A stretch of 62,497 bases of DNA, from assembly GCA_002763075.1 (NCBI GenBank), contig PFDB01000016.1, forward strand, positions 1-62,497. Reading direction: 5' to 3'. This document shows positions 1 through 62,497 of this stretch, one piece after another. The notes under the pieces were generated by a model. The model saw only the letters and a list, made by a program, of their open reading frames with translations, searched no databases and had not been told where the DNA came from. Position numbers and translations under genes: made by a program. The first letter of the stretch is position 1. The number at the start of each line of letters is the position of its first letter. Source of the stretch: Candidatus Pacearchaeota archaeon CG10_big_fil_rev_8_21_14_0_10_34_76 (GTDB taxonomy: Archaea > Nanobdellota > Nanobdellia > Pacearchaeales > GW2011-AR1).

Positions 1-2
1 TG

Positions 3-377
3 AATGACTCTGCTATAGATTACACATCTAAGTTTTACAATAAAGGAGAAAAATTCGATATAATAATTCTTGGAGCTGGTGAAGATTCACATATAGCCTC
101 TTTATTTCCAGGCCATCCAGAAATAAATTCAGAATCCTCATCATTCATTGCAATAACAGACTCTCCAAAACCTCCTAAAGAAAGAATTACTGCCTCAAAA
201 GTTCTCTTGAAAAAATCAGATTGCTGTTTTTTAGTATTTTTAGGAGATTCAAAACGCATTGCCTATGATATGTTTAACAACCCAGAAATTTCAGAAGAGG
301 AATGCCCTTCTAAAATAACAAAGGCCATAAGGAACCTCAATATAATAACTGATTTAGAAATCAAGGGTATAATCTAA
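3..377 (+). CDS. pgl: 6-phosphogluconolactonase, C-terminal part (5' end outside window)
   Basis: Own frame-3 translation reads ...GEKFDIIILGAGEDSHIASLFPGHPEINSE... This matches the GxGxDxHxASLFPG signature of the 6PGL/NagB family. TAA stop at 375-377. It is missing from the ORF track because no start codon lies in the window. Listed ORF 35..259(-) is its antisense shadow. Confidence 0.7.
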   Translation, partial: NDSAIDYTSKFYNKGEKFDIIILGAGEDSHIASLFPGHPEINSESSSFIAITDSPKPPKERITASKVLLKKSDCCFLVFLGDSKRIAYDMFNNPEISEEECPSKITKAIRNLNIITDLEIKGII

Positions 378-647
378 TACAGGAGAATATCTCGCCTTCC
401 AAAATTCATATGTCTTTCTTAATGGGTCTATTTCATCTCTAATTGTATCAACAAATTGTGCAGAATTAATCTTACCTTCTGAATAATTAGATGTTGCTTC
501 AGTCAATGTATCCTCAAATCTTCCCTTTACCAAATCTACCATAGATTTTGAACATCTCATAACTCTAGGATTTAAGAAAAATTGTCTTGTATCTGCTACC
601 AAATCATCTGCAGGAGGACTTATACATTCTCTATTATATCTACTCAT
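354..647 (-). CDS. hypothetical protein
   Basis: ORF track only; no recognisable motif. Confidence 0.35.
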   Translation of the reverse strand: MSRYNRECISPPADDLVADTRQFFLNPRVMRCSKSMVDLVKGRFEDTLTEATSNYSEGKINSAQFVDTIRDEIDPLRKTYEFWKARYSPVLDYTLDF

Positions 648-672
648 TTAAAATCAAAGTTATTAAGGTTAA

Positions 673-1011
673 TTAATCTTTCTCATCATCTTTTTGGATG
701 ATTATCCAATCAATAATGAATGCTATAAAGCTTGCAACTACAGAGATATACAAAACCTCTAGAATAATCGCTCCTGCTATTAAAATCCCAAGATTTATTT
801 GAGTCTGGAAAGCCATTTTTATTGCAATTATAAATGGCCATGCAACAACTCCCAATAATGCAGAATATGTTTGGTAATCAGAGCCAGTGAATGAATAATT
901 ATAAAGATATACAATCACAGTTACAAATATTAGGATAAAAACCGACAACATTAGTTTTCTTTTAGTCAGCCTGAAAAACTCTTTAACGCCTTTCTTTTTA
1001 TCAGATTTCAT
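673..1011 (-). CDS. small integral membrane protein
   Basis: Lys-rich N-terminus followed by three hydrophobic helices. It abuts the downstream gene. Confidence 0.5.
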   Translation of the reverse strand: MKSDKKKGVKEFFRLTKRKLMLSVFILIFVTVIVYLYNYSFTGSDYQTYSALLGVVAWPFIIAIKMAFQTQINLGILIAGAIILEVLYISVVASFIAFIIDWIIIQKDDEKD

Positions 1012-1012
1012 C

Positions 1013-2023
1013 TTATTTATCTACTCTATTTACAATCCTGCCTTTCTTAAAAGACAAAATATTCTCAATGGTCGTATCTAAAATCCTGTGAATTGCCTCT
1101 CTTGTGAAGAAAGCCATATGCGGAGTAACAATGACATTCTTCTCCTTCAAAAGTCTATGATTTTCCATAAAGATTTTCATATCTTCTTTATTGAACTCCT
1201 CAGAGAACATCTGCATTTCATCCTTAATATCCTCCTCTCCTTCTAAAACGTCAAGTGCGGCCCCAGATATTATTTTCTTTTCAAGCCCGTAAAGCAATGC
1301 AGTAGTATCTATTATCTCTCCTCTAGCCGCATTTATTATAAAACACCCTTTCTTTATTTTTCTTATATTGCTCATGTTTATCATTCCTCTTGTGCTAGGC
1401 AATAAAGGCACATGAATAGTTATTATATCAGAATTCATTAGAAGACTATCAAAATCAACATACTTGAATCCTAATTCTTTACTCAACTTAACATCTTTTG
1501 TTTTTGCAAATGCTATAACTTCCATCTCGAACCCCTTAGCTATTTTTATGACTCTCTGCCCTATGCTCCCAGGCCCTATAACTCCAAGGGTTTTTCCCCT
1601 TAAATCAAACCCTTCAAGTCCTTCAAGAGAAAAGTCATCCTTCTTCGTTCTTTCAACAGCCACGGGAATTTTCCTTGAAATAGATAAAATCAAGCCAAAT
1701 GTATGTTCTGCCACAGTATTTTCTCCATAATGTGGAACGTTACTTACAGAGATTTTTCTCTTCTTGCATTCATTAATATCAATGTGATCATATCCTGTTG
1801 ACATTGTTACAATATGGTTCAGATTAGGCATTTTATCTAATACCTCCTTATCAACGCACGAATCTACAAAAACCACTAGCACATCAGAATTCTTAGCTTT
1901 TATAGCATTCAAAGAATTTATGGGAGTTTTAAAGAATTCAACATTCACACCCCTGATTTTCTTCAACCCAGACTTTAGATAAATTTCATTATCTCTATTG
2001 CTCTCAAAAAAACTTATTTTCAT
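1013..2023 (-). CDS. D-isomer-specific 2-hydroxyacid dehydrogenase (NAD-binding)
   Basis: GVIGPGSIGQRV Rossmann GxGxxG motif, NAARGEIID and TPHMAFFT catalytic Arg/His context. 4-nt overlap with the upstream PfkB gene. Confidence 0.85.
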   Translation of the reverse strand: MKISFFESNRDNEIYLKSGLKKIRGVNVEFFKTPINSLNAIKAKNSDVLVVFVDSCVDKEVLDKMPNLNHIVTMSTGYDHIDINECKKRKISVSNVPHYGENTVAEHTFGLILSISRKIPVAVERTKKDDFSLEGLEGFDLRGKTLGVIGPGSIGQRVIKIAKGFEMEVIAFAKTKDVKLSKELGFKYVDFDSLLMNSDIITIHVPLLPSTRGMINMSNIRKIKKGCFIINAARGEIIDTTALLYGLEKKIISGAALDVLEGEEDIKDEMQMFSEEFNKEDMKIFMENHRLLKEKNVIVTPHMAFFTREAIHRILDTTIENILSFKKGRIVNRVDK

Positions 2024-2976
2024 TTTAAATTTACCCTCTTTATAATTATATTCTCTTTATCTGACTTACCCTTAATCTCTTTCCAACTCAGCAAGCCCTT
2101 TCTAGACCCTGGAGTTGAAACAAGAGATGCAGAATTAATCACTGCAGCCTTAATTGATTCTTTTATATCCCCAGTTTTTATCAACCCTGCAATGAAAGTG
2201 CTTGAAAAAACATCTCCCGCACCAGTCTTCTCTTTGACATCAACTTTTTTTGGAGAGTACTTATAGACATATATTCCATCAGAAACGTATCCTGGTCTTG
2301 CTCCATCTGTAATGCATACAATACTTGGACCAAGTTCATGGATTTTTTTATAAATGTTATTCTTTCCAACAAGCATCTCAGCCTCCTCCATATTCAAGCT
2401 CAAAAAATCTGTATTTCTCAACATTTTTCTCAAAGGCTCAATCCCTTTCCTTATTTGATAACTGCTAGGATTAAATGACACCTTCATCCCATTTCTTTTT
2501 GCAAAATCAACAAATTTTTTCTGACTTGCAAATGAGTCTCCTGCCAAAGAACTTATATGCACCCATTTAGAATTCATTTTCCCAAGTTTTATCTCATCAT
2601 ATTTCAATAAATTACTTGCTCCCTTATATGTGAGAATTGTCCTATGATGACTTTTAGACTCAAGAATAAATGAATATCCTGCATGTTCTTTTCCATTCAC
2701 TCCCAAAAAATCAACATTGGCTTTTTTTAATTCCCTAAGGATAATTTTAGAGTTATATCCATGTCCTATTTTACCTAAAAATCCTGATTTCAACCCAATT
2801 TTAGAAATGCACACAGAAGTGTTTATTCCTCCACCCCCAACAGAAAAATTAACCTTATCTACCAATACCTTTGTCCCAGAAGGAATACATAACTTTCCAG
2901 AACCCTCAACTATGTCAGTATATATGAATGCATCAACAAGACCACTACCAAAACTGATAACATCATATTTTTTCAT
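2020..2976 (-). CDS. PfkB/ribokinase-family sugar kinase
   Basis: N-terminal GG motif (VGGGGINTS) and C-terminal TGAGDVFSS PfkB signature. Confidence 0.85.
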   Translation of the reverse strand: MKKYDVISFGSGLVDAFIYTDIVEGSGKLCIPSGTKVLVDKVNFSVGGGGINTSVCISKIGLKSGFLGKIGHGYNSKIILRELKKANVDFLGVNGKEHAGYSFILESKSHHRTILTYKGASNLLKYDEIKLGKMNSKWVHISSLAGDSFASQKKFVDFAKRNGMKVSFNPSSYQIRKGIEPLRKMLRNTDFLSLNMEEAEMLVGKNNIYKKIHELGPSIVCITDGARPGYVSDGIYVYKYSPKKVDVKEKTGAGDVFSSTFIAGLIKTGDIKESIKAAVINSASLVSTPGSRKGLLSWKEIKGKSDKENIIIKRVNLK

Positions 2977-2993
2977 TAATCACCTCTTGAATA

Positions 2994-4157
2994 TTAATTC
3001 TTCCTTGCTTTTATTTTTAACGCTTCCAATCCTGGAAGTTTTTCACCAGCAATATAATGTAATAATGCCCCACCACTCAAACTCACATATCCTAATTTCT
3101 TTCTATTAATATTCAACCTCTCAAGTATTGATTCACTATGTCCTCCAGCTATCACACAGAATGCTCCAGATTTCTCCATTGATTTCAATAATTCTTTTGT
3201 TCCTTTTAAGAATTTTTTATTTTCATAATATCCTGCAGGCCCCTTCCAGAATATCTGTCTTGCATTCATTATTCTTTTTGAATATTCTTCAACTGTTTTA
3301 CTACCTATATCCAAAGCCCTCTCATTCAGGGGCAATTCACTAATGTCATGCTCTTCTCTCTTACCTCTTACTTCAAATGCAAGATCAATTGGAGTTTTTA
3401 TATTAGAAATGTTTTTCTTTATCTCAATCATAAAATTTCTATATTTGCTCAATATTTTATTCTCTACTCCAAGAGAATTTCCATTAGCAATCAGACAAAC
3501 AAGAGAGAAAACTCCTGTAGACAAAATATTTTTTTTCTTTATCAGAAGCATATTATCTTCTATTTTAGCCCCTCCCAAAATAAATAGTGTGTCTTTAAGA
3601 TGGATTTTATTGATATTCTTTAATTCTTCTTCCAATACCCTCCCTATTCCTGAAGGTAACAATTTTGGAAATACCATAATACTTGCTTGCTTCCTATGTG
3701 AAATAGAAAATGCATCATTGATATATATGTCGCTCCTTTTTGTAAGTTCTCTGATATACCTTGAATTTCTGTCAAAAAAGAATTCATCTTTTATTTTTCT
3801 GACATTATCTAATAATATCGCCTCTCCATCCCTTAAGGAATCAATAGCATTCAATGCTCTTTTCCCGCAAACGTCTGGAACAAACTTCACATTTGTAAAT
3901 CTTCTCAATGCTGCTGCATGTTGCTTTAAATCTATAAAATCCTCACTTCCAGGTCTTCCCTGATGGGCCAATATAATTACCCTTGCATTTTTCTTTTTCA
4001 GTTCCTTGATTGTTTTAGCATGCTCTCTTATTCTTCCAGAAACACGTATCTTTCCATTTTTAACCTCTGAATTAATATCTACTCTAAGCAAAACATTCTT
4101 TCCTTTAAATATAAAATCATCCAGCGTTTTGAATTTTTTATAAGCCATAAGAATCAA
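2994..4157 (-). CDS. pgk: phosphoglycerate kinase
   Basis: LLRVDINSEV N-terminal motif, HQGRPG, ILGGAKIEDN. Length 387 aa. 4-nt overlap with gap. Confidence 0.9.
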   Translation of the reverse strand: MILMAYKKFKTLDDFIFKGKNVLLRVDINSEVKNGKIRVSGRIREHAKTIKELKKKNARVIILAHQGRPGSEDFIDLKQHAAALRRFTNVKFVPDVCGKRALNAIDSLRDGEAILLDNVRKIKDEFFFDRNSRYIRELTKRSDIYINDAFSISHRKQASIMVFPKLLPSGIGRVLEEELKNINKIHLKDTLFILGGAKIEDNMLLIKKKNILSTGVFSLVCLIANGNSLGVENKILSKYRNFMIEIKKNISNIKTPIDLAFEVRGKREEHDISELPLNERALDIGSKTVEEYSKRIMNARQIFWKGPAGYYENKKFLKGTKELLKSMEKSGAFCVIAGGHSESILERLNINRKKLGYVSLSGGALLHYIAGEKLPGLEALKIKARKN

Positions 4158-5164
4158 CCTCTAAGCAACTTTAATGAATCTATAACTCTTGATGAATATC
4201 CATGTTCATTATCATACCATGCTAGCACTTTTACCATCTCTCCTTGTACCATTGTGCTCAACCCATCAATGATAGAAGAATGTATATTCCCAATTATATC
4301 ACTAGATACAATCTCATCCTCTGTATAATATAATATTCCTTTCATCTTTTTTGTAGCTGCATCCTTAAATGCCTTATTCACTTCATCAACACTTGTCTTC
4401 TTTTTAAGATGGGCAACAAAATCTATTATAGACCCAGAAGCAACTGGTACTCTCATTGCTAATCCAGACATCTTGCCCCTCATCTCAGGCATTGCCTTGC
4501 AAAGAGCATCTGTTGCCCCAGTACTTGTGGGCACAATATTCAACCCTGCGGTTCTTCCTCTTCTTCTTTTTTTGTGAAATCCGTCAACAATATTCTGACT
4601 TGCTGTATAGGCATGTAATGTAGTCAAAAATGATTCTTTTATTCCAAATTTTTCATTTAAGACCTTCACAACGGGAGCAAGACAGTTTGTAGTGCATGAA
4701 GCTATAGAAATTATTTCATGAGTCTTCTTAAGTTCATTTTCATTGACTCCCATTATCAATGTAATATCTGCATCGTCACTTGGAGCGGTTATTATGACTC
4801 TCCTTGCCCCAGCCTTGATATGCTTCATAGCACCATCTCTCTTTGTGAATGCCCCAGTAGCTTCAATCACAACATCAACCCCGAGTTTTTTCCAAGGAAG
4901 TTTCTCTGGATCCATTTCAGACAACACAGGATATTTCTTTCCATTAACAATTAGATTTTCTCCAGAAGAATGAACCCTTCCTTTAAAATTACCATATACA
5001 GAATCATATTTCAAAGCATATGCAGCATCTTCGGCTCCATGAAGATCATTTATAGCAACAATCTGAATTTTCCTTTCTAAAGCTATCTTAAAGATATTTT
5101 TTCCTATTCTTCCAAATCCATTGATAGCTACTTTCATCTCACCTCTCCTCTTACAAAACAACAT
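4154..5164 (-). CDS. gap: glyceraldehyde-3-phosphate dehydrogenase, type I (bacterial/eukaryotic class)
   Basis: MKVAINGFGRIG, active site SCTTNCLAP, WYDNEHGYS. The true start is probably the internal Met at 5137 (MKVAING...). Confidence 0.92.
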   Translation of the reverse strand: MLFCKRRGEMKVAINGFGRIGKNIFKIALERKIQIVAINDLHGAEDAAYALKYDSVYGNFKGRVHSSGENLIVNGKKYPVLSEMDPEKLPWKKLGVDVVIEATGAFTKRDGAMKHIKAGARRVIITAPSDDADITLIMGVNENELKKTHEIISIASCTTNCLAPVVKVLNEKFGIKESFLTTLHAYTASQNIVDGFHKKRRRGRTAGLNIVPTSTGATDALCKAMPEMRGKMSGLAMRVPVASGSIIDFVAHLKKKTSVDEVNKAFKDAATKKMKGILYYTEDEIVSSDIIGNIHSSIIDGLSTMVQGEMVKVLAWYDNEHGYSSRVIDSLKLLRG

Positions 5165-5205
5165 AACTGAACTTATAAATCTTTTTAGATGTAAATTTTA
5201 ACAAC

Positions 5206-5883
5206 TCAATGATTTTTTGATCTAAATTCTTTCTCCAATACCTTTAATGCCTTTTTTGGATCTTCAGAATTTGAAATAAAACTTCCTGAATTTACAATAT
5301 CAACTCCTGCCTTGACAAGTTTCCGAACACTATTATCATTCACCCCCCCATCAACTTGCACAATAACTTCGGGATATAATCTCTTAAAAGCAATTACATT
5401 CTCAACAACCAATGGATTTAGTCTTTGCCCTTCTTTTCCAGGATATACCCCCATGAACATAATACCATCGACGGATGCTCCAAACTTTTTTATTTTATCA
5501 ACGCTCTCCAAAATTTCTCTTATTTTAACATTTGGATTGAAGGCTACCCATGCACCCATATTATTCTTCTTTATCCTCATTATCAATTTGAATATTTTTT
5601 TAGAATCTTTTATAGCCCCGTAATGAAATATTATTTTTTTGAATCCTTTTTTTTTCATTTTAGATATCCATTTTTCAGGTCTATAAACCATCAAGTGTGC
5701 TTCAAAATCATTCTTGTATTTTTTTAAATTCGGAACATTAGAAGCTCTTATTCCCTTTGCCGAAACAAACTTTCCATCCATAAAATCAATTTGGATTTTT
5801 TTAGATATTTTCACCAGATTAGAAAATTTTTCATCAAATTCTTCCTTACTCTCTGCAAATATACTAGGTATGACGTGATTCAT
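5206..5883 (-). CDS. rpe: ribulose-phosphate 3-epimerase
   Basis: IQIDFMDGKFV, HLMV and QVDGGVN motifs of the RPE TIM barrel. Confidence 0.85.
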   Translation of the reverse strand: MNHVIPSIFAESKEEFDEKFSNLVKISKKIQIDFMDGKFVSAKGIRASNVPNLKKYKNDFEAHLMVYRPEKWISKMKKKGFKKIIFHYGAIKDSKKIFKLIMRIKKNNMGAWVAFNPNVKIREILESVDKIKKFGASVDGIMFMGVYPGKEGQRLNPLVVENVIAFKRLYPEVIVQVDGGVNDNSVRKLVKAGVDIVNSGSFISNSEDPKKALKVLEKEFRSKNH

Positions 5884-6329
5884 CTTTTTTTCTCGTATTT
5901 AGAAATCTTATCTATTCTTCTCTTGTGTCTTGGTTTTCCTGAAAATTCCTCTTTCAACCATAAATCAATAATTCTCACAGCCTTACTGCTTGAAAATTTC
6001 CTTCCTCTCAAACACAAAACATTAACATCATTATCTTTTTTAGCCATTTTTGCAGAATAATTGTCATAAGCACACGCAGCCCTCACTCCCCTGACCTTAT
6101 TAGCTGCTATGACCATTCCAGTCCCAGTCCCACATATTAATATTCCCCTTGAACCTTTATTTTTAACAACCTTCTCTGCAACCTTGAATGCATAATCTGG
6201 ATAATCATCCTCCTCTTTTTTGTTAATGTTACTAAAATCCTCATATGATATTTCTCTCTTCTCTAAAAATTTTCTTATCTTTTCTTTTGTATCAAAACCG
6301 GCATGATCTGCTCCAAGATATATTTTCAT
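5880..6329 (-). CDS. rpiB: ribose-5-phosphate isomerase B
   Basis: GADHAGF and ICGTGTGM RpiB/LacAB motifs. 4-nt overlap with rpe. Confidence 0.9.
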   Translation of the reverse strand: MKIYLGADHAGFDTKEKIRKFLEKREISYEDFSNINKKEEDDYPDYAFKVAEKVVKNKGSRGILICGTGTGMVIAANKVRGVRAACAYDNYSAKMAKKDNDVNVLCLRGRKFSSSKAVRIIDLWLKEEFSGKPRHKRRIDKISKYEKKR

Positions 6330-6486
6330 TTTTTACTAATCTAAAAACAGAATATTGTTTTTATATCTTATTGTTAAACTGGCTTTGTAAAAAAAGTCAA
6401 ATATGATGTGATTCCAGAAAGAATAAAGTCCCTATCGCTAAAATCCAGGTAGAATTGTTTCTTCAGTAAATTTTTTGTAAAATTCT

Positions 6487-7140
6487 TTAAATTCCATCTA
6501 ACCTATATTTCTTATAATTCAAACAAAAGTTCTTCCCACCCTTTTTAAAGGCTTCATTTGACTCGTTAATTATATTCATTGCCTCTTCCGCATTTTTTGC
6601 ATGGAATATCAAACTCATTTCTTTTTTATCAAAAAATCCTCTTTTCAATGGCTCCCTCTCAAGCCATCTTACAAGATCTTTCCATGTATCTCCAAGCAAT
6701 ATTATTGGAATGTCACAAATGTGCTTAACTTGCACTAACTGCCATGTATAAAAGAACTCAAGCATTGTTCCTATTCCTCCAGGGGCAATAACCACTGCGT
6801 TTGAAAGTAACATAAAATTATCAAGTCTGCTTGAAAATTTATCAAACTTGCTATACAAACCAACCCCCTTGTTAAAATCCTGTTCATGTGGCAAAACAAT
6901 ACCTAATCCAATAGAATGGGAGCCATTCTGTTTTGCTCCAGCTTCATGCCCAGTATTTGCAGCTTCCATTATTCCAGGTCCTCCTCCTGTAACAACATCA
7001 ATACCTTTCTCCCCAATCATTTTCGCAAGCTTATAAACTTCCTTGTAATATTTATCATTCCTCTTGATTCTTGAAGAACCAAATATAGTAACATGAAAAT
7101 GCTTGTGTCCTAATCCCTTCTTTATTCTTATTCTCACCAT
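6487..7140 (-). CDS. LOG-family (TIGR00730) nucleotide phosphoribohydrolase-like protein
   Basis: GGGPGIMEA and PGGIGTMLE motifs. Confidence 0.8.
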   Translation of the reverse strand: MVRIRIKKGLGHKHFHVTIFGSSRIKRNDKYYKEVYKLAKMIGEKGIDVVTGGGPGIMEAANTGHEAGAKQNGSHSIGLGIVLPHEQDFNKGVGLYSKFDKFSSRLDNFMLLSNAVVIAPGGIGTMLEFFYTWQLVQVKHICDIPIILLGDTWKDLVRWLEREPLKRGFFDKKEMSLIFHAKNAEEAMNIINESNEAFKKGGKNFCLNYKKYRLDGI

Positions 7141-7778
7141 TTTTTATCAAATTTTCTTAACTCAACTAATAGCTTTTCAGGGTTTTTAACTTTAGCAATG
7201 GCGGAAGCAATTAAAATTCCATCACACCCAAGCTCTCTAGCTTTTTCCACATCTAAAGCAGAACTTATTCCTGCCCCACATAATGATTTAATTCCACTAT
7301 CTTTCAAGATTCTTACAAACTTCACAATATCTTTGCTTTTATGCTCCGTGATTGACTTTCCACTTCCTATTAATTTAGGATCTTCAAATGCAATTGCGTA
7401 TGGCTTCAAATTTAATTTAGAAAAAATCTTCACTTCTCGCATGTTAGCAGCACACAAAATAACTTCCAAACCTGATTTTTTGCATTCAACCAGCCTATCC
7501 TTTATCTTATCAAGAGAAATCCTATGCTCTGAATGATTCAATAAAGTCCCTTTCGTCCCAACAGATTTCAACGCATTAGAATAAACATATCCAGTCCCTC
7601 TTCCATCTCTATTGTAATTAACGTGTTGAGAATAAACTTTCTTGTTTACCTCTCCAACAGAAATAATATCAACAAAATTTACACACACAATAGCATTAGG
7701 GAGATGTCTCCTTATCATTCCAGCAAGTTTAACAGCCTCCTTACCAAATTTATAACTCTTGAAATTGATTACTATCAT
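7134..7778 (-). CDS. tpiA: triosephosphate isomerase, short archaeal type
   Basis: 214 aa. VINFKSY, LLNHSEHR and AFEDPKLIGSG motifs. Overlaps fba by 4 nt. Confidence 0.85.
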   Translation of the reverse strand: MIVINFKSYKFGKEAVKLAGMIRRHLPNAIVCVNFVDIISVGEVNKKVYSQHVNYNRDGRGTGYVYSNALKSVGTKGTLLNHSEHRISLDKIKDRLVECKKSGLEVILCAANMREVKIFSKLNLKPYAIAFEDPKLIGSGKSITEHKSKDIVKFVRILKDSGIKSLCGAGISSALDVEKARELGCDGILIASAIAKVKNPEKLLVELRKFDKKW

Positions 7779-8533
7779 CCAAACACAATCCTCCTTAACT
7801 TTTGACTAATCTCTATTGGATTTTTACTCTGCCATACATTTCTTCCAACTGCAAGTCCTGTTGCGCCTGATTTCATTATGTCTCTGGCTTGCTTCAAAAA
7901 TGCTTTTTCATCTGCCTTTGCCCCTCCAGCAACAACTATTTTTGTTCTTCCAGCAACCTTAACTGCCCATTTTAAATCAGATGGTTTATTTCCATATTTT
8001 AACTTCACCATGTCTGATCCTATTTCTAAGCCAGTGCGCGCAGCATATGAAATCATCTCTCTTGAAACATCATTCTTAACTTTTTTCCCACGGGGATATA
8101 TCCATGTAATGACTGGCATTCCAATTTTATGTGCTTCCCTTTCAATTTTCTCAAATTGTTCTATCATCTTACTCTCATGAGAACTACCAATATAGATAGT
8201 ATAACCCACTGCTGACGCTCCTAACTTCACAGCCTCATTCACATCACCAATCTGTGCAGAAATTGGGTCTCCCCCGTTAAGAGATGTTCTACCATTTAAC
8301 TTCATTATCAATGGAACTCCTGAATTCCTTATTTCTTTATTATATTTTTCAACAATCCCTTTTTGAAAAACAACCCCTGTATAACCCCCCCGTTTTGCAA
8401 TATCTAAAATATGCAATGGATTCGCATTCTTATCATTAAAATCCTTCTCAGGCCCATGCTCTAATCCCTGGTCATACGCAAGGTACAAGGCTTTCCCTTT
8501 TTTCAAAAGTTTTCCCCATTTTAGTTTTCCCAT
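7775..8533 (-). CDS. fba: class I fructose-bisphosphate aldolase, archaeal (DhnA/FbaB) type
   Basis: LAYDQGLEHGP, MVKLKY (Schiff-base Lys context), VVAGGAK, GRNVWQ. Confidence 0.8.
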   Translation of the reverse strand: MGKLKWGKLLKKGKALYLAYDQGLEHGPEKDFNDKNANPLHILDIAKRGGYTGVVFQKGIVEKYNKEIRNSGVPLIMKLNGRTSLNGGDPISAQIGDVNEAVKLGASAVGYTIYIGSSHESKMIEQFEKIEREAHKIGMPVITWIYPRGKKVKNDVSREMISYAARTGLEIGSDMVKLKYGNKPSDLKWAVKVAGRTKIVVAGGAKADEKAFLKQARDIMKSGATGLAVGRNVWQSKNPIEISQKLRRIVFG

Positions 8534-8583
8534 CTTCCCTCTTTGAACACAAACAATATAAACAACTATTCCTTATAAGTCTT

Positions 8584-8925
8584 ATGAAGAGGTGTTTAGA
8601 AAAAAGGCCATGGGGAATGTTCGAGCAGTTCACTCTAAATGAAATATCTACAATTAAAATACTAACAATCAAGCCAAAACAAAAGTTCTCATTACAATAC
8701 CATAAAAGCAGAAAAGAATTCTGGAGATTTCTGGACAATCCAGCTAAAGTCACAGTTGGAAAAAAGACATTCAAGGCAAAGATGGGAGATGAGTTCATAA
8801 TAGAAAGAAAAACAAATCATAGGATTGAAGCCTTCTCAAAACCAGTGAGAGTATTAGAGATTTCTTTTGGAAAATTCAATGAGAAAGACATAGTTCGCAT
8901 AGAAGACGCTTACGGAAGAAAATGA
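8584..8925 (+). CDS. cupin-domain mannose-6-phosphate isomerase (type II PMI C-terminal-like)
   Basis: EKRPWGMFEQF...IKPKQKFSLQYHKSRKEFW...DIVRIEDAYGR matches the type II PMI cupin pattern. Confidence 0.7.
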   Translation: MKRCLEKRPWGMFEQFTLNEISTIKILTIKPKQKFSLQYHKSRKEFWRFLDNPAKVTVGKKTFKAKMGDEFIIERKTNHRIEAFSKPVRVLEISFGKFNEKDIVRIEDAYGRK

Positions 8926-9674
8926 AACCAATAACAGAATTATCAGAAAAAGATATAAAAAATTTAAAACTTATTGTTCTCGATCTAGACGGTGTTCTCG
9001 TCCCAAGAGGCACAAAGATAAAGGAAAGAGCCAACATTTTAAAATTAGGGATAAAGACAGTACCTCCTAGTATAATAAAAAAAATTAGACTGCTCTCTAA
9101 AAAAGGCTTTGAAATAAATGTTAACTCAGGACGTGGATTATGGATGCTTCAGCACATGCTTCATGATATCTTGGATTTCATAAGTCTTACATACGAAAAT
9201 GGTTCTGCAACATGGTATAAGGGAAAAATATATCAACATGCTAATAGCTTTTCAAAACTACATCACCTCTATGAAAAACTAAGATTTGTTAAACATAAAG
9301 ATATTTTAGGTTTTGAACCTAAAGAATTCATAATAACAATACACTGCAAAAAAAGAGTTAATGAAATAGAAAAAATAGTTTCTAAGTACAAAGAGGTTTA
9401 TTATATCTGGAACAATGAAGCTTATGATATTGGAATAAAAAACCTTCAGATAAAATCAAGGGGCCTGAAATCCCTCAGAGAGATTTTAAAGTTAAAAAAA
9501 GAAAATGTAATGGCGATAGGAGATAACTATAACGATATAGATATGCTAAAAGAATCAGGCATACCTATTTCAGCAGACCCCTCCAGAGTGAAAGGAGATT
9601 TCTATGTCGAATTAAATAAAAAAATGCTTCCTGCAGAACAACTCATAGACAGAATTCTCGAGGTTAAAAAATGA
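8922..9674 (+). CDS. HAD-superfamily (IIB/Cof-like) sugar phosphatase
   Basis: LDLDGVL (motif I) and GDNYNDIDML (motif IV). Confidence 0.75.
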   Translation: MKPITELSEKDIKNLKLIVLDLDGVLVPRGTKIKERANILKLGIKTVPPSIIKKIRLLSKKGFEINVNSGRGLWMLQHMLHDILDFISLTYENGSATWYKGKIYQHANSFSKLHHLYEKLRFVKHKDILGFEPKEFIITIHCKKRVNEIEKIVSKYKEVYYIWNNEAYDIGIKNLQIKSRGLKSLREILKLKKENVMAIGDNYNDIDMLKESGIPISADPSRVKGDFYVELNKKMLPAEQLIDRILEVKK

Positions 9675-10780
9675 TAACAGAAAAAGCATACGATAGGGCA
9701 ATAGAAGTTCTAGAAAAGTGCAAGACTCCAAATGGATTCTTTGCTGCATATCCTGGATATCAAGGAGTTTGGAGTAGAGATAGTGTTATTACTTCTCTAG
9801 GAGCATCACTAATAGAAGAAAGATTCAAGGACACATTTAAAGAAAGCCTAAAAACACTTGGAAAAAATCAAAGTCTTAAAGGGCAAATACCTAATGCTGT
9901 TTTATTCGGCTCAGACAATGGAAAAGTAGACTATAAGTCAATAGATTCTACACTCTGGTTTATAATAGGGCATTATCTATTCAAATCAAGATACAATGAT
10001 TCATCTCTCCTTAAAACATACGAGAAAAACATCCGTTCTGGAATGACATGGCTTTCGTATCAAGATTCTGGGGAAGACCATCTTTTAGAGCAGCAGCCAA
10101 CCAGCGACTGGCAAGATGCATTTCCGCACAGATATGGACATACAATAAACACTCAAGCCCTTTGGTATAAAACTCTCACTCTTGTAGGAAACAAAAAAGA
10201 GGCAGAAAGAGTCAAAGAGATATGCAATAAAGACAAAGAGGATGGACTATGGAATGGAAAATACTATTATTCATTCAGATGGAAAAACCATAATAAATAT
10301 AAAGAGTTCAGCGATTGGTTCGATACCTTGGGGAATCTTCTTGCGATACTCTTTGACCTTGCAGATAAAAAAAGGGCAGAAAGCATATTAGATTATATAA
10401 AAAAAGAAAAAATAGACTCTCCCTATCCCATAAAAGCTATGCACCCTCCTATTGACAAAAAGAGCAAATACTGGTATGACTATTTTGAGGATTGCGAAGC
10501 TCGTTCACCACACCATTATCTAAATGGAGGGATTTGGACATTTATAGGAGGATTCTATGTATGTGCTCTTGTAAAACTAAATAGGTTTAAGGAAGCTGAG
10601 ATACAGCTCCAAAATCTTGCAGAGGCAAATCTTCAGAACAATGGCAACTTTGCGGAATGGCTACACGGCCAGACTGGGAAAATAGGAAAGACTCAAGACA
10701 TTGAAAGTTATCAAGCTTGGAATGCAGGAACATATATCCTTGCTTATGAATCTCTCAAGAAAAAAAAGTCATTAATTTAG
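9671..10780 (+). CDS. (alpha/alpha)6 glycoside hydrolase, amylo-alpha-1,6-glucosidase (GDE_C)-like
   Basis: GVWSRDSVITSLGA...GQIPN pattern typical of GDE_C-type enzymes. 4-nt overlap with the HAD gene. Confidence 0.6.
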   Translation: MITEKAYDRAIEVLEKCKTPNGFFAAYPGYQGVWSRDSVITSLGASLIEERFKDTFKESLKTLGKNQSLKGQIPNAVLFGSDNGKVDYKSIDSTLWFIIGHYLFKSRYNDSSLLKTYEKNIRSGMTWLSYQDSGEDHLLEQQPTSDWQDAFPHRYGHTINTQALWYKTLTLVGNKKEAERVKEICNKDKEDGLWNGKYYYSFRWKNHNKYKEFSDWFDTLGNLLAILFDLADKKRAESILDYIKKEKIDSPYPIKAMHPPIDKKSKYWYDYFEDCEARSPHHYLNGGIWTFIGGFYVCALVKLNRFKEAEIQLQNLAEANLQNNGNFAEWLHGQTGKIGKTQDIESYQAWNAGTYILAYESLKKKKSLI

Positions 10781-10831
10781 TTCCATCAAATATTTAAACC
10801 ACAGATTACAATCAGTTAAAAAGAGGATAAG

Positions 10832-11107
10832 ATGCCAAACCACCTAAATAAAAAAGTAAAGACTGCTTTAACAAGTCACAAAAAATTAGCTCAGGAAAGA
10901 ACAATTCTCGCTAATGAAAGAAACAGCCTTGCATATATAAGAACTGGATTTGGAGCATTTGCCCTAGGTCTTGCATTGATAAAACTCTTTGAGGAACACA
11001 TCAAATATGTTTTAGCCGGATACGGTGCCGCATTGTTAGGAGTAATAATTATTCTGTTTGGCATAATTTATTATCCTATAAGAAAAAAGAAAATCCTTTC
11101 TTATTGA
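10832..11107 (+). CDS. DUF202/YidH-like membrane protein
   Basis: LANERNSLAYIRTGFG motif plus two TM helices. Confidence 0.65.
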   Translation: MPNHLNKKVKTALTSHKKLAQERTILANERNSLAYIRTGFGAFALGLALIKLFEEHIKYVLAGYGAALLGVIIILFGIIYYPIRKKKILSY

Positions 11108-12262
11108 TTATTTATCAGAATTTTTTAAAAGACTTTCCTCAATCAAGTCAATCATTTTCTTGGCAATAACCTTATAATGAAAATTCTTTAAAGCATGTTT
11201 TGCTGCAGCCTCTCCCATCTTTTTTCTTAAATCTGAATCTTCAATAAGTCTTAATGTATATTCAGCAAGTTGGTCTATATTTGCCCTATAAGCAAAAGTC
11301 TTAGGTATTGGAAATTCAATCTGCATCTTCTTGTCAAATCCCATGTCCTTGTATACCCATTCCTTGTCGAGTTTTATCTCGTGCTCGACATCTGCAAGAA
11401 AACCTGTTTCTCCTTGTTTTACAACATCTTTCGGCCCTCCAACATTTATAGTTATAACTGGCTTCCCACATGCCTGTGCCTCTAATTGTATCATTCCAAA
11501 TCCTTCAAGACGAGAAGGTGCTGCATATATATCGCACGCGTTTATTAGCTTAGACATTAAATCAGAGGGATATTGTCCGCTAAGATAAATAAATCTCTCC
11601 TCATCAAGCCCCAACTCCTCTATTAATTTCTTTTCTTCCTTTCCATGATTTCTTGCAGAGAAACTTGGATATGTCTTCAACACATATTTCCAATTTCCAA
11701 CTTTATCTTTTATCTTCGCAAGTGCTTTGAACATTTCCTGAGCTCCCTTGCTTGTCACATCCCCTCCAGCAGTCAATATCATCACCTCATCATCTTTTAT
11801 TCCTAATTCATCTCTCATTTTCTTGACATCTTCATCATCCTTCATCCTCGGATAAAATATCTCTGGATCATAACCTATAGAGCAAACTTTTATGTTCTCA
11901 CCCTTAACACCATCCCTAATATATGTTGACCTCACCCAATTGCTTGTTGCAACCAATAAAGGCAAATCATTCAACAAATCATGATAATTAGCTATCCATC
12001 CATTTGCATTGAACCATGGAACAGGCCTCATATTATGTTCTAACGGATGTTTTATCAGATCAGGAGTATCCCCCCAAAATCCAATCCCTATTACGACGTC
12101 AGGCTTAAAATTTTTGTATATCTCTTCTTTTTTATCATTATCTTCTCTAGAACATCTCTCGACAATCCATCCATTTTCTTCAAGTCCTTTAGCAAGATAA
12201 TGTCCTTGCAAACTAAGTCCATCGGGTTCTACTGGATAAGGATATAAAACAAGTGCCTTCAT
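11108..12262 (-). CDS. GT-B glycosyltransferase (family 4-like)
   Basis: C-terminal PSRLEGFGMIQLEAQACGKPVI...ETGFL E-x7-E type motif. Confidence 0.8.
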   Translation of the reverse strand: MKALVLYPYPVEPDGLSLQGHYLAKGLEENGWIVERCSREDNDKKEEIYKNFKPDVVIGIGFWGDTPDLIKHPLEHNMRPVPWFNANGWIANYHDLLNDLPLLVATSNWVRSTYIRDGVKGENIKVCSIGYDPEIFYPRMKDDEDVKKMRDELGIKDDEVMILTAGGDVTSKGAQEMFKALAKIKDKVGNWKYVLKTYPSFSARNHGKEEKKLIEELGLDEERFIYLSGQYPSDLMSKLINACDIYAAPSRLEGFGMIQLEAQACGKPVITINVGGPKDVVKQGETGFLADVEHEIKLDKEWVYKDMGFDKKMQIEFPIPKTFAYRANIDQLAEYTLRLIEDSDLRKKMGEAAAKHALKNFHYKVIAKKMIDLIEESLLKNSDK

Positions 12263-12861
12263 TTTAATTCAACAAAACTTTCAATCTGATTGCAACTTAA
12301 AGTTTCGAAAATACCCTCCCTAAATCCATAAATATCCCTTATAATTTTTATTTTTTCCATATATTCTTCTGCATTCAGATTTATCTTGCTATTTGCATCT
12401 TTGCTAGGCACTGGAATTTTTAACCCCGAGTTGTGTGGAGCCTTCACCTTTCCAGGCCTATAAGAAAAGCAATATGCCTTCTTGCAACTCAGTTTTCCTT
12501 CATTTACAAGCTCGTTCACAGCATTATGTATTTCAATATGCCTTATATGACCATACTCTCCATTTTTACCGTGTGTAAAGATATAATCAAAATCTTTTCT
12601 CTTCAATTTTTTCATGATTTTATTTTTCAGATCTAAAAGAGAGATCGGATGTAGTTTATCGTCTTCCAAATCAGAAATCATTGCCTTTGCACCATAGTGC
12701 TTACACACTTTCTTAAACTTAGGCATTCTATCAGAATCATTCTGTCTGCAAAGAGAGAAGATTGTCCAATTCCAATTAGGGTTCTTAAGTATCATTCCTC
12801 CCATCCAAATCGTCTCGTCATCTGGATGAGCAACCACGCACAATGCATTAATCATGATCAA
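12259..12861 (-). CDS. PIG-L/LmbE-family N-acetylglucosaminyl deacetylase
   Basis: VVAHPDDETIWMGG zinc-site motif. 4-nt overlap with the GT gene. Confidence 0.8.
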   Translation of the reverse strand: MIMINALCVVAHPDDETIWMGGMILKNPNWNWTIFSLCRQNDSDRMPKFKKVCKHYGAKAMISDLEDDKLHPISLLDLKNKIMKKLKRKDFDYIFTHGKNGEYGHIRHIEIHNAVNELVNEGKLSCKKAYCFSYRPGKVKAPHNSGLKIPVPSKDANSKINLNAEEYMEKIKIIRDIYGFREGIFETLSCNQIESFVELK

Positions 12862-12875
12862 GGATGTAAAATTTT

Positions 12876-13628
12876 TTATTTAAACTTTTTTGTTGCTCTA
12901 CGCGCAGCAAATTTGTCCAGAATAAATAATGTCTCCCCATGTTTTTGTAATATGCTTGCAGGAACTTCTCTACTTGGCCTGCAATATACAGAATAAAATA
13001 CTGCATTAGCCTTGTCATTTCCTGTAGCAATAAGAATTATTTTTTTTGATTTCATTATTGTTGAGAGTCCGATTGTCAATGCACACTTAGGAACATCATC
13101 AATTGAACTGAAATTATTTGAATTGATCTTCCTTGTGCTCGCAGAAAGCTTGACATTTCTTGTTCTGCTCCTGAATGAAGACCCTGGCTCGTTAAATCCT
13201 ATATGTCCGTTCACACCGATACCTAAAATTTGCAAATCCAATCCCCCTGACTTCCTTATTTTCTTTTCATATTCGACACATTCCTTCTTGAAATCCTTAG
13301 CACCTCCATCAAGAAAATTAATATTCCTTCTATCAATATCTACCTTAGAAAATAATTCTTTTTCCATAAAAAACCTAAAACTTCTTTTATCTTTGCTCTC
13401 TAATCCAACATACTCATCCAGATTAAAACTTTTCACCTCGGAAAAACTAACTCTTTTTTTTCTATATGCATCTACAAGATATTTATAAAATGGTTTCATA
13501 GTCTCTCCAGTGGCTAATCCTAAGACTGAATTTGGCTTAACCTTAATCTGCTCAATGACAATTTCAGCTGCCTTAGACACAGCTTTCTGTCTTGAATCAA
13601 CTACTTCAACCTTAATCATCCAGCACAT
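12876..13628 (-). CDS. nagB: glucosamine-6-phosphate deaminase
   Basis: LGLATGETM and LGIGVNGHIGFNEPGS motifs. Confidence 0.85.
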   Translation of the reverse strand: MCWMIKVEVVDSRQKAVSKAAEIVIEQIKVKPNSVLGLATGETMKPFYKYLVDAYRKKRVSFSEVKSFNLDEYVGLESKDKRSFRFFMEKELFSKVDIDRRNINFLDGGAKDFKKECVEYEKKIRKSGGLDLQILGIGVNGHIGFNEPGSSFRSRTRNVKLSASTRKINSNNFSSIDDVPKCALTIGLSTIMKSKKIILIATGNDKANAVFYSVYCRPSREVPASILQKHGETLFILDKFAARRATKKFK

Positions 13629-13713
13629 CCTCTTTCATGACAACTCTAATCATCTGTTCTATTTAAGATTAATCTAGCAAAAGATTTTTAATCTCTAGCT
13701 TCTTCTAATAGCC

Positions 13714-15921
13714 ATGCAAAAAGAGGCACGGCCATCAATCCTTTACATAGGAACCTATCCCCCAAGAGAATGTGGGATCGCAACATTCACAAGAGACCTG
13801 ACTAAGGCAATTAATAATCGCATATCTAATAAAATAAGCTATAGGATTCTTGCGATGAATAGCAATGGCGTTAACACTTACAACTATCCCAAGATTGTTT
13901 CTCAACAAGTAAGCGATACAGATATGAATTCTTACATTGAGGCCGCGAAAAAAATAAATGAAGATTCAGAAATCAAACTCGTCAATGTCCAGCATGAATT
14001 TGGATTATTTGGAGGTGAATGGGGAGATTATCTTCTGACATTCCTTGAATTATTGAATAAACCTGTTATCGTCAACTTCCATAGCGTCTTGCCAAATCCA
14101 GATGAAAAATTAATGCGCGTCGTGCAGAATATTGCCAAGAGATCAACAGAAATTGTTGTCATGAACAAGAAAGCAGTCACAATACTTAGAAAAGAGTACA
14201 ACGTTAACACTCCTATAAGTGTAATCCCTCATGGAATCCCAACTGTTAAGTTCGAAGATCAGACAGAAGCAAAAAAAGAACTTGGATATGAAAAGAACCT
14301 GATTATATCTTCATTCGGCCTCATGAGTAAAGACAAAGGCTATGAACAAGTCATAGAAGCTCTTCCAAAGGTAGTAGAGAAGTATCCAAACTTAATATAT
14401 TTAATAATTGGAGAAACACACCCAATCGTTAGAAGAGAATCTGGAGAAGAATATCGAAATTTTCTTATAAAAAAAATCAAAGAGCTTGGTTTAGAAAAAA
14501 ATGTCAAATTCTACAACAAATACGTGATGCTCTCAGAGATAATTCAATATCTCAAGGCTACAGATATTTACATCTCTCCATGTGTCAATCCCAATCAAAT
14601 AACTTCAGGGACATTGTCTTATGCTATGGGATGTGGAAGGGCAGTAATTTCTACTCCATTCTTGCATGCGCAAGATGCAATAACTCCTGATAAAGGCATT
14701 CTTGTTAATTTCCGAGATTCAAAATCATTTGAAGATGCATTATTTAAGATACTTGATAATCCAGATACAAAAAAAGGGATGGAATTAAACTCTTACCATC
14801 AAACTAGAAATATGACTTGGCCAAACGTTGCATATTCCTATAGTAAGTTATTCAGAAAACATATGAACTTACCTGATTCAAACATAGAAAATCTGCCTAA
14901 AATCAATACAAGCCACCTAGTTAAGATGACTGATAACTTCGGAATAATCCAGTTTTCTATCCAGTCAGACCCACAGATATCTTCAGGATATACTTTAGAT
15001 GATAATGCCCGAGCGATGCTTGTCTGCACAAAACACTATGAAAGATTCAAGGAATATAACCAGCTTAATCTCATCAAGACATACCTGAATTTTATAAAGT
15101 ATGTTCAAAAGGAAGATGGAAGAATTTACAACTTTGTAGATAAAGACCTTAAAATAGAGCTCGATCAATGGAGCGAAGATGCACACGGAAGAGCTATTTG
15201 GGCGCTTAGTTATCTCATAGCCTCGGAAAATATTCCATTAGATTTCAAAAGAGACGCAGAAGAGATACTACTTAAATCGCTAAATGTCGTGGAGGGAATG
15301 AAGTCTCCTCGCGCTGTTGCATTTACAATAAATGGACTTTACCATTATAATGCCTACAAACCCTCTACTGAATCTTATCAAAGAATAACTTCTCTTGCAG
15401 ATCATCTTGTAAGGCTTTTCAAGGCAAGCAGTTCTACAGAATGGAAATGGTTTGAACAATATTTGACTTATTCAAATAGCAAGATCTCAGAAGCTTTGTT
15501 GTATGCTCATCTCTCCACAAACAATCCCGAATACCTCAACACCGCTATGTGCTCTCTCAAATTCTTGGTAAGAAACACATTTGAAAATGGAAATTTTGTC
15601 CCAATTGGACAAGATGGATGGTACATTAAAGGAAAAGAGCGCGCATATTACGACCAGCAACCATTAGACGTCGCAGACATGGTACAAACACTTATTTTAG
15701 CACATAAAATAACTAAAAACGAACGCTACAAGAAACTAGCCCTGAACGCATTTAACTGGTTCCTTGGAAAAAACTCTTTAAATCAAGTTATATATAACGA
15801 ATATACAGGCGGATGCCATGATGGACTCGGCAAAGAGACTATAAATCTAAACCAGGGAGCAGAGTCAACTATCTCTTACCTTCTGGCAAATCTTTCTCTT
15901 GCGGAACTGAACGGAAATTAG
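13714..15921 (+). CDS. glycosyltransferase (GT4-like N-terminal half) fused to a ~340-aa helical C-terminal domain
   Basis: The N-terminal half has a GT-B layout (SSFGLMSKDKGYEQVIEA..., SGTLSYAMGCGRAVIST). The C-terminal half (GYTLDDNARAML, HGRAIWAL, WFLGKN) looks like an alpha/alpha toroid. That domain assignment is inferred. Confidence 0.75.
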   Translation: MQKEARPSILYIGTYPPRECGIATFTRDLTKAINNRISNKISYRILAMNSNGVNTYNYPKIVSQQVSDTDMNSYIEAAKKINEDSEIKLVNVQHEFGLFGGEWGDYLLTFLELLNKPVIVNFHSVLPNPDEKLMRVVQNIAKRSTEIVVMNKKAVTILRKEYNVNTPISVIPHGIPTVKFEDQTEAKKELGYEKNLIISSFGLMSKDKGYEQVIEALPKVVEKYPNLIYLIIGETHPIVRRESGEEYRNFLIKKIKELGLEKNVKFYNKYVMLSEIIQYLKATDIYISPCVNPNQITSGTLSYAMGCGRAVISTPFLHAQDAITPDKGILVNFRDSKSFEDALFKILDNPDTKKGMELNSYHQTRNMTWPNVAYSYSKLFRKHMNLPDSNIENLPKINTSHLVKMTDNFGIIQFSIQSDPQISSGYTLDDNARAMLVCTKHYERFKEYNQLNLIKTYLNFIKYVQKEDGRIYNFVDKDLKIELDQWSEDAHGRAIWALSYLIASENIPLDFKRDAEEILLKSLNVVEGMKSPRAVAFTINGLYHYNAYKPSTESYQRITSLADHLVRLFKASSSTEWKWFEQYLTYSNSKISEALLYAHLSTNNPEYLNTAMCSLKFLVRNTFENGNFVPIGQDGWYIKGKERAYYDQQPLDVADMVQTLILAHKITKNERYKKLALNAFNWFLGKNSLNQVIYNEYTGGCHDGLGKETINLNQGAESTISYLLANLSLAELNGN

Positions 15922-15950
15922 AAAAACAATAACAATTAAAGAGATTTTTC

Positions 15951-17048
15951 TCAATAGAATTTCATATGCTTCAAAATGCTCTTTATTGAGAACTTCCTGA
16001 CAAATATATAGCTATCTGCTCCACCATAATAAACAAGCAGATTATCCCTCCCATCTGGAACAACTCCCGTCGGGAATACAACATTATTAATGAATCCAAA
16101 CTTTTCCAACTTTGCTTCAGGTTTCATCAATGGCGTGTCCTTTGGAGATCTCGCAATTATTTTCTCAGGATTTTTCAAGTCCAGAAGCACAGCCCCTGCA
16201 CTATATATGTTTTCATCCTCACCAGATTCCTCATTTTTTTCAGATTTCACTCCATGATAAATCATAAGCCATCCTTCCTTAAGTTTTATAGGCGGGCATC
16301 CTCCTCCAATCCTTTCACCCTCCCAAGAATTCTCTCGAGGTCTCATCAAATTCTTGTCTTTCCCCCAATATACCAAATCCTTGGAATAAGATATCCATAT
16401 ACCTGGTTTTGTAAAATGCATTGTGCTTTCTGGCCTATTTAATGCAACATATTCTCCATTTACAATCTCCGGAAACAAAGCCACATCCTTATTCTGCTCC
16501 CTGAATATCAATCCCCTTCTTTCCCATTTTTCAAGATCATTAGAAACAGCAAGATAAGTAGAAATACCTTCAAACATCGAAACACCAACATAAGTCATAT
16601 AATACCTATCTCCTATTTTGACTATTCTTGGGTCTTCAACTCCAAAATCTCCATCGTTCTTCCTACCTAAAAAAGCAGCCCTTTGGTCAATTTTCTCTAC
16701 CTTAAGTCCACTCTTACTCAATATAACTCTCCTAAAATGGGAAATTGTCGGTAACCTGCATAACCCTTCCTTAAGAAAGACTTCTCCTTCTACACCTTTT
16801 CTAGTAATATCCTTCTCATGAATCTCCTGATATTTTATATTCCTACTCCCCCTATCATGAACCATGATGGGACACACAAGTTTTTTCCCATGTTTATGGC
16901 TTGCATTTTCTGCAACTCGAACATAGAGCATGATTTTCCCATTAGGCATCCTAATGGCGGCAGGATTCAAAATACCTGTAACGCTCCAGTTCTTTAGACT
17001 TGGCTTAAAATCCTCAGGTTTTAACAATAAATTTCCTTTAATATTCAT
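15951..17048 (-). CDS. GH130-family glycoside phosphorylase/hydrolase (DUF377-type beta-propeller)
   Basis: NPAAIRMPNG, GVEDPRIVKIGDRYYMTY, YYGGADS motifs. Confidence 0.8.
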   Translation of the reverse strand: MNIKGNLLLKPEDFKPSLKNWSVTGILNPAAIRMPNGKIMLYVRVAENASHKHGKKLVCPIMVHDRGSRNIKYQEIHEKDITRKGVEGEVFLKEGLCRLPTISHFRRVILSKSGLKVEKIDQRAAFLGRKNDGDFGVEDPRIVKIGDRYYMTYVGVSMFEGISTYLAVSNDLEKWERRGLIFREQNKDVALFPEIVNGEYVALNRPESTMHFTKPGIWISYSKDLVYWGKDKNLMRPRENSWEGERIGGGCPPIKLKEGWLMIYHGVKSEKNEESGEDENIYSAGAVLLDLKNPEKIIARSPKDTPLMKPEAKLEKFGFINNVVFPTGVVPDGRDNLLVYYGGADSYIFVRKFSIKSILKHMKFY

Positions 17049-17309
17049 CTTATCTTACTATACGTCCAATATCCTCCTCAAATATATTTGATGCTATTGT
17101 ATTATATTGAATTAAATTCATTTTAAAATTTTGCTATTTTCAATTAGCTCAACAGATTTAACTTCAAACATCTTTGTCACTTCGCTAAATTTCAAAGGAA
17201 CTCTAACAAAATTTTTCACCCTATTTTCACCTACATAAGATACGAATAATTCATTTAATAATTTATCCCTAAAGGAAAAAATTATATAATCTACTCAATT
17301 AAAAATATC

Positions 17310-17699
17310 ATGAAAGAAGAAGAATCTGGAAAAATCTGGAAAAATAAATTAACCCCTGAACAATATTTTTTACTAAGAGAAAAGGGTACAGAACCACCTT
17401 TCTCGGGAAAGCTTTTGAATAATAAAGAAGGGGGCATGTATCTCTGTGCAGCCTGTGGGAATCATCTATTCGATTCAGATGTGAAATTTGATTCAGGAAC
17501 AGGATGGCCTTCATTTTATGATGCAAAACCAGGGGCAATTAAATTTCAAGATGACAATAAACTCGGAATGACAAGAATAGAAGTAATCTGTGCAAAATGT
17601 GGCTCCCATTTAGGACATATTTTTGATGATGGACCAAAAGACAAAACTGGAAAAAGATATTGCATCAACTCATCTTGTCTTGATTTTAGAAAAAACTAG
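17310..17699 (+). CDS. msrB: peptide-methionine (R)-S-oxide reductase
   Basis: Two CxxC pairs (CAACGNHLF, CAKCGSHLGHIFDDGP), GWPSF, and RYCINS catalytic Cys. Confidence 0.92.
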   Translation: MKEEESGKIWKNKLTPEQYFLLREKGTEPPFSGKLLNNKEGGMYLCAACGNHLFDSDVKFDSGTGWPSFYDAKPGAIKFQDDNKLGMTRIEVICAKCGSHLGHIFDDGPKDKTGKRYCINSSCLDFRKN

Positions 17700-17737
17700 T
17701 TATAGATTTAAATAATCTATTTTCTAAGATTTATAGA

Positions 17738-18520
17738 ATGAAGAGTATGATTTATGTAAAAAAGATGGATGGCAGACTTCAGCCATATGATGAAAACAAA
17801 CTACGTCGCTCTCTAAAAAAATCTGGAGCTAGTAAAGAAACAATTAAGGATATCCTTTCAAAAGTTGATTCAATTCTTTATAATGGTATTGAAACAAAAA
17901 AACTTTTCAAATTTATTTTCCAAGAGCTCAACAAATGTAGTCCTAACTGCTCTCCAAGATATAATCTAAAACAGGCAATTATCTCTCTTGGATTTGAAGG
18001 AGGATTCGTTTTTGAAAAATTTATGGGAAAGCTTTTTGAAAAAAAAGGATATGATGTCAAATTAAATCAGATTGTCAGAGGAAAAAACATATCCCATGAA
18101 ATTGATGTTATAGCAATTAAAGATAAGGATAGGATAATGATTGAAGCAAAGCACCATGGAAAACCCTGGCTTGGAACGGATATCCAAACGGCACTATATG
18201 TCTATGCTCGTTTCCTCGATACCAATAATTCTTTTACGAGACCTATGCTTGTTACAAATACAAGATTCTCAACATCTGTCATGCGATATGCAAAGGGCGT
18301 TAATCTCTCATTAATGGGCTGGAAATACCCTAAGGGAAATAGTCTTGAAGAAAATATAGAAAAATATAAAATTTATCCAATAACTGTTCTGAATCTTCCT
18401 GAGGTTGTCCTAAAAAGATATTTTGAAAAAGACATTATAACCTTAGAAGACCTGCAAGCAACTAGGAAACTATCTCCAGAAGAAAAAGACAAAATAAACA
18501 AAATTATGTACCCTTCCTAA
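17738..18520 (+). CDS. ATP-cone domain fused to Mrr-like restriction endonuclease domain
   Basis: The N-terminus VKKMDGRLQPYDENKLRRSL looks like an ATP-cone. The middle FEKFMGKLFEKKGYDV...HEIDVIA...IMIEAKHH fits the D...(E/Q)xK Mrr_cat pattern. Confidence 0.6.
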   Translation: MKSMIYVKKMDGRLQPYDENKLRRSLKKSGASKETIKDILSKVDSILYNGIETKKLFKFIFQELNKCSPNCSPRYNLKQAIISLGFEGGFVFEKFMGKLFEKKGYDVKLNQIVRGKNISHEIDVIAIKDKDRIMIEAKHHGKPWLGTDIQTALYVYARFLDTNNSFTRPMLVTNTRFSTSVMRYAKGVNLSLMGWKYPKGNSLEENIEKYKIYPITVLNLPEVVLKRYFEKDIITLEDLQATRKLSPEEKDKINKIMYPS

Positions 18521-19660
18521 TCAATTATTCCTAAAATGGTGACTAATGTAGGATACAAGAGAACTCCCTGAAAGCCTTGTACTTGAAGGACCATTTCTCA
18601 CATAGAACTCTTCTTCGTTCGCTCCCCTCAAGAAAACTGGCCTCCTACTACTTTTACATTCAACCTTCAGAACAGACATTTCGTGCACTTGAACTATCTC
18701 GAATTTTATAAAAGGCAGATACTCACTACCTATATCTCTTTTTATAAGGTTTGTGAAATGCAGGACAAGCTTGTCTTGACTTGAAAAATTATCTTTTTCT
18801 ATTCCAATCAATTCTTTATCATCAGATACTCCTATCAATAAGACTCCTCCTCTTGAATTCAAATATGCTGTAATGGTCTTAAGAGCCGAATGTTCTACCT
18901 TTCTATCTACCTCATTAGTATGTAAATTAACTCTCAATGTAGATTTAAACTCCAGAATCTCGCTTTCACCTTTTTTTATCATATTCATCACCATTTCAGA
19001 AGAATCTGCCCTATCCGGATTAAAAAATCTTGAATTCCCTTCAACTAGTTTCGTAATAAACGTACTAACAACATTCATTCTTCCATTTTTTATATAAAAG
19101 TATCCTGCAACTGAAACAAGAAATGCTCCAAGACTATTAAATATCAGATCACCCATTGTGTCTGAAGGCATTGATTTTTGGAGATTAAACCCAAAGATAC
19201 TATCTAATCCATATTCAAATATCTCCCACACACTTCCAATAGCAACAGCAAATGCAAATGCAAAAAATACTATAATCATCGGACTGGCGTTTATCTTATC
19301 ATCCTTGTAAAGCACATACATAAGTGTAAGCCCTATAAAACCCAACGCAATTGCAGAGACAAAATTTAGTAGAATATCCCACCACCAAAATTCATCAAAA
19401 AGGCCTCTTACTTCTCCGAGATAAAGAACCCCGTATATGAAAAATAATATCAATATCTCATATTTTGCAGGAACTTCCATATTAAACCATTTTTCAAGAA
19501 CATATGGAAGAAAAGTCAATGTAAATCCTACAAGAGAAATATACATAACAAGTATTCTCTGCTCATATATTGCTCCAAAAAAGGCAAGAACGAGCATAAC
19601 TCTAATGATATTTATAACAATAAATCTCACCCTTCCAGGAGATTCTTTCCGCTCAGCCAT
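18521..19660 (-). CDS. polytopic membrane protein with C-terminal AlbA_2 (Schlafen-like) domain
   Basis: About 6 TM helices over roughly the first 200 aa. Then ESEILEFKSTL...LKTITAYLNSRGGVLLIGVSDDKELIGI, typical of AlbA_2. Confidence 0.55.
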   Translation of the reverse strand: MAERKESPGRVRFIVINIIRVMLVLAFFGAIYEQRILVMYISLVGFTLTFLPYVLEKWFNMEVPAKYEILILFFIYGVLYLGEVRGLFDEFWWWDILLNFVSAIALGFIGLTLMYVLYKDDKINASPMIIVFFAFAFAVAIGSVWEIFEYGLDSIFGFNLQKSMPSDTMGDLIFNSLGAFLVSVAGYFYIKNGRMNVVSTFITKLVEGNSRFFNPDRADSSEMVMNMIKKGESEILEFKSTLRVNLHTNEVDRKVEHSALKTITAYLNSRGGVLLIGVSDDKELIGIEKDNFSSQDKLVLHFTNLIKRDIGSEYLPFIKFEIVQVHEMSVLKVECKSSRRPVFLRGANEEEFYVRNGPSSTRLSGSSLVSYISHHFRNN

Positions 19661-19774
19661 AAAATATCAAGCAGACAGTAATTTATATAATATTCGCAAT
19701 TAATTTTAGTACACACAGATTTAAAAACTGCCATTTTCTTTCAATTCTGACAGAGCTATATCTGTTTCTTAAAA

Positions 19775-21136
19775 ATGGAAAAATTTAAAGCACTTGGACT
19801 GAATAAGAAAATGATTTCCGTACTTGAAGAGCTAAAATTCACAGAACCAAGTGAAATCCAAGAACAAACAATTCCTCTTGTTCTAGCAGGAAAAGATGTT
19901 ATAGGAAATGCATCAACAGGTTCTGGAAAAACACTTGCATTTGCATCTGCAATAGTCCAAAATTTAACGCCTGGTGCAGGCATCCAAGCCCTAGTTTTAA
20001 CTCCAACAAGAGAGCTTGCAGAACAGATAACTGGAGTAACAAAAAAATTCGCAACAAATACTGGCCTTAATATACAAGAAGTATACGGGGGTGTCTCGAT
20101 TGAGAACCAGATAAAGAAACTAGGAAAAGCAGATGTCATAATAGGCACTCCAGGAAGAGTTTTAGATCATTTAGAAAGAAGGACTATGGAATTATTTGAA
20201 CTTAAAATTCTTGTCTTGGATGAAGCAGATAGAATGGTAGACATGGGATTTCTTCCAGATGTAGAAAGAATAATCAAACAATGCCCAATAAAAAGACAAA
20301 CACTTTTGTTTTCAGCAACAACTTCTCCTGATGTACAATACATAGAGAGTAGATATATGAAAAGTCCAACTGTTGTGACAGTCACCCAATATGTCGATTC
20401 TTCAAAGCTCCAGCAATGTTATTATGATTCTCCAAGCTATATGAAATTCTCTCTTTTAGTTCACCTTTTGAAAAAAGAGAAATCAGGCATTGTAATGGTC
20501 TTTTGTAACACTAGAAAAAATGTTGATCTTATTGTTGCAAACCTAAAAAGATTTGGGCTTCCAGCACACGCAATCCATGGGGGATTGACTCAAAGCAAAA
20601 GAAATTTTGTAATGGATAAATTCCGTAAGGATGAAGCAGAGATATTAGTATGTACTGATGTTGCTGCCCGTGGACTCGATTTAAAGGGAGTCACACACGT
20701 CTATAATTATGATATCCCCGGAAAAGCAGATGAATATATCCATCGCATCGGAAGAACAGCAAGAGCAGGAAAAGAAGGGATGGCAGTCAACATAGTCACA
20801 GATAAAGATTATGATAACTTCAGAAGGGTAATGATGAATGACTCATTTAAAATAGAGAGAATTGAGTTCCCAAATGATGTGGAGAAGCTTGCTCCAAGTT
20901 TTAAAGATCAAGGATATGGAAAAATTGGTGGAAATAAAAGATTCTACAAAGGTGAAAGAACTTACAATCCGAATAGACAAAGGTTTCAATCTGGAAACGG
21001 CTATGCTGGAAACAGAGACCGAAGACAGGGTAGCAGTTATGGTGGAAGCAACGGCAGAAGAGATAGTCATAACAGCAGAGATAGAGGATCTAGACCATTT
21101 TCAAGAACTGGGAATCGAAGACACTCACAAAATTAA
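19775..21136 (+). CDS. DEAD-box RNA helicase with Arg/Gly/Ser-rich C-terminal tail
   Basis: Q motif, ASTGSGKT, PTRELA, VLDEADRM, SAT and HRIGRTARAG. The tail reads GNRDRRQGSSYGGSNGRRDSHNSRDRGSR. Confidence 0.92.
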   Translation: MEKFKALGLNKKMISVLEELKFTEPSEIQEQTIPLVLAGKDVIGNASTGSGKTLAFASAIVQNLTPGAGIQALVLTPTRELAEQITGVTKKFATNTGLNIQEVYGGVSIENQIKKLGKADVIIGTPGRVLDHLERRTMELFELKILVLDEADRMVDMGFLPDVERIIKQCPIKRQTLLFSATTSPDVQYIESRYMKSPTVVTVTQYVDSSKLQQCYYDSPSYMKFSLLVHLLKKEKSGIVMVFCNTRKNVDLIVANLKRFGLPAHAIHGGLTQSKRNFVMDKFRKDEAEILVCTDVAARGLDLKGVTHVYNYDIPGKADEYIHRIGRTARAGKEGMAVNIVTDKDYDNFRRVMMNDSFKIERIEFPNDVEKLAPSFKDQGYGKIGGNKRFYKGERTYNPNRQRFQSGNGYAGNRDRRQGSSYGGSNGRRDSHNSRDRGSRPFSRTGNRRHSQN

Positions 21137-21255
21137 GAGCATCGCAAATCAAAAAGTTATTGACTAATTCTTACTATGCCCAAATTAAGGATACCTCAGA
21201 TTACACTATCTATTTACCTAATCAAATTTATATTGCATTCTTCTCGCAACTCAGT

Positions 21256-21381
21256 TTAATAGGATTCTTTCTTTGATTCAGAACTAGAATCACCTTCTCT
21301 TCTTAACCTTTCTTTTAGGGCTTTGTATTCTGCAAGTTTCCTATCATACTCGGGGTCAACAAATTCAGTTGGTCTTGCCAT
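21256..21381 (-). CDS. possible 41-aa charged micro-protein
   Basis: Own translation: MARPTEFVDPEYDRKLAEYKALKERLRREGDSSSESKKESY. It is below the ORF-track length cutoff and no homology is recognisable. Confidence 0.25.
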   Translation of the reverse strand: MARPTEFVDPEYDRKLAEYKALKERLRREGDSSSESKKESY

Positions 21382-21500
21382 AATCTATCTTACAAAATAT
21401 CCTATTAAAACATTTCTAGTCTGCATTAGTCATATGCATTTTACCTTTCAAACAAATAATTTAGGTAAAACTATTTAATACCTTAATATTAACCAAGATA

Positions 21501-22319
21501 ATGGTGATAAATAAAGAGAAGAAGATTAAATTTAATCTCTCTCCATCTAGCTTGAATACATATTTCCAAAGCCCTTTATTATTCTATTTGAAATATATTG
21601 CAAAAGTCCCAGATGACACAAAAGTTCCTGTTTGTTATGGCCTTTCTGGAAACATAGTTCACAATTGTCTTGAAAAATACTCTAAAAAACAAATATCAAG
21701 AGATGAAGCATACATGCTCTTAATGTCTGAATGGCAGGAAAAAAACCTGCACTACCATCCAGATATAAAAAACCAGCCATTGAACTCACAAGATTATCTC
21801 TCAGCTCTTATCAAAGGATTACAAATAGTAGACCAGCATGAAAATCATGTATGTGAAGAGACAATACAATTCCCTGCACTATCAAACGATAAAATGGAAA
21901 TAGGAGTAAAGGGAATAATTGACCTTCAAGCTACAGAAAAATCTACTGGTGAAAATGTAATAATAGACTACAAAACAAGCAACAGTGTTAGTCAGGGAAA
22001 GGAATTTGAACGCCAAGCACTTTTCTATAACTATCTCGTCCACAAGAAAAAAAACATTCTCCCAACAAAGACAGTATTTCACTACCTCAAGCTTAATATT
22101 CCAAAAACATACAATTTCTCAGAAATTCAAGTCAAATCATTTGAAAAAGAAATCTACTCGGTATCTGAAAAAATCTTAGAATACGGAACAGATATTGGAA
22201 GTTATCCTATTGGGAATATAGAAGACCTATTCAATAGTAAAAAGCGCGCATGTGAAGAAGAACTCCAACGCCGAATGGGTTTTAGCAACATCAGAAAATT
22301 TGTACAAATGCGATTCTGA
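21501..22319 (+). CDS. PD-(D/E)XK (RecB/Cas4-like) nuclease superfamily protein
   Basis: N-terminal SPSSLNTYFQSPLLFYLKYI and core GIIDLQA...VIIDYKTS (D...D/ExK) motifs. There is no C-terminal Cys cluster. Confidence 0.55.
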   Translation: MVINKEKKIKFNLSPSSLNTYFQSPLLFYLKYIAKVPDDTKVPVCYGLSGNIVHNCLEKYSKKQISRDEAYMLLMSEWQEKNLHYHPDIKNQPLNSQDYLSALIKGLQIVDQHENHVCEETIQFPALSNDKMEIGVKGIIDLQATEKSTGENVIIDYKTSNSVSQGKEFERQALFYNYLVHKKKNILPTKTVFHYLKLNIPKTYNFSEIQVKSFEKEIYSVSEKILEYGTDIGSYPIGNIEDLFNSKKRACEEELQRRMGFSNIRKFVQMRF

Positions 22320-22360
22320 AAAACCTAAACCCTTTAATACATCTCATTCGTCTACTAATA

Positions 22361-23116
22361 ATGGGATATTGGCCTGCAGCAATGCAAGCGATAAAAAATG
22401 CAGATGTAGTAATCTTTGTTCTAGATGCAAGAATGCCAGAGATATCAAGAAACAAGGATTTAGAAAAGAAACTAAAGGAATCTGGAAAAGAAGTCTTAGT
22501 AGTTTTCAATAAAATAGATCTGATTTCATCAAATAAGATAAGAAAATTACAAAAAGAGAACAAAAATTGTTTTCTAGTTTCAACAACAAGTAAAAATGGA
22601 ATAAGCTCTCTTAGATTAAAATTACAAAAACTTGGAAAGGCTCTAAATGTAGAAAATTTGGAAGTAGGGATGGTAGGATATCCAAATGTTGGAAAAAGTG
22701 CCCTAACAAACGTCTTAATCAGATCTGCAAAAACAAAAGTCTCATCAAAGGCAGGCACCACAAAGGGCCTTCAATGGGCAGGAGGTTCAAAGATTAAAAT
22801 ATTAGATTCTCCAGGAGTAATTCCTTTCGAAGATGATGAAGTAAAATTAGGAATTTTGGGAGCAAAAAATCCCGAAAAAATGAAAAATCCAGAACTTGTA
22901 GCAATAAAAATAATAGATTTATTCATGAAAGAAGGAACTAAAAATTTAGAACTTAAATATAAAATAAAAATCAATGAGGAAGATGACAATTATGACATAT
23001 TTGTAAAAATTGGAGAATCAAGAAGCCCATTAAAAAAAGGCGGAATAATTGACGAAACATTCACAGCTATGTTGATAATAAAAGATTGGCAAATCGGCAA
23101 GTTAACAATAGATTAA
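22361..23116 (+). CDS. circularly permuted (YlqF/RbgA-like) ribosome-biogenesis GTPase
   Basis: Motif order is G4 NKIDL, then G1 GYPNVGKSALTN, then G3 DSPGV. Confidence 0.75.
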   Translation: MGYWPAAMQAIKNADVVIFVLDARMPEISRNKDLEKKLKESGKEVLVVFNKIDLISSNKIRKLQKENKNCFLVSTTSKNGISSLRLKLQKLGKALNVENLEVGMVGYPNVGKSALTNVLIRSAKTKVSSKAGTTKGLQWAGGSKIKILDSPGVIPFEDDEVKLGILGAKNPEKMKNPELVAIKIIDLFMKEGTKNLELKYKIKINEEDDNYDIFVKIGESRSPLKKGGIIDETFTAMLIIKDWQIGKLTID

Positions 23117-23182
23117 CCTTAAAAGCAAATTCAATTTATTGTTAACACAAAAATTTAAAACATTCTACCCTTATCTGATATC

Positions 23183-23554
23183 ATGCCAAACTACTTCCTA
23201 ATAACTGTCTGGATAGCTCAAATAATTATAGCATTAATTCTTCTCCAAACTCTTTACTTCAAATTTACTGGAGCTGAAGAATCTAAATTTATATTCTCAA
23301 AAATTGGTGTAGAGCCTTGGGGAAGATATTTTATAGCAACAGCAGAACTAACGATTGCAGTTCTCTTATTAATCCCTACAACATCAAAGTACGCATCAAT
23401 AGGGGCTATGGCAATAATACTCCCGGCCATTTTCTTTCATCTAACAATCCTAGGTATAGAAGTCATGAACGATAAAGGTCTTCTTTTCGGTCTTGCAATA
23501 CTTATCTTTGTATTAAGCGCGTTTGTAACCTGGGCAAGATTCGCTAAATTATAA
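23183..23554 (+). CDS. DoxX-like membrane protein
   Basis: Four hydrophobic helices with a DoxX-like layout. Confidence 0.5.
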   Translation: MPNYFLITVWIAQIIIALILLQTLYFKFTGAEESKFIFSKIGVEPWGRYFIATAELTIAVLLLIPTTSKYASIGAMAIILPAIFFHLTILGIEVMNDKGLLFGLAILIFVLSAFVTWARFAKL

Positions 23555-23610
23555 AAAATTACTTTCTTTCCATTAAAAGCTTATTAGCAGATCTTTCCAT
23601 AGCTTAACTT

Positions 23611-24381
23611 TTAAGCAGCCTTCTTCATCGCAAGGTCACAATCAATTAGAGCTTTTATCTCACCTATTCTTTCCTTGGACTCTGGTAATTCACTAACGAC
23701 ATTTACTTTTCTAACAACATTTTCATCTAATGGAAGCCAATAAGAATCTGTAAGAGAAACCAAGCCCCCATCTCTCTCAAGAATAGCCCTTTTTATTCCA
23801 TTCATATGAGGATCTCTAGTCAAGAGATAAACTCTTTTAGGAGAATAAACGCTCAAGGTTAAAGCTTTTGCAAAGATATCTGCATCATGTAACATATGCT
23901 CTTTAAGTCCATTCCCAGTTCCATTACTTAATGCTATTTTTCTAGTAACTATTTGAATTAGTTCTAAAACATGTTCTTTCCCTTCAAGATATTGCTCTGT
24001 TGGTAAAATATTTATTCCTTGTGCAAACGAATCCAATTTTCCAACGAGACCTCCGAGAATCCTAGCACGACCCTCATTTCCAGATTCCCTTGCTCTCCTT
24101 AATCCTTCCCTCTGGTTTTCAAGATATCTTGCAAATTCAGTTCTCATCTCAGCTGGAAATGTAACAAGTTGATCATTAGCATAAGGAAGAACATCTTCAA
24201 CAAGTTTATGATAAAAACGACTAACTATACTAGGCAATGTTGTACCCATCTTGTGTTCAGGCTTAGAAGTAATAAAACCTGTGTCCACTACCTTTATCCC
24301 GTCATAACCAAGAACTTCTGAAATTCTTTTGATTCCATTATCTTGAATTCTTTTTACTGCTGAGGCGTAAATATTTGACAT
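23611..24381 (-). CDS. hypothetical protein
   Basis: 256-aa ORF with no recognisable motif. Visibly GC-richer than the flanking housekeeping genes. Confidence 0.5.
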   Translation of the reverse strand: MSNIYASAVKRIQDNGIKRISEVLGYDGIKVVDTGFITSKPEHKMGTTLPSIVSRFYHKLVEDVLPYANDQLVTFPAEMRTEFARYLENQREGLRRARESGNEGRARILGGLVGKLDSFAQGINILPTEQYLEGKEHVLELIQIVTRKIALSNGTGNGLKEHMLHDADIFAKALTLSVYSPKRVYLLTRDPHMNGIKRAILERDGGLVSLTDSYWLPLDENVVRKVNVVSELPESKERIGEIKALIDCDLAMKKAA

Positions 24382-24431
24382 AGTATGAATCTCTTAATTA
24401 GGAGGTTTAAAAATTTAACTCTTTCAGAAAT

Positions 24432-25985
24432 CTAAGGAGATTTTGGAATGAATGTTTGCAACTGAAATTTAGATAAAGGCAAATAATCTATGTTATCTCC
24501 GCCTAAATTCTTGATATCGTCACAGAATCCATCCTTATCTCCGTCTGAGCAAGTTTCACTGAATCCCGTTCCATAGGGATTCGCCCAGTAGTTTCCTCCA
24601 AGAACTTGTCCGCCGATTATATTTTTTCCATTAGTTCTCCCAATATTGAATAAGTTAACACCAGAAGAAACTAAATATGGATCATGATAATTTTTAAAAT
24701 AATTATTATATATCAGATTATTGATGACCCTAGAACCAAAGCTCAAAGAATACTCGTTATCCAAGAACCAATTTCCAAAAACTCTATTATACTTGCTATC
24801 ATGTATTAACAAAGGCTGTTGATTTAATCTGAGTGTATTCTCAGTTATAGAATTGCTATGAGAATCTGCCCATATCCATATTCCCCTCTCTTGTGAAAAT
24901 ATTTCATTCCCGATAATCTCATTATTTAAACTATCGTGGTACAATCCAATACCAACATGATCCAATCCATACACATTAAACCCAATTTCATTATTAGAAA
25001 TTACATTATTAGTAGGACCAGAGGTTAAAATAATCCCATCCCCGTTGTGGGTTACGATATTAGAATCTATAGTATTCAAGTGGGAATCGCCAGAAATAAA
25101 AATAGCCCAATCAGTATTATTAGTTATAGTGTTCTCTTCGATATTAACATTAATGCAATTGCTGCACCTAATACCGTCTTCGTTTCCGATTATAATATTC
25201 TCCTCTATATAAGAATCTTTAATTCTAGACATAAAAAGACCAAATCTGTTTGATTGTAAATTATTATTTCCTACTATATGACCTTCTCCTCCATTTAGAT
25301 CAATGCCGTATTCTGTATTTATTCCCGTTATTGAATCTATAAGACTATGGCTAGAATCAAGCGTTAGTTGGATAACCATCTCAAAATTTTTAATTGTCCC
25401 ATCTCTAATGATTAAATAATCAGAGTCCTCAGCTCTTATTCCAAATCCTCTTCCATTACCTTCAATTGTATACCCATTAAGATTTAATTCAATATTATCG
25501 CCTAAAATAGTGAAGCAAGTATCATTAGAATATAAGTCATTCATGAGACGATAAGCAACTCCTTCTTGATTTAGAATTCCACAAGATTCCAAGGGCATAA
25601 AAGGTTTCGCTAAATAGAGTTTTAAATCGACATAGAATCTACTTGATTGCTCTCCTTCACCATTACCATTTTGACAGGTTAAATCCACTCTATAAAATCC
25701 GTCATCTCCTGTATTCTGAAGATCTGTTATAATGTCCCGATGATAAGTTCCTCCAGTCAAAGACATTTCTTTTTCTCTGCCACACCATCCACCGTTTCCG
25801 CTACCTCCACATAGTTCATAATAACAAACGGCTTCTTCGTTTGTATTTACTTTTAGAGAGATGGATTCGCTTATGACTGTCGAACCATTTTGGGGATTTA
25901 AGATTTCTATAATTGGCTGAGCATTCACAGAACTAGCTAAAATAATCAATCCTGCAAAAAGCATCAAAATATGCCTTAATTTCAT
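24432..25985 (-). CDS. secreted right-handed beta-helix (NosD/PbH1-repeat) protein
   Basis: Signal peptide MKLRHILMLFAGLIILASSVNA. Many repeats of the N-x-I-x-x-N type (IIGNEDGIRCSNCINVNIEENTITNN...). C-terminal Asp-rich Cys motif. Confidence 0.75.
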   Translation of the reverse strand: MKLRHILMLFAGLIILASSVNAQPIIEILNPQNGSTVISESISLKVNTNEEAVCYYELCGGSGNGGWCGREKEMSLTGGTYHRDIITDLQNTGDDGFYRVDLTCQNGNGEGEQSSRFYVDLKLYLAKPFMPLESCGILNQEGVAYRLMNDLYSNDTCFTILGDNIELNLNGYTIEGNGRGFGIRAEDSDYLIIRDGTIKNFEMVIQLTLDSSHSLIDSITGINTEYGIDLNGGEGHIVGNNNLQSNRFGLFMSRIKDSYIEENIIIGNEDGIRCSNCINVNIEENTITNNTDWAIFISGDSHLNTIDSNIVTHNGDGIILTSGPTNNVISNNEIGFNVYGLDHVGIGLYHDSLNNEIIGNEIFSQERGIWIWADSHSNSITENTLRLNQQPLLIHDSKYNRVFGNWFLDNEYSLSFGSRVINNLIYNNYFKNYHDPYLVSSGVNLFNIGRTNGKNIIGGQVLGGNYWANPYGTGFSETCSDGDKDGFCDDIKNLGGDNIDYLPLSKFQLQTFIPKSP

Positions 25986-26024
25986 GTATTTTGAGTGGTA
26001 ACACCTCCTTTAAGTCTTTCGCTA

Positions 26025-27272
26025 TTAAATCCCAAGTTCCAAATTAATCTTCACACCCTTGATATTTCTCTTTAAATTTCCATCAGGTAAGACTCTTATC
26101 AGTCCCATTTTCTTTAGCCTGTTGGCGTACGTGCTTATTGTGGCGACAGATTTGCCTATTTCTTTAGACATATCCGTAGTATTTCGAGAACCATCTGCCA
26201 AGACCAATATTTCTAATGCAATGTTACTTTTTAGCACGGCACCAATATTTTTAGCATCTTGTTTTTTTGATATCTGAAGAATAGACTCTTCTATCAGTCC
26301 ACTTTGCTCCACATATTTTTTCTTGCGGTCTTGTAGATAAGCATATAAGTTTTCAGCAAGAATCTTCAATAAGTCTTCCTCCTTAACTTGCTTATACTCT
26401 TTATAAAATTCCTGATAATCATATTCTAAGTTTTTATCTCCTTTAACTGTTATACATCCTGCATTGCCAGCAAGATATCTAAACAGGACAAAAATATCTT
26501 TTTTATCAGTATTGATCCCCATTAGAATATCCTTAATATCCCGAAGGCTCATAGTCCATTCTGGAACAGAATGATTGTGAATTAAATAAGGGACATTCTT
26601 CATCAAAATAAAAATGGGATTTTTATTCTCTATCAGTCCATTTTTGACCATTAACTCTCTTGTTATTGTATAAAGCTGTTCTTTATTCTGGCCAAAGAAC
26701 CCTAAATCAATTTCCCTATCTACATCTTCAGGATATAGCTCATGGAAATAATTGCAGAAAAACATGTCCATAGGAATCTGAACAAGATGAGAGATTTTAT
26801 CTCTTTCTATGTCATATCTTTTGATTTGCATCTGTGCAAGAATAGAATAAAATTGCTGGAATAAGTTGTCTTCCTTGTATGAAATTAACCTTTTCCAAAT
26901 TTCAGAAGACCTATAGATAAGCAATTTCTCCTTTTCGAACCCTAAAGACTCTGCAATTGTTCTTAGTTCCTTGACCTTTTCATTGATAAAGGTTTCAGCA
27001 TCAGGAACTTTTCTTAAAGATTTCAATCTTGTAAAATAAGCATTTGAAATTGTATTCATATCCCATAATACTATTATAACCTTAAAATTCCCAGAATCTG
27101 CAAATTTCTTTAGCTCTTCTAATGTAAACAAAATTGAATAGTTTGGAGTAATATAAGTGAAAGAGCAGAAAACATTAAGCTGTTTTCCTTCGTTCAGCTC
27201 CGGCTTTATCTTCAGCTCAAAGTCCTTCTCATCTGTTGGATATACAATAAAGTTATTTTCAGCCATATACAA
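26025..27272 (-). CDS. winged-helix (ArsR/TrmB-like) regulator with large uncharacterised N-terminal domain
   Basis: C-terminal LVLADGSRNTTDMSKEIGKSVATISTYANRLKKMGLIRV is a wHTH. About 330 aa of N-terminus is unassigned. Divergent from the radical SAM operon. Confidence 0.6.
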   Translation of the reverse strand: MYMAENNFIVYPTDEKDFELKIKPELNEGKQLNVFCSFTYITPNYSILFTLEELKKFADSGNFKVIIVLWDMNTISNAYFTRLKSLRKVPDAETFINEKVKELRTIAESLGFEKEKLLIYRSSEIWKRLISYKEDNLFQQFYSILAQMQIKRYDIERDKISHLVQIPMDMFFCNYFHELYPEDVDREIDLGFFGQNKEQLYTITRELMVKNGLIENKNPIFILMKNVPYLIHNHSVPEWTMSLRDIKDILMGINTDKKDIFVLFRYLAGNAGCITVKGDKNLEYDYQEFYKEYKQVKEEDLLKILAENLYAYLQDRKKKYVEQSGLIEESILQISKKQDAKNIGAVLKSNIALEILVLADGSRNTTDMSKEIGKSVATISTYANRLKKMGLIRVLPDGNLKRNIKGVKINLELGI

Positions 27273-27317
27273 ATTTCTTAACCGAACCTATCTTGTTAAA
27301 CAAAAAGTTAAACAGCC

Positions 27318-27325
27318 TTTAAATA
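27318..27325 (+). promoter_or_regulatory. TATA-like box (TTTAAATA) for the radical SAM operon
   Basis: It lies about 30 nt upstream of ATG 27354, which implies a very short leader. This favours ATG 27354 over the GTG at 27336. Two GTTAAAC direct repeats (27294-27300 and 27307-27313) lie just upstream. Confidence 0.35.
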
Positions 27326-27353
27326 TTTTACTTTTGTGACTTTTTCAAGAAAC

Positions 27354-28775
27354 ATGGCAAGAAAAATAACTTTCGTCAAACCCGAAGTAGCCCATCCTGT
27401 AAAAAGACAGGGATATGCTGGAGATGTAGGACTTCCAACCGGCTTACTTTATTTAGCAGGATATGTAAGAGCAAACAATGGAATTGGTGTCTCTGTGATA
27501 GATCACAGGTTAAAAAGAGCATTAGGACAGCCAATTGATATGGAAGCTGAATTGGCTGATGCGGATATAGTTGGAGTTGGGGCATGCACTGCTGAAGCTC
27601 CCGGAGCATTAAGAGTTCTTCAGAAAGCTAAGGCAATGGGAAAGACAACGATTGCAGGAGGATTATATCCGACTTTCAATGCTGAAACAATGTTGAGAAC
27701 AGGATTTGTAGATTATGTAGTAAATGGAGAAGGAGAAGCTGGGCTGTCTAAACTGCTTCATGCCTTAGAAGGGCGAGGCGACATAAGAGATGTAAAAGGA
27801 ATCGTAACATTAAGAGACGGACAAGTTGTTAGAACCCCTGATAAAGAACTTATTGAGGACTTGGATAGCATTCCCCTTCCTGCTTATGATTTAATAGATA
27901 TGGAATCATACTCCAAATTTTCTCCAGCGGCCATTTATGCGGCAAGGGGTTGCCCACTGAGCTGTAAGTTCTGTACATTGAATGAATTATGGGAATACAG
28001 ATACAGAAGAAGATCCTTTGATAATGTTCTTGAAGAATTAGCTTTGTTTAAAGATTTTGGATTTGAAAGAGCACATTTCAAGGATGAAACCATCACTCTA
28101 AACAAGAAATGGTGCGGCGAGCTTTTCAAGGAGATTGAACAGGCAGGATTAGGCATGAGTTATAAAGCCAAGTCTAGAATTAATGGATTAACTCCAGAAT
28201 TGTTAGATCAAATGATGTCTGGAGGAGTTGATACAATCCACTCTGGAATAGAATCTGTTTCCCAGAGGACTTTAGATGGAATGGCAAAAAAAGTAGATGC
28301 GAGATCAATCAGGGAAGCATTTGAGTTGATGCTTGGAAACGGGTGTAATGTAAATCCAGTCTATATGTTTGGGTGGGCAGGAGAAACTCCTGAAGACTTA
28401 GCTAATAATGCAGCATTTATAGAAAAAATGGGAATAAGGGCAGGAGTCATAACATATATTTCATTTATTACGCCTCATCCAGGAAGCAATTTAACAAAAG
28501 ATCTTGCAGATGAACTTATCGTCTTGTCAAGCGATCTTTCCAGATATACTCACAAACAACCAGTAGCTGTCCCAAGAAGTTTAGGTCCAAGAGGATTACA
28601 ATTAATGGTTGATCATTATCACAGAATTGCCGAGGCAACTGGAATGCAGAATGTAAATCCAAAAGTTGATCCTATTTATCTTGCAGAAATCTCTCATGCC
28701 AATGCAATGACAAGACATATAAATCCTGAACAAAGACAACTAGACTATACTCAACTAACAGTGGGTGTGGCATAA
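27354..28775 (+). CDS. cobalamin-binding-domain (class B) radical SAM enzyme
   Basis: N-terminal B12-binding-like Rossmann region (DIVGVGACT..., TTIAGGLYPTF), then the AARGCPLSCKFC CxxxCxxC cluster. The ORF track begins at GTG 27336. Confidence 0.85.
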   Translation: MARKITFVKPEVAHPVKRQGYAGDVGLPTGLLYLAGYVRANNGIGVSVIDHRLKRALGQPIDMEAELADADIVGVGACTAEAPGALRVLQKAKAMGKTTIAGGLYPTFNAETMLRTGFVDYVVNGEGEAGLSKLLHALEGRGDIRDVKGIVTLRDGQVVRTPDKELIEDLDSIPLPAYDLIDMESYSKFSPAAIYAARGCPLSCKFCTLNELWEYRYRRRSFDNVLEELALFKDFGFERAHFKDETITLNKKWCGELFKEIEQAGLGMSYKAKSRINGLTPELLDQMMSGGVDTIHSGIESVSQRTLDGMAKKVDARSIREAFELMLGNGCNVNPVYMFGWAGETPEDLANNAAFIEKMGIRAGVITYISFITPHPGSNLTKDLADELIVLSSDLSRYTHKQPVAVPRSLGPRGLQLMVDHYHRIAEATGMQNVNPKVDPIYLAEISHANAMTRHINPEQRQLDYTQLTVGVA

Positions 28776-29315
28776 ATGGAAATCGAAATAAAAGCAACAT
28801 TTGATGATAAGGAAAAACTGAAAGAAAGACTCAAAGAGATAGGAGCAAAGGAAGAAAAGCAAAAGCATCAGATAGATGAGTATTACAATCATCCGGAAAG
28901 AGATACAAGAAAAACTAATGAATATATCAGATTAAGATACAAACCAGATGAAAATAAAGGAACATTCGCTTATCATATTAATATTAGCGATGGAGTAAAT
29001 AAAGAGTTTGAAGTTAATGTTGATAATTTAGAAGTATTCAAACAGATTCTTCAGGGATTAGGATTTCCACTCTTAGGAGTAATTGACAAAAAGAGAGAGA
29101 CTTACAAATTCGAGGAGTTTACTATTACACTTGATGATGTTAAAGATATCGATAATTTCCTTGAGATTGAAGTTGATGGAGAAGAGTCAGAAATTGATGA
29201 GAAAAAAAGGCAATGCATGGAAATGCTAAAGAAACTTGGCTTGTCGGAAGACAATCTTTGCAAAGGAGTCTGGCTCTGTGATATAGCTACAGGCAGGACC
29301 GAGTGGAAAAAATGA
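28776..29315 (+). CDS. CYTH-domain protein (CyaB-type class IV adenylyl cyclase / triphosphate tunnel metalloenzyme)
   Basis: MEIEIK (ExExK), YIRLRY, EFEVNV, KKRETYKF, FLEIEV. Length 179 aa, as in CyaB/PH1819-type proteins. Confidence 0.85.
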   Translation: MEIEIKATFDDKEKLKERLKEIGAKEEKQKHQIDEYYNHPERDTRKTNEYIRLRYKPDENKGTFAYHINISDGVNKEFEVNVDNLEVFKQILQGLGFPLLGVIDKKRETYKFEEFTITLDDVKDIDNFLEIEVDGEESEIDEKKRQCMEMLKKLGLSEDNLCKGVWLCDIATGRTEWKK

Positions 29316-29911
29316 ATCCATTTTTGGTTTTAGAGGGAGTAGATGCAGCAGGAAAGACAACTGTAGGAAATAGGTTAGCTCAAATCATGCCAGCACGTTA
29401 CTTTAAGACTCCCGGAGATGAATTCGCATCAATGAGGGAATATATAGATGATCATGCTCCGCCTCCTTCAAAATTACTTTTCTACCTTTCTAGTGTAGTT
29501 GACGTCTCAGCCAGAATAGGATCTGCTCTCGAAAATAGTCCTGCAATCTGCGATAGGTATATTTGGAGTACTCTTGTTCCTCATGCAGCTTATCATGGAG
29601 AAAATTTAGAAGAATTAGAATGCATTTGGAGACCATTAGTTAAAAATCTTGTTCAGCCAGACCATGTCATTCTTCTGCAAGTTAGTGAAGAAGAGCAATT
29701 ACGAAGATTGCATTTAGCTGAGAGAATTAATGGAAAGCAAAGTGCAAGCGATAGATTCTGTTTAAACACTGAGACAAGAAGAAGAGTTCGAGGATTGTAT
29801 GATTCTGTTGCGGAAAGAGAAGGATGGCTGAAAATAGACACAACTCATAAAAGTGTAGAAGAAGTCATTGAAGAAATAAATTCAAGATTTTCTTTAGGAG
29901 TTTTAGCATGA
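29312..29911 (+). CDS. thymidylate-kinase-like P-loop (d)NMP kinase
   Basis: LVLEGVDAAGKTT P-loop, DRYIWS (the DRY motif of the Tmk family), and a lid-like RRLHLAER. ATGA overlap with the CYTH stop. Confidence 0.8.
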   Translation: MNPFLVLEGVDAAGKTTVGNRLAQIMPARYFKTPGDEFASMREYIDDHAPPPSKLLFYLSSVVDVSARIGSALENSPAICDRYIWSTLVPHAAYHGENLEELECIWRPLVKNLVQPDHVILLQVSEEEQLRRLHLAERINGKQSASDRFCLNTETRRRVRGLYDSVAEREGWLKIDTTHKSVEEVIEEINSRFSLGVLA

Positions 29912-30393
29912 TGAAACATAACAAAAAAGAATTAATTGAACGATTAATAGGGCAGATAGTTGCTAAAAGCAATAATATGGCAGAAGCAGCAGAAGACGCC
30001 AGACAGTTATCTATATCTGCACCAGGAAGAAATCAAAGCAGATATGATTCTTCGAAAGAGGAATTTGGATATTTAGCTGATGGTCTTAACATTAGGAGTC
30101 AAGAGATTGCGAGCGGTATTGGAATGATAAGGGCCGCATTTTTTCCTGATAGACCTGAAACAGTTGTGCAAGGAAGCTTAGTCAGGGTTGAGGAAGGATC
30201 GGGCAGACATTCAGATTATCTTATTCTGCCTTACGGTGGAGGTGAATTCATTGAAACAAATGAAGGAGATGTTGATGTTATTACTCCTTCAGCCCCATTA
30301 TGCGAAGCAATGATAGGCAAAAGAATCGGAGAAGAATTTTCTTTTTCAGCCAGAGACAAGCAAAGAACTTATCGAATTGAAGATATTGCCTAG
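29908..30393 (+). CDS. GreA/GreB/Rnk-like protein (Gre C-terminal domain)
   Basis: C-terminal GSLVRVEEGSG...DYLILPYGGGE...VITPSAPLCEAMIGKRIGEEFSF...YRIEDI follows the Gre C-terminal domain pattern (IS..SPlg.AliGk..Gd). The N-terminus is predicted helical. ATGA overlap with the kinase stop. Confidence 0.6.
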   Translation: MMKHNKKELIERLIGQIVAKSNNMAEAAEDARQLSISAPGRNQSRYDSSKEEFGYLADGLNIRSQEIASGIGMIRAAFFPDRPETVVQGSLVRVEEGSGRHSDYLILPYGGGEFIETNEGDVDVITPSAPLCEAMIGKRIGEEFSFSARDKQRTYRIEDIA

Positions 30394-30421
30394 AAAATCT
30401 AGGAGGTGATGGGAAAATGCA

Positions 30422-30706
30422 GTGCACGAAAAAGATAAAGAATTATCATCGTACCTCAAGCCAAGAGAAGTTTTCAACATAAAGGGACCTGTAACTTATA
30501 GGGAGAGTCTAAAGGCATGGAGCACAATCCACATGAAAAAGGAGATTCTTGATATATTCCCACAGCTAAAGGAAAGGCGTGCCAAATTTGAATATACTAT
30601 GCATTATAATAGGTCTCCCAAGGATCTAAAGAAAATCCTCGACAAGCTTGAAAAAGACGAGGTTGTGCCTATTTTGCTTTTGTTTGAAAAGAGAAAGGAG
30701 AAATAG
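30422..30706 (+). CDS. hypothetical small basic protein
   Basis: GTG-initiated ORF 15 nt downstream of an AGGAGG at 30401-30406. No motif recognised. Confidence 0.35.
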   Translation: MHEKDKELSSYLKPREVFNIKGPVTYRESLKAWSTIHMKKEILDIFPQLKERRAKFEYTMHYNRSPKDLKKILDKLEKDEVVPILLLFEKRKEK

Positions 30707-30741
30707 AAAGCATTTTTAAGGTATATTTGATTAGTTTCAAT

Positions 30742-32448
30742 ATGAGTTTAAGAGGGGATTATGAGAATTGGTCTAAAAATGAATTAGTGAAGGAACTAAA
30801 AAAACTAAAGAAAAGGAAAAAATATGGTATTGTCTGGGAAGATAAGCCTGAACAGGTAGCTGAATTATGCAAGGAAAAACTGCCTATTCTTGAAGAAGAT
30901 AAAAAGAAAGAAATTAAGACAGATGATAAAAAACCTGTTAATATTCTAATTGAAGGGGATAATTACCATGCCTTATCAGTTTTGAATTACACTCATAAAG
31001 GCAAAATTGATGTTATCTATATTGATCCACCTTATAATACTGGGGCTAAAACTTGGAAATACAATAATGATTATGTTGAAAAGGAGGATACTTGGAGACA
31101 TAGCAAATGGCTTTCTTTTATGGAAAAAAGATTAAAACTTACAAGAAAGCTATTAACCAATAAAGGTTTTCTTATCTGTGCTATTGATGCAAATGAATTA
31201 TTCTCATTGGGGTTACTCTTGGATGAGATTTATGGAGAACAAAATAGGGTCGGATTAGTTACAGTTATACATAATCCAAAAGGGAGAAATCTATCTAAAT
31301 TTTTTTCAGAAAATAGTGAATTTATGCTGATATATGCTAAAAATATATCAATCGCAAGTTTCAATGATGTTGTGATTGATGAAGAAAAGCAAGCAACCTT
31401 TAATATGAATGATGAAAATGGCAAATATAGACTTGAACCATTTATGAGAGTAAGAACTTCTTGGTCAAGGAAAAATAAACCTAAAAATTATTATCCCATC
31501 TATGTTAGTAAAAATCTAAAAGAATTAACTCTTGAAAAAAAGAAGGATTACTATGAGATTTACCCAAAGACAAAAGATGGAAGAGAATGGGCATGGAAAA
31601 ATATACCCTCCTCTTTCAATAATCTGAATCTAAATTCTTATTTTGTTGCAATTAGAGAAGATGATGAAATTAAAATATTACATAAATACCGAGAAAAACA
31701 AGTATTCAAAAACGTATGGACTAGTAAAAAATACCAATCTGAATTTCATGGAACTAATGTATTAAAAAAACTTCTTGGAAAGAATGTATTTGAATATCCC
31801 AAATCTGTGCATCTAGTCGAAGACATAATTAAAATAACTTCAAAAAAAAACTCAACGATTTTGGATTTTTTTGCTGGTTCGGGGACAACTGCCCATTCCG
31901 TTTTAGAGTTAAATAAGGAAGATGATGGGAACAGAAAATTTATTTTATGTACTAATAATGAGAATAATAATGGAAATGGTGGAGAGGGAATAATGGAGGG
32001 AGTTTGTTATCCTCGTGTTAAGAAAGTTATAGAAAACTTAGAGAAAGAATCCAAAGGAAAATTAATCTCTAATAGGCCTAGTGGATTAAAATACTTCAAA
32101 ACTGATTTTGTGGATGCAGATCCAACAGACAAAAACAAAAAGAAGCTGGTTGATAAGTCCACAGAAATGCTTTGTCTTAAAGAAGATTGTTTTGATGAAG
32201 TAAAGAAAGGTAAGGATTTTAATTTATTCAAAAATTCAGAAGATACTCATTTAGGAATAATTTATAGTGATGATGGAATTGAGCCATTTAAGAAAGAGAT
32301 TAAAAAAATGGGGAAGAAGTTTATAACTTATGTTTTCTCTCTTGATGAAAGTGCAAGAGAAGAAGAATTTGAAGATGTAGCTGATTTGGTTGAATTGAGG
32401 CCAATACCTGCAGTTATATTAAATGTCTATAAGAGAATATTCAAATGA
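30742..32448 (+). CDS. mod: type III restriction-modification methyltransferase (Mod; N6A/N4C beta-class)
   Basis: DVIYIDPPYNTG (motif IV) lies upstream of ILDFFAGSGTTAH (motif I). The ORF track begins at TTG 30727, but ATG 30742 is more likely. Confidence 0.88.
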   Translation: MSLRGDYENWSKNELVKELKKLKKRKKYGIVWEDKPEQVAELCKEKLPILEEDKKKEIKTDDKKPVNILIEGDNYHALSVLNYTHKGKIDVIYIDPPYNTGAKTWKYNNDYVEKEDTWRHSKWLSFMEKRLKLTRKLLTNKGFLICAIDANELFSLGLLLDEIYGEQNRVGLVTVIHNPKGRNLSKFFSENSEFMLIYAKNISIASFNDVVIDEEKQATFNMNDENGKYRLEPFMRVRTSWSRKNKPKNYYPIYVSKNLKELTLEKKKDYYEIYPKTKDGREWAWKNIPSSFNNLNLNSYFVAIREDDEIKILHKYREKQVFKNVWTSKKYQSEFHGTNVLKKLLGKNVFEYPKSVHLVEDIIKITSKKNSTILDFFAGSGTTAHSVLELNKEDDGNRKFILCTNNENNNGNGGEGIMEGVCYPRVKKVIENLEKESKGKLISNRPSGLKYFKTDFVDADPTDKNKKKLVDKSTEMLCLKEDCFDEVKKGKDFNLFKNSEDTHLGIIYSDDGIEPFKKEIKKMGKKFITYVFSLDESAREEEFEDVADLVELRPIPAVILNVYKRIFK

Positions 32449-33293
32449 ATTTAAGAGAAACCGCTTTAGAATGGAGAATTGTTGATCCTTATAATCCCGT
32501 ATTTATTACACATTTAAATTACATCAAATGTTTTAAAAAACTTTCAGATGGATTGAATGTAGAATCAAATAGGCTTGACAAATCTAATAAGAAGGCTAAT
32601 AAAAAATTAATTAGTAAAATTTCATTAATCAAATTAATCAAAAAAAGTTTAGATAGGGAATATAAAGCTTGTCAAGAAAGCAAGGATTTTGCTGAAGTTT
32701 CTTCTATTTGGGTTCCAGTAAAAGCTTATTATCTTGTATTCAATCTCTTTTTAGTCTTAGATTATTTAATAAGCCCGGGGAATCATAAGAATTTTAATAT
32801 TTCACACAAATCCTTAACCTTGAGAATAAAAGAATTAATAAGAAAATCAGAGTTAATATTTAATAAATCTCATTTTAACCATTTATACACCTATGAAGAA
32901 GTAAAAGATGTTAAATTTGATAAAGGAGAAAATTTAAGGGAAGAACAAGACACCGAAAAATTAACCAAACGCTTAATAAAAAAACTTATTGAATATAAAA
33001 TAGAAGAATTTAAGAGAGAAAATAAAATAAAAGATTTAAGAAAGAAAAAAGAAAGGTTAAAACTTTCAGAATACTTATCAAAAGAGCTTACAAATTTGTT
33101 TGAATTATTTTATTTGTTTAGGATAAAAACAAATTACAGAGATTTAGATTTTTTAAAAGAAGATGTGGGTTCAACTCAGTTCTATAATTATTTTGAAAAT
33201 TATTATTTGGCTACAATTAACTTTTATGAAGTATTAAAAAGTTTAATAAATGAATTATCTCAAAAGAGATTTAATGAGGAATTAATCAAATGA
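32445..33293 (+). CDS. uncharacterised helical protein embedded between mod and res
   Basis: ATGA overlaps at both ends (32445-32448 and 33290-33293). Lys/Glu-rich and all-helical in appearance, with conserved-looking segments WVPVKAYYLVFN and FRIKTNYRDLDF. No catalytic motif identified. Confidence 0.6.
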   Translation: MNLRETALEWRIVDPYNPVFITHLNYIKCFKKLSDGLNVESNRLDKSNKKANKKLISKISLIKLIKKSLDREYKACQESKDFAEVSSIWVPVKAYYLVFNLFLVLDYLISPGNHKNFNISHKSLTLRIKELIRKSELIFNKSHFNHLYTYEEVKDVKFDKGENLREEQDTEKLTKRLIKKLIEYKIEEFKRENKIKDLRKKKERLKLSEYLSKELTNLFELFYLFRIKTNYRDLDFLKEDVGSTQFYNYFENYYLATINFYEVLKSLINELSQKRFNEELIK

Positions 33294-35467
33294 TACAATT
33301 AAAGGATTACCAAACACGAGCAGTTGAAAGTCTTAAGTTTAAAGTACATAATGCCTTAAGGAGTCCGGACAGAGAAGTTGTTATTTTTCAATCACCAACA
33401 GGAAGCGGTAAAACAATCATGGTTTCTGAAATGTTAAAACAATTAGTTAAAGATAACGACAAAAAATATGCTTTTGTTTGGGTTAGTGTTAGAATGTTGC
33501 ACGAGCAAAGTAAAGAGAAACTAGAAAAATACTACGAAGATGATAGGTTAATCCAGTGTTCTTATTTTGAAGATTTAGAAGATAACCAAATTGGAGATAA
33601 TGAAATATTATTCATAAATTGGCATAGTATTAACAAAAAAGACATTAACATTTATGTTAGGGATAACGAACAAGACAATAACTTAAATTCTATTGTTGAA
33701 AATACAAAAGAAGAAGGCAGAGAAATAATTTTAATTATAGATGAAAGCCACCATACAGCAAGTTCAACTAAATCTAAAGAATTAATTGAAACAATAGGGC
33801 CTAAAGTCACTATTGAAGTTTCAGCTACTCCACACTTAAAAGAAAACGTTTCAGAAATAGAGAAAGTTCATTTAGCAGATGTAAAAGCTGAAGAAATGAT
33901 TAAGTCAGAGATTTCTGTAAATCCAGAGTTCTTAGATATTAAAGTCGGAGATAAAAGTTCAGATGTTTTAGTAATAGAACAGGCCTTAAAGAAGAGAGAG
34001 GAATTAGCAAAACTTTACAAAAAGGAAAACTCAAATATTAACCCTTTAGTCTTAATTCAATTACCAGATAGTAGAGTTAATTTAATCAGTAAGAAGGATG
34101 AAGTTATCAAAATCCTAAAAGATAAATTCAAGATTACAGAAGAAAACGGAAAATTGGCGGTGTGGTTATCGGAAGAGAAAACCAATAATCTGGCAAATAT
34201 TGAAAAACCGGATAATGAAGTTGAGGTTTTAATTTTCAAGCAGGCCATAGCTTTAGGATGGGATTGTCCAAGAGCATCAATTTTAGTTATATTCAGAGAA
34301 TCTAAGAGCTTTACTTTTACTATTCAAACAATAGGTAGAATTATGAGGATGCCAGAATTAGAATATTACAATCATGAAGATTTGAATAAAGGTTTTGTTT
34401 TTACAAATCTGCCAAATATAGAAATTACAGAAGATTACGCAAAGGATTATATTACTCTTTACGAAGCTAAAAGAGATAATTCTAAATACAAAAACATAGC
34501 TTTACCTTCTGTTTATCTGAAAAGGCAAAGAGAAAGAACAAGACTCTCCGGAGAATTTGCTAAAATATTCATGGAGGTGGCAGAAGAAACTAGTCTAAAG
34601 AAAAAAATAAACTTAGAACCCTCTAAAGTTGTAAGCCCTATTATTGCAGACGGTAAGATTGTAAATATCGATAAAGCTGGAGAAATTGAGCATAAAGGCC
34701 AAATTCAAGTTAAACTTAATGAAGTAGAATTACAGCAGAGGTTTGATCAATTCATTTATGCTAATTGTTCACCTTATGCACCCGCTGATTCAAGTGATAG
34801 GATGAAAACAGCAATTTATCAATTCTTTAATGCAAAATACAAATTACCAAAATTTGATTCAAGAGTTCAAAGAATAGTTCTAGGAAAAGAAAATGTTCAG
34901 GCCTTAGTAGATGTTATTAATTTATCAAAAGAAAAATACAAATTAAAAATTGTTGAGAAATTAAGCGAAGTTAGGGAGAAAATTGAAGAGCCAAGATGGG
35001 AAGTCCCTTTAATTGACTCATACAAGAGCAATGCAAAGAAAGAAAACCACCCTAAATCCGTAATGCAACCATTTTATACTAAAAAACCAAGCCAACCAGA
35101 AGTATTATTTATGGAATTATTGGATAAATCCAATAAAGTTGAGTGGTGGTATAAAAATGGAGAAGGAGAAAAGAAATATTTTGCAGTTTTGTACAAGGAT
35201 GAGAATAACAAAGAATGGGCTTTTTATGTAGACTTTATTGTTAAATTCAAAGACGGAAAAATAGGTCTATTTGATACTAAAGGCGGAATGACTGCAAAAG
35301 ATGCAGGTCCAAGAGCAGAAGGATTACAGGAATACATTAAGAAAAATAAAGATAAACTTTGGGGAGGTATCACTATTTATGAAAATGGATCGTGGAGATA
35401 TAATGATCTAGAGAAGTATGAGTATAACTCTAATAATTTGTCAAGTTGGAAGATTTTAGAGCTTTAA
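33290..35467 (+). CDS. res: type III restriction enzyme Res subunit (SF2 helicase plus C-terminal PD-(D/E)XK nuclease)
   Basis: FQSPTGSGKT (motif I), LIIDESHH (motif II), QTIGRIMR (motif VI). The C-terminal YVDFIVKF...GLFDTKG is nuclease-like. Confidence 0.85.
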   Translation: MIQLKDYQTRAVESLKFKVHNALRSPDREVVIFQSPTGSGKTIMVSEMLKQLVKDNDKKYAFVWVSVRMLHEQSKEKLEKYYEDDRLIQCSYFEDLEDNQIGDNEILFINWHSINKKDINIYVRDNEQDNNLNSIVENTKEEGREIILIIDESHHTASSTKSKELIETIGPKVTIEVSATPHLKENVSEIEKVHLADVKAEEMIKSEISVNPEFLDIKVGDKSSDVLVIEQALKKREELAKLYKKENSNINPLVLIQLPDSRVNLISKKDEVIKILKDKFKITEENGKLAVWLSEEKTNNLANIEKPDNEVEVLIFKQAIALGWDCPRASILVIFRESKSFTFTIQTIGRIMRMPELEYYNHEDLNKGFVFTNLPNIEITEDYAKDYITLYEAKRDNSKYKNIALPSVYLKRQRERTRLSGEFAKIFMEVAEETSLKKKINLEPSKVVSPIIADGKIVNIDKAGEIEHKGQIQVKLNEVELQQRFDQFIYANCSPYAPADSSDRMKTAIYQFFNAKYKLPKFDSRVQRIVLGKENVQALVDVINLSKEKYKLKIVEKLSEVREKIEEPRWEVPLIDSYKSNAKKENHPKSVMQPFYTKKPSQPEVLFMELLDKSNKVEWWYKNGEGEKKYFAVLYKDENNKEWAFYVDFIVKFKDGKIGLFDTKGGMTAKDAGPRAEGLQEYIKKNKDKLWGGITIYENGSWRYNDLEKYEYNSNNLSSWKILEL

Positions 35468-35501
35468 AGATTATTATTTGATTGCAGATAAACCTAAAAA
35501 C

Positions 35502-35519
35502 TCTTCAGATATCTGAAGA
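35502..35519. promoter_or_regulatory. 18-bp perfect palindrome TCTTCAGATATCTGAAGA immediately upstream of the TIR-APAZ start
   Basis: Verified base by base, with symmetry centre between 35510 and 35511. It ends 2 nt before ATG 35522. Could be an operator or a 5'-UTR hairpin. Confidence 0.45.
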
Positions 35520-35521
35520 TT

Positions 35522-36838
35522 ATGGAAAAAGAGGCTCCTGCAAGAGACCATTTATTTATTAGTTATGCTACAGAGGATGCACATTTTGCAGAATGGTTAA
35601 CCCTTAAACTTACAGCAGAAGGATATAAAGTATGGTGTGATAGGTTCAAACTTCTTGGAGGAGAACCATACCCCCAAGATATAGATACAGCGATAAAAAA
35701 TAAAACATTTAGAGTTATAGCTCTTCTTTCAAATCACTCCATAAAAAAGGATAATCCTGTAAAAGAGAGAACGCTAGCCATGAATCTGGGAAAAGAAAGA
35801 GAAGAAACGGATTTTCTTATTCCTCTGAATATCGGCGGATTAAAACCTACAGAAATGGATTGGATGCTAAATAATTTAACATATATTCCTTTTCACTCTA
35901 ATTGGGCAGATGGCCTAAAACGATTATTAAAAAAGCTTAATGAAATCAATGCACCCAGATTATTACAAAAAGGAAGAAATATTGCTTCTCAAACATTTCT
36001 TAATGATCTATCTGGAAATATAGAAGTCGCATTTGAAACCTTACATTCAAATATATTTCAATTTACAAAAATTCCTTCTTTTGTATATAAAATAAAACTT
36101 AGCCAACCTTATGAGTGGTATGAACTAAGAAGATTGCTAGACATATGGCCTCATCGTTATGTTAATCAAGTAACTCTTTTATCCTTTCAGCATCCTCCAG
36201 AAGAAGTAATGAGTGATCTCGCAATAAATAAAATTGAACAGATTAATTGGCAAGAAAGTAGCGAGATCGAGAGCATTCCAACTAAAAATCTTATAAAGGA
36301 GTTATTGCTAAAATCCTTAGAAACTAAAGGGATAGAACTTGGATTAAAAAGAGATCAGAAAAGAAGATTATACTTCCCTAAAGGGCTGTTTGAAAGTAAT
36401 AACTTGCTTTACAAGGACTATTCTGGCAAAAATACTTTCACAGCATATATAGGGTTTAGAAATAGAACTCATCCTGGCAGGGAATATGATTATCATCTCT
36501 CTCCAAGATTTACGATAAGAGAAGGGGAATCTGATAATTTCTTCTTACAGCTAGGAGTTCAGTTATATTTAACGAATAAAGATGGAGCACCATTAAGGGG
36601 CAAGACTATTTTGAGAAGAAGAAAAAATTTATGTAAGAATTGGTGGAATTCACAATGGTTCAGTAAGCACGCAGCCATATCTCACTTTCTGAGCGAAGGC
36701 TCGGATGAGATATTAATTGGGCAAGAAAGTTCGACGCAGATAAAGTTATCAAATAGTGTCTTGAAGTTTCAATCACCTGTAAGAATAGTTGAACAACAAT
36801 TAGCTGAAGATAAACTTGAGGAAGTAGAAAATGACTGA
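35522..36838 (+). CDS. TIR-APAZ protein (SPARTA effector subunit)
   Basis: N-terminal TIR (HLFISYATEDAHFAEWLTLKL...VWCDRFKLLGGEPY...ALLSNHS). About 290 aa of C-terminus has the size expected for APAZ. It overlaps the pAgo gene by 8 nt. Confidence 0.82.
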   Translation: MEKEAPARDHLFISYATEDAHFAEWLTLKLTAEGYKVWCDRFKLLGGEPYPQDIDTAIKNKTFRVIALLSNHSIKKDNPVKERTLAMNLGKEREETDFLIPLNIGGLKPTEMDWMLNNLTYIPFHSNWADGLKRLLKKLNEINAPRLLQKGRNIASQTFLNDLSGNIEVAFETLHSNIFQFTKIPSFVYKIKLSQPYEWYELRRLLDIWPHRYVNQVTLLSFQHPPEEVMSDLAINKIEQINWQESSEIESIPTKNLIKELLLKSLETKGIELGLKRDQKRRLYFPKGLFESNNLLYKDYSGKNTFTAYIGFRNRTHPGREYDYHLSPRFTIREGESDNFFLQLGVQLYLTNKDGAPLRGKTILRRRKNLCKNWWNSQWFSKHAAISHFLSEGSDEILIGQESSTQIKLSNSVLKFQSPVRIVEQQLAEDKLEEVEND

Positions 36839-38333
36839 TTATGAAGTAAACCTTTTTTCTGAACCTCTTCTTGAATTTGCTCATGGGCAGAGGCTTCAAG
36901 ATCCGCATGATGGTCTCTCACTATTCGGCCCTTGTGATTTTGATACAGCAACACAACCAAAAAAAATAAGATATGGTCTAATTGGAACCGATCAGGGAGT
37001 TTCTCTTTTCAAAAAATGGGCTGATAAAATGAATGGTCCTATTTTTTCATCAGAAAATAATTCTCGTATTTGGCCTCCCTTTCCTGGTTTTGAAGCTGCA
37101 TTTCATAGTGAATTAGCTAAAGAACCTTCTTGGGAATATGGACTTGATAAAAATGAATTAATTAAGGATGCTTCAAACAACAACCCGTATCAAAGATCTT
37201 TTGATGTCGTTAATAGATATTTGGAAGGAATAGAAATTGCTGCTAAAAAGAGGGATGACAAAGTTGAAGTGGTTATTTGTGTTGTCCCAGATGAAGTCTA
37301 TAAAAGTTGTAAACCTAAATCTTATATTATTAATGGCTGGGGTAGAAAGCCCACAAGGAAAGAAATCAATCAATTTCAAAGAGGACAAAGAACGTTATTT
37401 TCAGAGAGATCCAATAAAATGTATGATCTTTCTGTTGATTTCAGGAGACAATTAAAAGCACAAGTTATGCAGTACAATTTACCTGTTCAGATAGTTAGAG
37501 AATCGACACTTAAACCTGAAATAGAAGGAGAATGGAGAAGAGGTCTAACTTGTGAATCGGATCTTGCATGGAACTTATCCACTGCTTTGTATTATAAAGC
37601 TGGAGGAAAGCCATGGAAACTTTCATCAGCTAGAGATGGAGTATGTTATATTGGAATAGCATTTAAGAATACTGGCCAAGGAGAAAATTCAAAAACCGCT
37701 ACTTGCGCTGCCCAGATGTTTCTTAATTCTGGAGAAGGAATAGTATTCTTGGGAGATGAGGGACCTTGGTATTCTACGGTTAACCAACAATATCATCTAA
37801 ATAAAGAATCTGCGAAAAAGCTATTAAAGGGTATTCTAGAAACTTATAAGGCACTAGACGGAAAAGATTTAACAGAGATATTTATTCATTCTAGATCCGA
37901 AGTCAATCGAGAAGAAATTGAAGGTTATCTGGAGGCTTGTCCTGTCAACTCTAAACTGACTATAATAAGGGTAAAAATGGAAAGGGATGGTATAAGGCTG
38001 TTTAGGGAAGGTAAGATGCCAATACTAAGAGGAACATTTCTTAAACAAAATTTTAAAACAGGTTTCCTTTGGGGATCTGGATTCAAACCTCGTCTTAATA
38101 CCTATGATGGTTGGGAGGTTCCAGTTCCCCTCAGGATAGACATCTTATATGGGGATTCTTCTATCGAACAAGTCTCCAAAGATATATTCGGTTTAACTAA
38201 GTTGAATTATAATGCATGTAAGATAGGAGATGTTGAGCCTGTAACTGTTAAATTTTCAGATGCTGTCGGAGAAATTTTAATTTCTAATAAGGCTATTGGA
38301 AAAACAGACCCTAGATTTAAATTTTATATTTAA
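36831..38333 (+). CDS. short prokaryotic Argonaute (MID-PIWI only, catalytically inactive)
   Basis: 500 aa, so no room for N/PAZ domains. MID-like DFRRQLKAQ...PVQIVRES and the PIWI hallmark LYYKAGGKPWKL. Catalytic-strand positions read YIGIAF and IHSRS rather than Asp-containing motifs. Confidence 0.88.
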   Translation: MTDYEVNLFSEPLLEFAHGQRLQDPHDGLSLFGPCDFDTATQPKKIRYGLIGTDQGVSLFKKWADKMNGPIFSSENNSRIWPPFPGFEAAFHSELAKEPSWEYGLDKNELIKDASNNNPYQRSFDVVNRYLEGIEIAAKKRDDKVEVVICVVPDEVYKSCKPKSYIINGWGRKPTRKEINQFQRGQRTLFSERSNKMYDLSVDFRRQLKAQVMQYNLPVQIVRESTLKPEIEGEWRRGLTCESDLAWNLSTALYYKAGGKPWKLSSARDGVCYIGIAFKNTGQGENSKTATCAAQMFLNSGEGIVFLGDEGPWYSTVNQQYHLNKESAKKLLKGILETYKALDGKDLTEIFIHSRSEVNREEIEGYLEACPVNSKLTIIRVKMERDGIRLFREGKMPILRGTFLKQNFKTGFLWGSGFKPRLNTYDGWEVPVPLRIDILYGDSSIEQVSKDIFGLTKLNYNACKIGDVEPVTVKFSDAVGEILISNKAIGKTDPRFKFYI

Positions 38334-39505
38334 ATTCCATCCATTTTGAGATAGGAAGCTCCATGAAGTCTTAAGACCATCTCTTTCACTTTCCTAAAAT
38401 CTTTATTCTCTTCTTCAAGAGCCCTAATCCTATCCGAGAGTATCTCTCTCTCTTTCTCGGATTTGAGCAGCATCCTTTCTATCTCCGTTTTGGTCAAATC
38501 AATTAACATATCTTCTTCTGAAATCGTGTCTTTCATGCCTAGGAGCTCTGAGTAATAATGAATTTTATCACTCTTTTTCCAACCGAAGCGGTATTTCAGG
38601 GCAGATTCGGATTTATATCTAGGAAGCCAATAACAGCATGAAATATGCCTGAAATCATACATTGTCAGATTAGAATACTTTTCCCCTGCAAGTGAGACTT
38701 TCTCGCCGAAAGTTTTTTTTGCAAGCCTTTTTAGATACTCATTTGTTCTTCCTGGCGTAATAGGAAAAACGTAATCTTCAGGGCTTAGTTTCTTGCCAAG
38801 TATGTATTCTTTTATTAAATCAGAACAAATCATTAATTTGATTCTCCTTCCAAAAGTTTTGCTTATCTCATCTCTTATATTCAACTCCTTAAAGTCATTA
38901 TAAAAATCTGACACCTTAATGTTTATGAGTTCACCAGGAGATCTGATTCCTGTATCAAAAAGAAACATCATTAGAATCTTATAATTTGGCTTGGCGTTAT
39001 CACATAAAGTCTTTACTTCTCTTTCAGTAAGATAGACCCATGCTGGTTTTTCAGCCCTTGTATCCAAATCAACAGTAATGTCTGGAATTTCTACGCCTTT
39101 TTTCTTACTAATTTTCTGGTGCCAGTGCCAAAAAGCTTTGAAAATTTTTCCAGAGGTAGCAATTGATTGATAATCCCTTCCATCTTGTCTTTTAATAATC
39201 CCATTCTTCATATCAGCAAAAAAGCTAATTAACTGCTCTTCATTTATATCTGTTATTTTATTAACACCATACAATTCTTCAAACCGCTTCGAGAAAGAAA
39301 TCATTTTTTCACGCAAGGAATTAAGCCGAGTATAGCTTCTTGTGCCCTTAACACTCGCAACAGCTACATTAAGGCCTCTTTCCATATCATTTAGGTAATT
39401 CATGACTATCTCTGAATTTTGGGCAGAGATGCCTGGAATTCCCTGACTAACGCTTTTCTTCCATGCAAGGTAGCGTTCTTTATGTTTATAGGGGTCTATT
39501 TTCAT
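38330..39505 (-). CDS. int: tyrosine recombinase / integrase
   Basis: DTGIRSPGEL (Arg I), MYDFRHISCCYW (H-x-x-R box II equivalent), DKIHYYSE (Tyr region). Its stop overlaps the pAgo stop within TTAA at 38330-38333. Confidence 0.85.
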   Translation of the reverse strand: MKIDPYKHKERYLAWKKSVSQGIPGISAQNSEIVMNYLNDMERGLNVAVASVKGTRSYTRLNSLREKMISFSKRFEELYGVNKITDINEEQLISFFADMKNGIIKRQDGRDYQSIATSGKIFKAFWHWHQKISKKKGVEIPDITVDLDTRAEKPAWVYLTEREVKTLCDNAKPNYKILMMFLFDTGIRSPGELINIKVSDFYNDFKELNIRDEISKTFGRRIKLMICSDLIKEYILGKKLSPEDYVFPITPGRTNEYLKRLAKKTFGEKVSLAGEKYSNLTMYDFRHISCCYWLPRYKSESALKYRFGWKKSDKIHYYSELLGMKDTISEEDMLIDLTKTEIERMLLKSEKEREILSDRIRALEEENKDFRKVKEMVLRLHGASYLKMDGI

Positions 39506-39590
39506 ATTTTATACACGTTGTTTTTATTTTTAACCAACTTGTATAAAACTTGTATAGAAACACGCTCTCGAAAATCGCATAATAGGGTTA

Positions 39591-39731
39591 CGCCCCAACC
39601 GGGGATCGAACCCGGATCTTCGCCGTTCTGCGACACATGGTGTCTCTCCATTTTCAGGAGGTTGACCTTGAAGGAACCTAGGTTCCTTAAGTCGCGACAG
39701 GGCGATGTACTAACCACTATACTATTGAGGC
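39591..39731 (-). tRNA. tRNA-Asp (GUC) with a 69-nt intron in the anticodon loop
   Basis: Manual fold. Acceptor GCCUCAA/UUGGGGC; D arm GUAU-AGUGGUUA-GUAC; anticodon stem UCGCC/GGCGA with loop CUGUCGC; T arm CCGGG-UUCGAUC-CCCGG. Discriminator G; CCA not encoded. Insert lies at 37/38. Confidence 0.85.
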
Positions 39732-39755
39732 ATGTAATTCAATTCGATTTTTCCC

Positions 39756-39763
39756 TTTTTAAT
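39756..39763 (-). promoter_or_regulatory. TATA-like box (ATTAAAAA on minus strand) for tRNA-Asp
   Basis: It spans -32 to -25 relative to tRNA nucleotide 1 and is preceded by purine-rich AAAG (BRE-like). Confidence 0.4.
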
Positions 39764-39879
39764 CTTTTCTCTATGGAACCTATTTCCTCCTTCTCATAAA
39801 CTAATAAACATAACCACAATGGGTGAGAAAATTGAAAGGAGGTTTTGTACTTCTAAGAAAGCATTAAATAGATGTTATC

Positions 39880-40299
39880 ATGATTAGAGACATGGAAGTT
39901 AGAAATGAAAGAGGACGAACAAAAGAAGAGTGGAACAAAAGATACATTGGTTCTCTTAGGAGAGGTTGGATGATAGGTGGAATAGGTGCATTAACATTTG
40001 TAGGCGCTACAACATATGATCTTTGTTTTAAACCAGGTAGCCCATCAATATCATTTCAGAGCTCCAATGAAACAAATAGTGTGGAATCTACTAGAGGATC
40101 TGAAAGTGACCTAGAAACTCCAAATTATAATGGAATCCAGTTAGAAATGAGTCCTGGGGATGTAGTAAAATATGGTGTTGGTGGAATGGAAATCTTTCTT
40201 GGGTCAATCGGACTGGCCTTGGTTTCCCATCAAATCACAAAGCGAAGAATTGGTTCAGATATATGGGATTATTCAGGAAGAGCACAAAATCATTCTTAA
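39880..40299 (+). CDS. hypothetical two-TM protein
   Basis: Two hydrophobic segments, GWMIGGIGALTFVGATTY and GGMEIFLGSIGLALV. Confidence 0.4.
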   Translation: MIRDMEVRNERGRTKEEWNKRYIGSLRRGWMIGGIGALTFVGATTYDLCFKPGSPSISFQSSNETNSVESTRGSESDLETPNYNGIQLEMSPGDVVKYGVGGMEIFLGSIGLALVSHQITKRRIGSDIWDYSGRAQNHS

Positions 40300-40364
40300 C
40301 TTGTCTGCATTTTCTTAAAATCATAAAAAACATGGGTGACCACAAACTCTAAAATTGTAGACAC

Positions 40365-41303
40365 CTACTTTAACATTTTACTAAATTCCTTGTACTCCTT
40401 AAGCATAAGTTCCATGGTGGGTCTTAGGTCCTTTCTTTTCTGATATGCTTGTAAAGACTCATAATATTCCCTAACATTTTTCAACTGAATATTAATTGGA
40501 GGCAAACTATGTTTTATTAAAATATTGTTCATTAGCAATCTTCCTACCCTCCCATTCCCGTCAGCAAACGGATGAATTATCTCAAACTGATTATGAACAA
40601 CAGCTGCTAAAATTAAAGCGGAATACCTATTCCTATGTTTGTCATACCACTCAATTAACTCTTTCAGCAGAGATCTAACTCTTGAAGCTGGAGCTCCCTC
40701 ATGAACAATCTCACCACTTTTTGTTTTAATAACAACTTCCTCTCCCTCTTCCCTAAATCGTCCTGCAAAATTCTTAGAGTTTTTAAAAACAATTTCGTGC
40801 ATTTTTCTAATCAAATCAATGGAAATATGTTCCTTTGTTTTTCTGATATATTTTATAGCTTCATCAACCCCATAAGCTTCAGCAATATCTGATTTTGATT
40901 TTTTCTCTGGCCATTTATCCTCTTCCAGAATTTCTTTAACTTCGCCTCTAGTAAGTTCGCTTCCCTCTATTGCGTTTGTATTATATGTAAAAAGCTCAGA
41001 AAATTTTTCCCAATTTTTTTCAGACAAATGAGTTATTTTAAAATCTATTTTAGCCTCAATTTTCTTAACAAATCCTATTTCTCTTTTACTAAGTTCTTTA
41101 TCTAATGGATTTTGGATTATCTTGTGCTGATTAATCTCATCAAAAATCAATTTTTTAGCAATTTCATTTCTTTCATCAAGAAGCCCTGGAGACAAATTAG
41201 ATCCCAAAAACTTCCTTATTTTATGAACTTTTCCACCTTCTCTAAAAGAGTGAGCTAAATAGTATTTTGTCTTGCTTCCTACCTTTCTTTTTTCTAAGTG
41301 CAT
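40365..41303 (-). CDS. Fic-domain protein (class II, with intramolecular inhibitory helix)
   Basis: Canonical HPFADGNGRVGR Fic motif. Upstream TNAIEG matches the (S/T)xxxE(G/N) auto-inhibitory motif. Confidence 0.9.
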   Translation of the reverse strand: MHLEKRKVGSKTKYYLAHSFREGGKVHKIRKFLGSNLSPGLLDERNEIAKKLIFDEINQHKIIQNPLDKELSKREIGFVKKIEAKIDFKITHLSEKNWEKFSELFTYNTNAIEGSELTRGEVKEILEEDKWPEKKSKSDIAEAYGVDEAIKYIRKTKEHISIDLIRKMHEIVFKNSKNFAGRFREEGEEVVIKTKSGEIVHEGAPASRVRSLLKELIEWYDKHRNRYSALILAAVVHNQFEIIHPFADGNGRVGRLLMNNILIKHSLPPINIQLKNVREYYESLQAYQKRKDLRPTMELMLKEYKEFSKMLK

Positions 41304-41361
41304 ATACTATTATAATGGGTGACTACATATTTAAACTTTTCTAAATAATTGTCTACATTCC

Positions 41362-41376
41362 CTATACTATTGAGGC
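41362..41376 (-). repeat. 15-nt duplicate of the 5' end of tRNA-Asp (identical to 39717-39731)
   Basis: CTATACTATTGAGGC on the plus strand at both positions, which is tRNA nt 1-15 on the minus strand. Flanking bases differ. Confidence 0.75.
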
Positions 41377-41466
41377 TACAAACCTCCAGCGGGTTTCTAG
41401 GAGTTCCAGCAACCCACAAAAGGATAACTTATTACAGAAATCTGGTTTTTTAAGCACTACATCTAT

Positions 41467-41946
41467 CTAACTTCGTCTGACTAAAGCATACTTATAATAA
41501 TCTTTTTTTGGCTCCCAGTCCATGTCGCTTTTCTCTTCCTTAAATCCCCACGACTCGAAAATTGGAATCAAATCTTCTCTGCCTTCTGGAATTAATTCCC
41601 ATAATTCCCTAAATCTTGTGTGTCTTACACCTATTTCTGTAATAAGAATGTCAAGAGCAGGCTTGCCACTTCCTTTTATTGTCGTTCCATGATGTCTAAG
41701 TCCAAATTTACATTCATTCTCATTAATAACATAATATCCTGTTATTCCAATAATCTCTCCATCATTTAAAATATAGAAATAACTTCCAGATTCTTTTTTA
41801 GAGGTTCCCCACCTCTCAATAGAATGTTTTACATTAGCCAAGCTTTCTTGACGAGTCCATATTTTGCCTACTAATGAAAAAATCTCATCTCTCTCTTCTT
41901 CATAATTTTCTAAATCAATTTCTCTTAATTCCATATTTAAGTTCAA
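41467..41946 (-). CDS. GNAT-family N-acetyltransferase
   Basis: Beta-strand/helix layout with IKGSGKPALDIL (the Q/RxxGxG/A acetyl-CoA motif position). Confidence 0.65.
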   Translation of the reverse strand: MNLNMELREIDLENYEEERDEIFSLVGKIWTRQESLANVKHSIERWGTSKKESGSYFYILNDGEIIGITGYYVINENECKFGLRHHGTTIKGSGKPALDILITEIGVRHTRFRELWELIPEGREDLIPIFESWGFKEEKSDMDWEPKKDYYKYALVRRS

Positions 41947-42028
41947 TCTTTAATTATTAATAAACCCTAATGTCATCCCAAAAAGACAACAGAGAAAGGT
42001 TTATATATTTCCTATCCTCTAACAATCT

Positions 42029-42415
42029 ATGAATAAAAAACTATTATTCAGCCTATTAATTGCGTCAGCACTATTAGTGATAATTCCATCTGTATCAGCA
42101 TACTCATATATCGGCTCTGGTTACTATGATTCTTATGAATATACAAAAACAGTAAGAGAAGATCCTTGGGGAAAAACTGTAAACATACAGAAAAACACCC
42201 CATACAGCACAATGAATTATTATCGCTCAGAAGATTATTATCCAGGATACAGATATATAGGTTATAGCCCATATTATGGATACAGCTATTCAAGACCAAG
42301 TTATTCAAGCTCAATTTACTCTCGCCCATACAATGTAAACCATGGCTATTACAGAGATAATTACTTTGATTACAGAAATAATGATTATTACGGTTATTAC
42401 AGATACGGATTCTAA
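42029..42415 (+). CDS. secreted tyrosine-rich low-complexity protein
   Basis: Signal peptide MNKKLLFSLLIASALLVIIPSVSA. By my count the mature 104 aa contain 30 Tyr (YYGYSYSRPSY..., NDYYGYYRYGF). Confidence 0.6.
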   Translation: MNKKLLFSLLIASALLVIIPSVSAYSYIGSGYYDSYEYTKTVREDPWGKTVNIQKNTPYSTMNYYRSEDYYPGYRYIGYSPYYGYSYSRPSYSSSIYSRPYNVNHGYYRDNYFDYRNNDYYGYYRYGF

Positions 42416-42474
42416 TAATATACTCCTCTGAACCATAAATATATTTAAAGAAAAAGATAACTCCCTTATTTTGG

Positions 42475-43905
42475 ATGACAACAATAAAAGATGGACTTAC
42501 TTTTTCAGATGTCTTACTAGTTCCTAAAAAAACAAATCTCGAATCCCGTTCCCAAGCAAATCTTAAAACAAGATTCACAAGAAATATTTTCTTAAATAAC
42601 CCCTTAGTAAGTTCAAATATGGCTACTGTCACAGAACATAGGATGGCAATAGCTTTGGCAAGAGAGGGAGGACTAGGAATAATTCATCAATTCAACACAA
42701 TAGATGAACAAGTCAAGGAAGTAGAAAAAGTAAAAAAGAGCACTGCAACTATAATTGGTTCTCCTCTCTCGGTTCAACCAAACTTAACAATAAGAGAGGC
42801 TATCAATCTAATGAAAAAAGAAGGAGTCACAAGTCTACTAGTGACTAACGAAAGAGAACTTGAAGGAATATTTACCCACAGGGATTACTTATTTGAAGAG
42901 AACAAGGAAAGAGAAATTTCAGAAGTGATGACTCCTAAGGAAAAATTAATTTCTGCAAGATATGGAATAACAATGCAAGATGCAAAAGCAATACTTCATA
43001 AAAATAGAATAGAAAAGCTGCCATTGTTAGATGAAAATGGAAAAATCAAAGGATTAATAACAACTCAGGACATAAAAAAATTAGAATACTGGCCAGATGC
43101 CTCAAGAGACAATCTGGGACGTTTAAAGGTCGCAGCAGCCGTAGGCGTAAAAGACACGCTAGAAAGAGCAAGAAAATTAGTGATGGCAGGAGCAGATGTA
43201 TTAGTCCTAGACGTTGCACATGCACACTCTGATTTGGTAATTAGAAAGTTAAGAGAATTAAAACAAAATTTCAAAATTGATGTTATGGTTGGAAACATTG
43301 CAACAAAAGAGGCTGCAAAAGACTTAATTGAAGCTGGAGCAGATGGACTAAAAATAGGAATAGGCCCAAGCCCTGTTTGCACAACAAGAATAATCTCTGG
43401 AGCAGGAATACCTCAATTAACTGCAATTATGGACGTTTATGAAGTAGCAAAGGAATATGATATTCCAATATCTGCTGATGGCGGATGCCAACACCCCGGA
43501 GATGTTACAAAGGCGCTTGCAGCTGGGGGAGAAACAGTAATTTCAGGATCTTTCTTTGCGGGAGCAGATGAATCTCCTGGAAGAATAATAATGAGAGAAG
43601 GAAAACGTTACAAAAAATATATTGGAAGTGCATCTTATGACAGCAACCACGAAAGGAAAGAAAAAACTGAGGGAAAAATACTGAAAGAAAAAATAGATGT
43701 CTTTGTAGAAGGAGTCTCAATATTAGTAGATTACACTGGCCCTGTTCAGGAAGTCATCCGTTCAATAACTAAAGGCATTCAGAGTGGAATGAGTTATTGT
43801 GGAGCTAACAATTTAAAAGAAATGCATGCAAATTCAGAATTCATAAAAATAACATCTAATGGCTGGAAGGAAGGCCTATCTCGTGGAGAAAAAATTTCAG
43901 AATAA
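42475..43905 (+). CDS. guaB: IMP dehydrogenase with CBS pair
   Basis: LTFSDVLLVP, an inserted CBS pair, GIGPSPVCTTR catalytic Cys loop, and a GGCQHPGD-type region. Confidence 0.92.
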   Translation: MTTIKDGLTFSDVLLVPKKTNLESRSQANLKTRFTRNIFLNNPLVSSNMATVTEHRMAIALAREGGLGIIHQFNTIDEQVKEVEKVKKSTATIIGSPLSVQPNLTIREAINLMKKEGVTSLLVTNERELEGIFTHRDYLFEENKEREISEVMTPKEKLISARYGITMQDAKAILHKNRIEKLPLLDENGKIKGLITTQDIKKLEYWPDASRDNLGRLKVAAAVGVKDTLERARKLVMAGADVLVLDVAHAHSDLVIRKLRELKQNFKIDVMVGNIATKEAAKDLIEAGADGLKIGIGPSPVCTTRIISGAGIPQLTAIMDVYEVAKEYDIPISADGGCQHPGDVTKALAAGGETVISGSFFAGADESPGRIIMREGKRYKKYIGSASYDSNHERKEKTEGKILKEKIDVFVEGVSILVDYTGPVQEVIRSITKGIQSGMSYCGANNLKEMHANSEFIKITSNGWKEGLSRGEKISE

Positions 43906-43936
43906 AAACTTATAAACCCTAATTCCATCTAAAAAC

Positions 43937-44494
43937 ATGAAAATTGCTCTGATAATAGCATTAGTTGTTGTATTAGGGGTGGTTTTGTTTGTAGCAAACG
44001 GTTCAATAACTGGAAATGTTATAAACTCACAAGAAAAGATGACAAAAGTAAAATTTCAAACTAGCGAAGGTGATATAATTTTAGAGCTTAACCCTGAAAT
44101 GCCTATAACTTCAGGGAACTTTGAAAAGCTTGTCTCTGAAGGATTCTACGATGGAGTAATATTCCACAGGGTGATTGAAGGATTCATGATTCAAGGTGGA
44201 GATCCAACAGGCACAGGAATGGGCGGACCAGGATATAACATAAAAGACGAATTCCTTCCAAATAATAAAAACGATAGAGGAACAATCTCAATGGCGAATG
44301 CAGGTCCTAACACTGGAGGAAGCCAATTCTTCATAAATCTTGTAGATAATAACTTCTTAGACACAAGACATCCTGCATTCGGAAAGGTAATAGAGGGCAT
44401 GGATATTGTAGATAAAATAGGAAAAACGGCAACAGATTCTTCAGACAAGCCATTAAATGAAATAAAAATCATAAAAGCTGAAATGATTAACTAA
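43937..44494 (+). CDS. ppiB: cyclophilin-type peptidyl-prolyl isomerase with N-terminal membrane anchor
   Basis: FHRVIEGFMIQGGDP and MANAGPNTGGSQFFI motifs, with an N-terminal hydrophobic helix. Confidence 0.9.
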   Translation: MKIALIIALVVVLGVVLFVANGSITGNVINSQEKMTKVKFQTSEGDIILELNPEMPITSGNFEKLVSEGFYDGVIFHRVIEGFMIQGGDPTGTGMGGPGYNIKDEFLPNNKNDRGTISMANAGPNTGGSQFFINLVDNNFLDTRHPAFGKVIEGMDIVDKIGKTATDSSDKPLNEIKIIKAEMIN

Positions 44495-44517
44495 TCAGGG
44501 TTAAAAAAAACTACTAC

Positions 44518-45075
44518 CTACCACCCGTAATCTCGTCTAACCTCATCATCAATTTCAATAATCGAATCTCTTTTGAACTCTTTATTTAATATTTTTGAAT
44601 CATAATCTTTCTTTCTACTTTGATGGTGTGCAAATCCTAGGACACCAAATCCAGCACAGACTATTGTCCAAGTCCCAAAAACATTGGTTATCCTTTTATG
44701 ATGTCCAAGGCGATTTTGATAATCATTTACTTCTTCATTTTCTGAATTTTCATATACAAATTTTCTCATTTGCTCCCTAGAACTAGAAAGCTCCCCAACA
44801 TTATCTCCCAAACTCTCTAAGTGAGATAAATTATCTCTAGCTACATAATAGATTTCAACAAAAGATGATTTTTCTGGAGGAGTCATCAAAACAGCCGAAG
44901 CAGATAGACCTAAAGCAAGAGTCGTAGGAGCAACAACCCTATAAATCAATGAACGAAGTTTTGCCCTCTTCAAATCAGCTATTTCATGATTAATATTAGA
45001 AACTTGTTCTTCTGGATAATCTGCATCAAAAGGCATATAACGGGACAACTTAAAATTTCTATCAATACTAGTCAT
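44518..45075 (-). CDS. hypothetical two-TM protein
   Basis: ORF with two hydrophobic segments; no motif. Confidence 0.4.
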   Translation of the reverse strand: MTSIDRNFKLSRYMPFDADYPEEQVSNINHEIADLKRAKLRSLIYRVVAPTTLALGLSASAVLMTPPEKSSFVEIYYVARDNLSHLESLGDNVGELSSSREQMRKFVYENSENEEVNDYQNRLGHHKRITNVFGTWTIVCAGFGVLGFAHHQSRKKDYDSKILNKEFKRDSIIEIDDEVRRDYGW

Positions 45076-45112
45076 AAAATCCCTACATTTAATCCTTATT
45101 TAACCATTTCGC

Positions 45113-47146
45113 TTGTCACAAAACAATTTTTTACAAAATACTTTTAAACCCTTATTACAAGATAGCAGAATGAAAGAGGGAGGATACAAAAGAGTTCTGG
45201 AAACTCTCGAACTTTTAAATAAAGAAAATCCAAGAAAAGAGATTATTAGGCCTTACGAATACGTCGAAAAAGAAAGAGCAGTTGGAGATATCTTCGATAA
45301 ATCTTACTGGAGTTTGCATTCAGAAGGAAGAGAACTCCTTCCATTAAAGTTCTCAAATGGAAAAACACAAGAAGACGTTGTAAAAGAAGTTGTAGAATCA
45401 ATAAAATCTGGAACTAAAGTCATAATAATAAGGGGTGTATGTGGAACAGGAAAATCTGCTATCGCATTGAACATAGGGAGATGTTTAGGTAGAGCTTCCA
45501 TAGTCGTTCCTGTAAAAGCTCTTCAAACACAATATGAAAAAGATTATGCTGAAAAAAAGTATCTCATTAAACAAAATGGTGAAAGACTAAAGATAACTGT
45601 TATTACAGGAAGAGATAACCACGAATCCAGACTTATTCCTGGAGTATCCTGCTCAGACCCATCTCTCCCTGAGAACATAAAAATAATAGAAAAAAATTAC
45701 AATCAAATCTCAGATTATTACAAAAAAAACCCATTAATATCTAATACTGCAGCTCCTGAGTTAAAGAATGTTAAAAGAATCTCTATAGCCCCATCAAACC
45801 CTTACTGGAGCCCTATAATGCTTGCAACTAAGGAGATTTACCTTCCAGATGCAAAAAAGAAAAAATACTCCGGCCTCTCAGGAAAAGACTTTATATTTTA
45901 TCACCGAAGGCAGGGTTGTTCTTATTACGACCAATATCAGTCATATATAGATTCAGACATAATAATATTCAATTCTGCAAAATATAAGATTGAGACAGAC
46001 ATAGAAAGAAAGCCCAGCACAGATGTTGAGATAATAGATGAGGCAGACGAATTTCTTGATAGTTTCTCAACACAACAAACAATTAACCTCACAAGATTAG
46101 CAAACTCTCTAAATACTGTGATTCCAGATGATCGCTCCACAGACGATGCAATAAAAGAAATAATAAAAATAATAAAAATGGAAGAACTCAACAAGAGAGC
46201 AATTGGAATAGAACAAGACAAGATATACAAATTAGCCGAAACTCCAATAAATAAAATAATAGAGGAAGTTCTTGAAAACCCAGACATAGAAAACGAAATA
46301 ATATATGATGAATCTAATTATGCTCTCAGACTTTTAGAATTAGTAAAAAATTTCTCAGAATTCATCCCAGAGACATTCATTACTTACAAAAGATATGAAG
46401 ATGAATTATACGTCAGCTTAGTCACAACAAACCTTTCTAAGAAATTCAAAGAGATAGTTGATAAAAATAAGGCTGTTGTCCTGATGTCTGGAACATTTCA
46501 TTCTGACGCAATCCTCAAAAATGTATTCGGAATAACAGATTTTAAGGTAGTAGAAGCAGAAACTAAATTCCCAGGAACAATAGAGATAGCACTCACTGGA
46601 AAAGAGTTCGATTGCAAGTATTCAAATTTCTACTCCAAAGCCCATACAAGAGAAGAATACCTCCAATCTCTCTCCACCTGTCTGGAAAAAGCAAAAAAAC
46701 CAACATTAATCCATGTAAACGCCTTCGAAGATCTGCCAAATGAAAAAGAACTCTCTAATCTGCAATTAATAAATCTCCCGTCAAAAGAAAGACTTATAGA
46801 AACGCAACGTAACGATAGAAATGGAAACTCTATTGAAATATTCAAGTCAGGTCTTTCAAATACCTTATTCACAACTAAATGCGCCCGTGGAGTTGATTTC
46901 CCCGGAGAGACTTGCAATTCAGTAATATTTACAAAATTCCCTAATCCAAATCCAAACGATATCTTCTGGAAAGTTCTTAAGCAAACACATCCAGAATACT
47001 TTTGGGAATTCTATAAGGACAAAGCAAGCAGAGAATTCCTTCAGAAAATATATAGAGCGCTAAGATTCGATGACGATAATGTGATAGTCTTATCTCCAGA
47101 CTCAAGAGTAATAAGCGCGGTAAGAGACATCCAAAAGACTACATAA
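45113..47146 (+). CDS. XPD/DinG-like SF2 helicase-related ATPase
   Basis: IIIRGVCGTGKSAIA (Walker A), IIDEADEFLD (DEAD-like motif II), and C-terminal ARGVDFPGETCNSVIFTKFPNP (helicase_C_2-like). The start is uncertain: TTG 45113 or ATG 45170. Confidence 0.65.
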   Translation: MSQNNFLQNTFKPLLQDSRMKEGGYKRVLETLELLNKENPRKEIIRPYEYVEKERAVGDIFDKSYWSLHSEGRELLPLKFSNGKTQEDVVKEVVESIKSGTKVIIIRGVCGTGKSAIALNIGRCLGRASIVVPVKALQTQYEKDYAEKKYLIKQNGERLKITVITGRDNHESRLIPGVSCSDPSLPENIKIIEKNYNQISDYYKKNPLISNTAAPELKNVKRISIAPSNPYWSPIMLATKEIYLPDAKKKKYSGLSGKDFIFYHRRQGCSYYDQYQSYIDSDIIIFNSAKYKIETDIERKPSTDVEIIDEADEFLDSFSTQQTINLTRLANSLNTVIPDDRSTDDAIKEIIKIIKMEELNKRAIGIEQDKIYKLAETPINKIIEEVLENPDIENEIIYDESNYALRLLELVKNFSEFIPETFITYKRYEDELYVSLVTTNLSKKFKEIVDKNKAVVLMSGTFHSDAILKNVFGITDFKVVEAETKFPGTIEIALTGKEFDCKYSNFYSKAHTREEYLQSLSTCLEKAKKPTLIHVNAFEDLPNEKELSNLQLINLPSKERLIETQRNDRNGNSIEIFKSGLSNTLFTTKCARGVDFPGETCNSVIFTKFPNPNPNDIFWKVLKQTHPEYFWEFYKDKASREFLQKIYRALRFDDDNVIVLSPDSRVISAVRDIQKTT

Positions 47147-47219
47147 AAACGAGCCATTTATCCTAGTAAAAATAGAAAACATTTAAATACAAATCCTCCC
47201 TTAATCCTATATAAAAAAG

Positions 47220-47525
47220 ATGGTAAGAAAAAAAATAAAAGTTAATTCAAAAAACATGAGAAGAGCTGTATCTTCTGTCATGCCAAGAATAAAATTGAGC
47301 AAATATGCTTTTGCAAATTCACTTGGGCTTGTCAGCGGATTGATAATCTTAATATATGCAATTATGTCTTGGCTTAGCGACTTTGACACCTTAGCAATAG
47401 CTTCTCTGTTTCCCCTGCCATTTTCATTTAACAGCATTACATTAATAATTGGAGTTATTCAGGCATACGTTCTTGCTTACATCTTTGGATGGATATTTGT
47501 TAAAATCTATAACAAAACAATTTAA
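47220..47525 (+). CDS. small membrane protein
   Basis: Basic N-terminus followed by hydrophobic helices. Confidence 0.4.
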   Translation: MVRKKIKVNSKNMRRAVSSVMPRIKLSKYAFANSLGLVSGLIILIYAIMSWLSDFDTLAIASLFPLPFSFNSITLIIGVIQAYVLAYIFGWIFVKIYNKTI

Positions 47526-47526
47526 A

Positions 47527-47745
47527 ATGGGATCAGATTCAGTTTCCTCAGGAGTGAACAAGTTACTTAGCTTGATATTATGGATAACTGGAGTTTTGGT
47601 ATCATTGGCAGTCGGTTTTGGCATGATAAGCGGAACCCTTCCGGTATGGTTCATACCAAATATAGTTACCTCAATCGCGGGCTGGGCAGTAGTAATACTT
47701 ACCTTACTAAGCGTTCTTTTAGGAATCATAGAAAAGTTCAACTAG
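47527..47745 (+). CDS. small membrane protein
   Basis: I trimmed ORF 47449..47745 to ATG 47527 (MGSDSVSSG...). This removes the overlap with the preceding gene. Two TM helices. Confidence 0.4.
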   Translation: MGSDSVSSGVNKLLSLILWITGVLVSLAVGFGMISGTLPVWFIPNIVTSIAGWAVVILTLLSVLLGIIEKFN

Positions 47746-47800
47746 AAAATTTTACAAAGTCCTAAATTTAAAGAGTAACATTTTTTGAAAGGAGGTTAAT

Positions 47801-48163
47801 ATGAAAAATATAAAACTAATAAATAGAATTCTTCTTGGTTTAGTTATGCTTGTCCCTGGTTTGTTTAAGCTTGCAGGAATGACAGGAATTGTCAATTTTG
47901 ATGTTCCAGGATTTTTAGCAAGTCTAGGATTTCCAGCAGCAAGTGCTCTTGCATGGTTGCTCCTTATAGTTGAGATAGGCTCTGGAATAGCAATTCTATC
48001 TAATTGGAGATTGAAGCAAGTAATTTGGGCTCCAGTAGTGATACTATTGGTTGCAGCATTTGCAGCTTATAGAACAGATGTAGCACAGATAGTCATTCAT
48101 CTTACACTGATATCAAACTACCTTTTGCTCAGTTCTCAAGAAAAACCAAGCAGAAAAAAGTAA
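47801..48163 (+). CDS. DoxX-like membrane protein
   Basis: Four TM helices. GGAGG lies upstream at about 47781-47785. Confidence 0.5.
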   Translation: MKNIKLINRILLGLVMLVPGLFKLAGMTGIVNFDVPGFLASLGFPAASALAWLLLIVEIGSGIAILSNWRLKQVIWAPVVILLVAAFAAYRTDVAQIVIHLTLISNYLLLSSQEKPSRKK

Positions 48164-48233
48164 AGAAAATTTAATTTTTATTTTATTTTTTACTTTCTAT
48201 TAATTTTATAAATACAATAATCCTAAAAATTCT

Positions 48234-49265
48234 ATGAAAAGACTAGTGATAATTGGAGGAGGCTTCACAGGATCGCTAGTTGCAAAAGCACTTGAAAATA
48301 GGTTCCAGACCACTTTAATAGATACTAAAGATTTCTTTGAATTTACTCCAGGAATTCTAAGGCTGGCGATTGAACCAGAACATATCAAGAAGCTTCAAAA
48401 CCCCCATAGAGACTATCTTGAAAAAACAAAAATTATAATTGATGAGGTAAAATATATCTCTAAAAACTCAATTTTATTAAAAAATAAAAAAATACCATTT
48501 GATTATCTTGTCATTGCCACAGGTTCCAAATACATTTCTCCAATTAAAGACAAAGAAATCATAAAGACCTACACTTCAAAAGACATATTAGACAATTTAA
48601 ATAAAATAAAAAAGGCAAAATCAATAGCAATAATAGGGGGGGGACTTGTAGGTGTGGAACTTGCGGCAGAGCTTTCCACAAAGCACAAAAATAAAAAGAT
48701 AACCATAATCCACTCCAGAGAAACTTTAATAGAAAGAAACTATCACAAATCAATAAAAAAAGCAGACTCTTTTCTGAAAAGACATGATGTTAAAATCATT
48801 TTCAATGAAAGAGCAAAATCAAAAAGAGGAAATATAATAATAACAGAAAGAGGAACAAAAATTCCGGCAGACCTTTTCTTTTTCTGTACAGGCATCACTC
48901 CAAACTCTGAATTCATGAAACCATCATTCTCACAAGCAATTTCAGAAAAAGGAGGAATAAAAGTTAATCAGTTCCTTCAAGTTGAAAATCAAAAAAACAT
49001 ATTTGCTGGAGGAGATGTTACATCTATTATTGAAGAAAAAACTGCACAATCATCTGAAAGACACGCAAAAACAATAGTTCAGAATATCATAAACTTAGAA
49101 AATAAATTTCCCCTAATAGAATACAAATCAGTAAAGAGACCTATGCTAATCTCATTAGGTAAATATGACGGAATTTTAGAATACAAGTCTCTTGTAATTA
49201 CTGGCTTTCCGGCAGCAATAGCAAAATCACTCGTTGAAATGAAAGAACTCTGGAAGAGAAAATAA
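48234..49265 (+). CDS. FAD-dependent pyridine nucleotide-disulfide oxidoreductase (NDH-2/AIF-like)
   Basis: VIIGGGFTGSLVA and IIGGGLVGVELAAE dinucleotide-binding motifs, plus a FAGGDV C-terminal FAD motif. Confidence 0.8.
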   Translation: MKRLVIIGGGFTGSLVAKALENRFQTTLIDTKDFFEFTPGILRLAIEPEHIKKLQNPHRDYLEKTKIIIDEVKYISKNSILLKNKKIPFDYLVIATGSKYISPIKDKEIIKTYTSKDILDNLNKIKKAKSIAIIGGGLVGVELAAELSTKHKNKKITIIHSRETLIERNYHKSIKKADSFLKRHDVKIIFNERAKSKRGNIIITERGTKIPADLFFFCTGITPNSEFMKPSFSQAISEKGGIKVNQFLQVENQKNIFAGGDVTSIIEEKTAQSSERHAKTIVQNIINLENKFPLIEYKSVKRPMLISLGKYDGILEYKSLVITGFPAAIAKSLVEMKELWKRK

Positions 49266-49266
49266 A

Positions 49267-49803
49267 CTAAGACTCGGACAACTTAGAGTCAATAACCTTC
49301 CTCTCTCTTGTACCTGCATCAATCCTATGGAGGTTTTCAAGAACAGCAAGATCAACATCTAATATATTTTTCTTAGAAAAATCTATCAATGCATGTTTAA
49401 CCAAACTTCTTAAGTAAACTCTTTGAGATATAGAATAATCGACACCTAGAATTGGAAGACCTTCTCCATGCCCTTCAGAATAATCTAAAACACTCTCATA
49501 AATGTCAAAAAATTTTGGCCTTAGAATAGCTTCTTCTGTAAGCCTAATAACTCTAGCAATATCTTTTACAGCCTTAGCTCCCGTATGATCCTTATCCGTA
49601 GAAGCCGAATACATTCCAGCAATTCTAATAACTGGTTTAACTCTTGCAATTTGATTGTGACTGGGTAATCCATTAAAAGGCATTTTACTATCAACAACCC
49701 GAACAAAATCTCTTAAAGCAGTATTCATCTCCCCAGCCGAATCAGAGAAACACACTCTAGAAACTCTGTCAATATAATCTAATAATTTAACATTATATGT
49801 CAT
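49267..49803 (-). CDS. hypothetical protein
   Basis: ORF only. Confidence 0.45.
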   Translation of the reverse strand: MTYNVKLLDYIDRVSRVCFSDSAGEMNTALRDFVRVVDSKMPFNGLPSHNQIARVKPVIRIAGMYSASTDKDHTGAKAVKDIARVIRLTEEAILRPKFFDIYESVLDYSEGHGEGLPILGVDYSISQRVYLRSLVKHALIDFSKKNILDVDLAVLENLHRIDAGTRERKVIDSKLSES

Positions 49804-49833
49804 AAAAATAACAGCTATAATTCATTTAAAAAA

Positions 49834-50424
49834 TTAACTATTCTTAAATTCACCTTCAAAAACAAATTCTCCAATTGGCTTTCTTTCATTTGGATGTTCA
49901 GATTTTCTCATCCTTTCAGGTATTTTATCCAAATCTCCAGATTTCCCTATAGCAATCATGTGAACAATTTCATAATCTTCGGGAATATTCAATTCTTTTC
50001 TAGCCTTCTCAACATCATACCCGGCCATCCCATGCACTACTAAACCAAGTAAACTTCCCTGCAAGGCGAGATTCTCCCACGCAGATCCAGTATCAGACAT
50101 AAAGTTTCTATTTTCCTTATCATCCTTTGTCTTCTTGTATGCACACAAACAAACAAGTGCAGCAGCATTTCCTGCCCAAAGTTGATTAAAATCATCCAAT
50201 ATTCCAAAGAACTTATCAAACTGCTCCTTGTTCTCACTCCTGGCATAAATAAATCTCCAAGGCTGTTCATTACTGGCAGAAGGTGCCCATCTCGCAGCTT
50301 CAAAAAGAGTCATAAGCTCCTCGTCACTAATCGACTCGCCACTCATCGCCCTAGGACTCCATCTATTCAAAAATATTTCATTAATAGGATAATCTGCTTT
50401 CCTCACCTCAGAACCTTTTTCCAT
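49834..50424 (-). CDS. nitroreductase-family protein
   Basis: RWSPRAM...ARWAPSASNEQPWRF is the typical nitroreductase N-terminus. The start is set at MEKGSEV (ATG 50424). Its first 61 nt belong to the 63-bp direct repeat. Confidence 0.85.
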   Translation of the reverse strand: MEKGSEVRKADYPINEIFLNRWSPRAMSGESISDEELMTLFEAARWAPSASNEQPWRFIYARSENKEQFDKFFGILDDFNQLWAGNAAALVCLCAYKKTKDDKENRNFMSDTGSAWENLALQGSLLGLVVHGMAGYDVEKARKELNIPEDYEIVHMIAIGKSGDLDKIPERMRKSEHPNERKPIGEFVFEGEFKNS

Positions 50425-50426
50425 AA
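50364..50426. repeat. 63-bp perfect direct repeat, copy 1 (nitroreductase 5' end)
   Basis: Identical base for base to 53196-53258. Flanking bases differ on both sides. Confidence 0.9.
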
Positions 50427-50463
50427 AGTTTCCAAGCATAATTAGCTTTTATAGGTTTGGTGT

Positions 50464-51444
50464 TTAAACAGAAATAGAAGGTTCTAGATTTTTCCCATAT
50501 TTCTTTTGCAAATGCCCCACAGTAGCTTCTGCAAGCTGCTCCCAAGAAAGCCCACTTCCATGTTTCCTTGACGAGCCCCCTACAATGTTAGATCCTCCCC
50601 AACCTTCTCCCTCAGGAAGACCTTCAAGAGCATTATAAACTCCAAATAATTCATTTATGGGAAATGGAATATAAGGTGATCTCCTTCCAACAGTCCAAAC
50701 ATTTCTATTATCTGGCCTTATAGCAACAAGGCTAATATATGCATCGAGCCCCTGGGAAAATAAAAAGTACCTAGCTTCACTTCCTCCAATTTCATTCACA
50801 ATTTTGAAACCTGAAGGAGAATCATATAATATCTCATGCCTCGTATCCAATTCCCTTTTTTCAGCCTGCCCCATTACTAATTGATCAATTCTTCCAGTCA
50901 TGGACTCAAGTGTAGAACAAATAACTGCTTCATTTGCACTAGCAAGTGCCCCGCTCTTTCTTAGATCATTGTAAGGAGCAAAGATCCAATTGTGTGTAGA
51001 AAGTAAGCCGTCATCCAAATTCATAGGGTAACCTCCTCCAGTTATATCTAATTTGTCTGTAAGTTCAAGAAGCCTATTAACAATTGGAATGCTTTGTGTT
51101 CCTTCTAAAGATTTGTGTCTGTCCAAAAGCCAAACACTTAAAGCAACATCTTGATCAGGATCGTTCACATAAACAGGAATTTTAGCCAATCCGGTTTGCC
51201 AGAAAAGCGATTTCATTAAATTTCCTTTGATAGCGAACATAACTTGTCTTGCAGTAGACATTGTAGCTTCTCTTGCAACACCATCATGATGATCAAAATT
51301 GACATGCAAAGTATCTTCATCATATTTTGGGCCTCCAAGAACAACACCATCCAGAGCTATAGATCCTCTTGGAGTTTTTTTGACAAACTCATCCCAAGAC
51401 ATACTTTCTCTTGGCAAAATCCTCAAGTCAATTGTTCGAATCAT
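50464..51444 (-). CDS. hypothetical protein with DHH-like (NFDHHDG) and GGSSRKHG motifs; possible phosphoesterase
   Basis: Motif-level resemblance only. The motif order is not canonical for DHH/DHHA1. Confidence 0.35.
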   Translation of the reverse strand: MIRTIDLRILPRESMSWDEFVKKTPRGSIALDGVVLGGPKYDEDTLHVNFDHHDGVAREATMSTARQVMFAIKGNLMKSLFWQTGLAKIPVYVNDPDQDVALSVWLLDRHKSLEGTQSIPIVNRLLELTDKLDITGGGYPMNLDDGLLSTHNWIFAPYNDLRKSGALASANEAVICSTLESMTGRIDQLVMGQAEKRELDTRHEILYDSPSGFKIVNEIGGSEARYFLFSQGLDAYISLVAIRPDNRNVWTVGRRSPYIPFPINELFGVYNALEGLPEGEGWGGSNIVGGSSRKHGSGLSWEQLAEATVGHLQKKYGKNLEPSISV

Positions 51445-51513
51445 CTTCTATAAATACGAACTTTTCCGACATTTATAAGTTTAATTATGTTCATTATTTC
51501 TCCGCTATCAGAA

Positions 51514-52177
51514 CTATTTCTCCCTCAATTCCAAAAGCCTGTATTCAATCCCAGAGTCCCATTGGTTAGAAGGCTCTACATTTCTCCCAACGATTCTTGA
51601 ATCATATCCCTCTCCTCGGATAATTTTAGATAACAATCTTGGATTTCCAATATTTGGAGATGCTCCTACAAGTAATCTCCCTCCTTTAGTTAAATGATAA
51701 TGAGCTCCTTGTAAGAATCTTCTAAATGTCTGATATCCTGGATCAAAAACCGACATTTCCAAAGAGCCATTAGCAGCAAACCTAGAATCAGAAGTCAATG
51801 GTTGATTGAATAAAATAGTATCGAATCTTTTCTTAAATGGAACACCTGAAAATAAATTAGAGTAATATACGTCAACAATATTGCCTAGTCCAAAACGCAA
51901 TACATTTGTCTTCGCATTTTCAACTGCCTGGGGATTTATATCAACAGCATCAACATTTACTGAACTGCTGTAAAGTGCTGTAAAAATCGCAAGAATTCCA
52001 GCTCCAGTTCCCATATCCATAACGTCCCATAGCTCTCCAATTTTTAGGACCCGCAGGCACTTTAGCAGCAAATCCTCTTCCTATAGAGTATACGAATCCA
52101 TCTGAGCCATCAGCAAGATAATTAATACATCTTCCATCTGCTTCAAACTTAGGTACTGGCAATTCAATTTTTGTCAT
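51514..52177 (-). pseudogene. SAM-dependent methyltransferase apparently interrupted by a 1-nt frameshift near 52070-52085
   Basis: The frame starting at ATG 52177 forms an ATGA overlap with the upstream stop and encodes MTKIELPVPKFEADGRCINYLADGSDGFVYSI. The other frame continues EEDLLLKCLRVLKIGELWDVMDMGTGAGILAI (motif I) ...ILFNQPL and is blocked upstream by TAG at 52081-52083. Confidence 0.5.
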
Positions 52178-52698
52178 CTTCTCAGCCTCCACTGCACAAA
52201 ATCTATCAAAAAGACCTTATCCTGCCTAGGAACATAAATATGATTAGAGAAATTGTGGATATCATCAGGTACAAAACCGTGAGCCTTAGCTTTTGCTAGT
52301 TCTTTTCCCATAAGATCTAAGGCTCTAGCCCTCATAGAATTCTTGTAAGAAAAAAGTTCTTCTCCATTTATTCCGTCTATATATTCCATTACATAAGCAG
52401 TAAGGCCCTTGTGAAGAGTACATTCATCTAACACATCAACAGAAAAAAGTCCTTCCGGCTTAGGAACAGAAACACCAAGACCATATAGTTCCCGTGCAAT
52501 TCTAGATTCACGCCCTCCTTGAGCTCTTAACAGTTTAGATGTTCTCGAATCTAAATTATTCCAAATGTTCCAATTTCCATATACCTTAACTACAGAATCT
52601 CCTGATAAATATATAGTGCCATCGCCACCATCTTCATGAATAATTTTATTTTGCTCTAACACAACTCCAAAATCAGGCAGCCTAAAATTACTTTGCAT
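52174..52698 (-). CDS. minimal protein-kinase-like fold protein (Bud32/RIO/Kdo-type)
   Basis: SVVKVYG (beta3 Lys), YVMEYIDG hinge, HGFVPDDIHNFSNHIY catalytic loop, and VFLIDF (DFG equivalent). Confidence 0.55.
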   Translation of the reverse strand: MQSNFRLPDFGVVLEQNKIIHEDGGDGTIYLSGDSVVKVYGNWNIWNNLDSRTSKLLRAQGGRESRIARELYGLGVSVPKPEGLFSVDVLDECTLHKGLTAYVMEYIDGINGEELFSYKNSMRARALDLMGKELAKAKAHGFVPDDIHNFSNHIYVPRQDKVFLIDFVQWRLRR

Positions 52699-52837
52699 CT
52701 TCGCTACCCTCCATAGTCTTTTTTATTGAGAATTCAAATGCATGAGACCTGTTTCTAAAAACACCATTCTTCACGCCTTCGTCTATCTTATCCAGAGTGT
52801 CTTCCTCTACAGAAATACTAATTTTGTATTTAGCCAT
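52688..52837 (-). CDS. ribbon-helix-helix (CopG/NikR-like) DNA-binding protein, 49 aa
   Basis: Own translation: MAKYKISISVEEDTLDKIDEGVKNGVFRNRSHAFEFSIKKTMEGSEDAK. The beta-strand KISISV followed by two helices is the RHH pattern. 11-nt overlap with the kinase-like gene. Below the ORF-track cutoff. Confidence 0.6.
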   Translation of the reverse strand: MAKYKISISVEEDTLDKIDEGVKNGVFRNRSHAFEFSIKKTMEGSEDAK

Positions 52838-52838
52838 A

Positions 52839-52884
52839 AGTAGCAAGAAGTCATACCATTTTTAAACCTTTCTATTTTGCTACT
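52839..52884. promoter_or_regulatory. 8-bp inverted repeat (AGTAGCAA / TTGCTACT) bracketing a TATA-like box upstream of the RHH gene
   Basis: The arms lie at 52839-52846 and 52877-52884. TTTAAAAA (minus strand) at 52859-52866 sits 22-29 nt upstream of ATG 52837, which is leaderless geometry. Confidence 0.4.
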
Positions 52885-52979
52885 ACCCTAAAGTTACATA
52901 AGGATGTCTACATAAATAATTCCTTGGTGAATCTCTAAAAAACACAAATTATATAAATTCGAATAGATAACAACCTAAG

Positions 52980-53129
52980 ATGGAAACAATAACAATTCCA
53001 AGAGCACAATACGAGAAAATGAAAGAAGAGATTAGGATACTTAGAAGTTCAAAACTCTACAAAAGGCTGCTTGAATTTGAAGACAACATTCAAAAAAAGA
53101 AATATTCAAGAAAGGAATTAGGATTCTAA
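52980..53129 (+). CDS. possible 49-aa coiled-coil protein (antitoxin-like)
   Basis: Own translation: METITIPRAQYEKMKEEIRILRSSKLYKRLLEFEDNIQKKKYSRKELGF. TTATATAAA at 52949-52957 lies about 27 nt upstream of the ATG. Confidence 0.35.
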   Translation: METITIPRAQYEKMKEEIRILRSSKLYKRLLEFEDNIQKKKYSRKELGF

Positions 53130-53195
53130 CCTCTAATTTTCTTTCTGATTCTATCTATTATTGATTGCTGATGCTTTTCAGAAGTTTTCATGCCA

Positions 53196-53258
53196 TATTC
53201 AAAAATATTTCATTAATAGGATAATCTGCTTTCCTCACCTCAGAACCTTTTTCCATAA
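53196..53258. repeat. 63-bp perfect direct repeat, copy 2 (orphan nitroreductase 5' fragment)
   Basis: The minus strand reads ATG GAA AAA ... giving MEKGSEVRKADYPINEIFLNMA, then a stop. Confidence 0.9.
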
Positions 53259-53261
53259 CAA

Positions 53262-53609
53262 TCAAAAAACCCCTTTTTTTAACACTTTCAAAAGATCATC
53301 TCTAGCATCCCTCAGAGATTTTTGCAATCCTCTAAAGTCTCTTAGAGCAGAAACCAAACCATCACCTAACTCAACATCTGCTAAATATGGTCCTTGTGGT
53401 AAACCGTTAACTCTATCAGGAATATCTCTCCTTTGAAATTCATCCATTTCTTGAAGTCCGGTGCCATTTGGACTAACTACTAAGTTAAAATCAGGAATAA
53501 ATAATTGCCCACGATCAACATGACCACATACATCTCCCTCATAACCCTGACTCACAACATAACTAATATCTTTTACCGCCTTATACGCTTTAACCATGTA
53601 AGAAATCAA
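53262..53609 (-). CDS. hypothetical protein
   Basis: 115-aa ORF with no motif. Confidence 0.45.
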   Translation of the reverse strand: MISYMVKAYKAVKDISYVVSQGYEGDVCGHVDRGQLFIPDFNLVVSPNGTGLQEMDEFQRRDIPDRVNGLPQGPYLADVELGDGLVSALRDFRGLQKSLRDARDDLLKVLKKGVF

Positions 53610-53676
53610 GAGCCAAACTTAATAAATATTGCTATGTGAATTCATTTCTTCCAGATATAGCAAGGGAATAATGTTT

Positions 53677-54048
53677 TTATTTATTATAAACCGAAGGATC
53701 TTCTTTCAAGTCCTTGATAAAATCTAAGAAAAACCCAATTATTGCAAAGATAGTAGTAGGTAGATTAACAAAATTGCTAAAATATTCGAAACCTATTAAA
53801 TCAAAAATACCTATAAGACCAATTAAAAAATGAAATGGACCATGTTCCATCCAGTAAACTCTTTTCCTTCTGACATTAAGCACATTATAATCCAGAAAAA
53901 TTGTTTTAACTAAAAAAACAAGAGTCAATAAGAATAATACTTGAGGTATCCTTAATTGAAAATAAATCATACCTCCTAATAAAATTAGATATATCAAAGT
54001 CCAAAAAGAATAAACCCTCCAAACTCTTTTTGCACCTAACAATGCCAT
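53677..54048 (-). CDS. small polytopic membrane protein
   Basis: Four hydrophobic helices. Confidence 0.5.
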   Translation of the reverse strand: MALLGAKRVWRVYSFWTLIYLILLGGMIYFQLRIPQVLFLLTLVFLVKTIFLDYNVLNVRRKRVYWMEHGPFHFLIGLIGIFDLIGFEYFSNFVNLPTTIFAIIGFFLDFIKDLKEDPSVYNK

Positions 54049-54103
54049 ACAAGCTAAACAATATAGAGATTTATATATTCATCTAGAGTCATCCCCAAAC
54101 AGA

Positions 54104-54826
54104 TTATTTCTTAGCTAATTTCCAAAAGACCTCAAATTGTTTTTTTTCAGTCTCAGATAGATGTTTATTCCTCATAACGATTGCGTAAACAGGTTCCCCA
54201 TATATAAGTTCTATAACCACATCTTGATAAATAATTTTAGCCGTGTTTCCGATTAATCCATTATCAATAAATTTATATTCTGTTGTTTTAGCATATTCCA
54301 AAACTCTGCCATATTTTTTGATAATCATTCTTTCAGTAATTTTATTTTCTTTAAAATAATCCAATATTTTTCTAAGATAAATTGGCTCTATTATTTCCAT
54401 CTTTTCTTCATCAATTCCAATATAAAGAATTTCGTCTTTCGGTTTTATTTCAGAAATTACCTTCTTGAAAATATTCTTTATGACATATTTCCCCTTTAGA
54501 ACTTCTACTGAAACGTCCTCGCTTCCTATCTTTTGCAGGTTTTCTAGTTCTAATTTAAGGGTTTTTAGGATGTCTACTTTATGCTCTTCTAATGCGACTA
54601 TCTGGTTTAGTTCTACTGCCCTGAAATTCTTTTTTCCTTTTATCTTTATCTCTGAAATATATCCCTTTTCTAATAACCTCTCGAGAGCATAGTAAACATA
54701 AGGACGATTTAACCCTGTCCCCTTAGCAATTTCTGTAGCACTTAAAGCTCCTTTTTTAATAAGAATAAGAAATATGCTGATCTCATTCTTTGTCAGTCCA
54801 AAGTCTTTAAGGATTTCGATGTTCAT
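54104..54826 (-). CDS. TrmB-family transcriptional regulator
   Basis: MNIEILKDFGLTKNEISIFLILIKKGALSATEIAKGTGLNRPYVYYALERLLEKGYI is a TrmB-type wHTH. I trimmed the 301-aa track ORF to ATG 54826. Confidence 0.8.
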   Translation of the reverse strand: MNIEILKDFGLTKNEISIFLILIKKGALSATEIAKGTGLNRPYVYYALERLLEKGYISEIKIKGKKNFRAVELNQIVALEEHKVDILKTLKLELENLQKIGSEDVSVEVLKGKYVIKNIFKKVISEIKPKDEILYIGIDEEKMEIIEPIYLRKILDYFKENKITERMIIKKYGRVLEYAKTTEYKFIDNGLIGNTAKIIYQDVVIELIYGEPVYAIVMRNKHLSETEKKQFEVFWKLAKK

Positions 54827-54919
54827 ATAAGTTAAAACAATTTGGATTATAAAAATCTTACTATTTTTGTAATAATTGTTACAACAATAATTTATATACT
54901 TATTTTTTAAGATCTTTCC

Positions 54920-55309
54920 ATGAAAAGCTGTAATGGAAAATGGACTGCAAGACTTCCAGCTGTAGGGGGATTCTGGCATCAAAGAAAATATAAGACTCAA
55001 CTCAAACAAATTGCAACTGAAGAAGGATTAAAAAAAGTCGCATTTAACTCTGAATTTACAGGAGAAGGAGTAAAAATAGAATATGATTCCCATTATGAGC
55101 ACTTAACTCCAAACATAAGTGGTCATGAAGAAGGTCCACATAACGTATTCAGCGGACTAAGTATTATAATTTGTTCAGAAGGAAATGATGATAAAACCAA
55201 GAAAATCACTGAACGAATTAAAGAGTATGTATGCGATCCAAGTTGGAGAGATCCTTCCTCAAAAAGATTCTCAGAGGTTTTTTATGGCTCTTCTAGATAC
55301 AACCCTTAG
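54920..55309 (+). CDS. hypothetical protein
   Basis: ORF only. Divergent from the TrmB gene. Confidence 0.3.
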   Translation: MKSCNGKWTARLPAVGGFWHQRKYKTQLKQIATEEGLKKVAFNSEFTGEGVKIEYDSHYEHLTPNISGHEEGPHNVFSGLSIIICSEGNDDKTKKITERIKEYVCDPSWRDPSSKRFSEVFYGSSRYNP

Positions 55310-55322
55310 TAGTTCTAATATA

Positions 55323-56603
55323 CTATTTCTTCCCGATAACTTTCTTGCCATTCATGTATGGCACAAGAACATCTGGCACATTCACACTTCCGTCTTTCTG
55401 CTGATTGTTCTCAAGTATTGCTACCATTATTCTAGAGGTCGCAAGAGTGGTATTATTTAATGTATTAACTATCTTTCTCTCTCCCTGTCTAGTATCATAT
55501 CTTATAGAGAGTTTCCTTGCTTGATAATCTGTACAATTACTCAAAGACATAACTTCTCCATAAGAATTTGTAGTTGGCCTATACACTTCCAAATCAGCAC
55601 TTCTAAATTTCCAATCAGCCATATCCCCAGAACATATCTCAAGAACCCTATATGGAAGATTCAAAGTCTGTAAAACACCCTCTGAATTATTCAAAAGCTC
55701 GTCATATATCTTTTCAGAATCTTCTGCCTTGCAGAAAACAAACTGCTCTACCTTATTGAACTGATGAGTTCTCCAAAGTCCCTTCTCGTTTATTCCATGG
55801 CTTCCAATCTCTTTTCTGAAACACATTGTATAAGAAAAATATTTTTTAGGCAATTCTGCTTCAGTAAATATCTGATTAGTATGCATAGCAAGCAGGGGCT
55901 GTTCAGCAGTTCCAATCAAGTTCAGACTTTCATCCTTTATAGAATAAACAGATTCTTCAATTGCTTTCCTATCCATTGAAGCAAAAATAGATTTTTCATT
56001 CAGCATCAGAGGTGGCTCAATATACGTGTACCCTTTTTTATTCATAAAGTCAATTGCAAACCTAATCAAAGCACTATTAAGCAAGGCCAAATCTCCCTTA
56101 AGATAATAAAATCCATTTCCAGAAACTTTCGCAGAAGCTTCAAAATCGGCTATTCCAAGATTTTCAACAATCTCAACATGATTCTTTACTGGAAAATTAA
56201 ATTTAGGGATTTTTCCCCATTTTTTTATTTCTACATTTTGGCTTTCATCTTTTCCAACGGGAGTCTTATCAGAGATGATATTAGGTATTTGCAAAAGAAA
56301 AACATCTATTTCTTCTCTGACATGATTCATTTTTCCCTCAAGCTTGTCTATCTTTCCAGGAATTTCAGAAGCTTTCTTCATTAAAACAGTTACAGACTTC
56401 CCAGCTTTCTTTGCAATAGCAACTTCCTTAGAGACTTTATTTCTTTCACCCCTTAAGGAATCCACCTCTGACTTGAATTTTCTCCATTCCTTGTCTTTTT
56501 CAATTATTTTGTCAAGAATCTTCAGTTTATCATTTTGGAATTTCTTCTTTATGTTCTCTCTAACAAGCTCCTCATTGTCTCTAATAAGTTTAATATCTAT
56601 CAT
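55323..56603 (-). CDS. serS: seryl-tRNA synthetase
   Basis: N-terminal coiled coil (MIDIKLIRDN...) and class II motifs (FRKEIGSHG, TLNNTTLATSR). Confidence 0.93.
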   Translation of the reverse strand: MIDIKLIRDNEELVRENIKKKFQNDKLKILDKIIEKDKEWRKFKSEVDSLRGERNKVSKEVAIAKKAGKSVTVLMKKASEIPGKIDKLEGKMNHVREEIDVFLLQIPNIISDKTPVGKDESQNVEIKKWGKIPKFNFPVKNHVEIVENLGIADFEASAKVSGNGFYYLKGDLALLNSALIRFAIDFMNKKGYTYIEPPLMLNEKSIFASMDRKAIEESVYSIKDESLNLIGTAEQPLLAMHTNQIFTEAELPKKYFSYTMCFRKEIGSHGINEKGLWRTHQFNKVEQFVFCKAEDSEKIYDELLNNSEGVLQTLNLPYRVLEICSGDMADWKFRSADLEVYRPTTNSYGEVMSLSNCTDYQARKLSIRYDTRQGERKIVNTLNNTTLATSRIMVAILENNQQKDGSVNVPDVLVPYMNGKKVIGKK

Positions 56604-56659
56604 CTTACTTCAATACTAAGTTAGATTACATTTATAAATAATTCTGATTTCCATACCCC

Positions 56660-57307
56660 ATGGCCATACTAGAGGTGATAAAGAGTATTTTCATAGAGGG
56701 ATATAATTCTATTGTAAGCGCTATTCCTGCAGAATATTTTCCAGTAGTCAATCTCCTGATTTTCTCAATTATAATTTCCCTCTATGCAATATTCACTTGG
56801 AAATTCTATAGAAGTCTTTCAAAAAAAGACCTTCTCAAACTTGATCTAAGAAGATACAACACCTCATCCCATCCATTTCTCAAAAAATTCTTTGCATCTA
56901 TTCTTTATCTCCTAGAATATATCATAATACTACCATTCCTTATATTCTTCTGGATGGCAATCCTTGCTATCATAATACTTCTTCTCTCAGAACAACAGAG
57001 TGCTAACCAAGTATTAATAATAACTGCAGCAATAGTAGCTTCAGTAAGAATACTCTCATATTACAGCCAAGACCTCTCGAGAGATCTAGCCAAGATGTTC
57101 CCATTTACTATCCTAACAATAAGTGTGATAACTCCTAATTTCTTCTCTTTCCCAAGATTAATCGGAAGAATATTAGAATTAAAAGATTTTCTTTCAGGAG
57201 CAATATACTTTCTGATGTTCATAGTTGCTCTTGAATTAGTACTTAGGGTAATAGATACAATAATAAATTTATCAACAGATAAAGATACCTCCTCAGAAAA
57301 AGAATAA
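56660..57307 (+). CDS. polytopic membrane protein
   Basis: Five to six hydrophobic helices; no motif. Confidence 0.5.
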   Translation: MAILEVIKSIFIEGYNSIVSAIPAEYFPVVNLLIFSIIISLYAIFTWKFYRSLSKKDLLKLDLRRYNTSSHPFLKKFFASILYLLEYIIILPFLIFFWMAILAIIILLLSEQQSANQVLIITAAIVASVRILSYYSQDLSRDLAKMFPFTILTISVITPNFFSFPRLIGRILELKDFLSGAIYFLMFIVALELVLRVIDTIINLSTDKDTSSEKE

Positions 57308-57310
57308 TTG

Positions 57311-59032
57311 CTAGTCTCCGTGATAATCGCTTGTAGGATGCCTATGTCCTTCAGCAATTCTATCTGCCAATCCTGCGAGATGCTTTCTCCCTTCCTGGCT
57401 TAACTTCCCCTTATCAAATTCTGTTCTCAAAAGAAGATGACTGGCAAGCTCTCCTCCAAGAAAATGAGGCATTATCACATAGTTCGCCCCAGCCTCATAT
57501 AATTTTTCTGCATCTCCTATGAAATGTGCTGTAGGCATAAATCCCGTCTTTCTTAGATTTAGATTTCTTAGTATAGTCAGGTTTACATTGACTTCTGGTA
57601 TTGTAGATATCACAAGCTTTGCCTCGTCTAATCTAAGTTCTTTTAACAACTCAGAATCCTGCGCGTCCCCATAAATACATGAAACTCCCTTGCCTGAGAG
57701 TAATTTGATAGTCTCAGGATTATAATCTACAACAAGATACCTCTTTCTCTTTTTATCAAGAGAACTAAGAAGATTAAATCCTATCCTGTTATATCCAAAC
57801 AATATCACATCATAACTTTTTTCTTTAATAGTCTCATGTTCATTATTACTCCTCTTTGAATCAAATATTCTAAGAGCGGGAGAGAGAATTCTGTAAAGAA
57901 GATGGGAATAGAATAGACTATAGCTGCTTAAAGCTATGGTTATCAATGCTACAAGAATAATCAATGAGAAAACACTGCTACTTATTACTCCATTTGTAAA
58001 TCCAATAAGCATGAAAACTAAAGAAAACTCACTTATTTGAGCGAGACTAATTCCTGTAAAAAAGCTTGTCCTTTTCTTATATCCAAATGATTTCATAAGA
58101 CCCATGATGATTATAGGATTTCCTATTAATACAAGCAATGAGAAAGCTACGGCAGAGATTATCATTCTTGAATCAAATGGCCCTACAAGATAACTTCCAA
58201 AGAACACGAAAAACAACAATACAAAAAAGTCCCTTAATCCTTTTGTTTTGCTACTTATCATCAAACTATATTTGGAAGAAGCCAATGCCATTCCTGCAAC
58301 AAGAGCACCTACTTCAAGAGAAAATCCTAAATAATTGAATAACAATGATATTAATAATGCCCACGACAACCCAAACAAGAATAATACTTCTTGATTTTTG
58401 GCTGCAAATGAGAATATGGCCGGGACAAAGAAATAAGACAATATGAAAACAACTGCAACTAAAAATGCTACTTTAGCAAGCTGAGTATATACTAGACCTC
58501 CTGCAATATCAAGAACAGGAAATACTGTAAGTACAAGTGCTGCTATAAAATCCTGCACAATTAATATCCCCAATGCAATCTTTCCATGTAAGGTATCAAG
58601 CTCTCTTTTATCAGATATTAGTTTTACAACAACAAATGTAGAAGAGAAAGCCAAAGCAATTGAAATGTATATTGCAGATATGTCGCTAAACCCAAGATAT
58701 CTCCCAAGAAAAAAACCTAATCCTGCAGTTATCAGTAACTGCCCAATCCCAACAACAAATGAGACCTTCCCAAAATTTTTCATAATTCTAAAATCAAGAT
58801 TTAGTCCAACAATAAAAAGAAGCAATGCAACCGCAATATGTGAGAAAGATTCAAACAATGTTGTTGAATGCAAAAAATTGAAAAATAATGGACCTGCAAG
58901 AATTCCAGTAATCATATATGCAATGATTGGAGGCTGTTTGACAAATTTAAAAATCAATACCAAAATAGTAGCCAACCCTATAATCAATCCTAATTCAAAT
59001 ATGATATTTTCCATCTTCCTCTTATAAGTCAA
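57311..59032 (-). CDS. CPA2-family cation/proton antiporter with C-terminal RCK/TrkA-N domain
   Basis: About 380 aa of Kef-like TM domain. Then DVILFGYNRIGFNL, a Rossmann-type RCK N-terminus. Confidence 0.85.
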   Translation of the reverse strand: MTYKRKMENIIFELGLIIGLATILVLIFKFVKQPPIIAYMITGILAGPLFFNFLHSTTLFESFSHIAVALLLFIVGLNLDFRIMKNFGKVSFVVGIGQLLITAGLGFFLGRYLGFSDISAIYISIALAFSSTFVVVKLISDKRELDTLHGKIALGILIVQDFIAALVLTVFPVLDIAGGLVYTQLAKVAFLVAVVFILSYFFVPAIFSFAAKNQEVLFLFGLSWALLISLLFNYLGFSLEVGALVAGMALASSKYSLMISSKTKGLRDFFVLLFFVFFGSYLVGPFDSRMIISAVAFSLLVLIGNPIIIMGLMKSFGYKKRTSFFTGISLAQISEFSLVFMLIGFTNGVISSSVFSLIILVALITIALSSYSLFYSHLLYRILSPALRIFDSKRSNNEHETIKEKSYDVILFGYNRIGFNLLSSLDKKRKRYLVVDYNPETIKLLSGKGVSCIYGDAQDSELLKELRLDEAKLVISTIPEVNVNLTILRNLNLRKTGFMPTAHFIGDAEKLYEAGANYVIMPHFLGGELASHLLLRTEFDKGKLSQEGRKHLAGLADRIAEGHRHPTSDYHGD

Positions 59033-59213
59033 TTAAACCCAACTAATTTTAAATAAGTTCCTATTCCAATTAATATCTCCCCAGAGAATTGATTGCACCT
59101 AGATACACTTTCATACATTTTATTATAGCCTTCTTCAATGTAAATTACATATCCGTCAATTTTAAAAAGACTTTTTATGTTGATATTTTATCATTTAATA
59201 TTCATCTCGCTTT

Positions 59214-59281
59214 GGCTGAGGTGAAAGGCGCGGTTCTCACGCGGCGAGGCCGCGCCACCTAAACCTCCAAGAATCTCAGCC
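59214..59281. ncRNA. GC-rich structured element (candidate small RNA or leader) upstream of rps10
   Basis: 44 of 68 nt are G+C in an AT-rich intergenic region. Nested perfect helices GGCTGAG/CTCAGCC (59214-20 with 59275-81) and GGCGCGG/CCGCGCC (59227-33 with 59250-56). Strand unknown. Confidence 0.35.
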
Positions 59282-59337
59282 TTTTCAATAAAAAGCAACA
59301 TTAAGTTTAAAAACCAACATTCACTCAAAAAAATAAG

Positions 59338-59646
59338 ATGGGCAAGGTAAGAATAAAACTGAGTAGTGTTGACATAAGCGCGCTTAATGCAATAATTGCA
59401 ATGATAAAAGAAATATCAGAAAAGGCAGGCGTAGTCATGCGAGGCCCAATACCACTTCCTACAAGAAAGATGAAAGTCACAACCAGAAAATCTCCCTGCG
59501 GAGACGGAACAGCTACATTTGACAGATTTGAAATGAGAGTTCACAAAAGAATAATTGACCTTCCAGCAGAAGACAGAATCCTGCATCCAATAATGATGCT
59601 TAAAATTCCTAGATCCGTACAGATTAAAATAGAAATGAAAGAATAA
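59338..59646 (+). CDS. rps10: 30S ribosomal protein S10 (uS10), archaeal type
   Basis: RGPIPLPTRKMKVTTRKSPCGDGTATFDRFEMRVHKRIIDL matches the archaeal uS10 pattern. Confidence 0.93.
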   Translation: MGKVRIKLSSVDISALNAIIAMIKEISEKAGVVMRGPIPLPTRKMKVTTRKSPCGDGTATFDRFEMRVHKRIIDLPAEDRILHPIMMLKIPRSVQIKIEMKE

Positions 59647-59696
59647 TTTTTCTATTACTCAATAATCTTTAAATATCCAGTTTCTGCTTGATTTTC

Positions 59697-60689
59697 ATGG
59701 AAAAAGACAACAGTCAAAGAGTTCCAACAACAATTTGCAGTGCCATATTATATCAAGGCAATAAAATAGCATTAAAAGAAACAGAGGCAGGTCTATCTTT
59801 ATTGGGTGGACATGTAGAATGGAATACGGGATTCCCATATTGTTTAGAAAGACGTATTGGGCAGGAAAATATAATTGCTGCATCTTTCAATTATATAAAT
59901 GGTATTACCCATCATAAAACACCTTCTGGAAAAGATGTTGTTAATGTAAACGTAGTAGGTGATGTCATTGACACTTCTAAAGAAAGAGGAATTATATGGA
60001 TGACACTAGAAGAAGCCCTGAAAAGGGAGACAGAATTCAGAACGCCAGACGTCTACAGACTTTTACAAAGAACAAAAAGATTAGACAACACAGATTTAGC
60101 ATTTGTCCAAACAACAATGAAGCACAGAACAGACATAGACAATTTAGAAATCAAAAGTCAGACAAACACTGAAGTAAGTGGAAATGATGATCCATTTAGT
60201 CCAACGGACTTTATTGTTGTAAGTGGAGCATTAAGATATTTTGATTTGAAAACAGGCAAAGTAGAATACGGGTTAATGAGATGTGAAAGGCCCCAGTTCA
60301 AGGGATTATTAAGCTTAGTTGGAGGAAAACTAGAAAGAGGAGAAACCATAGAGCAAGGAATAACAAGGGAAACCATGCAAGAAACAGGAAACAGTATTGA
60401 TTTACACCCAATAGGATTGGTTGGATTGTACGTCAATCAAATTCCGGGAATTGGAGATTACATATCTAACATTGCAGCGCTAATAGAAGCAAAAAGCAAG
60501 GATATAGTGCTACCAGATTCTCTTCAAGATGAGGTAAAAGAGGTTATTTGGAAAACTCCTGGAGAAATTTCATCTATGCCTGGAGAAGAATTCCGGAGCA
60601 GAGACACAAGAAGAATTATAATGAGGGCAGAAAGCCTAGCAAGACAGGGGAGAATATTGCCATTCGGACTTATTGAAGAAATACAATGA
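59697..60689 (+). CDS. tandem Nudix-fold protein (degenerate N-terminal box, canonical C-terminal box)
   Basis: The second half GGKLERGETIEQGITRETMQETG is a good Nudix box. The first half GGHVEWNTGFPYCLERRIGQE is degenerate. The track ORF starts at TTG 59688. Confidence 0.65.
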   Translation: MEKDNSQRVPTTICSAILYQGNKIALKETEAGLSLLGGHVEWNTGFPYCLERRIGQENIIAASFNYINGITHHKTPSGKDVVNVNVVGDVIDTSKERGIIWMTLEEALKRETEFRTPDVYRLLQRTKRLDNTDLAFVQTTMKHRTDIDNLEIKSQTNTEVSGNDDPFSPTDFIVVSGALRYFDLKTGKVEYGLMRCERPQFKGLLSLVGGKLERGETIEQGITRETMQETGNSIDLHPIGLVGLYVNQIPGIGDYISNIAALIEAKSKDIVLPDSLQDEVKEVIWKTPGEISSMPGEEFRSRDTRRIIMRAESLARQGRILPFGLIEEIQ

Positions 60690-61087
60690 AGCTGAAAGAA
60701 AAACCTACTACCTGCATTCAAGAACAGGATATTCGTAAAAAAACCGCTGCATTTCTAATCACTGAAGATAGAAGACTATTTCTCTTAGACGACTATTCTA
60801 TACCTGAATCTATAGTTGAGGAGGGAGAATCTCACCAATCAACCTTAGAACAGATTGTTTCTTCATTAGGAATAAACCCTGAAAATCTGAGATTACTCTG
60901 CTATTCATCAAACATAGATGATGATTCTAAGGAAGTGAAAGATTATGCAGTTTACACAGGAAAAATAAAAAATGACATTTTTAAAACACATTCGTTAGGA
61001 AGGATAAGACAACTTCAGGGAGAAGGTCACCTCAGAGGATTTGATTCAGTAATCACATACTTAGCAAAAACCAATCAAGTTCAATAA
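60686..61087 (+). CDS. Nudix-like protein with degenerate box
   Basis: SIVEEGESHQSTLEQIVSSLG resembles a decayed Nudix box. 4-nt overlap with the preceding gene. Confidence 0.4.
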   Translation: MKLKEKPTTCIQEQDIRKKTAAFLITEDRRLFLLDDYSIPESIVEEGESHQSTLEQIVSSLGINPENLRLLCYSSNIDDDSKEVKDYAVYTGKIKNDIFKTHSLGRIRQLQGEGHLRGFDSVITYLAKTNQVQ

Positions 61088-61108
61088 TTTTCAAAGGTTT
61101 CTGAAAAA

Positions 61109-62125
61109 TTAACAAATTTTCTTTTTCTCAAAAGCAGATCTGTCTTTTTCATTGAAACCGCCAACAACAGTTATTGGAGCTTTCAAGGCAGAATGAGGAT
61201 CATAATCGACAATCTCAAAATCTTCAAAGACAAAATCATCTATCTCTTTTTTCTCAGGATTTATCTTGATCTTAGGAAATGGCCTTGGCTCTCTTGAAAG
61301 CTGTTCTTTCACTTGCTCATAATGATCTCCGTATATGTGTATATCTCCATAAGTGTGAACAAATTCTCCAGGTTCGTATCCACAGACCTGAGCCAATATC
61401 ATTGTCAAAAGAGAATAAGAAGCTATATTGAAAGGAACTCCTAAGAAAGAATCACAACTTCTTTGATAAAGCTGAAGAGACAATTTGCCCCCTGTAACAT
61501 TTATGTTAAAAAGAACATGGCAGGGAGGTATTGCCATAGAAGTTCCTGGTTCAGACATCTCATATATGTAAGCAGGATTCCATGCTGAGATACACACATG
61601 CTTTCTATCAGGATAATTCTTTGTCTTCCAGATAGCCCACTTGAGTTGGTCTATTTCTCTTCCACCAGCCTGCCATTTTCTCCACTGTCTCCCATACACT
61701 GGCCCAAGTTCTCCCCACTTTTTAACAAACTCGCTATCCTTATCATTTTCCTTTATTTTTTGAGCAAACTCATCCTGCGTAAGAACAGAAACTTCTCCTG
61801 TCTCAGAAGCCTTTTTATATTCCCTATATGCCCAATCATCCCAAATGTGAACTTCATTATCTATAAGATATTTGATATTTGTATCTCCCCTCAAAAACCA
61901 TAATAACTCATGAATTATTCCTTTCATGAAAACTTTTTTAGTTGTAAGAAGAGGGAATCCCTTGCTCAAATCAAACCTTATCTGCCTTCCAAATACACTC
62001 TTAAGCTTATTTCCAGTAGCATAATCTGTTTTTTCATAGCCATTCTCCATTATATCTTTCAACAAATCTAGATATTGATGTTCTGGATGTCTTTCCTCTT
62101 TCTCCATAATAACTAATAATTCCAC
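61109..62125 (-). CDS. thyA: thymidylate synthase (ThyA)
   Basis: GRQIRFDL, PPCHVLFNINV (catalytic Cys), LYQRSCDSFLGVPFNIASYSLL. Confidence 0.92.
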   Translation of the reverse strand: MELLVIMEKEERHPEHQYLDLLKDIMENGYEKTDYATGNKLKSVFGRQIRFDLSKGFPLLTTKKVFMKGIIHELLWFLRGDTNIKYLIDNEVHIWDDWAYREYKKASETGEVSVLTQDEFAQKIKENDKDSEFVKKWGELGPVYGRQWRKWQAGGREIDQLKWAIWKTKNYPDRKHVCISAWNPAYIYEMSEPGTSMAIPPCHVLFNINVTGGKLSLQLYQRSCDSFLGVPFNIASYSLLTMILAQVCGYEPGEFVHTYGDIHIYGDHYEQVKEQLSREPRPFPKIKINPEKKEIDDFVFEDFEIVDYDPHSALKAPITVVGGFNEKDRSAFEKKKIC

Positions 62126-62496
62126 CTCTTAATAGGTCTTGTGGCCTTACATTTATTTATTTCTGCAAGAGCCTTAATTTTTTCAGCATCTTCAGTTATT
62201 TCTCTAAGATGAGCTACCTGAACAGAAGGAGTGGAAGGTTCGTCTTCACCGCCAAACCAAATAGCAGAATCCAATGGATTAGATTTAAATTCGAAAACTC
62301 TTCCTAATTTGTTTACTTCATAAAATACTCTCCACCCTCTTCTCTCTCCAACATATGTAGCAGTAACATTCCTCACATCAACCAAATGAATTCCAGCAAC
62401 CCTTCCATGATGATAACCCATAAAATAATCTTTTCCAGGAATAGGATTCCAAGCGTATTTGCCATCACTTCTCTCAAATAGTTCTAGTTCTTCTTC
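62113..62496 (-). CDS. hypothetical protein, 5' end outside window
   Basis: The reading frame stays open upstream of the listed Met to the window edge (EEELELFERSDGKYAWNPIPGKDYF-MGYHHG...). 13-nt overlap with thyA. Confidence 0.45.
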   Translation of the reverse strand, partial: EEELELFERSDGKYAWNPIPGKDYFMGYHHGRVAGIHLVDVRNVTATYVGERRGWRVFYEVNKLGRVFEFKSNPLDSAIWFGGEDEPSTPSVQVAHLREITEDAEKIKALAEINKCKATRPIKRWNY

Positions 62497-62497
62497 C

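Follow-up and report, generated by a model that had tools for sequence, protein, structure and literature searches.

The window, the whole stretch of 62,497 nucleotides that was analysed, carries on its plus strand two intact open reading frames that encode a 438-aa TIR-APAZ protein (35522..36838) and a 500-aa short prokaryotic Argonaute (pAgo; 36831..38333). The stop of the first gene and the start of the second overlap by 8 nt (36831..36838, ATGACTGA), and the two genes, overlapping in this way, are presumably translationally coupled. An earlier note on this DNA had described the same frames and overlap, and its coordinates proved exact, as did the peptides it quoted (FISYATEDAHFAEWL, LYYKAGGKPWKL, YIGIAF, IHSRS and DFRRQLKAQ), all of which are found in the translated ORFs. 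The gene pair is real far beyond chance, since both proteins have full-length profile matches: a search with pAgo and APAZ HMMs, which the note had proposed, gave PADLOC Aga_TIR-PNTD1-PNTD2 over aa 7–429 of 438 for the TIR-APAZ protein (E = 1.5e-70) and PADLOC pAgo_I over aa 5–500 for the pAgo (E = 3.6e-173). The −8 arrangement is the commonest one across 77 related loci, bacterial and archaeal, so the overlap is uninformative about the host; we rejected it as a sign of DPANN genome compaction because it is commonest in the bacterial members too.

Immediately upstream of the pair is a type III-like restriction-modification (RM) operon (30727..35467, plus strand), whose genes overlap at their start and stop codons. 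It comprises an N6/N4 DNA methyltransferase (30727-32448; Pfam N6_N4_Mtase, 1.4e-29), a 282-aa protein (32445-33293) and a ResIII/DEAD helicase-type restriction subunit (33290-35467; Pfam ResIII, 4.6e-24; PADLOC REase_III, 2.5e-15). Downstream, the pAgo stop codon (TAA, 38331-38333) shares the tetranucleotide TTAA (38330-38333) with the stop codon (38330-38332, minus strand) of a convergent 391-aa ORF. This ORF is a tyrosine recombinase, or integrase (38330..39505, minus strand), matched by the Pfam Phage_integrase (4.4e-09), NCBIfam XerA-like (2.7e-10) and PHROG integrase (7e-16) profiles, so that the pAgo does indeed lie directly against an integrase, as had been noted. The start of the integrase gene is preceded, at a distance of 85 nt, by the 3′ end (39591) of a tRNA-Asp(GUC) gene (39591..39731, minus strand), whose match to the Rfam tRNA model (52.2 bits) contains 72 inserted nucleotides in the anticodon loop. 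The tRNA gene is made up of exon 1 (39731-39695), an intron of 69 nt in the canonical 37/38 position (39694-39626) and exon 2 (39625-39591), and folds into a cloverleaf with a bulge-helix-bulge (BHB) in which a 4-bp helix stands between two 3-nt bulges; contigs of other organisms with an intronless tRNA-Asp join at 39619/39693. On the far side of the tRNA from the gene pair, a Fic-domain protein (40365..41303, minus strand; Pfam Fic, 1.2e-20) is a SoFic-like or PDC-S04-like defence candidate (PADLOC SoFic, 1.2e-35; PDC-S04, 2.2e-35).

The N-terminal TIR domain that had been recognised in the first gene is confirmed by Pfam TIR_2 (aa ~12-136; 1.1e-21), and the remaining ~290 aa, previously judged only to be of APAZ size, are APAZ (aa ~150-420) according to the profile match, the alignment with solved TIR-APAZ chains and the predicted fold. 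Full-length phmmer alignments were obtained to the SPARTA TIR-APAZ chains 8qlo_A and 8fex_A, and aa 7-428 can be aligned with the BabSPARTA and MapSPARTA chains. With an AF2 model of the protein (pLDDT 87.3) as the query, the top 32 Foldseek matches are SPARTA TIR-APAZ chains (E 1e-28 to 1e-18), whilst the APAZ-only chains, those of SPARDA, SPARHA and SPARSA, superpose on the APAZ part of the model at 4–5 Å. The TIR catalytic glutamate, E82 (codon 35765-35767, plus strand), is invariant in 42 homologues and aligns with E77 of 8ifk_A (Map/CrtTIR-APAZ); in the characterised protein the E77A substitution abolishes NADase activity (PMC9097488). Beyond the APAZ alignment is a C-terminal tail of 18 aa (aa 421-438, RIVEQQLAEDKLEEVEND), of which 7 (39%) are Asp or Glu, and which is disordered in the AF2 model. 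Its length and acidity fall inside the range reported for the acidic tails of the S2 clades (16–46 aa, 21–45% Asp/Glu), and the tail of the relative L138, described below, is likewise acidic but different in sequence.

Over aa 8-500, from end to end, the pAgo aligns with the SPARTA chains 8ifk_B, 8fex_B and 8qlo_B (507 aa) at a phmmer E value of ~1e-107 and ~40% identity, and it consists of MID and PIWI domains alone, without N or PAZ. The other short pAgo types are far less similar to it (SPARHA 1e-51, SPARDA 5e-43, SPARSA 2e-19). The MID-PIWI core can also be aligned with that of the long catalytic pAgo TtAgo (aa 204-459 against TtAgo 417-642; hhalign E 5.5e-05), in a profile alignment that recovers the GFD478AGG and LLRD546G motifs. 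The positions of TtAgo D478, E512 and D546 read K279, Y321 and R355 in the query, and across 21 family members the same three positions are R/K, F/Y and R; the fourth, D660 in TtAgo, is possibly acidic (D477), as placed by motif spacing alone. By this alignment the slicer tetrad of the PIWI domain is lost and the DEDX set is not intact, in keeping with the earlier reading of the strands YIGIAF and IHSRS as lacking the catalytic Asp residues.

The MID domain is conserved in part and remodelled in part. In the characterised system the 5′-phosphate pocket consists of H207, K211 and a divalent cation. Alignment to SPARTA pAgos by phmmer places the equivalent motif at D203-F-R205-R206-Q-L-K209, within the DFRRQLKAQ segment that had been singled out for inspection. 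Here K209 corresponds to K211; also conserved are Q220 and the C-terminal …FYI (the protein ends in …FKFYI). R205, on the other hand, takes the place of H207, with R205-R206 standing where the characterised SPARTAs have H207-D208, and G238 and D244 occupy the positions of F245 and H251, the pair that stacks on guide nucleotide 2. All four replacements are invariant across the SPARTA subfamily to which the query belongs. We take the alignment to indicate that a basic pocket is present in the MID domain, and that guide preference may differ from that of the characterised SPARTAs.

The pair is thus like MapSPARTA, CrtSPARTA and BabSPARTA in its two-gene operon with TIR-APAZ first and MID-PIWI pAgo second, in the full-length alignability of both proteins and the same predicted TIR-APAZ fold, and in the TIR glutamate, the pocket lysine, the C-terminal …YI, the acidic tail and the loss of DEDX. 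It is unlike them in sequence (~40% identity for the pAgo, ~23% for TIR-APAZ) and in the residues of the MID domain, with Arg-Arg for His-Asp and the stacking pair replaced. The hosts differ too: to our knowledge SPARTA has been characterised in bacteria only, and the host of this pair is archaeal. SPARDA, SPARHA and SPARSA also join a short inactive pAgo to an APAZ partner, but their effectors are a nuclease (DREN in SPARDA, HNH in SPARHA) or SIR2 (SIR2-APAZ in SPARSA) where the query has TIR. TtAgo differs in its architecture, having the N and PAZ domains and the three catalytic residues that the query pAgo lacks. An archaeal short pAgo acting in abortive infection is already known from the SiAgo system of Sulfolobus islandicus, which belongs to clade S2B (PMC11788926); its partners are Aga1 and the membrane effector Aga2, without a TIR domain. 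SiAgo by name is absent from the matches of the query pAgo among solved structures at E ≤0.001.

In 77 of the 80 related loci TIR-APAZ lies directly upstream of the pAgo. Among archaea, close relatives are present in 14 or more species representatives, Micrarchaeota included, and a Nanoarchaeia TIR-APAZ has already been deposited in NCBI. The host had been put forward as the feature deserving attention; a DPANN-like archaeon it is, but with this many archaeal relatives it is less exceptional than was supposed. The identification of the host follows from the seryl-tRNA synthetase in the window, which is 67–75% identical to proteins of Nanoarchaeota, Pacearchaeota and Woesearchaeota MAGs, and from the BHB intron of the tRNA-Asp; together they support a DPANN archaeon of Nanoarchaeota type, here a groundwater organism with a small genome. 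Housekeeping genes, scattered through the window, speak for the same assignment.

Two relatives of the pair, L138 and L142, share 79% nucleotide identity with the window, restricted to 35543-38342. In L138 the two-gene block sits between EF-2 and EF-1alpha, and in L142 it follows a type III RM system other than that of the window. The same block is therefore found in three unrelated contexts, beside a DNA methyltransferase or RM system that differs from one context to the next, and for that reason the sequences support its being a mobile cassette. Mobility had been suggested previously from the overlap of stop codons in TTAA; the suggestion survives but its argument does not, as the overlap shows tight packing alone. 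In a neighbour-joining tree the sequence from the window groups with L138 (bootstrap 100%) and then with P0002 (84%). The topology suggests a split between archaeal and bacterial SPARTA pAgos, with the former as a clade of their own, but with bootstrap values of 20–28% we do not claim this. Partner swapping was considered when TIR-APAZ relatives of 81–84% identity seemed to be matched by pAgos of at most 61%, and was discarded: the partner pAgos are 89–90% identical, and the mismatch was only apparent because they were hidden in the query's own 90% cluster.

A connection of SPARTA with the adjoining integrase is not shown by the sequence. SPARTA and the RM operon could be the cargo of an integrative element, which the recombinase inserted at the 3′ end of the tRNA-Asp and can excise; this is a possibility that we take seriously while thinking it somewhat doubtful. 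The recombinase gene is suggestively placed, starting close to the 3′ end of the tRNA and lying stop-to-stop with the pAgo, although a homologue of it is found in none of the 80 related SPARTA loci and in none of the three closest ones, and no relatives of it were found in viral contigs. A population in run X8 is syntenic with the window at 16.4–26.0 kb and again from 39572 onward, and has no DNA matching 26.3–38.5 kb save for a diverged integrase, present in short patches of equal depth, as might be expected of a site lacking the element; however, the X8 contigs are not physically linked, and X8 has its own diverged integrase. GC content falls to 27% at 32–34 kb, but that of the SPARTA block is 34.6% against a genome average of 34.0%. 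The repeats that insertion at a tRNA might leave also fail to frame the pair. No copy of the tRNA 3′ part (≥20 nt, ≤3 mismatches) occurs anywhere in the window, and a general scan of 29.8–41.6 kb for att-like direct repeats gave only chance-level matches on the SPARTA side. By exact-match scan and local alignment, an exact 15-nt copy of the tRNA-Asp 5′ end (GCCTCAATAGTATAG, minus strand) was found at 41362..41376 in addition to 39731-39717; the two copies flank the Fic gene and ORF139, on the side opposite SPARTA. Finally, no excision or skipped-island joints were seen in contigs from eight groundwater runs, the joints listed there being short k-mer matches to integrases and methyltransferases of other organisms and not island deletions. 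An empty-site search through IMPDH-anchored metagenome contigs returned relatives of 61–70% identity without synteny, too distant to bear on the question. A 38-nt over-represented element has no match in viral contigs and belongs to no family by Rfam or ARAGORN.

Whatever the role of the integrase, we are confident that the gene pair is a functional SPARTA, with a short pAgo of clade S2A and a TIR-APAZ partner, carried on the chromosome of a DPANN archaeon of Nanoarchaeota type. The domain architecture, the TIR-APAZ fold, the conservation of the TIR glutamate, the loss of the tetrad, the acidic tail, purifying selection and the host can all be seen in the sequences and model, and the SPARTA architecture proposed in the earlier note, TIR-APAZ with a non-slicing MID-PIWI pAgo, is upheld on every point that sequence can address, as is its remark that the system class is already known. 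Function is argued from homology, at ~40% (pAgo) and ~23% (TIR-APAZ) identity to the characterised systems, and we infer NADase activity, guide type, heterodimer and defence phenotype by analogy with these. The TIR-APAZ protein and pAgo, made from overlapping genes, would form a heterodimer whose MID pocket (R205/K209, the C-terminal carboxylate and a divalent cation) would hold a small guide by its 5′ phosphate; the guide is probably an RNA derived from invader DNA that is highly transcribed. Once it had paired with complementary ssDNA, the acidic tail and a PIWI sensor loop would be displaced, and the heterodimers would tetramerise, creating composite TIR active sites that hydrolyse NAD(P)+, so that the invaded cell would be stopped or killed (abortive infection). 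In genomic terms the SPARTA pair is best seen as one cassette of a strain-variable defence region beside the tRNA-Asp, which also holds the type III-like RM operon, the integrase and the SoFic-like Fic gene, and the two-gene cassette has been passed as a unit between low-GC archaeal genomes.

The remodelling of the MID domain raises the question of whether a SPARTA-derived pair has acquired another input or output, using DNA or 5′-OH guides, or a TIR domain that makes a signalling nucleotide. The replacements at R205-R206 and G238/D244 are invariant in a subfamily just ~40% identical to characterised SPARTA pAgos, and speak for such a change. We nevertheless find it distinctly improbable: with K209, Q220 and …FYI conserved a 5′-phosphate pocket is still expected, the TIR glutamate and TIR-APAZ fold agree with those of the NAD-hydrolysing SPARTAs, and there is no conserved extra effector gene beside the pair. 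That the genes are a relic of horizontal acquisition, inactive and without function in this host, might be suspected from reports that known defence systems are fewest in DPANN archaea, where RM and CRISPR are under-represented (PMC12988326, PMC11291487), but it is extremely unlikely given that the two ORFs are undamaged and do not vary between contigs of six or more samples, that dN/dS against the 79%-identical L138 is 0.063 and 0.033 with synonymous sites near saturation, and that the family-invariant catalytic and pocket residues are all kept.

In conclusion, our understanding of the SPARTA class is unchanged by this locus. SPARTA was known already, and all that is modestly new is the lineage of the host and the shuffling of genomic contexts: in a DPANN archaeon, a complete, selectively maintained SPARTA has a type III-like RM operon and a SoFic-like gene as its neighbours. 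As a divergent system, with ~40% identity and an altered MID pocket, it may be usable for comparative biochemistry or diagnostics engineering. We also entertain, as a speculation that is unlikely to be right, that the pair belongs to a distinct SPARTA sublineage, which circulates among low-GC archaea of DPANN type as a cassette complete in itself and whose remodelled MID pocket might alter guide preference or activation threshold relative to bacterial SPARTAs. If so, the pair would carry out abortive infection by depleting NAD, in a form adapted to the minimal metabolism of episymbiotic cells. The locus offers one more example of how symbionts with minimal genomes come by immunity, in this case through a block that has moved intact between unrelated positions in low-GC archaeal genomes.

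The gene pair is a system of the known SPARTA kind: all the defining features that can be tested from sequence are found in it except the exact pocket signature, in which arginine replaces histidine. Both co-oriented open reading frames described in the earlier note are present with the positions and lengths it reported, and every peptide string it quoted is found in their translations. An intact TIR-APAZ gene (35522-36838, +, 438 aa) overlaps the short pAgo gene (36831-38333, +, 500 aa) by 8 nt (ATGACTGA). In related loci this is the commonest TIR-APAZ/pAgo arrangement, in bacteria and archaea alike, and pAgo is immediately preceded by a TIR-APAZ homologue in 77 of the 80 related loci taken from genomes of species representatives. 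The first protein matches Pfam TIR_2 at aa 12-136 (1.1e-21) and the PADLOC profile Aga_TIR-PNTD1-PNTD2 across aa 7-429 (1.5e-70), while the solved SPARTA TIR-APAZ chains 8qlo_A, 8fex_A and 8sp0_A align to aa 7-428 (E 1e-23 to 1e-25). An AlphaFold2 model calculated from an alignment of 42 homologues has a mean pLDDT of 87.3, with disorder limited to aa 1-3 and 427-438; each of its best 32 Foldseek hits among PDB structures is a TIR-APAZ chain from BabSPARTA, CrtSPARTA or MapSPARTA (E 1e-28 to 1e-18). APAZ-only chains from SPARTA, SPARDA and SPARHA superpose on the model at 4-5 Å. The global TM-score is only ~0.46, presumably because TIR and APAZ take up another relative orientation in the model of the isolated chain. 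The APAZ assignment, previously made on size, is thus borne out by profile, solved-chain alignment and structural search. E82 of the TIR domain, invariant in the 42 homologues, aligns to E77 of the solved chain, and the E77A mutation abolishes NADase activity (PMC9097488). Beyond the APAZ alignment, the tail (aa 421-438) contains Asp or Glu at 7 of 18 positions, an acidity inside the range published for the autoinhibitory tails reported for S2-clade systems (PMC10899771).

The second protein has no Pfam match and is recognised by PADLOC pAgo_I over aa 5-500 (3.6e-173). The 507-aa SPARTA Argonautes align with it end to end (E ~1e-107, ~40% identity), whereas other short-pAgo types match much more weakly (SPARHA 1e-51, SPARDA 5e-43, SPARSA 2e-19). 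For the slicer residues, the reference was the long catalytic pAgo TtAgo, taken from plasmid pTT27, in which D478, E512, D546 and D660 were confirmed. A profile alignment of the query clade with TtAgo recovered the GFD478AGG and LLRD546G motifs and placed K279, Y321 and R355 opposite D478, E512 and D546; these columns read R/K, F/Y and R across 21 family members. D660 falls outside the aligned region, and D477, in a column occupied by D, N or E, was assigned by motif spacing (PAPLHLAD versus EPVTVKFSD). Since three of the four catalytic residues are absent, the tetrad is not intact, in agreement with the slicer loss anticipated from two strand motifs. In characterised SPARTA, H207, K211 and a divalent cation contact the guide 5′-phosphate, and guide nucleotide 2 is stacked by F245 and H251 (bioRxiv 10.1101/2023.07.14.549122); the equivalent positions here are R205, K209, G238 and D244. 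Judged from the alignment, the MID pocket stays basic, because the subfamily shows no variation at R205, R206, K209, Q220 or the C-terminal I500, but it carries an Arg-Arg signature and appears to lack the stacking pair.

Purifying selection on the pair is evident from comparison with L138, the closest relative (79% identical in nucleotide sequence, and in amino-acid sequence 84% for TIR-APAZ and 90% for pAgo), which gives dN/dS values of 0.063 for TIR-APAZ and 0.033 for pAgo, both approximate because dS is near saturation. The earlier note took as a sign of mobility the TTAA at 38330-38333, where the TAA of pAgo (38331-38333) overlaps the stop codon of a tyrosine recombinase (integrase) gene that converges on it (38330-39505, -, 391 aa); this shows tight packing only. 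Mobility is demonstrated by the relatives. Only the two-gene block (35543-38342) is conserved with them at nucleotide level, and their blocks occupy unrelated genomic contexts: in L138-L141 the block lies between another archaeon's EF-2 and EF-1alpha genes, with a 300-aa methyltransferase and a ParE/MazE pair as neighbours, and in L142 it comes after a DUF2779 gene and a type III Mod/Res pair other than the one seen here. The cassette therefore moves as a unit, repeatedly landing beside RM genes. The L138 region (7826-14485), which also encodes a 391-aa unknown protein, DUF1428 and DUF1801 and adjoins RpoA, S12 and S7, is a defence islet inserted among core translation genes. In the next relative, P0002 (L144 650-11509, 61% identity), the stop of pAgo lies in an overlap with a UvrD-family helicase gene. 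The genes that follow, for GmrSD, Prim-Pol and a TraC/VirB4-like ATPase, hint at a plasmid setting of conjugative or integrative type. Homologues of the pAgo (34-40% identity) are encoded on 102 sequenced plasmids, about half predicted conjugative, chiefly from Rhizobiales and Sphingomonadaceae but also from Haloarcula and Halorarius.

That SPARTA is cargo of an island carried by the adjacent integrase is a reading we place a little below even. Only 85 nt separate the tRNA-Asp 3′ end from the integrase downstream of it, as is classical for islands, and a related population in metagenome X8 has both flanks (16.4-26.0 kb at 92-96% identity, 39.57-44.5 kb at 98%), with no match to 26.3-38.5 kb except patches of a diverged integrase at the same depth. 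However, an att-like repeat of the tRNA was looked for on the SPARTA side and not found, none of the 80 related SPARTA loci has a homologue of the integrase, the cassette has the average GC of the genome, and the X8 contigs are not physically linked; our estimate reflects these points.

The intron-bearing tRNA-Asp(GUC) gene (39591-39731, -; Rfam tRNA match) has a 72-nt insertion in its anticodon loop. A 4-bp helix between two 3-nt bulges, the archaeal bulge-helix-bulge arrangement, places a 69-nt intron (39694-39626) between positions 37 and 38, the canonical site. ARAGORN in bacterial mode reported no tRNA anywhere in the window, and so missed this gene; contigs from other community members carry an intronless tRNA-Asp, with the join at 39619/39693. 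The best named relatives of SerRS are Nanoarchaeota, Pacearchaeota, Woesearchaeota and Nanoarchaeia MAGs (67-75% identity), and housekeeping genes, including PGK, GAPDH, Rpe, Tmk, ThyA, IMPDH and SerRS, occur throughout the window. Together with the intron these support a DPANN-type archaeon as host, as first proposed. The contig was seen again in groundwater and aquifer metagenomes. A 161-aa protein (29908-30393, +) has a GreA/GreB C-terminal domain (29.9 bits, Pfam cut-off 26.9), a bacterial-type transcript-cleavage-factor domain, here in an archaeal genome.

Further defence or defence-like genes lie in the window. A type III-like RM operon (30422-35467, +, including a preceding 94-aa ORF at 30422-30706) encodes a methyltransferase and a ResIII helicase subunit, and between these two an additional 282-aa ORF of no detectable family, with start and stop codons overlapping; no other part of the window is as low in GC (27% at 32-34 kb). 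A Fic-domain protein (40365-41303, -) matches PADLOC SoFic (1.2e-35) and PDC-S04 (2.2e-35), SoFic being a system whose enrichment in DPANN archaea has been reported. ORF139 (39880-40299) and the Fic gene are bracketed by an exact direct repeat, 15 nt of the tRNA-Asp 5′ end (39717-39731 and 41362-41376; chance expectation ~0.04). The arrangement resembles an insertion into the 5′ portion of this tRNA gene, away from the side where the integrase lies. The X8 strain has one mismatch in the distal copy and different sequence in place of the ORF139 region. Abutting this repeat is a 38-nt stretch (41377-41414, minus strand GGTTGCTGGAACTCCTAGAAACCCGCTGGAGGTTTGTA) with 13-17 times genome depth in the source metagenome, found with 0-2 mismatches in the interior of contigs that differ greatly in depth and have unrelated flanks on both sides; it matches no Rfam family, occurs once in the window and was not found in viral contigs. 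A second defence-like cluster (17738-22319) comprises an ATP-cone and Mrr_cat nuclease (17738-18520), a Schlafen AlbA_2 protein (18521-19660), a DEAD-box helicase (19775-21136) and a PD-(D/E)XK nuclease (21501-22319).

By homology with characterised systems (PMC9097488; PMC10899771), the coupled genes would yield a heterodimer kept inactive by TIR-MID contact and the acidic tail, with the MID pocket anchoring a 5′-phosphorylated small guide. Complementary ssDNA of a highly transcribed invader, once bound, would displace the tail and the PIWI sensor loop and so drive tetramerisation, and the TIR domains of the tetramer would hydrolyse NAD(P)+ and halt the cell. For this pair the present analysis shows architecture, fold, catalytic residues and selection; we infer complex formation, guide type, activation and phenotype by this analogy.

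The pAgo has >3400 homologues. Among its best 80 loci in GTDB species representatives 14 are archaeal (Halobacteriota, Methanomassiliicoccales, Thermoplasmata, ANME-1, Methanosarcinales, three Micrarchaeota and Anstonellaceae), including the top five matches, and a Nanoarchaeia TIR-APAZ with 41% identity is already in NCBI, so the host is less of an oddity than had been thought. In a neighbour-joining tree of pAgo the query groups with L138 (100% bootstrap) and then P0002 (84%); the split between archaea and bacteria has a bootstrap of only 20-28%. In surveys DPANN archaea have the lowest number of defence systems; RM and CRISPR are under-represented in them, SoFic and AbiE enriched. Our literature search found no paper pairing TIR-APAZ with Nanoarchaeota. 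Modestly new are the DPANN host, the grouping of SPARTA around a single tRNA with a SoFic-like gene and a type III-like RM operon, and the direct evidence that the cassette has been shuffled among archaeal genomes of low GC.

Follow-up and report, generated by a model that had tools for sequence, protein, structure and literature searches.

A probable recombination patchwork of mini-kinase, methyltransferase and DHH-like genes in a DPANN archaeal chromosome

Introduction

RIO kinases and Bud32/PRPK are the smallest canonical protein-kinase-like enzymes, and the minimal kinases OspG and NleH need a partner for activity. A gene order in which a small DNA-binding protein comes first and overlaps a kinase-fold gene is that of HipBA, where HipA is a PI3/4-kinase-like protein of ~440 aa and HipB an HTH protein. 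HemK2/Mtq2 are N5-glutamine methyltransferases, in which motif IV binds the target amide or amine. In the Pnkp/Hen1 pair, Pnkp combines a P-loop polynucleotide kinase, an HD or calcineurin-type phosphatase and a ligase domain, and Hen1 is a distinct 2'-O-methyltransferase.

The locus described here lies in a window of 62,497 nt of archaeal DNA, by which we mean the whole stretch analysed. In a preliminary description, made from the sequence alone, it was presented as a mobile cassette whose RHH regulator, minimal kinase, methyltransferase and DHH-motif protein formed one operon with a toxin-antitoxin or defence signature. From the evidence given below, the gene block is probably a recombination patchwork in the chromosome of a groundwater DPANN archaeon (Woesearchaeota) and no single co-evolved toxin-antitoxin, defence or RNA-repair system.

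Organization of the locus

The RHH, kinase, methyltransferase-domain and 326-aa ORFs, with all the motifs quoted for them, were read directly from the letters on the minus strand between 50464 and 52837. The features of the block and its borders are the following:

49834-50424/50439, minus strand: nitroreductase gene (PF00881, E 1.3e-21)
50364..50426, no strand assigned: copy R2 of a direct repeat, at the 5' end of the intact nitroreductase gene, 100% identical to R1
50464..51444, minus strand: 326-aa DHH/DHHA1-like two-domain protein of an unnamed family, with FDHHDG and GGSSRKHG
51471..51478, minus strand: TATA-like box TTATAAAT, read from the sequence, 27-34 nt upstream of the DHH-like ATG
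51514..52011, minus strand: MT', native part of a HemK2/Mtq2/MTS-type SAM methyltransferase, with motif I GTGAG and motif IV NQPL
52071-51514, minus strand: methyltransferase-domain ORF (DMGTGAG, NQPL), start TTG at 52071 or ATGs at codons 18 and 20
52012..52177, minus strand: kin2', 5' fragment (~55 codons) of a second mini-kinase gene, cut at 52012/52011
52174..52698, minus strand: kin1, intact 174-aa minimal RIO/Bud32-like kinase-fold protein, with VVKVYG, VMEYIDG, DDIHNFSN and LIDF
52688..52837, minus strand: RHH-like DNA-binding protein, 49 aa from its ATG, first gene of the operon
52838..52875, minus strand: conserved RHH-kinase promoter region, with TATA-like TTTAAAAA at 52866-52859
52980..53129, plus strand: divergent 49-aa ORF, Lys/Glu-rich, of doubtful status
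53196..53258, no strand assigned: copy R1 of the direct repeat, 63 nt, consisting of TT and the first 61 nt of the nitroreductase ORF

The preliminary description had counted four co-directional genes; all their ORFs do share the minus strand, but they are made of five gene-derived segments. A blastn comparison of the window with the related Woesearchaeota genomes L012 and L014 aligns the surrounding genes for seryl-tRNA synthetase (SerRS), oxidoreductase, DoxX and helicase at 67-70% identity. Inside the block only two short pieces align, namely 52875-52696 (79-82%), corresponding to the promoter and RHH, and 52191-52012 (82-87%), corresponding to kin2'. By the same comparison, L012 and L014 have at their syntenic loci no kin1, MT', DHH-like gene, small divergent ORF or nitroreductase. 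The pS values of the two shared pieces diverge as well, with 0.77 for RHH, close to the 0.71-0.75 of core genes, and 0.25 +/- 0.07 for kin2', and because of this difference the segments are of different evolutionary ages. The arrangement is identical in every contig recovered by exact-protein look-up.

The locus, bounded by the genes for seryl-tRNA synthetase and pyridine-nucleotide oxidoreductase, would be a variable site at which at least three unrelated units were spliced together: the native RHH/mini-kinase operon (unit 1), the kin2'/MT' scar (unit 2) and the DHH-like gene (unit 3). Such splicing of unrelated units would mean that the four genes do not act jointly as one system. The divergent 49-aa ORF gave no significant match in Pfam, NCBIfam, PADLOC, PDB sequences or any fetched locus, and its former designation as antitoxin-like is left unsupported.

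The RHH regulator and its promoter

The first gene had been called a CopG-like RHH protein. It is RHH-like by its profiles, with Pfam RHH_1 at E 0.0035 and NikR N-terminal models at E 0.007-0.02, but both kinds of score fall below the curated cut-offs (17.7 bits against 20.5 for RHH_1), and no PDB sequence matched. Its β-strand (KISISV) followed by two helices fits the pattern of the RHH family. The protein is 93% and 83% identical to the products of the ORFs that immediately precede the kinase in L012 and L014, respectively, and sequence comparison indicates that RHH is vertically inherited at a syntenic chromosomal site, its pS being saturated like that of core genes.

The TATA-like TTTAAAAA stands ~25 nt upstream of the RHH ATG, within a promoter block (ATAGAAAGGTTTAAAAATGGTATGACTT) in which the window, L012 and L014 agree over 28 consecutive columns; blastn homology to these two genomes begins at 52875. 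Promoter and operon boundaries are given here as read from the sequence. The pair of RHH and mini-kinase, with its conserved TATA-like promoter, is present at the syntenic site of both genomes. The 11-nt overlap between the kinase ORF and the RHH stop, already recognised in the preliminary description, is indeed there and is identical in L014. The TATA-like promoter would drive RHH and then translationally coupled tandem mini-kinases, kin1 followed by kin2, and RHH would most likely autoregulate its own promoter.

kin1 and the mini-kinase family

The Bud32/RIO-like kinase fold attributed to the 174-aa protein was confirmed, with all the catalytic residues present, by structure search and family alignment. 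The AF2 model of kin1 has a pLDDT of 93.7 and retrieves CK2, Bud32, Rio1 and PknB in Foldseek at probability 1.0. Its motif residues are K38, E64, SVPKPEG at 77-83, D146, N152 and D166, and the chain ends 8 residues past D166, the DFG-type Asp. Among 60 family members N152 and D166 never vary, and conservation reaches at least 90% for K38, E64 and D146. On this predicted fold and on its β3 Lys, αC Glu, catalytic Asp/Asn and metal-binding Asp, kin1 is a member of the protein-kinase-like superfamily.

Membership of the named families is another matter. kin1 scores 16.2 bits with RIO1 against a cut-off of 22 for RIO (PF01163), and ~22 bits with Bud32 (NCBIfam PRK14879) against cut-offs of 188-246, and no Kae1-like gene is its neighbour. 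There is likeness to RIO, Bud32 and PRPK (KEOPS): Foldseek returns A. fulgidus Rio1, M. jannaschii Bud32 and human PRPK at probability 1.0, the family profile matches RIO2 at E 6.8e-7, and the mini-kinases share the β3 Lys, the αC Glu, a VPxP preceding the hinge, a catalytic D-x5-N and, in 'LIDF', the metal-binding Asp, as well as the lack of an activation loop. Unlike RIO and Bud32 they are much shorter, everything from αF onward being missing, and unlike RIO they have no N-terminal winged-helix or flexible-loop region. Similarity to OspG/NleH lies in the very small kinase domain and concerns the generic kinase core only; OspG matches the family profile weakly (PDB, E 2.5e-4), and Pfam OspG_kinase is found in 2 of 60 members. 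OspG differs in being a bacterial type III effector that keeps a short C-lobe, and it has no taxonomic or contextual link to the mini-kinases. Having kept the ATP-binding Lys/Glu, the catalytic Asp/Asn and the metal-binding Asp and being devoid of every C-lobe element past the DFG-type Asp, kin1 would most likely be a partner-dependent ATPase or phosphotransferase.

The family, which has no name, is covered here by 250 representatives, and the best 150 of these 250 are mostly 140-215 aa long. It is confined to Woesearchaeota and Nanoarchaeota and had no match on viral contigs. Its members often occur in tandem paralogue arrays, as in L022, L023 and L030, and mostly without RHH. Pairing with RHH is confined to one small clade; judged on 11 genome loci and a few contigs from exact-protein look-ups, no RHH accompanies the kinase in the 11 other distinct mini-kinase loci fetched.

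The kin2'/MT' junction

The ATGA overlap that had been read as coupling the kinase to the methyltransferase does not do so: the ATG at 52177, overlapping the TGA of kin1, opens kin2'. Relative to the methyltransferase, kin2' is read in the +1 frame (52177-51950, 75 aa counted from the ATG), which continues past the junction over methyltransferase DNA to a stop at 51950. The fragment is 83-88% identical at the amino acid level to the N-termini of kinases P0123 and P0124 from related genomes, and in blastn it has 87% nucleotide identity to L012 7986-8163, with the alignment ending at 52012. On the other side of the cut, the first 20 codons of the methyltransferase ORF are out-of-frame kin2 DNA, and LLLKCLRVLKIGELWDVMDM at its start is the off-frame translation of kin2 in L012 and L014. 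The pS of 0.25 for kin2', an estimate from only ~38 synonymous sites, compares with ~0.7 genome-wide, and the kin2 segment is under no special synonymous constraint between L012 and L014 (0.45 versus 0.43-0.57). From these comparisons kin2' shows signs of recent lateral exchange.

The domain that follows is, as had been proposed, a SAM methyltransferase, and profiles place it in the HemK/MTS type. The best models for MT' are PRK14968.1-3 (4.5e-19), L3 Gln methyltransferase, hemK_rel_arch and Pfam MTS (3.8e-16), with scores of 49-69 bits against curated cut-offs of 87-230. Like HemK2/Mtq2/MTS proteins, MT' has a Rossmann core with motif I GTGAG and the usual spacing to motif IV. Unlike them it lacks the region before motif I, that is, the first 26-41 model positions, with alignments covering positions 27-166 of 179 in TIGR00537 and 42-181 of 198 in PRK14968.1-3, below curated cut-offs; NQPL moreover replaces NPPY/F, outside the motif IV pattern (N/D)PP(Y/F/W). 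No close relative of MT' was found anywhere we looked.

The kin2 gene would have been cut after about codon 55 and joined out of frame to a HemK2-like methyltransferase, and MT', deprived of its first 26-41 residues and with the degenerate substrate motif NQPL, would most likely be inactive or decaying. Its Rossmann core, beginning at motif I, could conceivably still bind SAM. The MT' frame is still open for 185 codons, with possible internal starts. In L012 a 59-aa ORF follows kin2, and its end matches the 3' end of MT' at 29 of 33 nt, a similarity that hints that a methyltransferase may be old at the locus; if so, kin2'/MT' would be a deletion rather than an insertion, and the mosaic conclusion would stand with part of the history changed.

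It is extremely improbable that a 220-aa methyltransferase beginning at ATG 52177 is concealed here, whether by programmed +1/-1 frameshifting or by a homopolymer error of sequencing in the A5 run. Removing one A in CCTAAAAATTGG does give a continuous 220-aa ORF, which MTS or HemK models still recognise. Its 5' part, however, is demonstrably a kinase N-terminus, and the family models, which align from motif I onward only, gain nothing from the added N-terminal stretch. Independent assemblies from many samples agree on the sequence, and run X1, at ~100x word depth, contains no indel at the site. Since 52177-52012 is homologous to kin2 of L012 and L014, one 220-aa methyltransferase from 52177 is refuted.

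The DHH-like protein

A spacer of 69 nt separates the MT' stop from the DHH-like ATG, and the TATA-like box TTATAAAT within it suggests an independent promoter for this gene. Unit 3 would accordingly consist of a complete and apparently separately promoted gene. At least 285 homologues were found in CPR bacteria and DPANN archaea, the best 120 listed being 55-64% identical, with D32, H52, H53, D95, D97, D99, D133, G284, S285 and R293 invariant and D51 at least 90% conserved.

As to the assignment as a DHH-motif protein, the motifs are present, the model is confident (pLDDT 93.6) and the fold search points to DHH proteins, with RecJ2, NrnA, NrN, PPX1, PggH and viral DHH hydrolases as top matches; 12 of the first 13 PDB matches and nearly all the top ones of the viral library belong to the DHH superfamily. 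These scores are weak, however (E 2.4e-3 to 6e-2, TM 0.25-0.36), and there is no sequence-profile match: the DHH (PF01368) and DHHA1 (PF02272) profiles, like all of Pfam and NCBIfam, matched neither the window protein nor any of 51 family members at E up to 10, and the family profile found no DHH protein among PDB sequences. On predicted fold scores and motifs, the 326-aa protein weakly resembles DHH/DHHA1 phosphoesterases. With the NrnA-type DHH-DHHA1 proteins (nanoRNase, pAp phosphatase, PggH, NrN) it seems to have in common two domains, a length of ~320 aa and a long linker helix, the DHH triad, an Asp-rich NDxDQD loop followed by a helix, comparable to DHH motif I, and a C-terminal Gly-rich GGSS...R/H loop, comparable to the DHHA1 GGGH motif. 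It differs from them in that the motif order is apparently permuted, with DHH (51-53) before the Asp-rich loop (94-99). With a divalent metal bound, the protein would most likely hydrolyse short oligonucleotides, dinucleotides or phosphoesters of the pAp type.

Among 83 loci of DHH-like homologues (558 kb), none carries a relative of RHH, either kinase, the methyltransferase, the small ORF or the nitroreductase. Their contexts vary without a dominant neighbour, the most frequent one occurring in at most 7 of the 83 loci, and from these neighbourhoods the family is a stand-alone one in CPR bacteria and DPANN archaea.

Mobility, toxin-antitoxin and one-system readings

The claim of a mobile cassette gains a physical basis from the perfect 63-nt direct repeat, which brackets 2,769 nt (spacing 2832 nt) and is the only repeat of at least 30 nt in the 62.5-kb window. 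Against it, there is no recombinase inside and no excision signal. The repeat-flanked block of 2.77 kb probably marks an insertion or duplication event, now fixed and single-copy. It is possible, if doubtful, that the block is a non-autonomous integrated mobile element, such as a cis-mobilisable element or a decayed integrative plasmid, in the 5' end of the nitroreductase; equally doubtful is the corresponding route, entry by site-specific or homologous recombination with the 63-nt repeats as attL/attR and a recombinase encoded elsewhere. Direct repeats of att type do flank the block and restore the 5' end of the target gene. At R1 only a 22-codon stub is encoded, directly past the stop of a 115-aa gene (53262-53609), and the distance of 5 nt between this stop and the stub ATG suggests a former 115-aa/nitroreductase operon that was split. 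The slightly raised GC of the block (0.36-0.40 versus 0.34) and the recent exchange of kin2' point the same way. On the other side, no integrase, transposase, replication gene or recombinase-like ORF lies inside, no long inverted repeat was found at the block, GC3 is like that of host genes, and the inner RHH with its promoter is vertically inherited, at the same syntenic position in relatives that have neither repeat nor nitroreductase. All recovered contigs carry the integrated form, and word depth in run X1 (left flank 103, repeat 200, interior 102, right flank 106) corresponds to one copy per chromosome, with no excess circle, empty site or joints.

The RHH protein and the mini-kinase might instead form a HipBA-analogous toxin-antitoxin-like or defence pair, with the kinase as a growth-arresting toxin, RHH as neutraliser or repressor, and MT' and the DHH-like protein as unrelated passengers, an analogy that we regard as unlikely. 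The two-gene architecture of type II systems is seen in the window and in two related species, where a small DNA-binding protein comes first with the 11-nt translational overlap; the pair and its invariant promoter are conserved in three lineages, the tandem duplication and high divergence of the family are typical of conflict genes, and kin2' may have been exchanged laterally. Here, however, a RIO-like kinase of 174 aa and an RHH regulator take the place of HipA and HipB, the 49-aa RHH has no obvious toxin-binding tail and is vertically transmitted at its chromosomal site, the 11 other mini-kinase loci have no RHH, no match to the family was found on viral contigs, and PADLOC gave nothing significant for the kinase (PD-T4-6, E 0.03). 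Much less probable still is a single module, whether toxin-antitoxin, defence or Pnkp/Hen1-like end-healing, with RHH in control and with kinase, methyltransferase and phosphoesterase sharing one nucleic-acid substrate. In its favour, the genes run in one direction with little space between them, domains for all three chemistries occur in the set, and the methyltransferase domain resembles PADLOC mad2 (2.8e-18). That match covers only the generic domain, though, and PADLOC had none for RHH, the DHH-like protein or the small ORF; with housekeeping genes rather than a defence island around the block, neither the proposed defence signature nor a proximity to such islands was borne out. Co-occurrence, which had been put forward as a check and whose lack was to count as refutation, failed, since the set was found nowhere else (none of the 83 DHH-like loci has a partner) and relatives carry RHH and kinase only. 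The methyltransferase, joined out of frame to part of a kinase gene, has lost its N-terminal region, the segments differ in age, and the DHH-like gene has its own TATA-like box. As for the Pnkp/Hen1-type chemistry once suggested, only the abstract combination of kinase, methyltransferase and phosphoesterase is shared: the kinase is protein-kinase-like and not a P-loop polynucleotide kinase, a Hen1-type methyltransferase is likewise absent, and the locus has none of the Pnkp and Hen1 folds, no ligase and no co-occurrence elsewhere.

Significance of the two protein families

With the locus read as a recombination patchwork, its interest rests on two uncharacterised protein families, the mini-kinases and the DHH-like proteins. 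As a speculation to which we give only little credence, the mini-kinases, at ~150-215 aa and with chains that stop just past the metal-binding Asp, may be smaller than any other self-folding proteins of the protein-kinase superfamily and may form a fast-diversifying DPANN toolkit for conflict or host interaction that, in one clade, became an RHH-switched toxin-antitoxin or defence pair of a new kinase type; as a separate matter, the DHH-like protein may represent a permuted, unrecognised DHH branch, laterally transferred between CPR bacteria and DPANN archaea and serving in nucleotide scavenging.

Organization of the block and the kinase-methyltransferase junction

The region 50464-52837 and its surroundings, hereafter the block, is a recombination scar that mimics an operon. 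The preliminary description presented it as four co-directional, tightly coupled genes; all of them lie on the minus strand, the motifs quoted there are all found in the sequence and the domain calls (RHH-like, kinase fold, methyltransferase domain and, by weak fold matches, DHH-like) hold. The features of the block and its flank are the following.

Features of the block and of its downstream flank (coordinates, strand, description)
52866-52859, minus: TATA-like TTTAAAAA, ~25 nt upstream of the RHH ATG
52837-52688, minus: RHH-like ORF, 49 aa (ORF reading)
52698-52174, minus: kin1, intact kinase-like ORF, 174 aa, with an 11-nt overlap with the RHH-like ORF
52177, minus: ATG within an ATGA overlapping the kin1 TGA; its frame ends at stop 51950
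52012-52177, minus: kin2', 5' fragment of a second kinase gene, matching L012 8001-8165
52071-51514, minus: methyltransferase-domain ORF (ORF reading)
51478-51471, minus: TATA-like TTATAAAT, 27-34 nt upstream of the DHH-like ATG
51444-50464, minus: DHH-like ORF, 326 aa, after a 69-nt spacer following the methyltransferase ORF
52980-53129, divergent from the other genes: small ORF, 49 aa (ORF reading)
49834-50439, downstream of the block: nitroreductase gene (PF00881, E 1.3e-21)

The coupling of the RHH and kinase genes is genuine; the same 11-nt overlap is present in L014, one of two syntenic loci (L012 and L014) from related Woesearchaeota. On the contrary, the coupling of kinase and methyltransferase through ATGA, as first proposed, is not sustained: the ATG at 52177 opens the frame of the kinase fragment, which is +1 relative to that of the methyltransferase. 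From a reading of a frameshift at an A5 run, deletion of one A would restore a single 220-aa methyltransferase, and the repaired product still scores as MTS or HemK. In a homology search of 5.8 billion proteins, this query matched only itself and two proteins of related genomes, P0123 and P0124 (175-176 aa), which match its first ~42 residues at 83-88% identity; both belong to the mini-kinases and carry the motifs VSVPKPEG and LIDF. The frameshift was dropped, since the 5' part turned out to be the N-terminus of a kinase. Furthermore, blastn pairs 52191-52012 with L012 7986-8163 (87% identity), and no homology extends beyond 52012. In the methyltransferase ORF, GTGAG is preceded by 20 residues (LLLKCLRVLKIGELWDVMDM) that represent an off-frame translation of this kinase DNA, and the same off-frame peptide is present in L012 and L014; therefore, native methyltransferase sequence starts at motif I. 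The methyltransferase domain (MT') aligns to positions 27-166 of 179 of hemK_rel_arch and 42-181 of 198 of PRK14968.1-3, has NQPL in place of NPPY/F as motif IV, and scores below all the curated cut-offs; no further relative was found among the 5.8 billion proteins. It is concluded that MT' represents a 5'-truncated remnant, to which the initial ~55 codons of the second kinase gene are joined in another reading frame.

A 29/33-nt match has also been observed between ~51498-51530 of the window, covering the 3' terminus of MT' with its stop region, and L012 8785-8817, where a 59-aa ORF located downstream of the kinase terminates; the TATA-like regions beyond also resemble each other. This match may hint at traces left by an older methyltransferase in this place. 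The 59-aa ORF itself was discarded as a methyltransferase remnant, its peptide similarity being non-significant (E 9.6) and without a family match.

Relatives and ages of the pieces

The related loci derive from 'Candidatus Woesearchaeota' assemblies, on contigs of ~660 kb. The source runs come from metagenomes of groundwater and aquifers. The related loci are syntenic with the window in the order SerRS, RHH-kinase, 124-aa/187-aa genes, oxidoreductase (minus strand), DoxX, helicase and cyclophilin, and the core genes share 66-70% nucleotide identity with it (blastn). Only two pieces of the block align to these relatives, namely the promoter with RHH (52875-52696; 79-82%) and kin2' (82-87%), and a 28-nt block including TTTAAAAA is invariant in all three genomes. 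A search for RNA runs returned none that contains the region. In both relatives an RHH orthologue immediately precedes the kinase gene (93% amino acid identity in L012, 83% in L014). By contrast with these two pieces, kin1, MT', the DHH-like gene, the small ORF and the nitroreductase gene are all absent from the L012 and L014 loci.

The synonymous divergence (pS, Nei-Gojobori counts) between the window and L012 is 0.71-0.75 for SerRS, oxidoreductase and helicase, and 0.77 for RHH; as the latter retains 90% amino acid identity at this pS, it has descended vertically under strong constraint. The value for kin2' is 0.25 +/- 0.07 (38 synonymous sites), falling to 0.10 over the second half of the fragment. 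When L012 is compared with L014, this kin2 segment shows a pS of 0.45, ordinary beside 0.43-0.57 elsewhere, and therefore the low pS of kin2' is not due to local synonymous constraint. This pattern indicates a putative recent exchange of kin2' with an L012-like lineage. Moreover, kin1 ends in 14 nt that are similar to the tail of RHH in L012 (16/18), which points to another joint just upstream of kin2'. The block is thus a patchwork, with pieces from at least three sources. The locus documents fine-scale lateral exchange among Woesearchaeota lineages, with a 166-nt kinase fragment far younger than its surroundings.

The flanking repeat and the question of mobility

Two identical copies of a 63-nt direct repeat (50364-50426 and 53196-53258) flank the block; no other repeat of at least 30 nt occurs in the window. 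The repeat consists of 'TT' followed by the first 61 nt of the nitroreductase gene, and its upstream copy is a 22-codon stub located 5 nt past the stop of a 115-aa gene. Separate contigs of 2,829, 2,889 and 1,946 nt carry the block sequence, as an extrachromosomal circle or small plasmid might; their ends lie exactly k-1 nt into the repeat (30, 60 and 55 nt, respectively), and the depth of the element equals that of its flanks, so that these contigs were recognized as assembly-graph breaks and the circle was rejected. In fact, word depth in the sequencing run X1 was 103 in the left flank, 200 in the repeat, 102 in the interior and 106 in the right flank; the equal depth inside and outside means that the block is single-copy and integrated, and no appreciable amount of circles or empty sites was detected by word depth in this run. 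Exact look-ups with the nitroreductase or the RHH sequence retrieved contigs that all have the same arrangement. Variant strains with other junctions were also dismissed, the loose ends at 53114 and 52176 being short spurious matches not reproduced in a focused run.

The 63-nt duplication is a real rearrangement scar. It may reflect a Campbell-type integration of a circle carrying the 5' end of the nitroreductase gene, or a duplication produced during repair; no recombinase is present inside the block. The RHH gene, which lies inside the block and is vertical and syntenic, speaks against a foreign cassette in its simple form. The GC content of the block is slightly raised and its GC3 is like that of host genes, so composition is not diagnostic. 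The 1-kb segment 50001-51000, spanning the 5' end of the nitroreductase gene as well as the DHH-like gene, has the joint-highest GC of such segments in the window (0.406 versus a mean of 0.340, SD 0.025).

A family of reduced RIO/Bud32-like kinases

An exhaustive HMMER search retrieved 250 representative relatives of kin1 at E <=1e-3, none under 1e-20 save a fragment of the query itself; the best 150 of the 250 are mostly 140-215 aa long. Among species-representative genomes, the family has been found in Woesearchaeota and Nanoarchaeota. In the family alignment N152, D166 and P79 are invariant, and K38, E64, VPxPxG, M104 and D146 are kept in >=90% of members; the C-terminus of kin1 lies 8 residues past D166. 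The family profile matches RIO2 (6.8e-7), CK2, COQ8 and OspG in the PDB, and members weakly match Pfam APH (20/60) and RIO1 (10/60). The AF2 model of kin1 (pLDDT 93.7) resembles CK2alpha', Methanocaldococcus jannaschii Bud32, A. fulgidus Rio1 and PRPK with probability 1.0 and TM ~0.55-0.64. The motifs and the fold matches therefore confirm the kinase-fold call, the catalytic residues being conserved. As judged from its residues and predicted structure, kin1 is catalytically equipped but lacks the greater part of the C-lobe; it would act as a partner-dependent ATPase or phosphotransferase, as the analogy with Bud32, RIO and OspG suggests.

Three distinct loci, from other Woesearchaeota, contain two or three mini-kinase copies close together. 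At L022 33-985 and L023 5270-6950 the copies are arrayed in tandem, their stop and start codons overlapping, and L030 5616-7386 has two copies in divergent orientation, ~600 nt apart; no RHH gene accompanies the copies at these three loci, and among the mini-kinase loci examined RHH is restricted to the clade of the window. A viral origin of the family was rejected (0 matches on IMG/VR contigs), and a literature search on it returned nothing relevant.

The DHH-like family

The 326-aa protein has no match in Pfam, NCBIfam, PADLOC or PDB sequences, even with its family profile, and a sequence-level tie of the family to DHH was sought and not found. It has 285 homologues at E <=1e-3, the best 120 of which share 55-64% identity with it; those named among the matches listed belong to CPR bacteria (Wolfebacteria, Moranbacteria) and Nanoarchaeota. 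Metagenome loci (L035-L113) fall into two tiers of identity to the window protein, ~48-62% and ~34-40%. The best fold matches of its model (pLDDT 93.6, pTM 0.90) are RecJ2, NrnA, NrN, PPX1, family II pyrophosphatase, PggH and the DHHA1-like AlaRS C-Ala domain in the PDB, and 'DHH family phosphohydrolase' and 'exopolyphosphatase' in a viral library, with weak scores (E 2e-3 or worse, TM <=0.36). Residues D32, H52, H53, D95, D97, D99, D133, G284, S285 and R293 are invariant in the family and would fit a DHH-type metal site with a Gly-rich DHHA1 loop. The DHH triad precedes the Asp-rich loop, which suggests a motif order permuted relative to DHH. The most likely activity would be an NrnA-like hydrolysis of short oligonucleotides or pAp. 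A literature search on this family also gave nothing relevant.

The gene neighbourhoods of the homologues are mutually unrelated: no relatives of RHH, kin1, kin2, MT', the small ORF or the nitroreductase were detected by tblastn in 83 loci (558 kb), and a conserved neighbour was rejected, the largest neighbour family occurring in only 7/83 loci. It is concluded that the DHH-like gene is a stand-alone gene that simply came to lie here. A viral origin of the family was likewise rejected, with 1 match on IMG/VR contigs; this member (L122 5001-5945) lies on a 392-kb 'viral' contig, possibly from a huge phage or else from a small cellular genome that was classified wrongly.

Genomic context and significance

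The surroundings of the block contain housekeeping genes (IMPDH, cyclophilin, XPD-like helicase, SerRS, Na+/H+ exchanger, NUDIX and thymidylate synthase) and do not form a defence island. The PADLOC match is limited to a generic methyltransferase domain. The four genes proposed as a toxin-antitoxin, defence or end-healing module were not found together in the 83 loci of the DHH-like family or in the two related loci, and by the first refuting condition of the preliminary description that reading fails.

Other features of the window include a 141-nt tRNA at 39591-39731 (minus strand; Rfam, 52 bits), missed by ARAGORN and probably an intron-containing archaeal tRNA. A 312-aa Fic/DOC-domain protein (40365-41303, minus strand; PF02661, E 1.2e-20), encoded ~9 kb from the block, is a possible AMPylating toxin-like gene. 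The 301-aa reading of the TrmB-like ORF at 54104-55009 (minus strand), which starts at a TTG, is probably too long, since the length assigned by gene callers in identical contigs is 240 aa; the extension overlaps a 129-aa ORF (54920-55309, plus strand).

This case shows that adjacency, overlapping stop and start codons and suggestive chemistries are able to imitate an operon. As a 'system' the block matters little, and its value lies in two uncharacterised protein families and in its fine-scale mosaicism. The unnamed, extremely reduced RIO/Bud32-like kinases of DPANN archaea offer a test of the minimum C-lobe for a kinase fold. The DHH-like family, unnamed and strongly conserved at 55-64% identity across domains, is common to ultrasmall CPR bacteria and DPANN archaea; in organisms unable to make nucleotides, it is a sensible candidate for the recycling of nucleotides or oligonucleotides.
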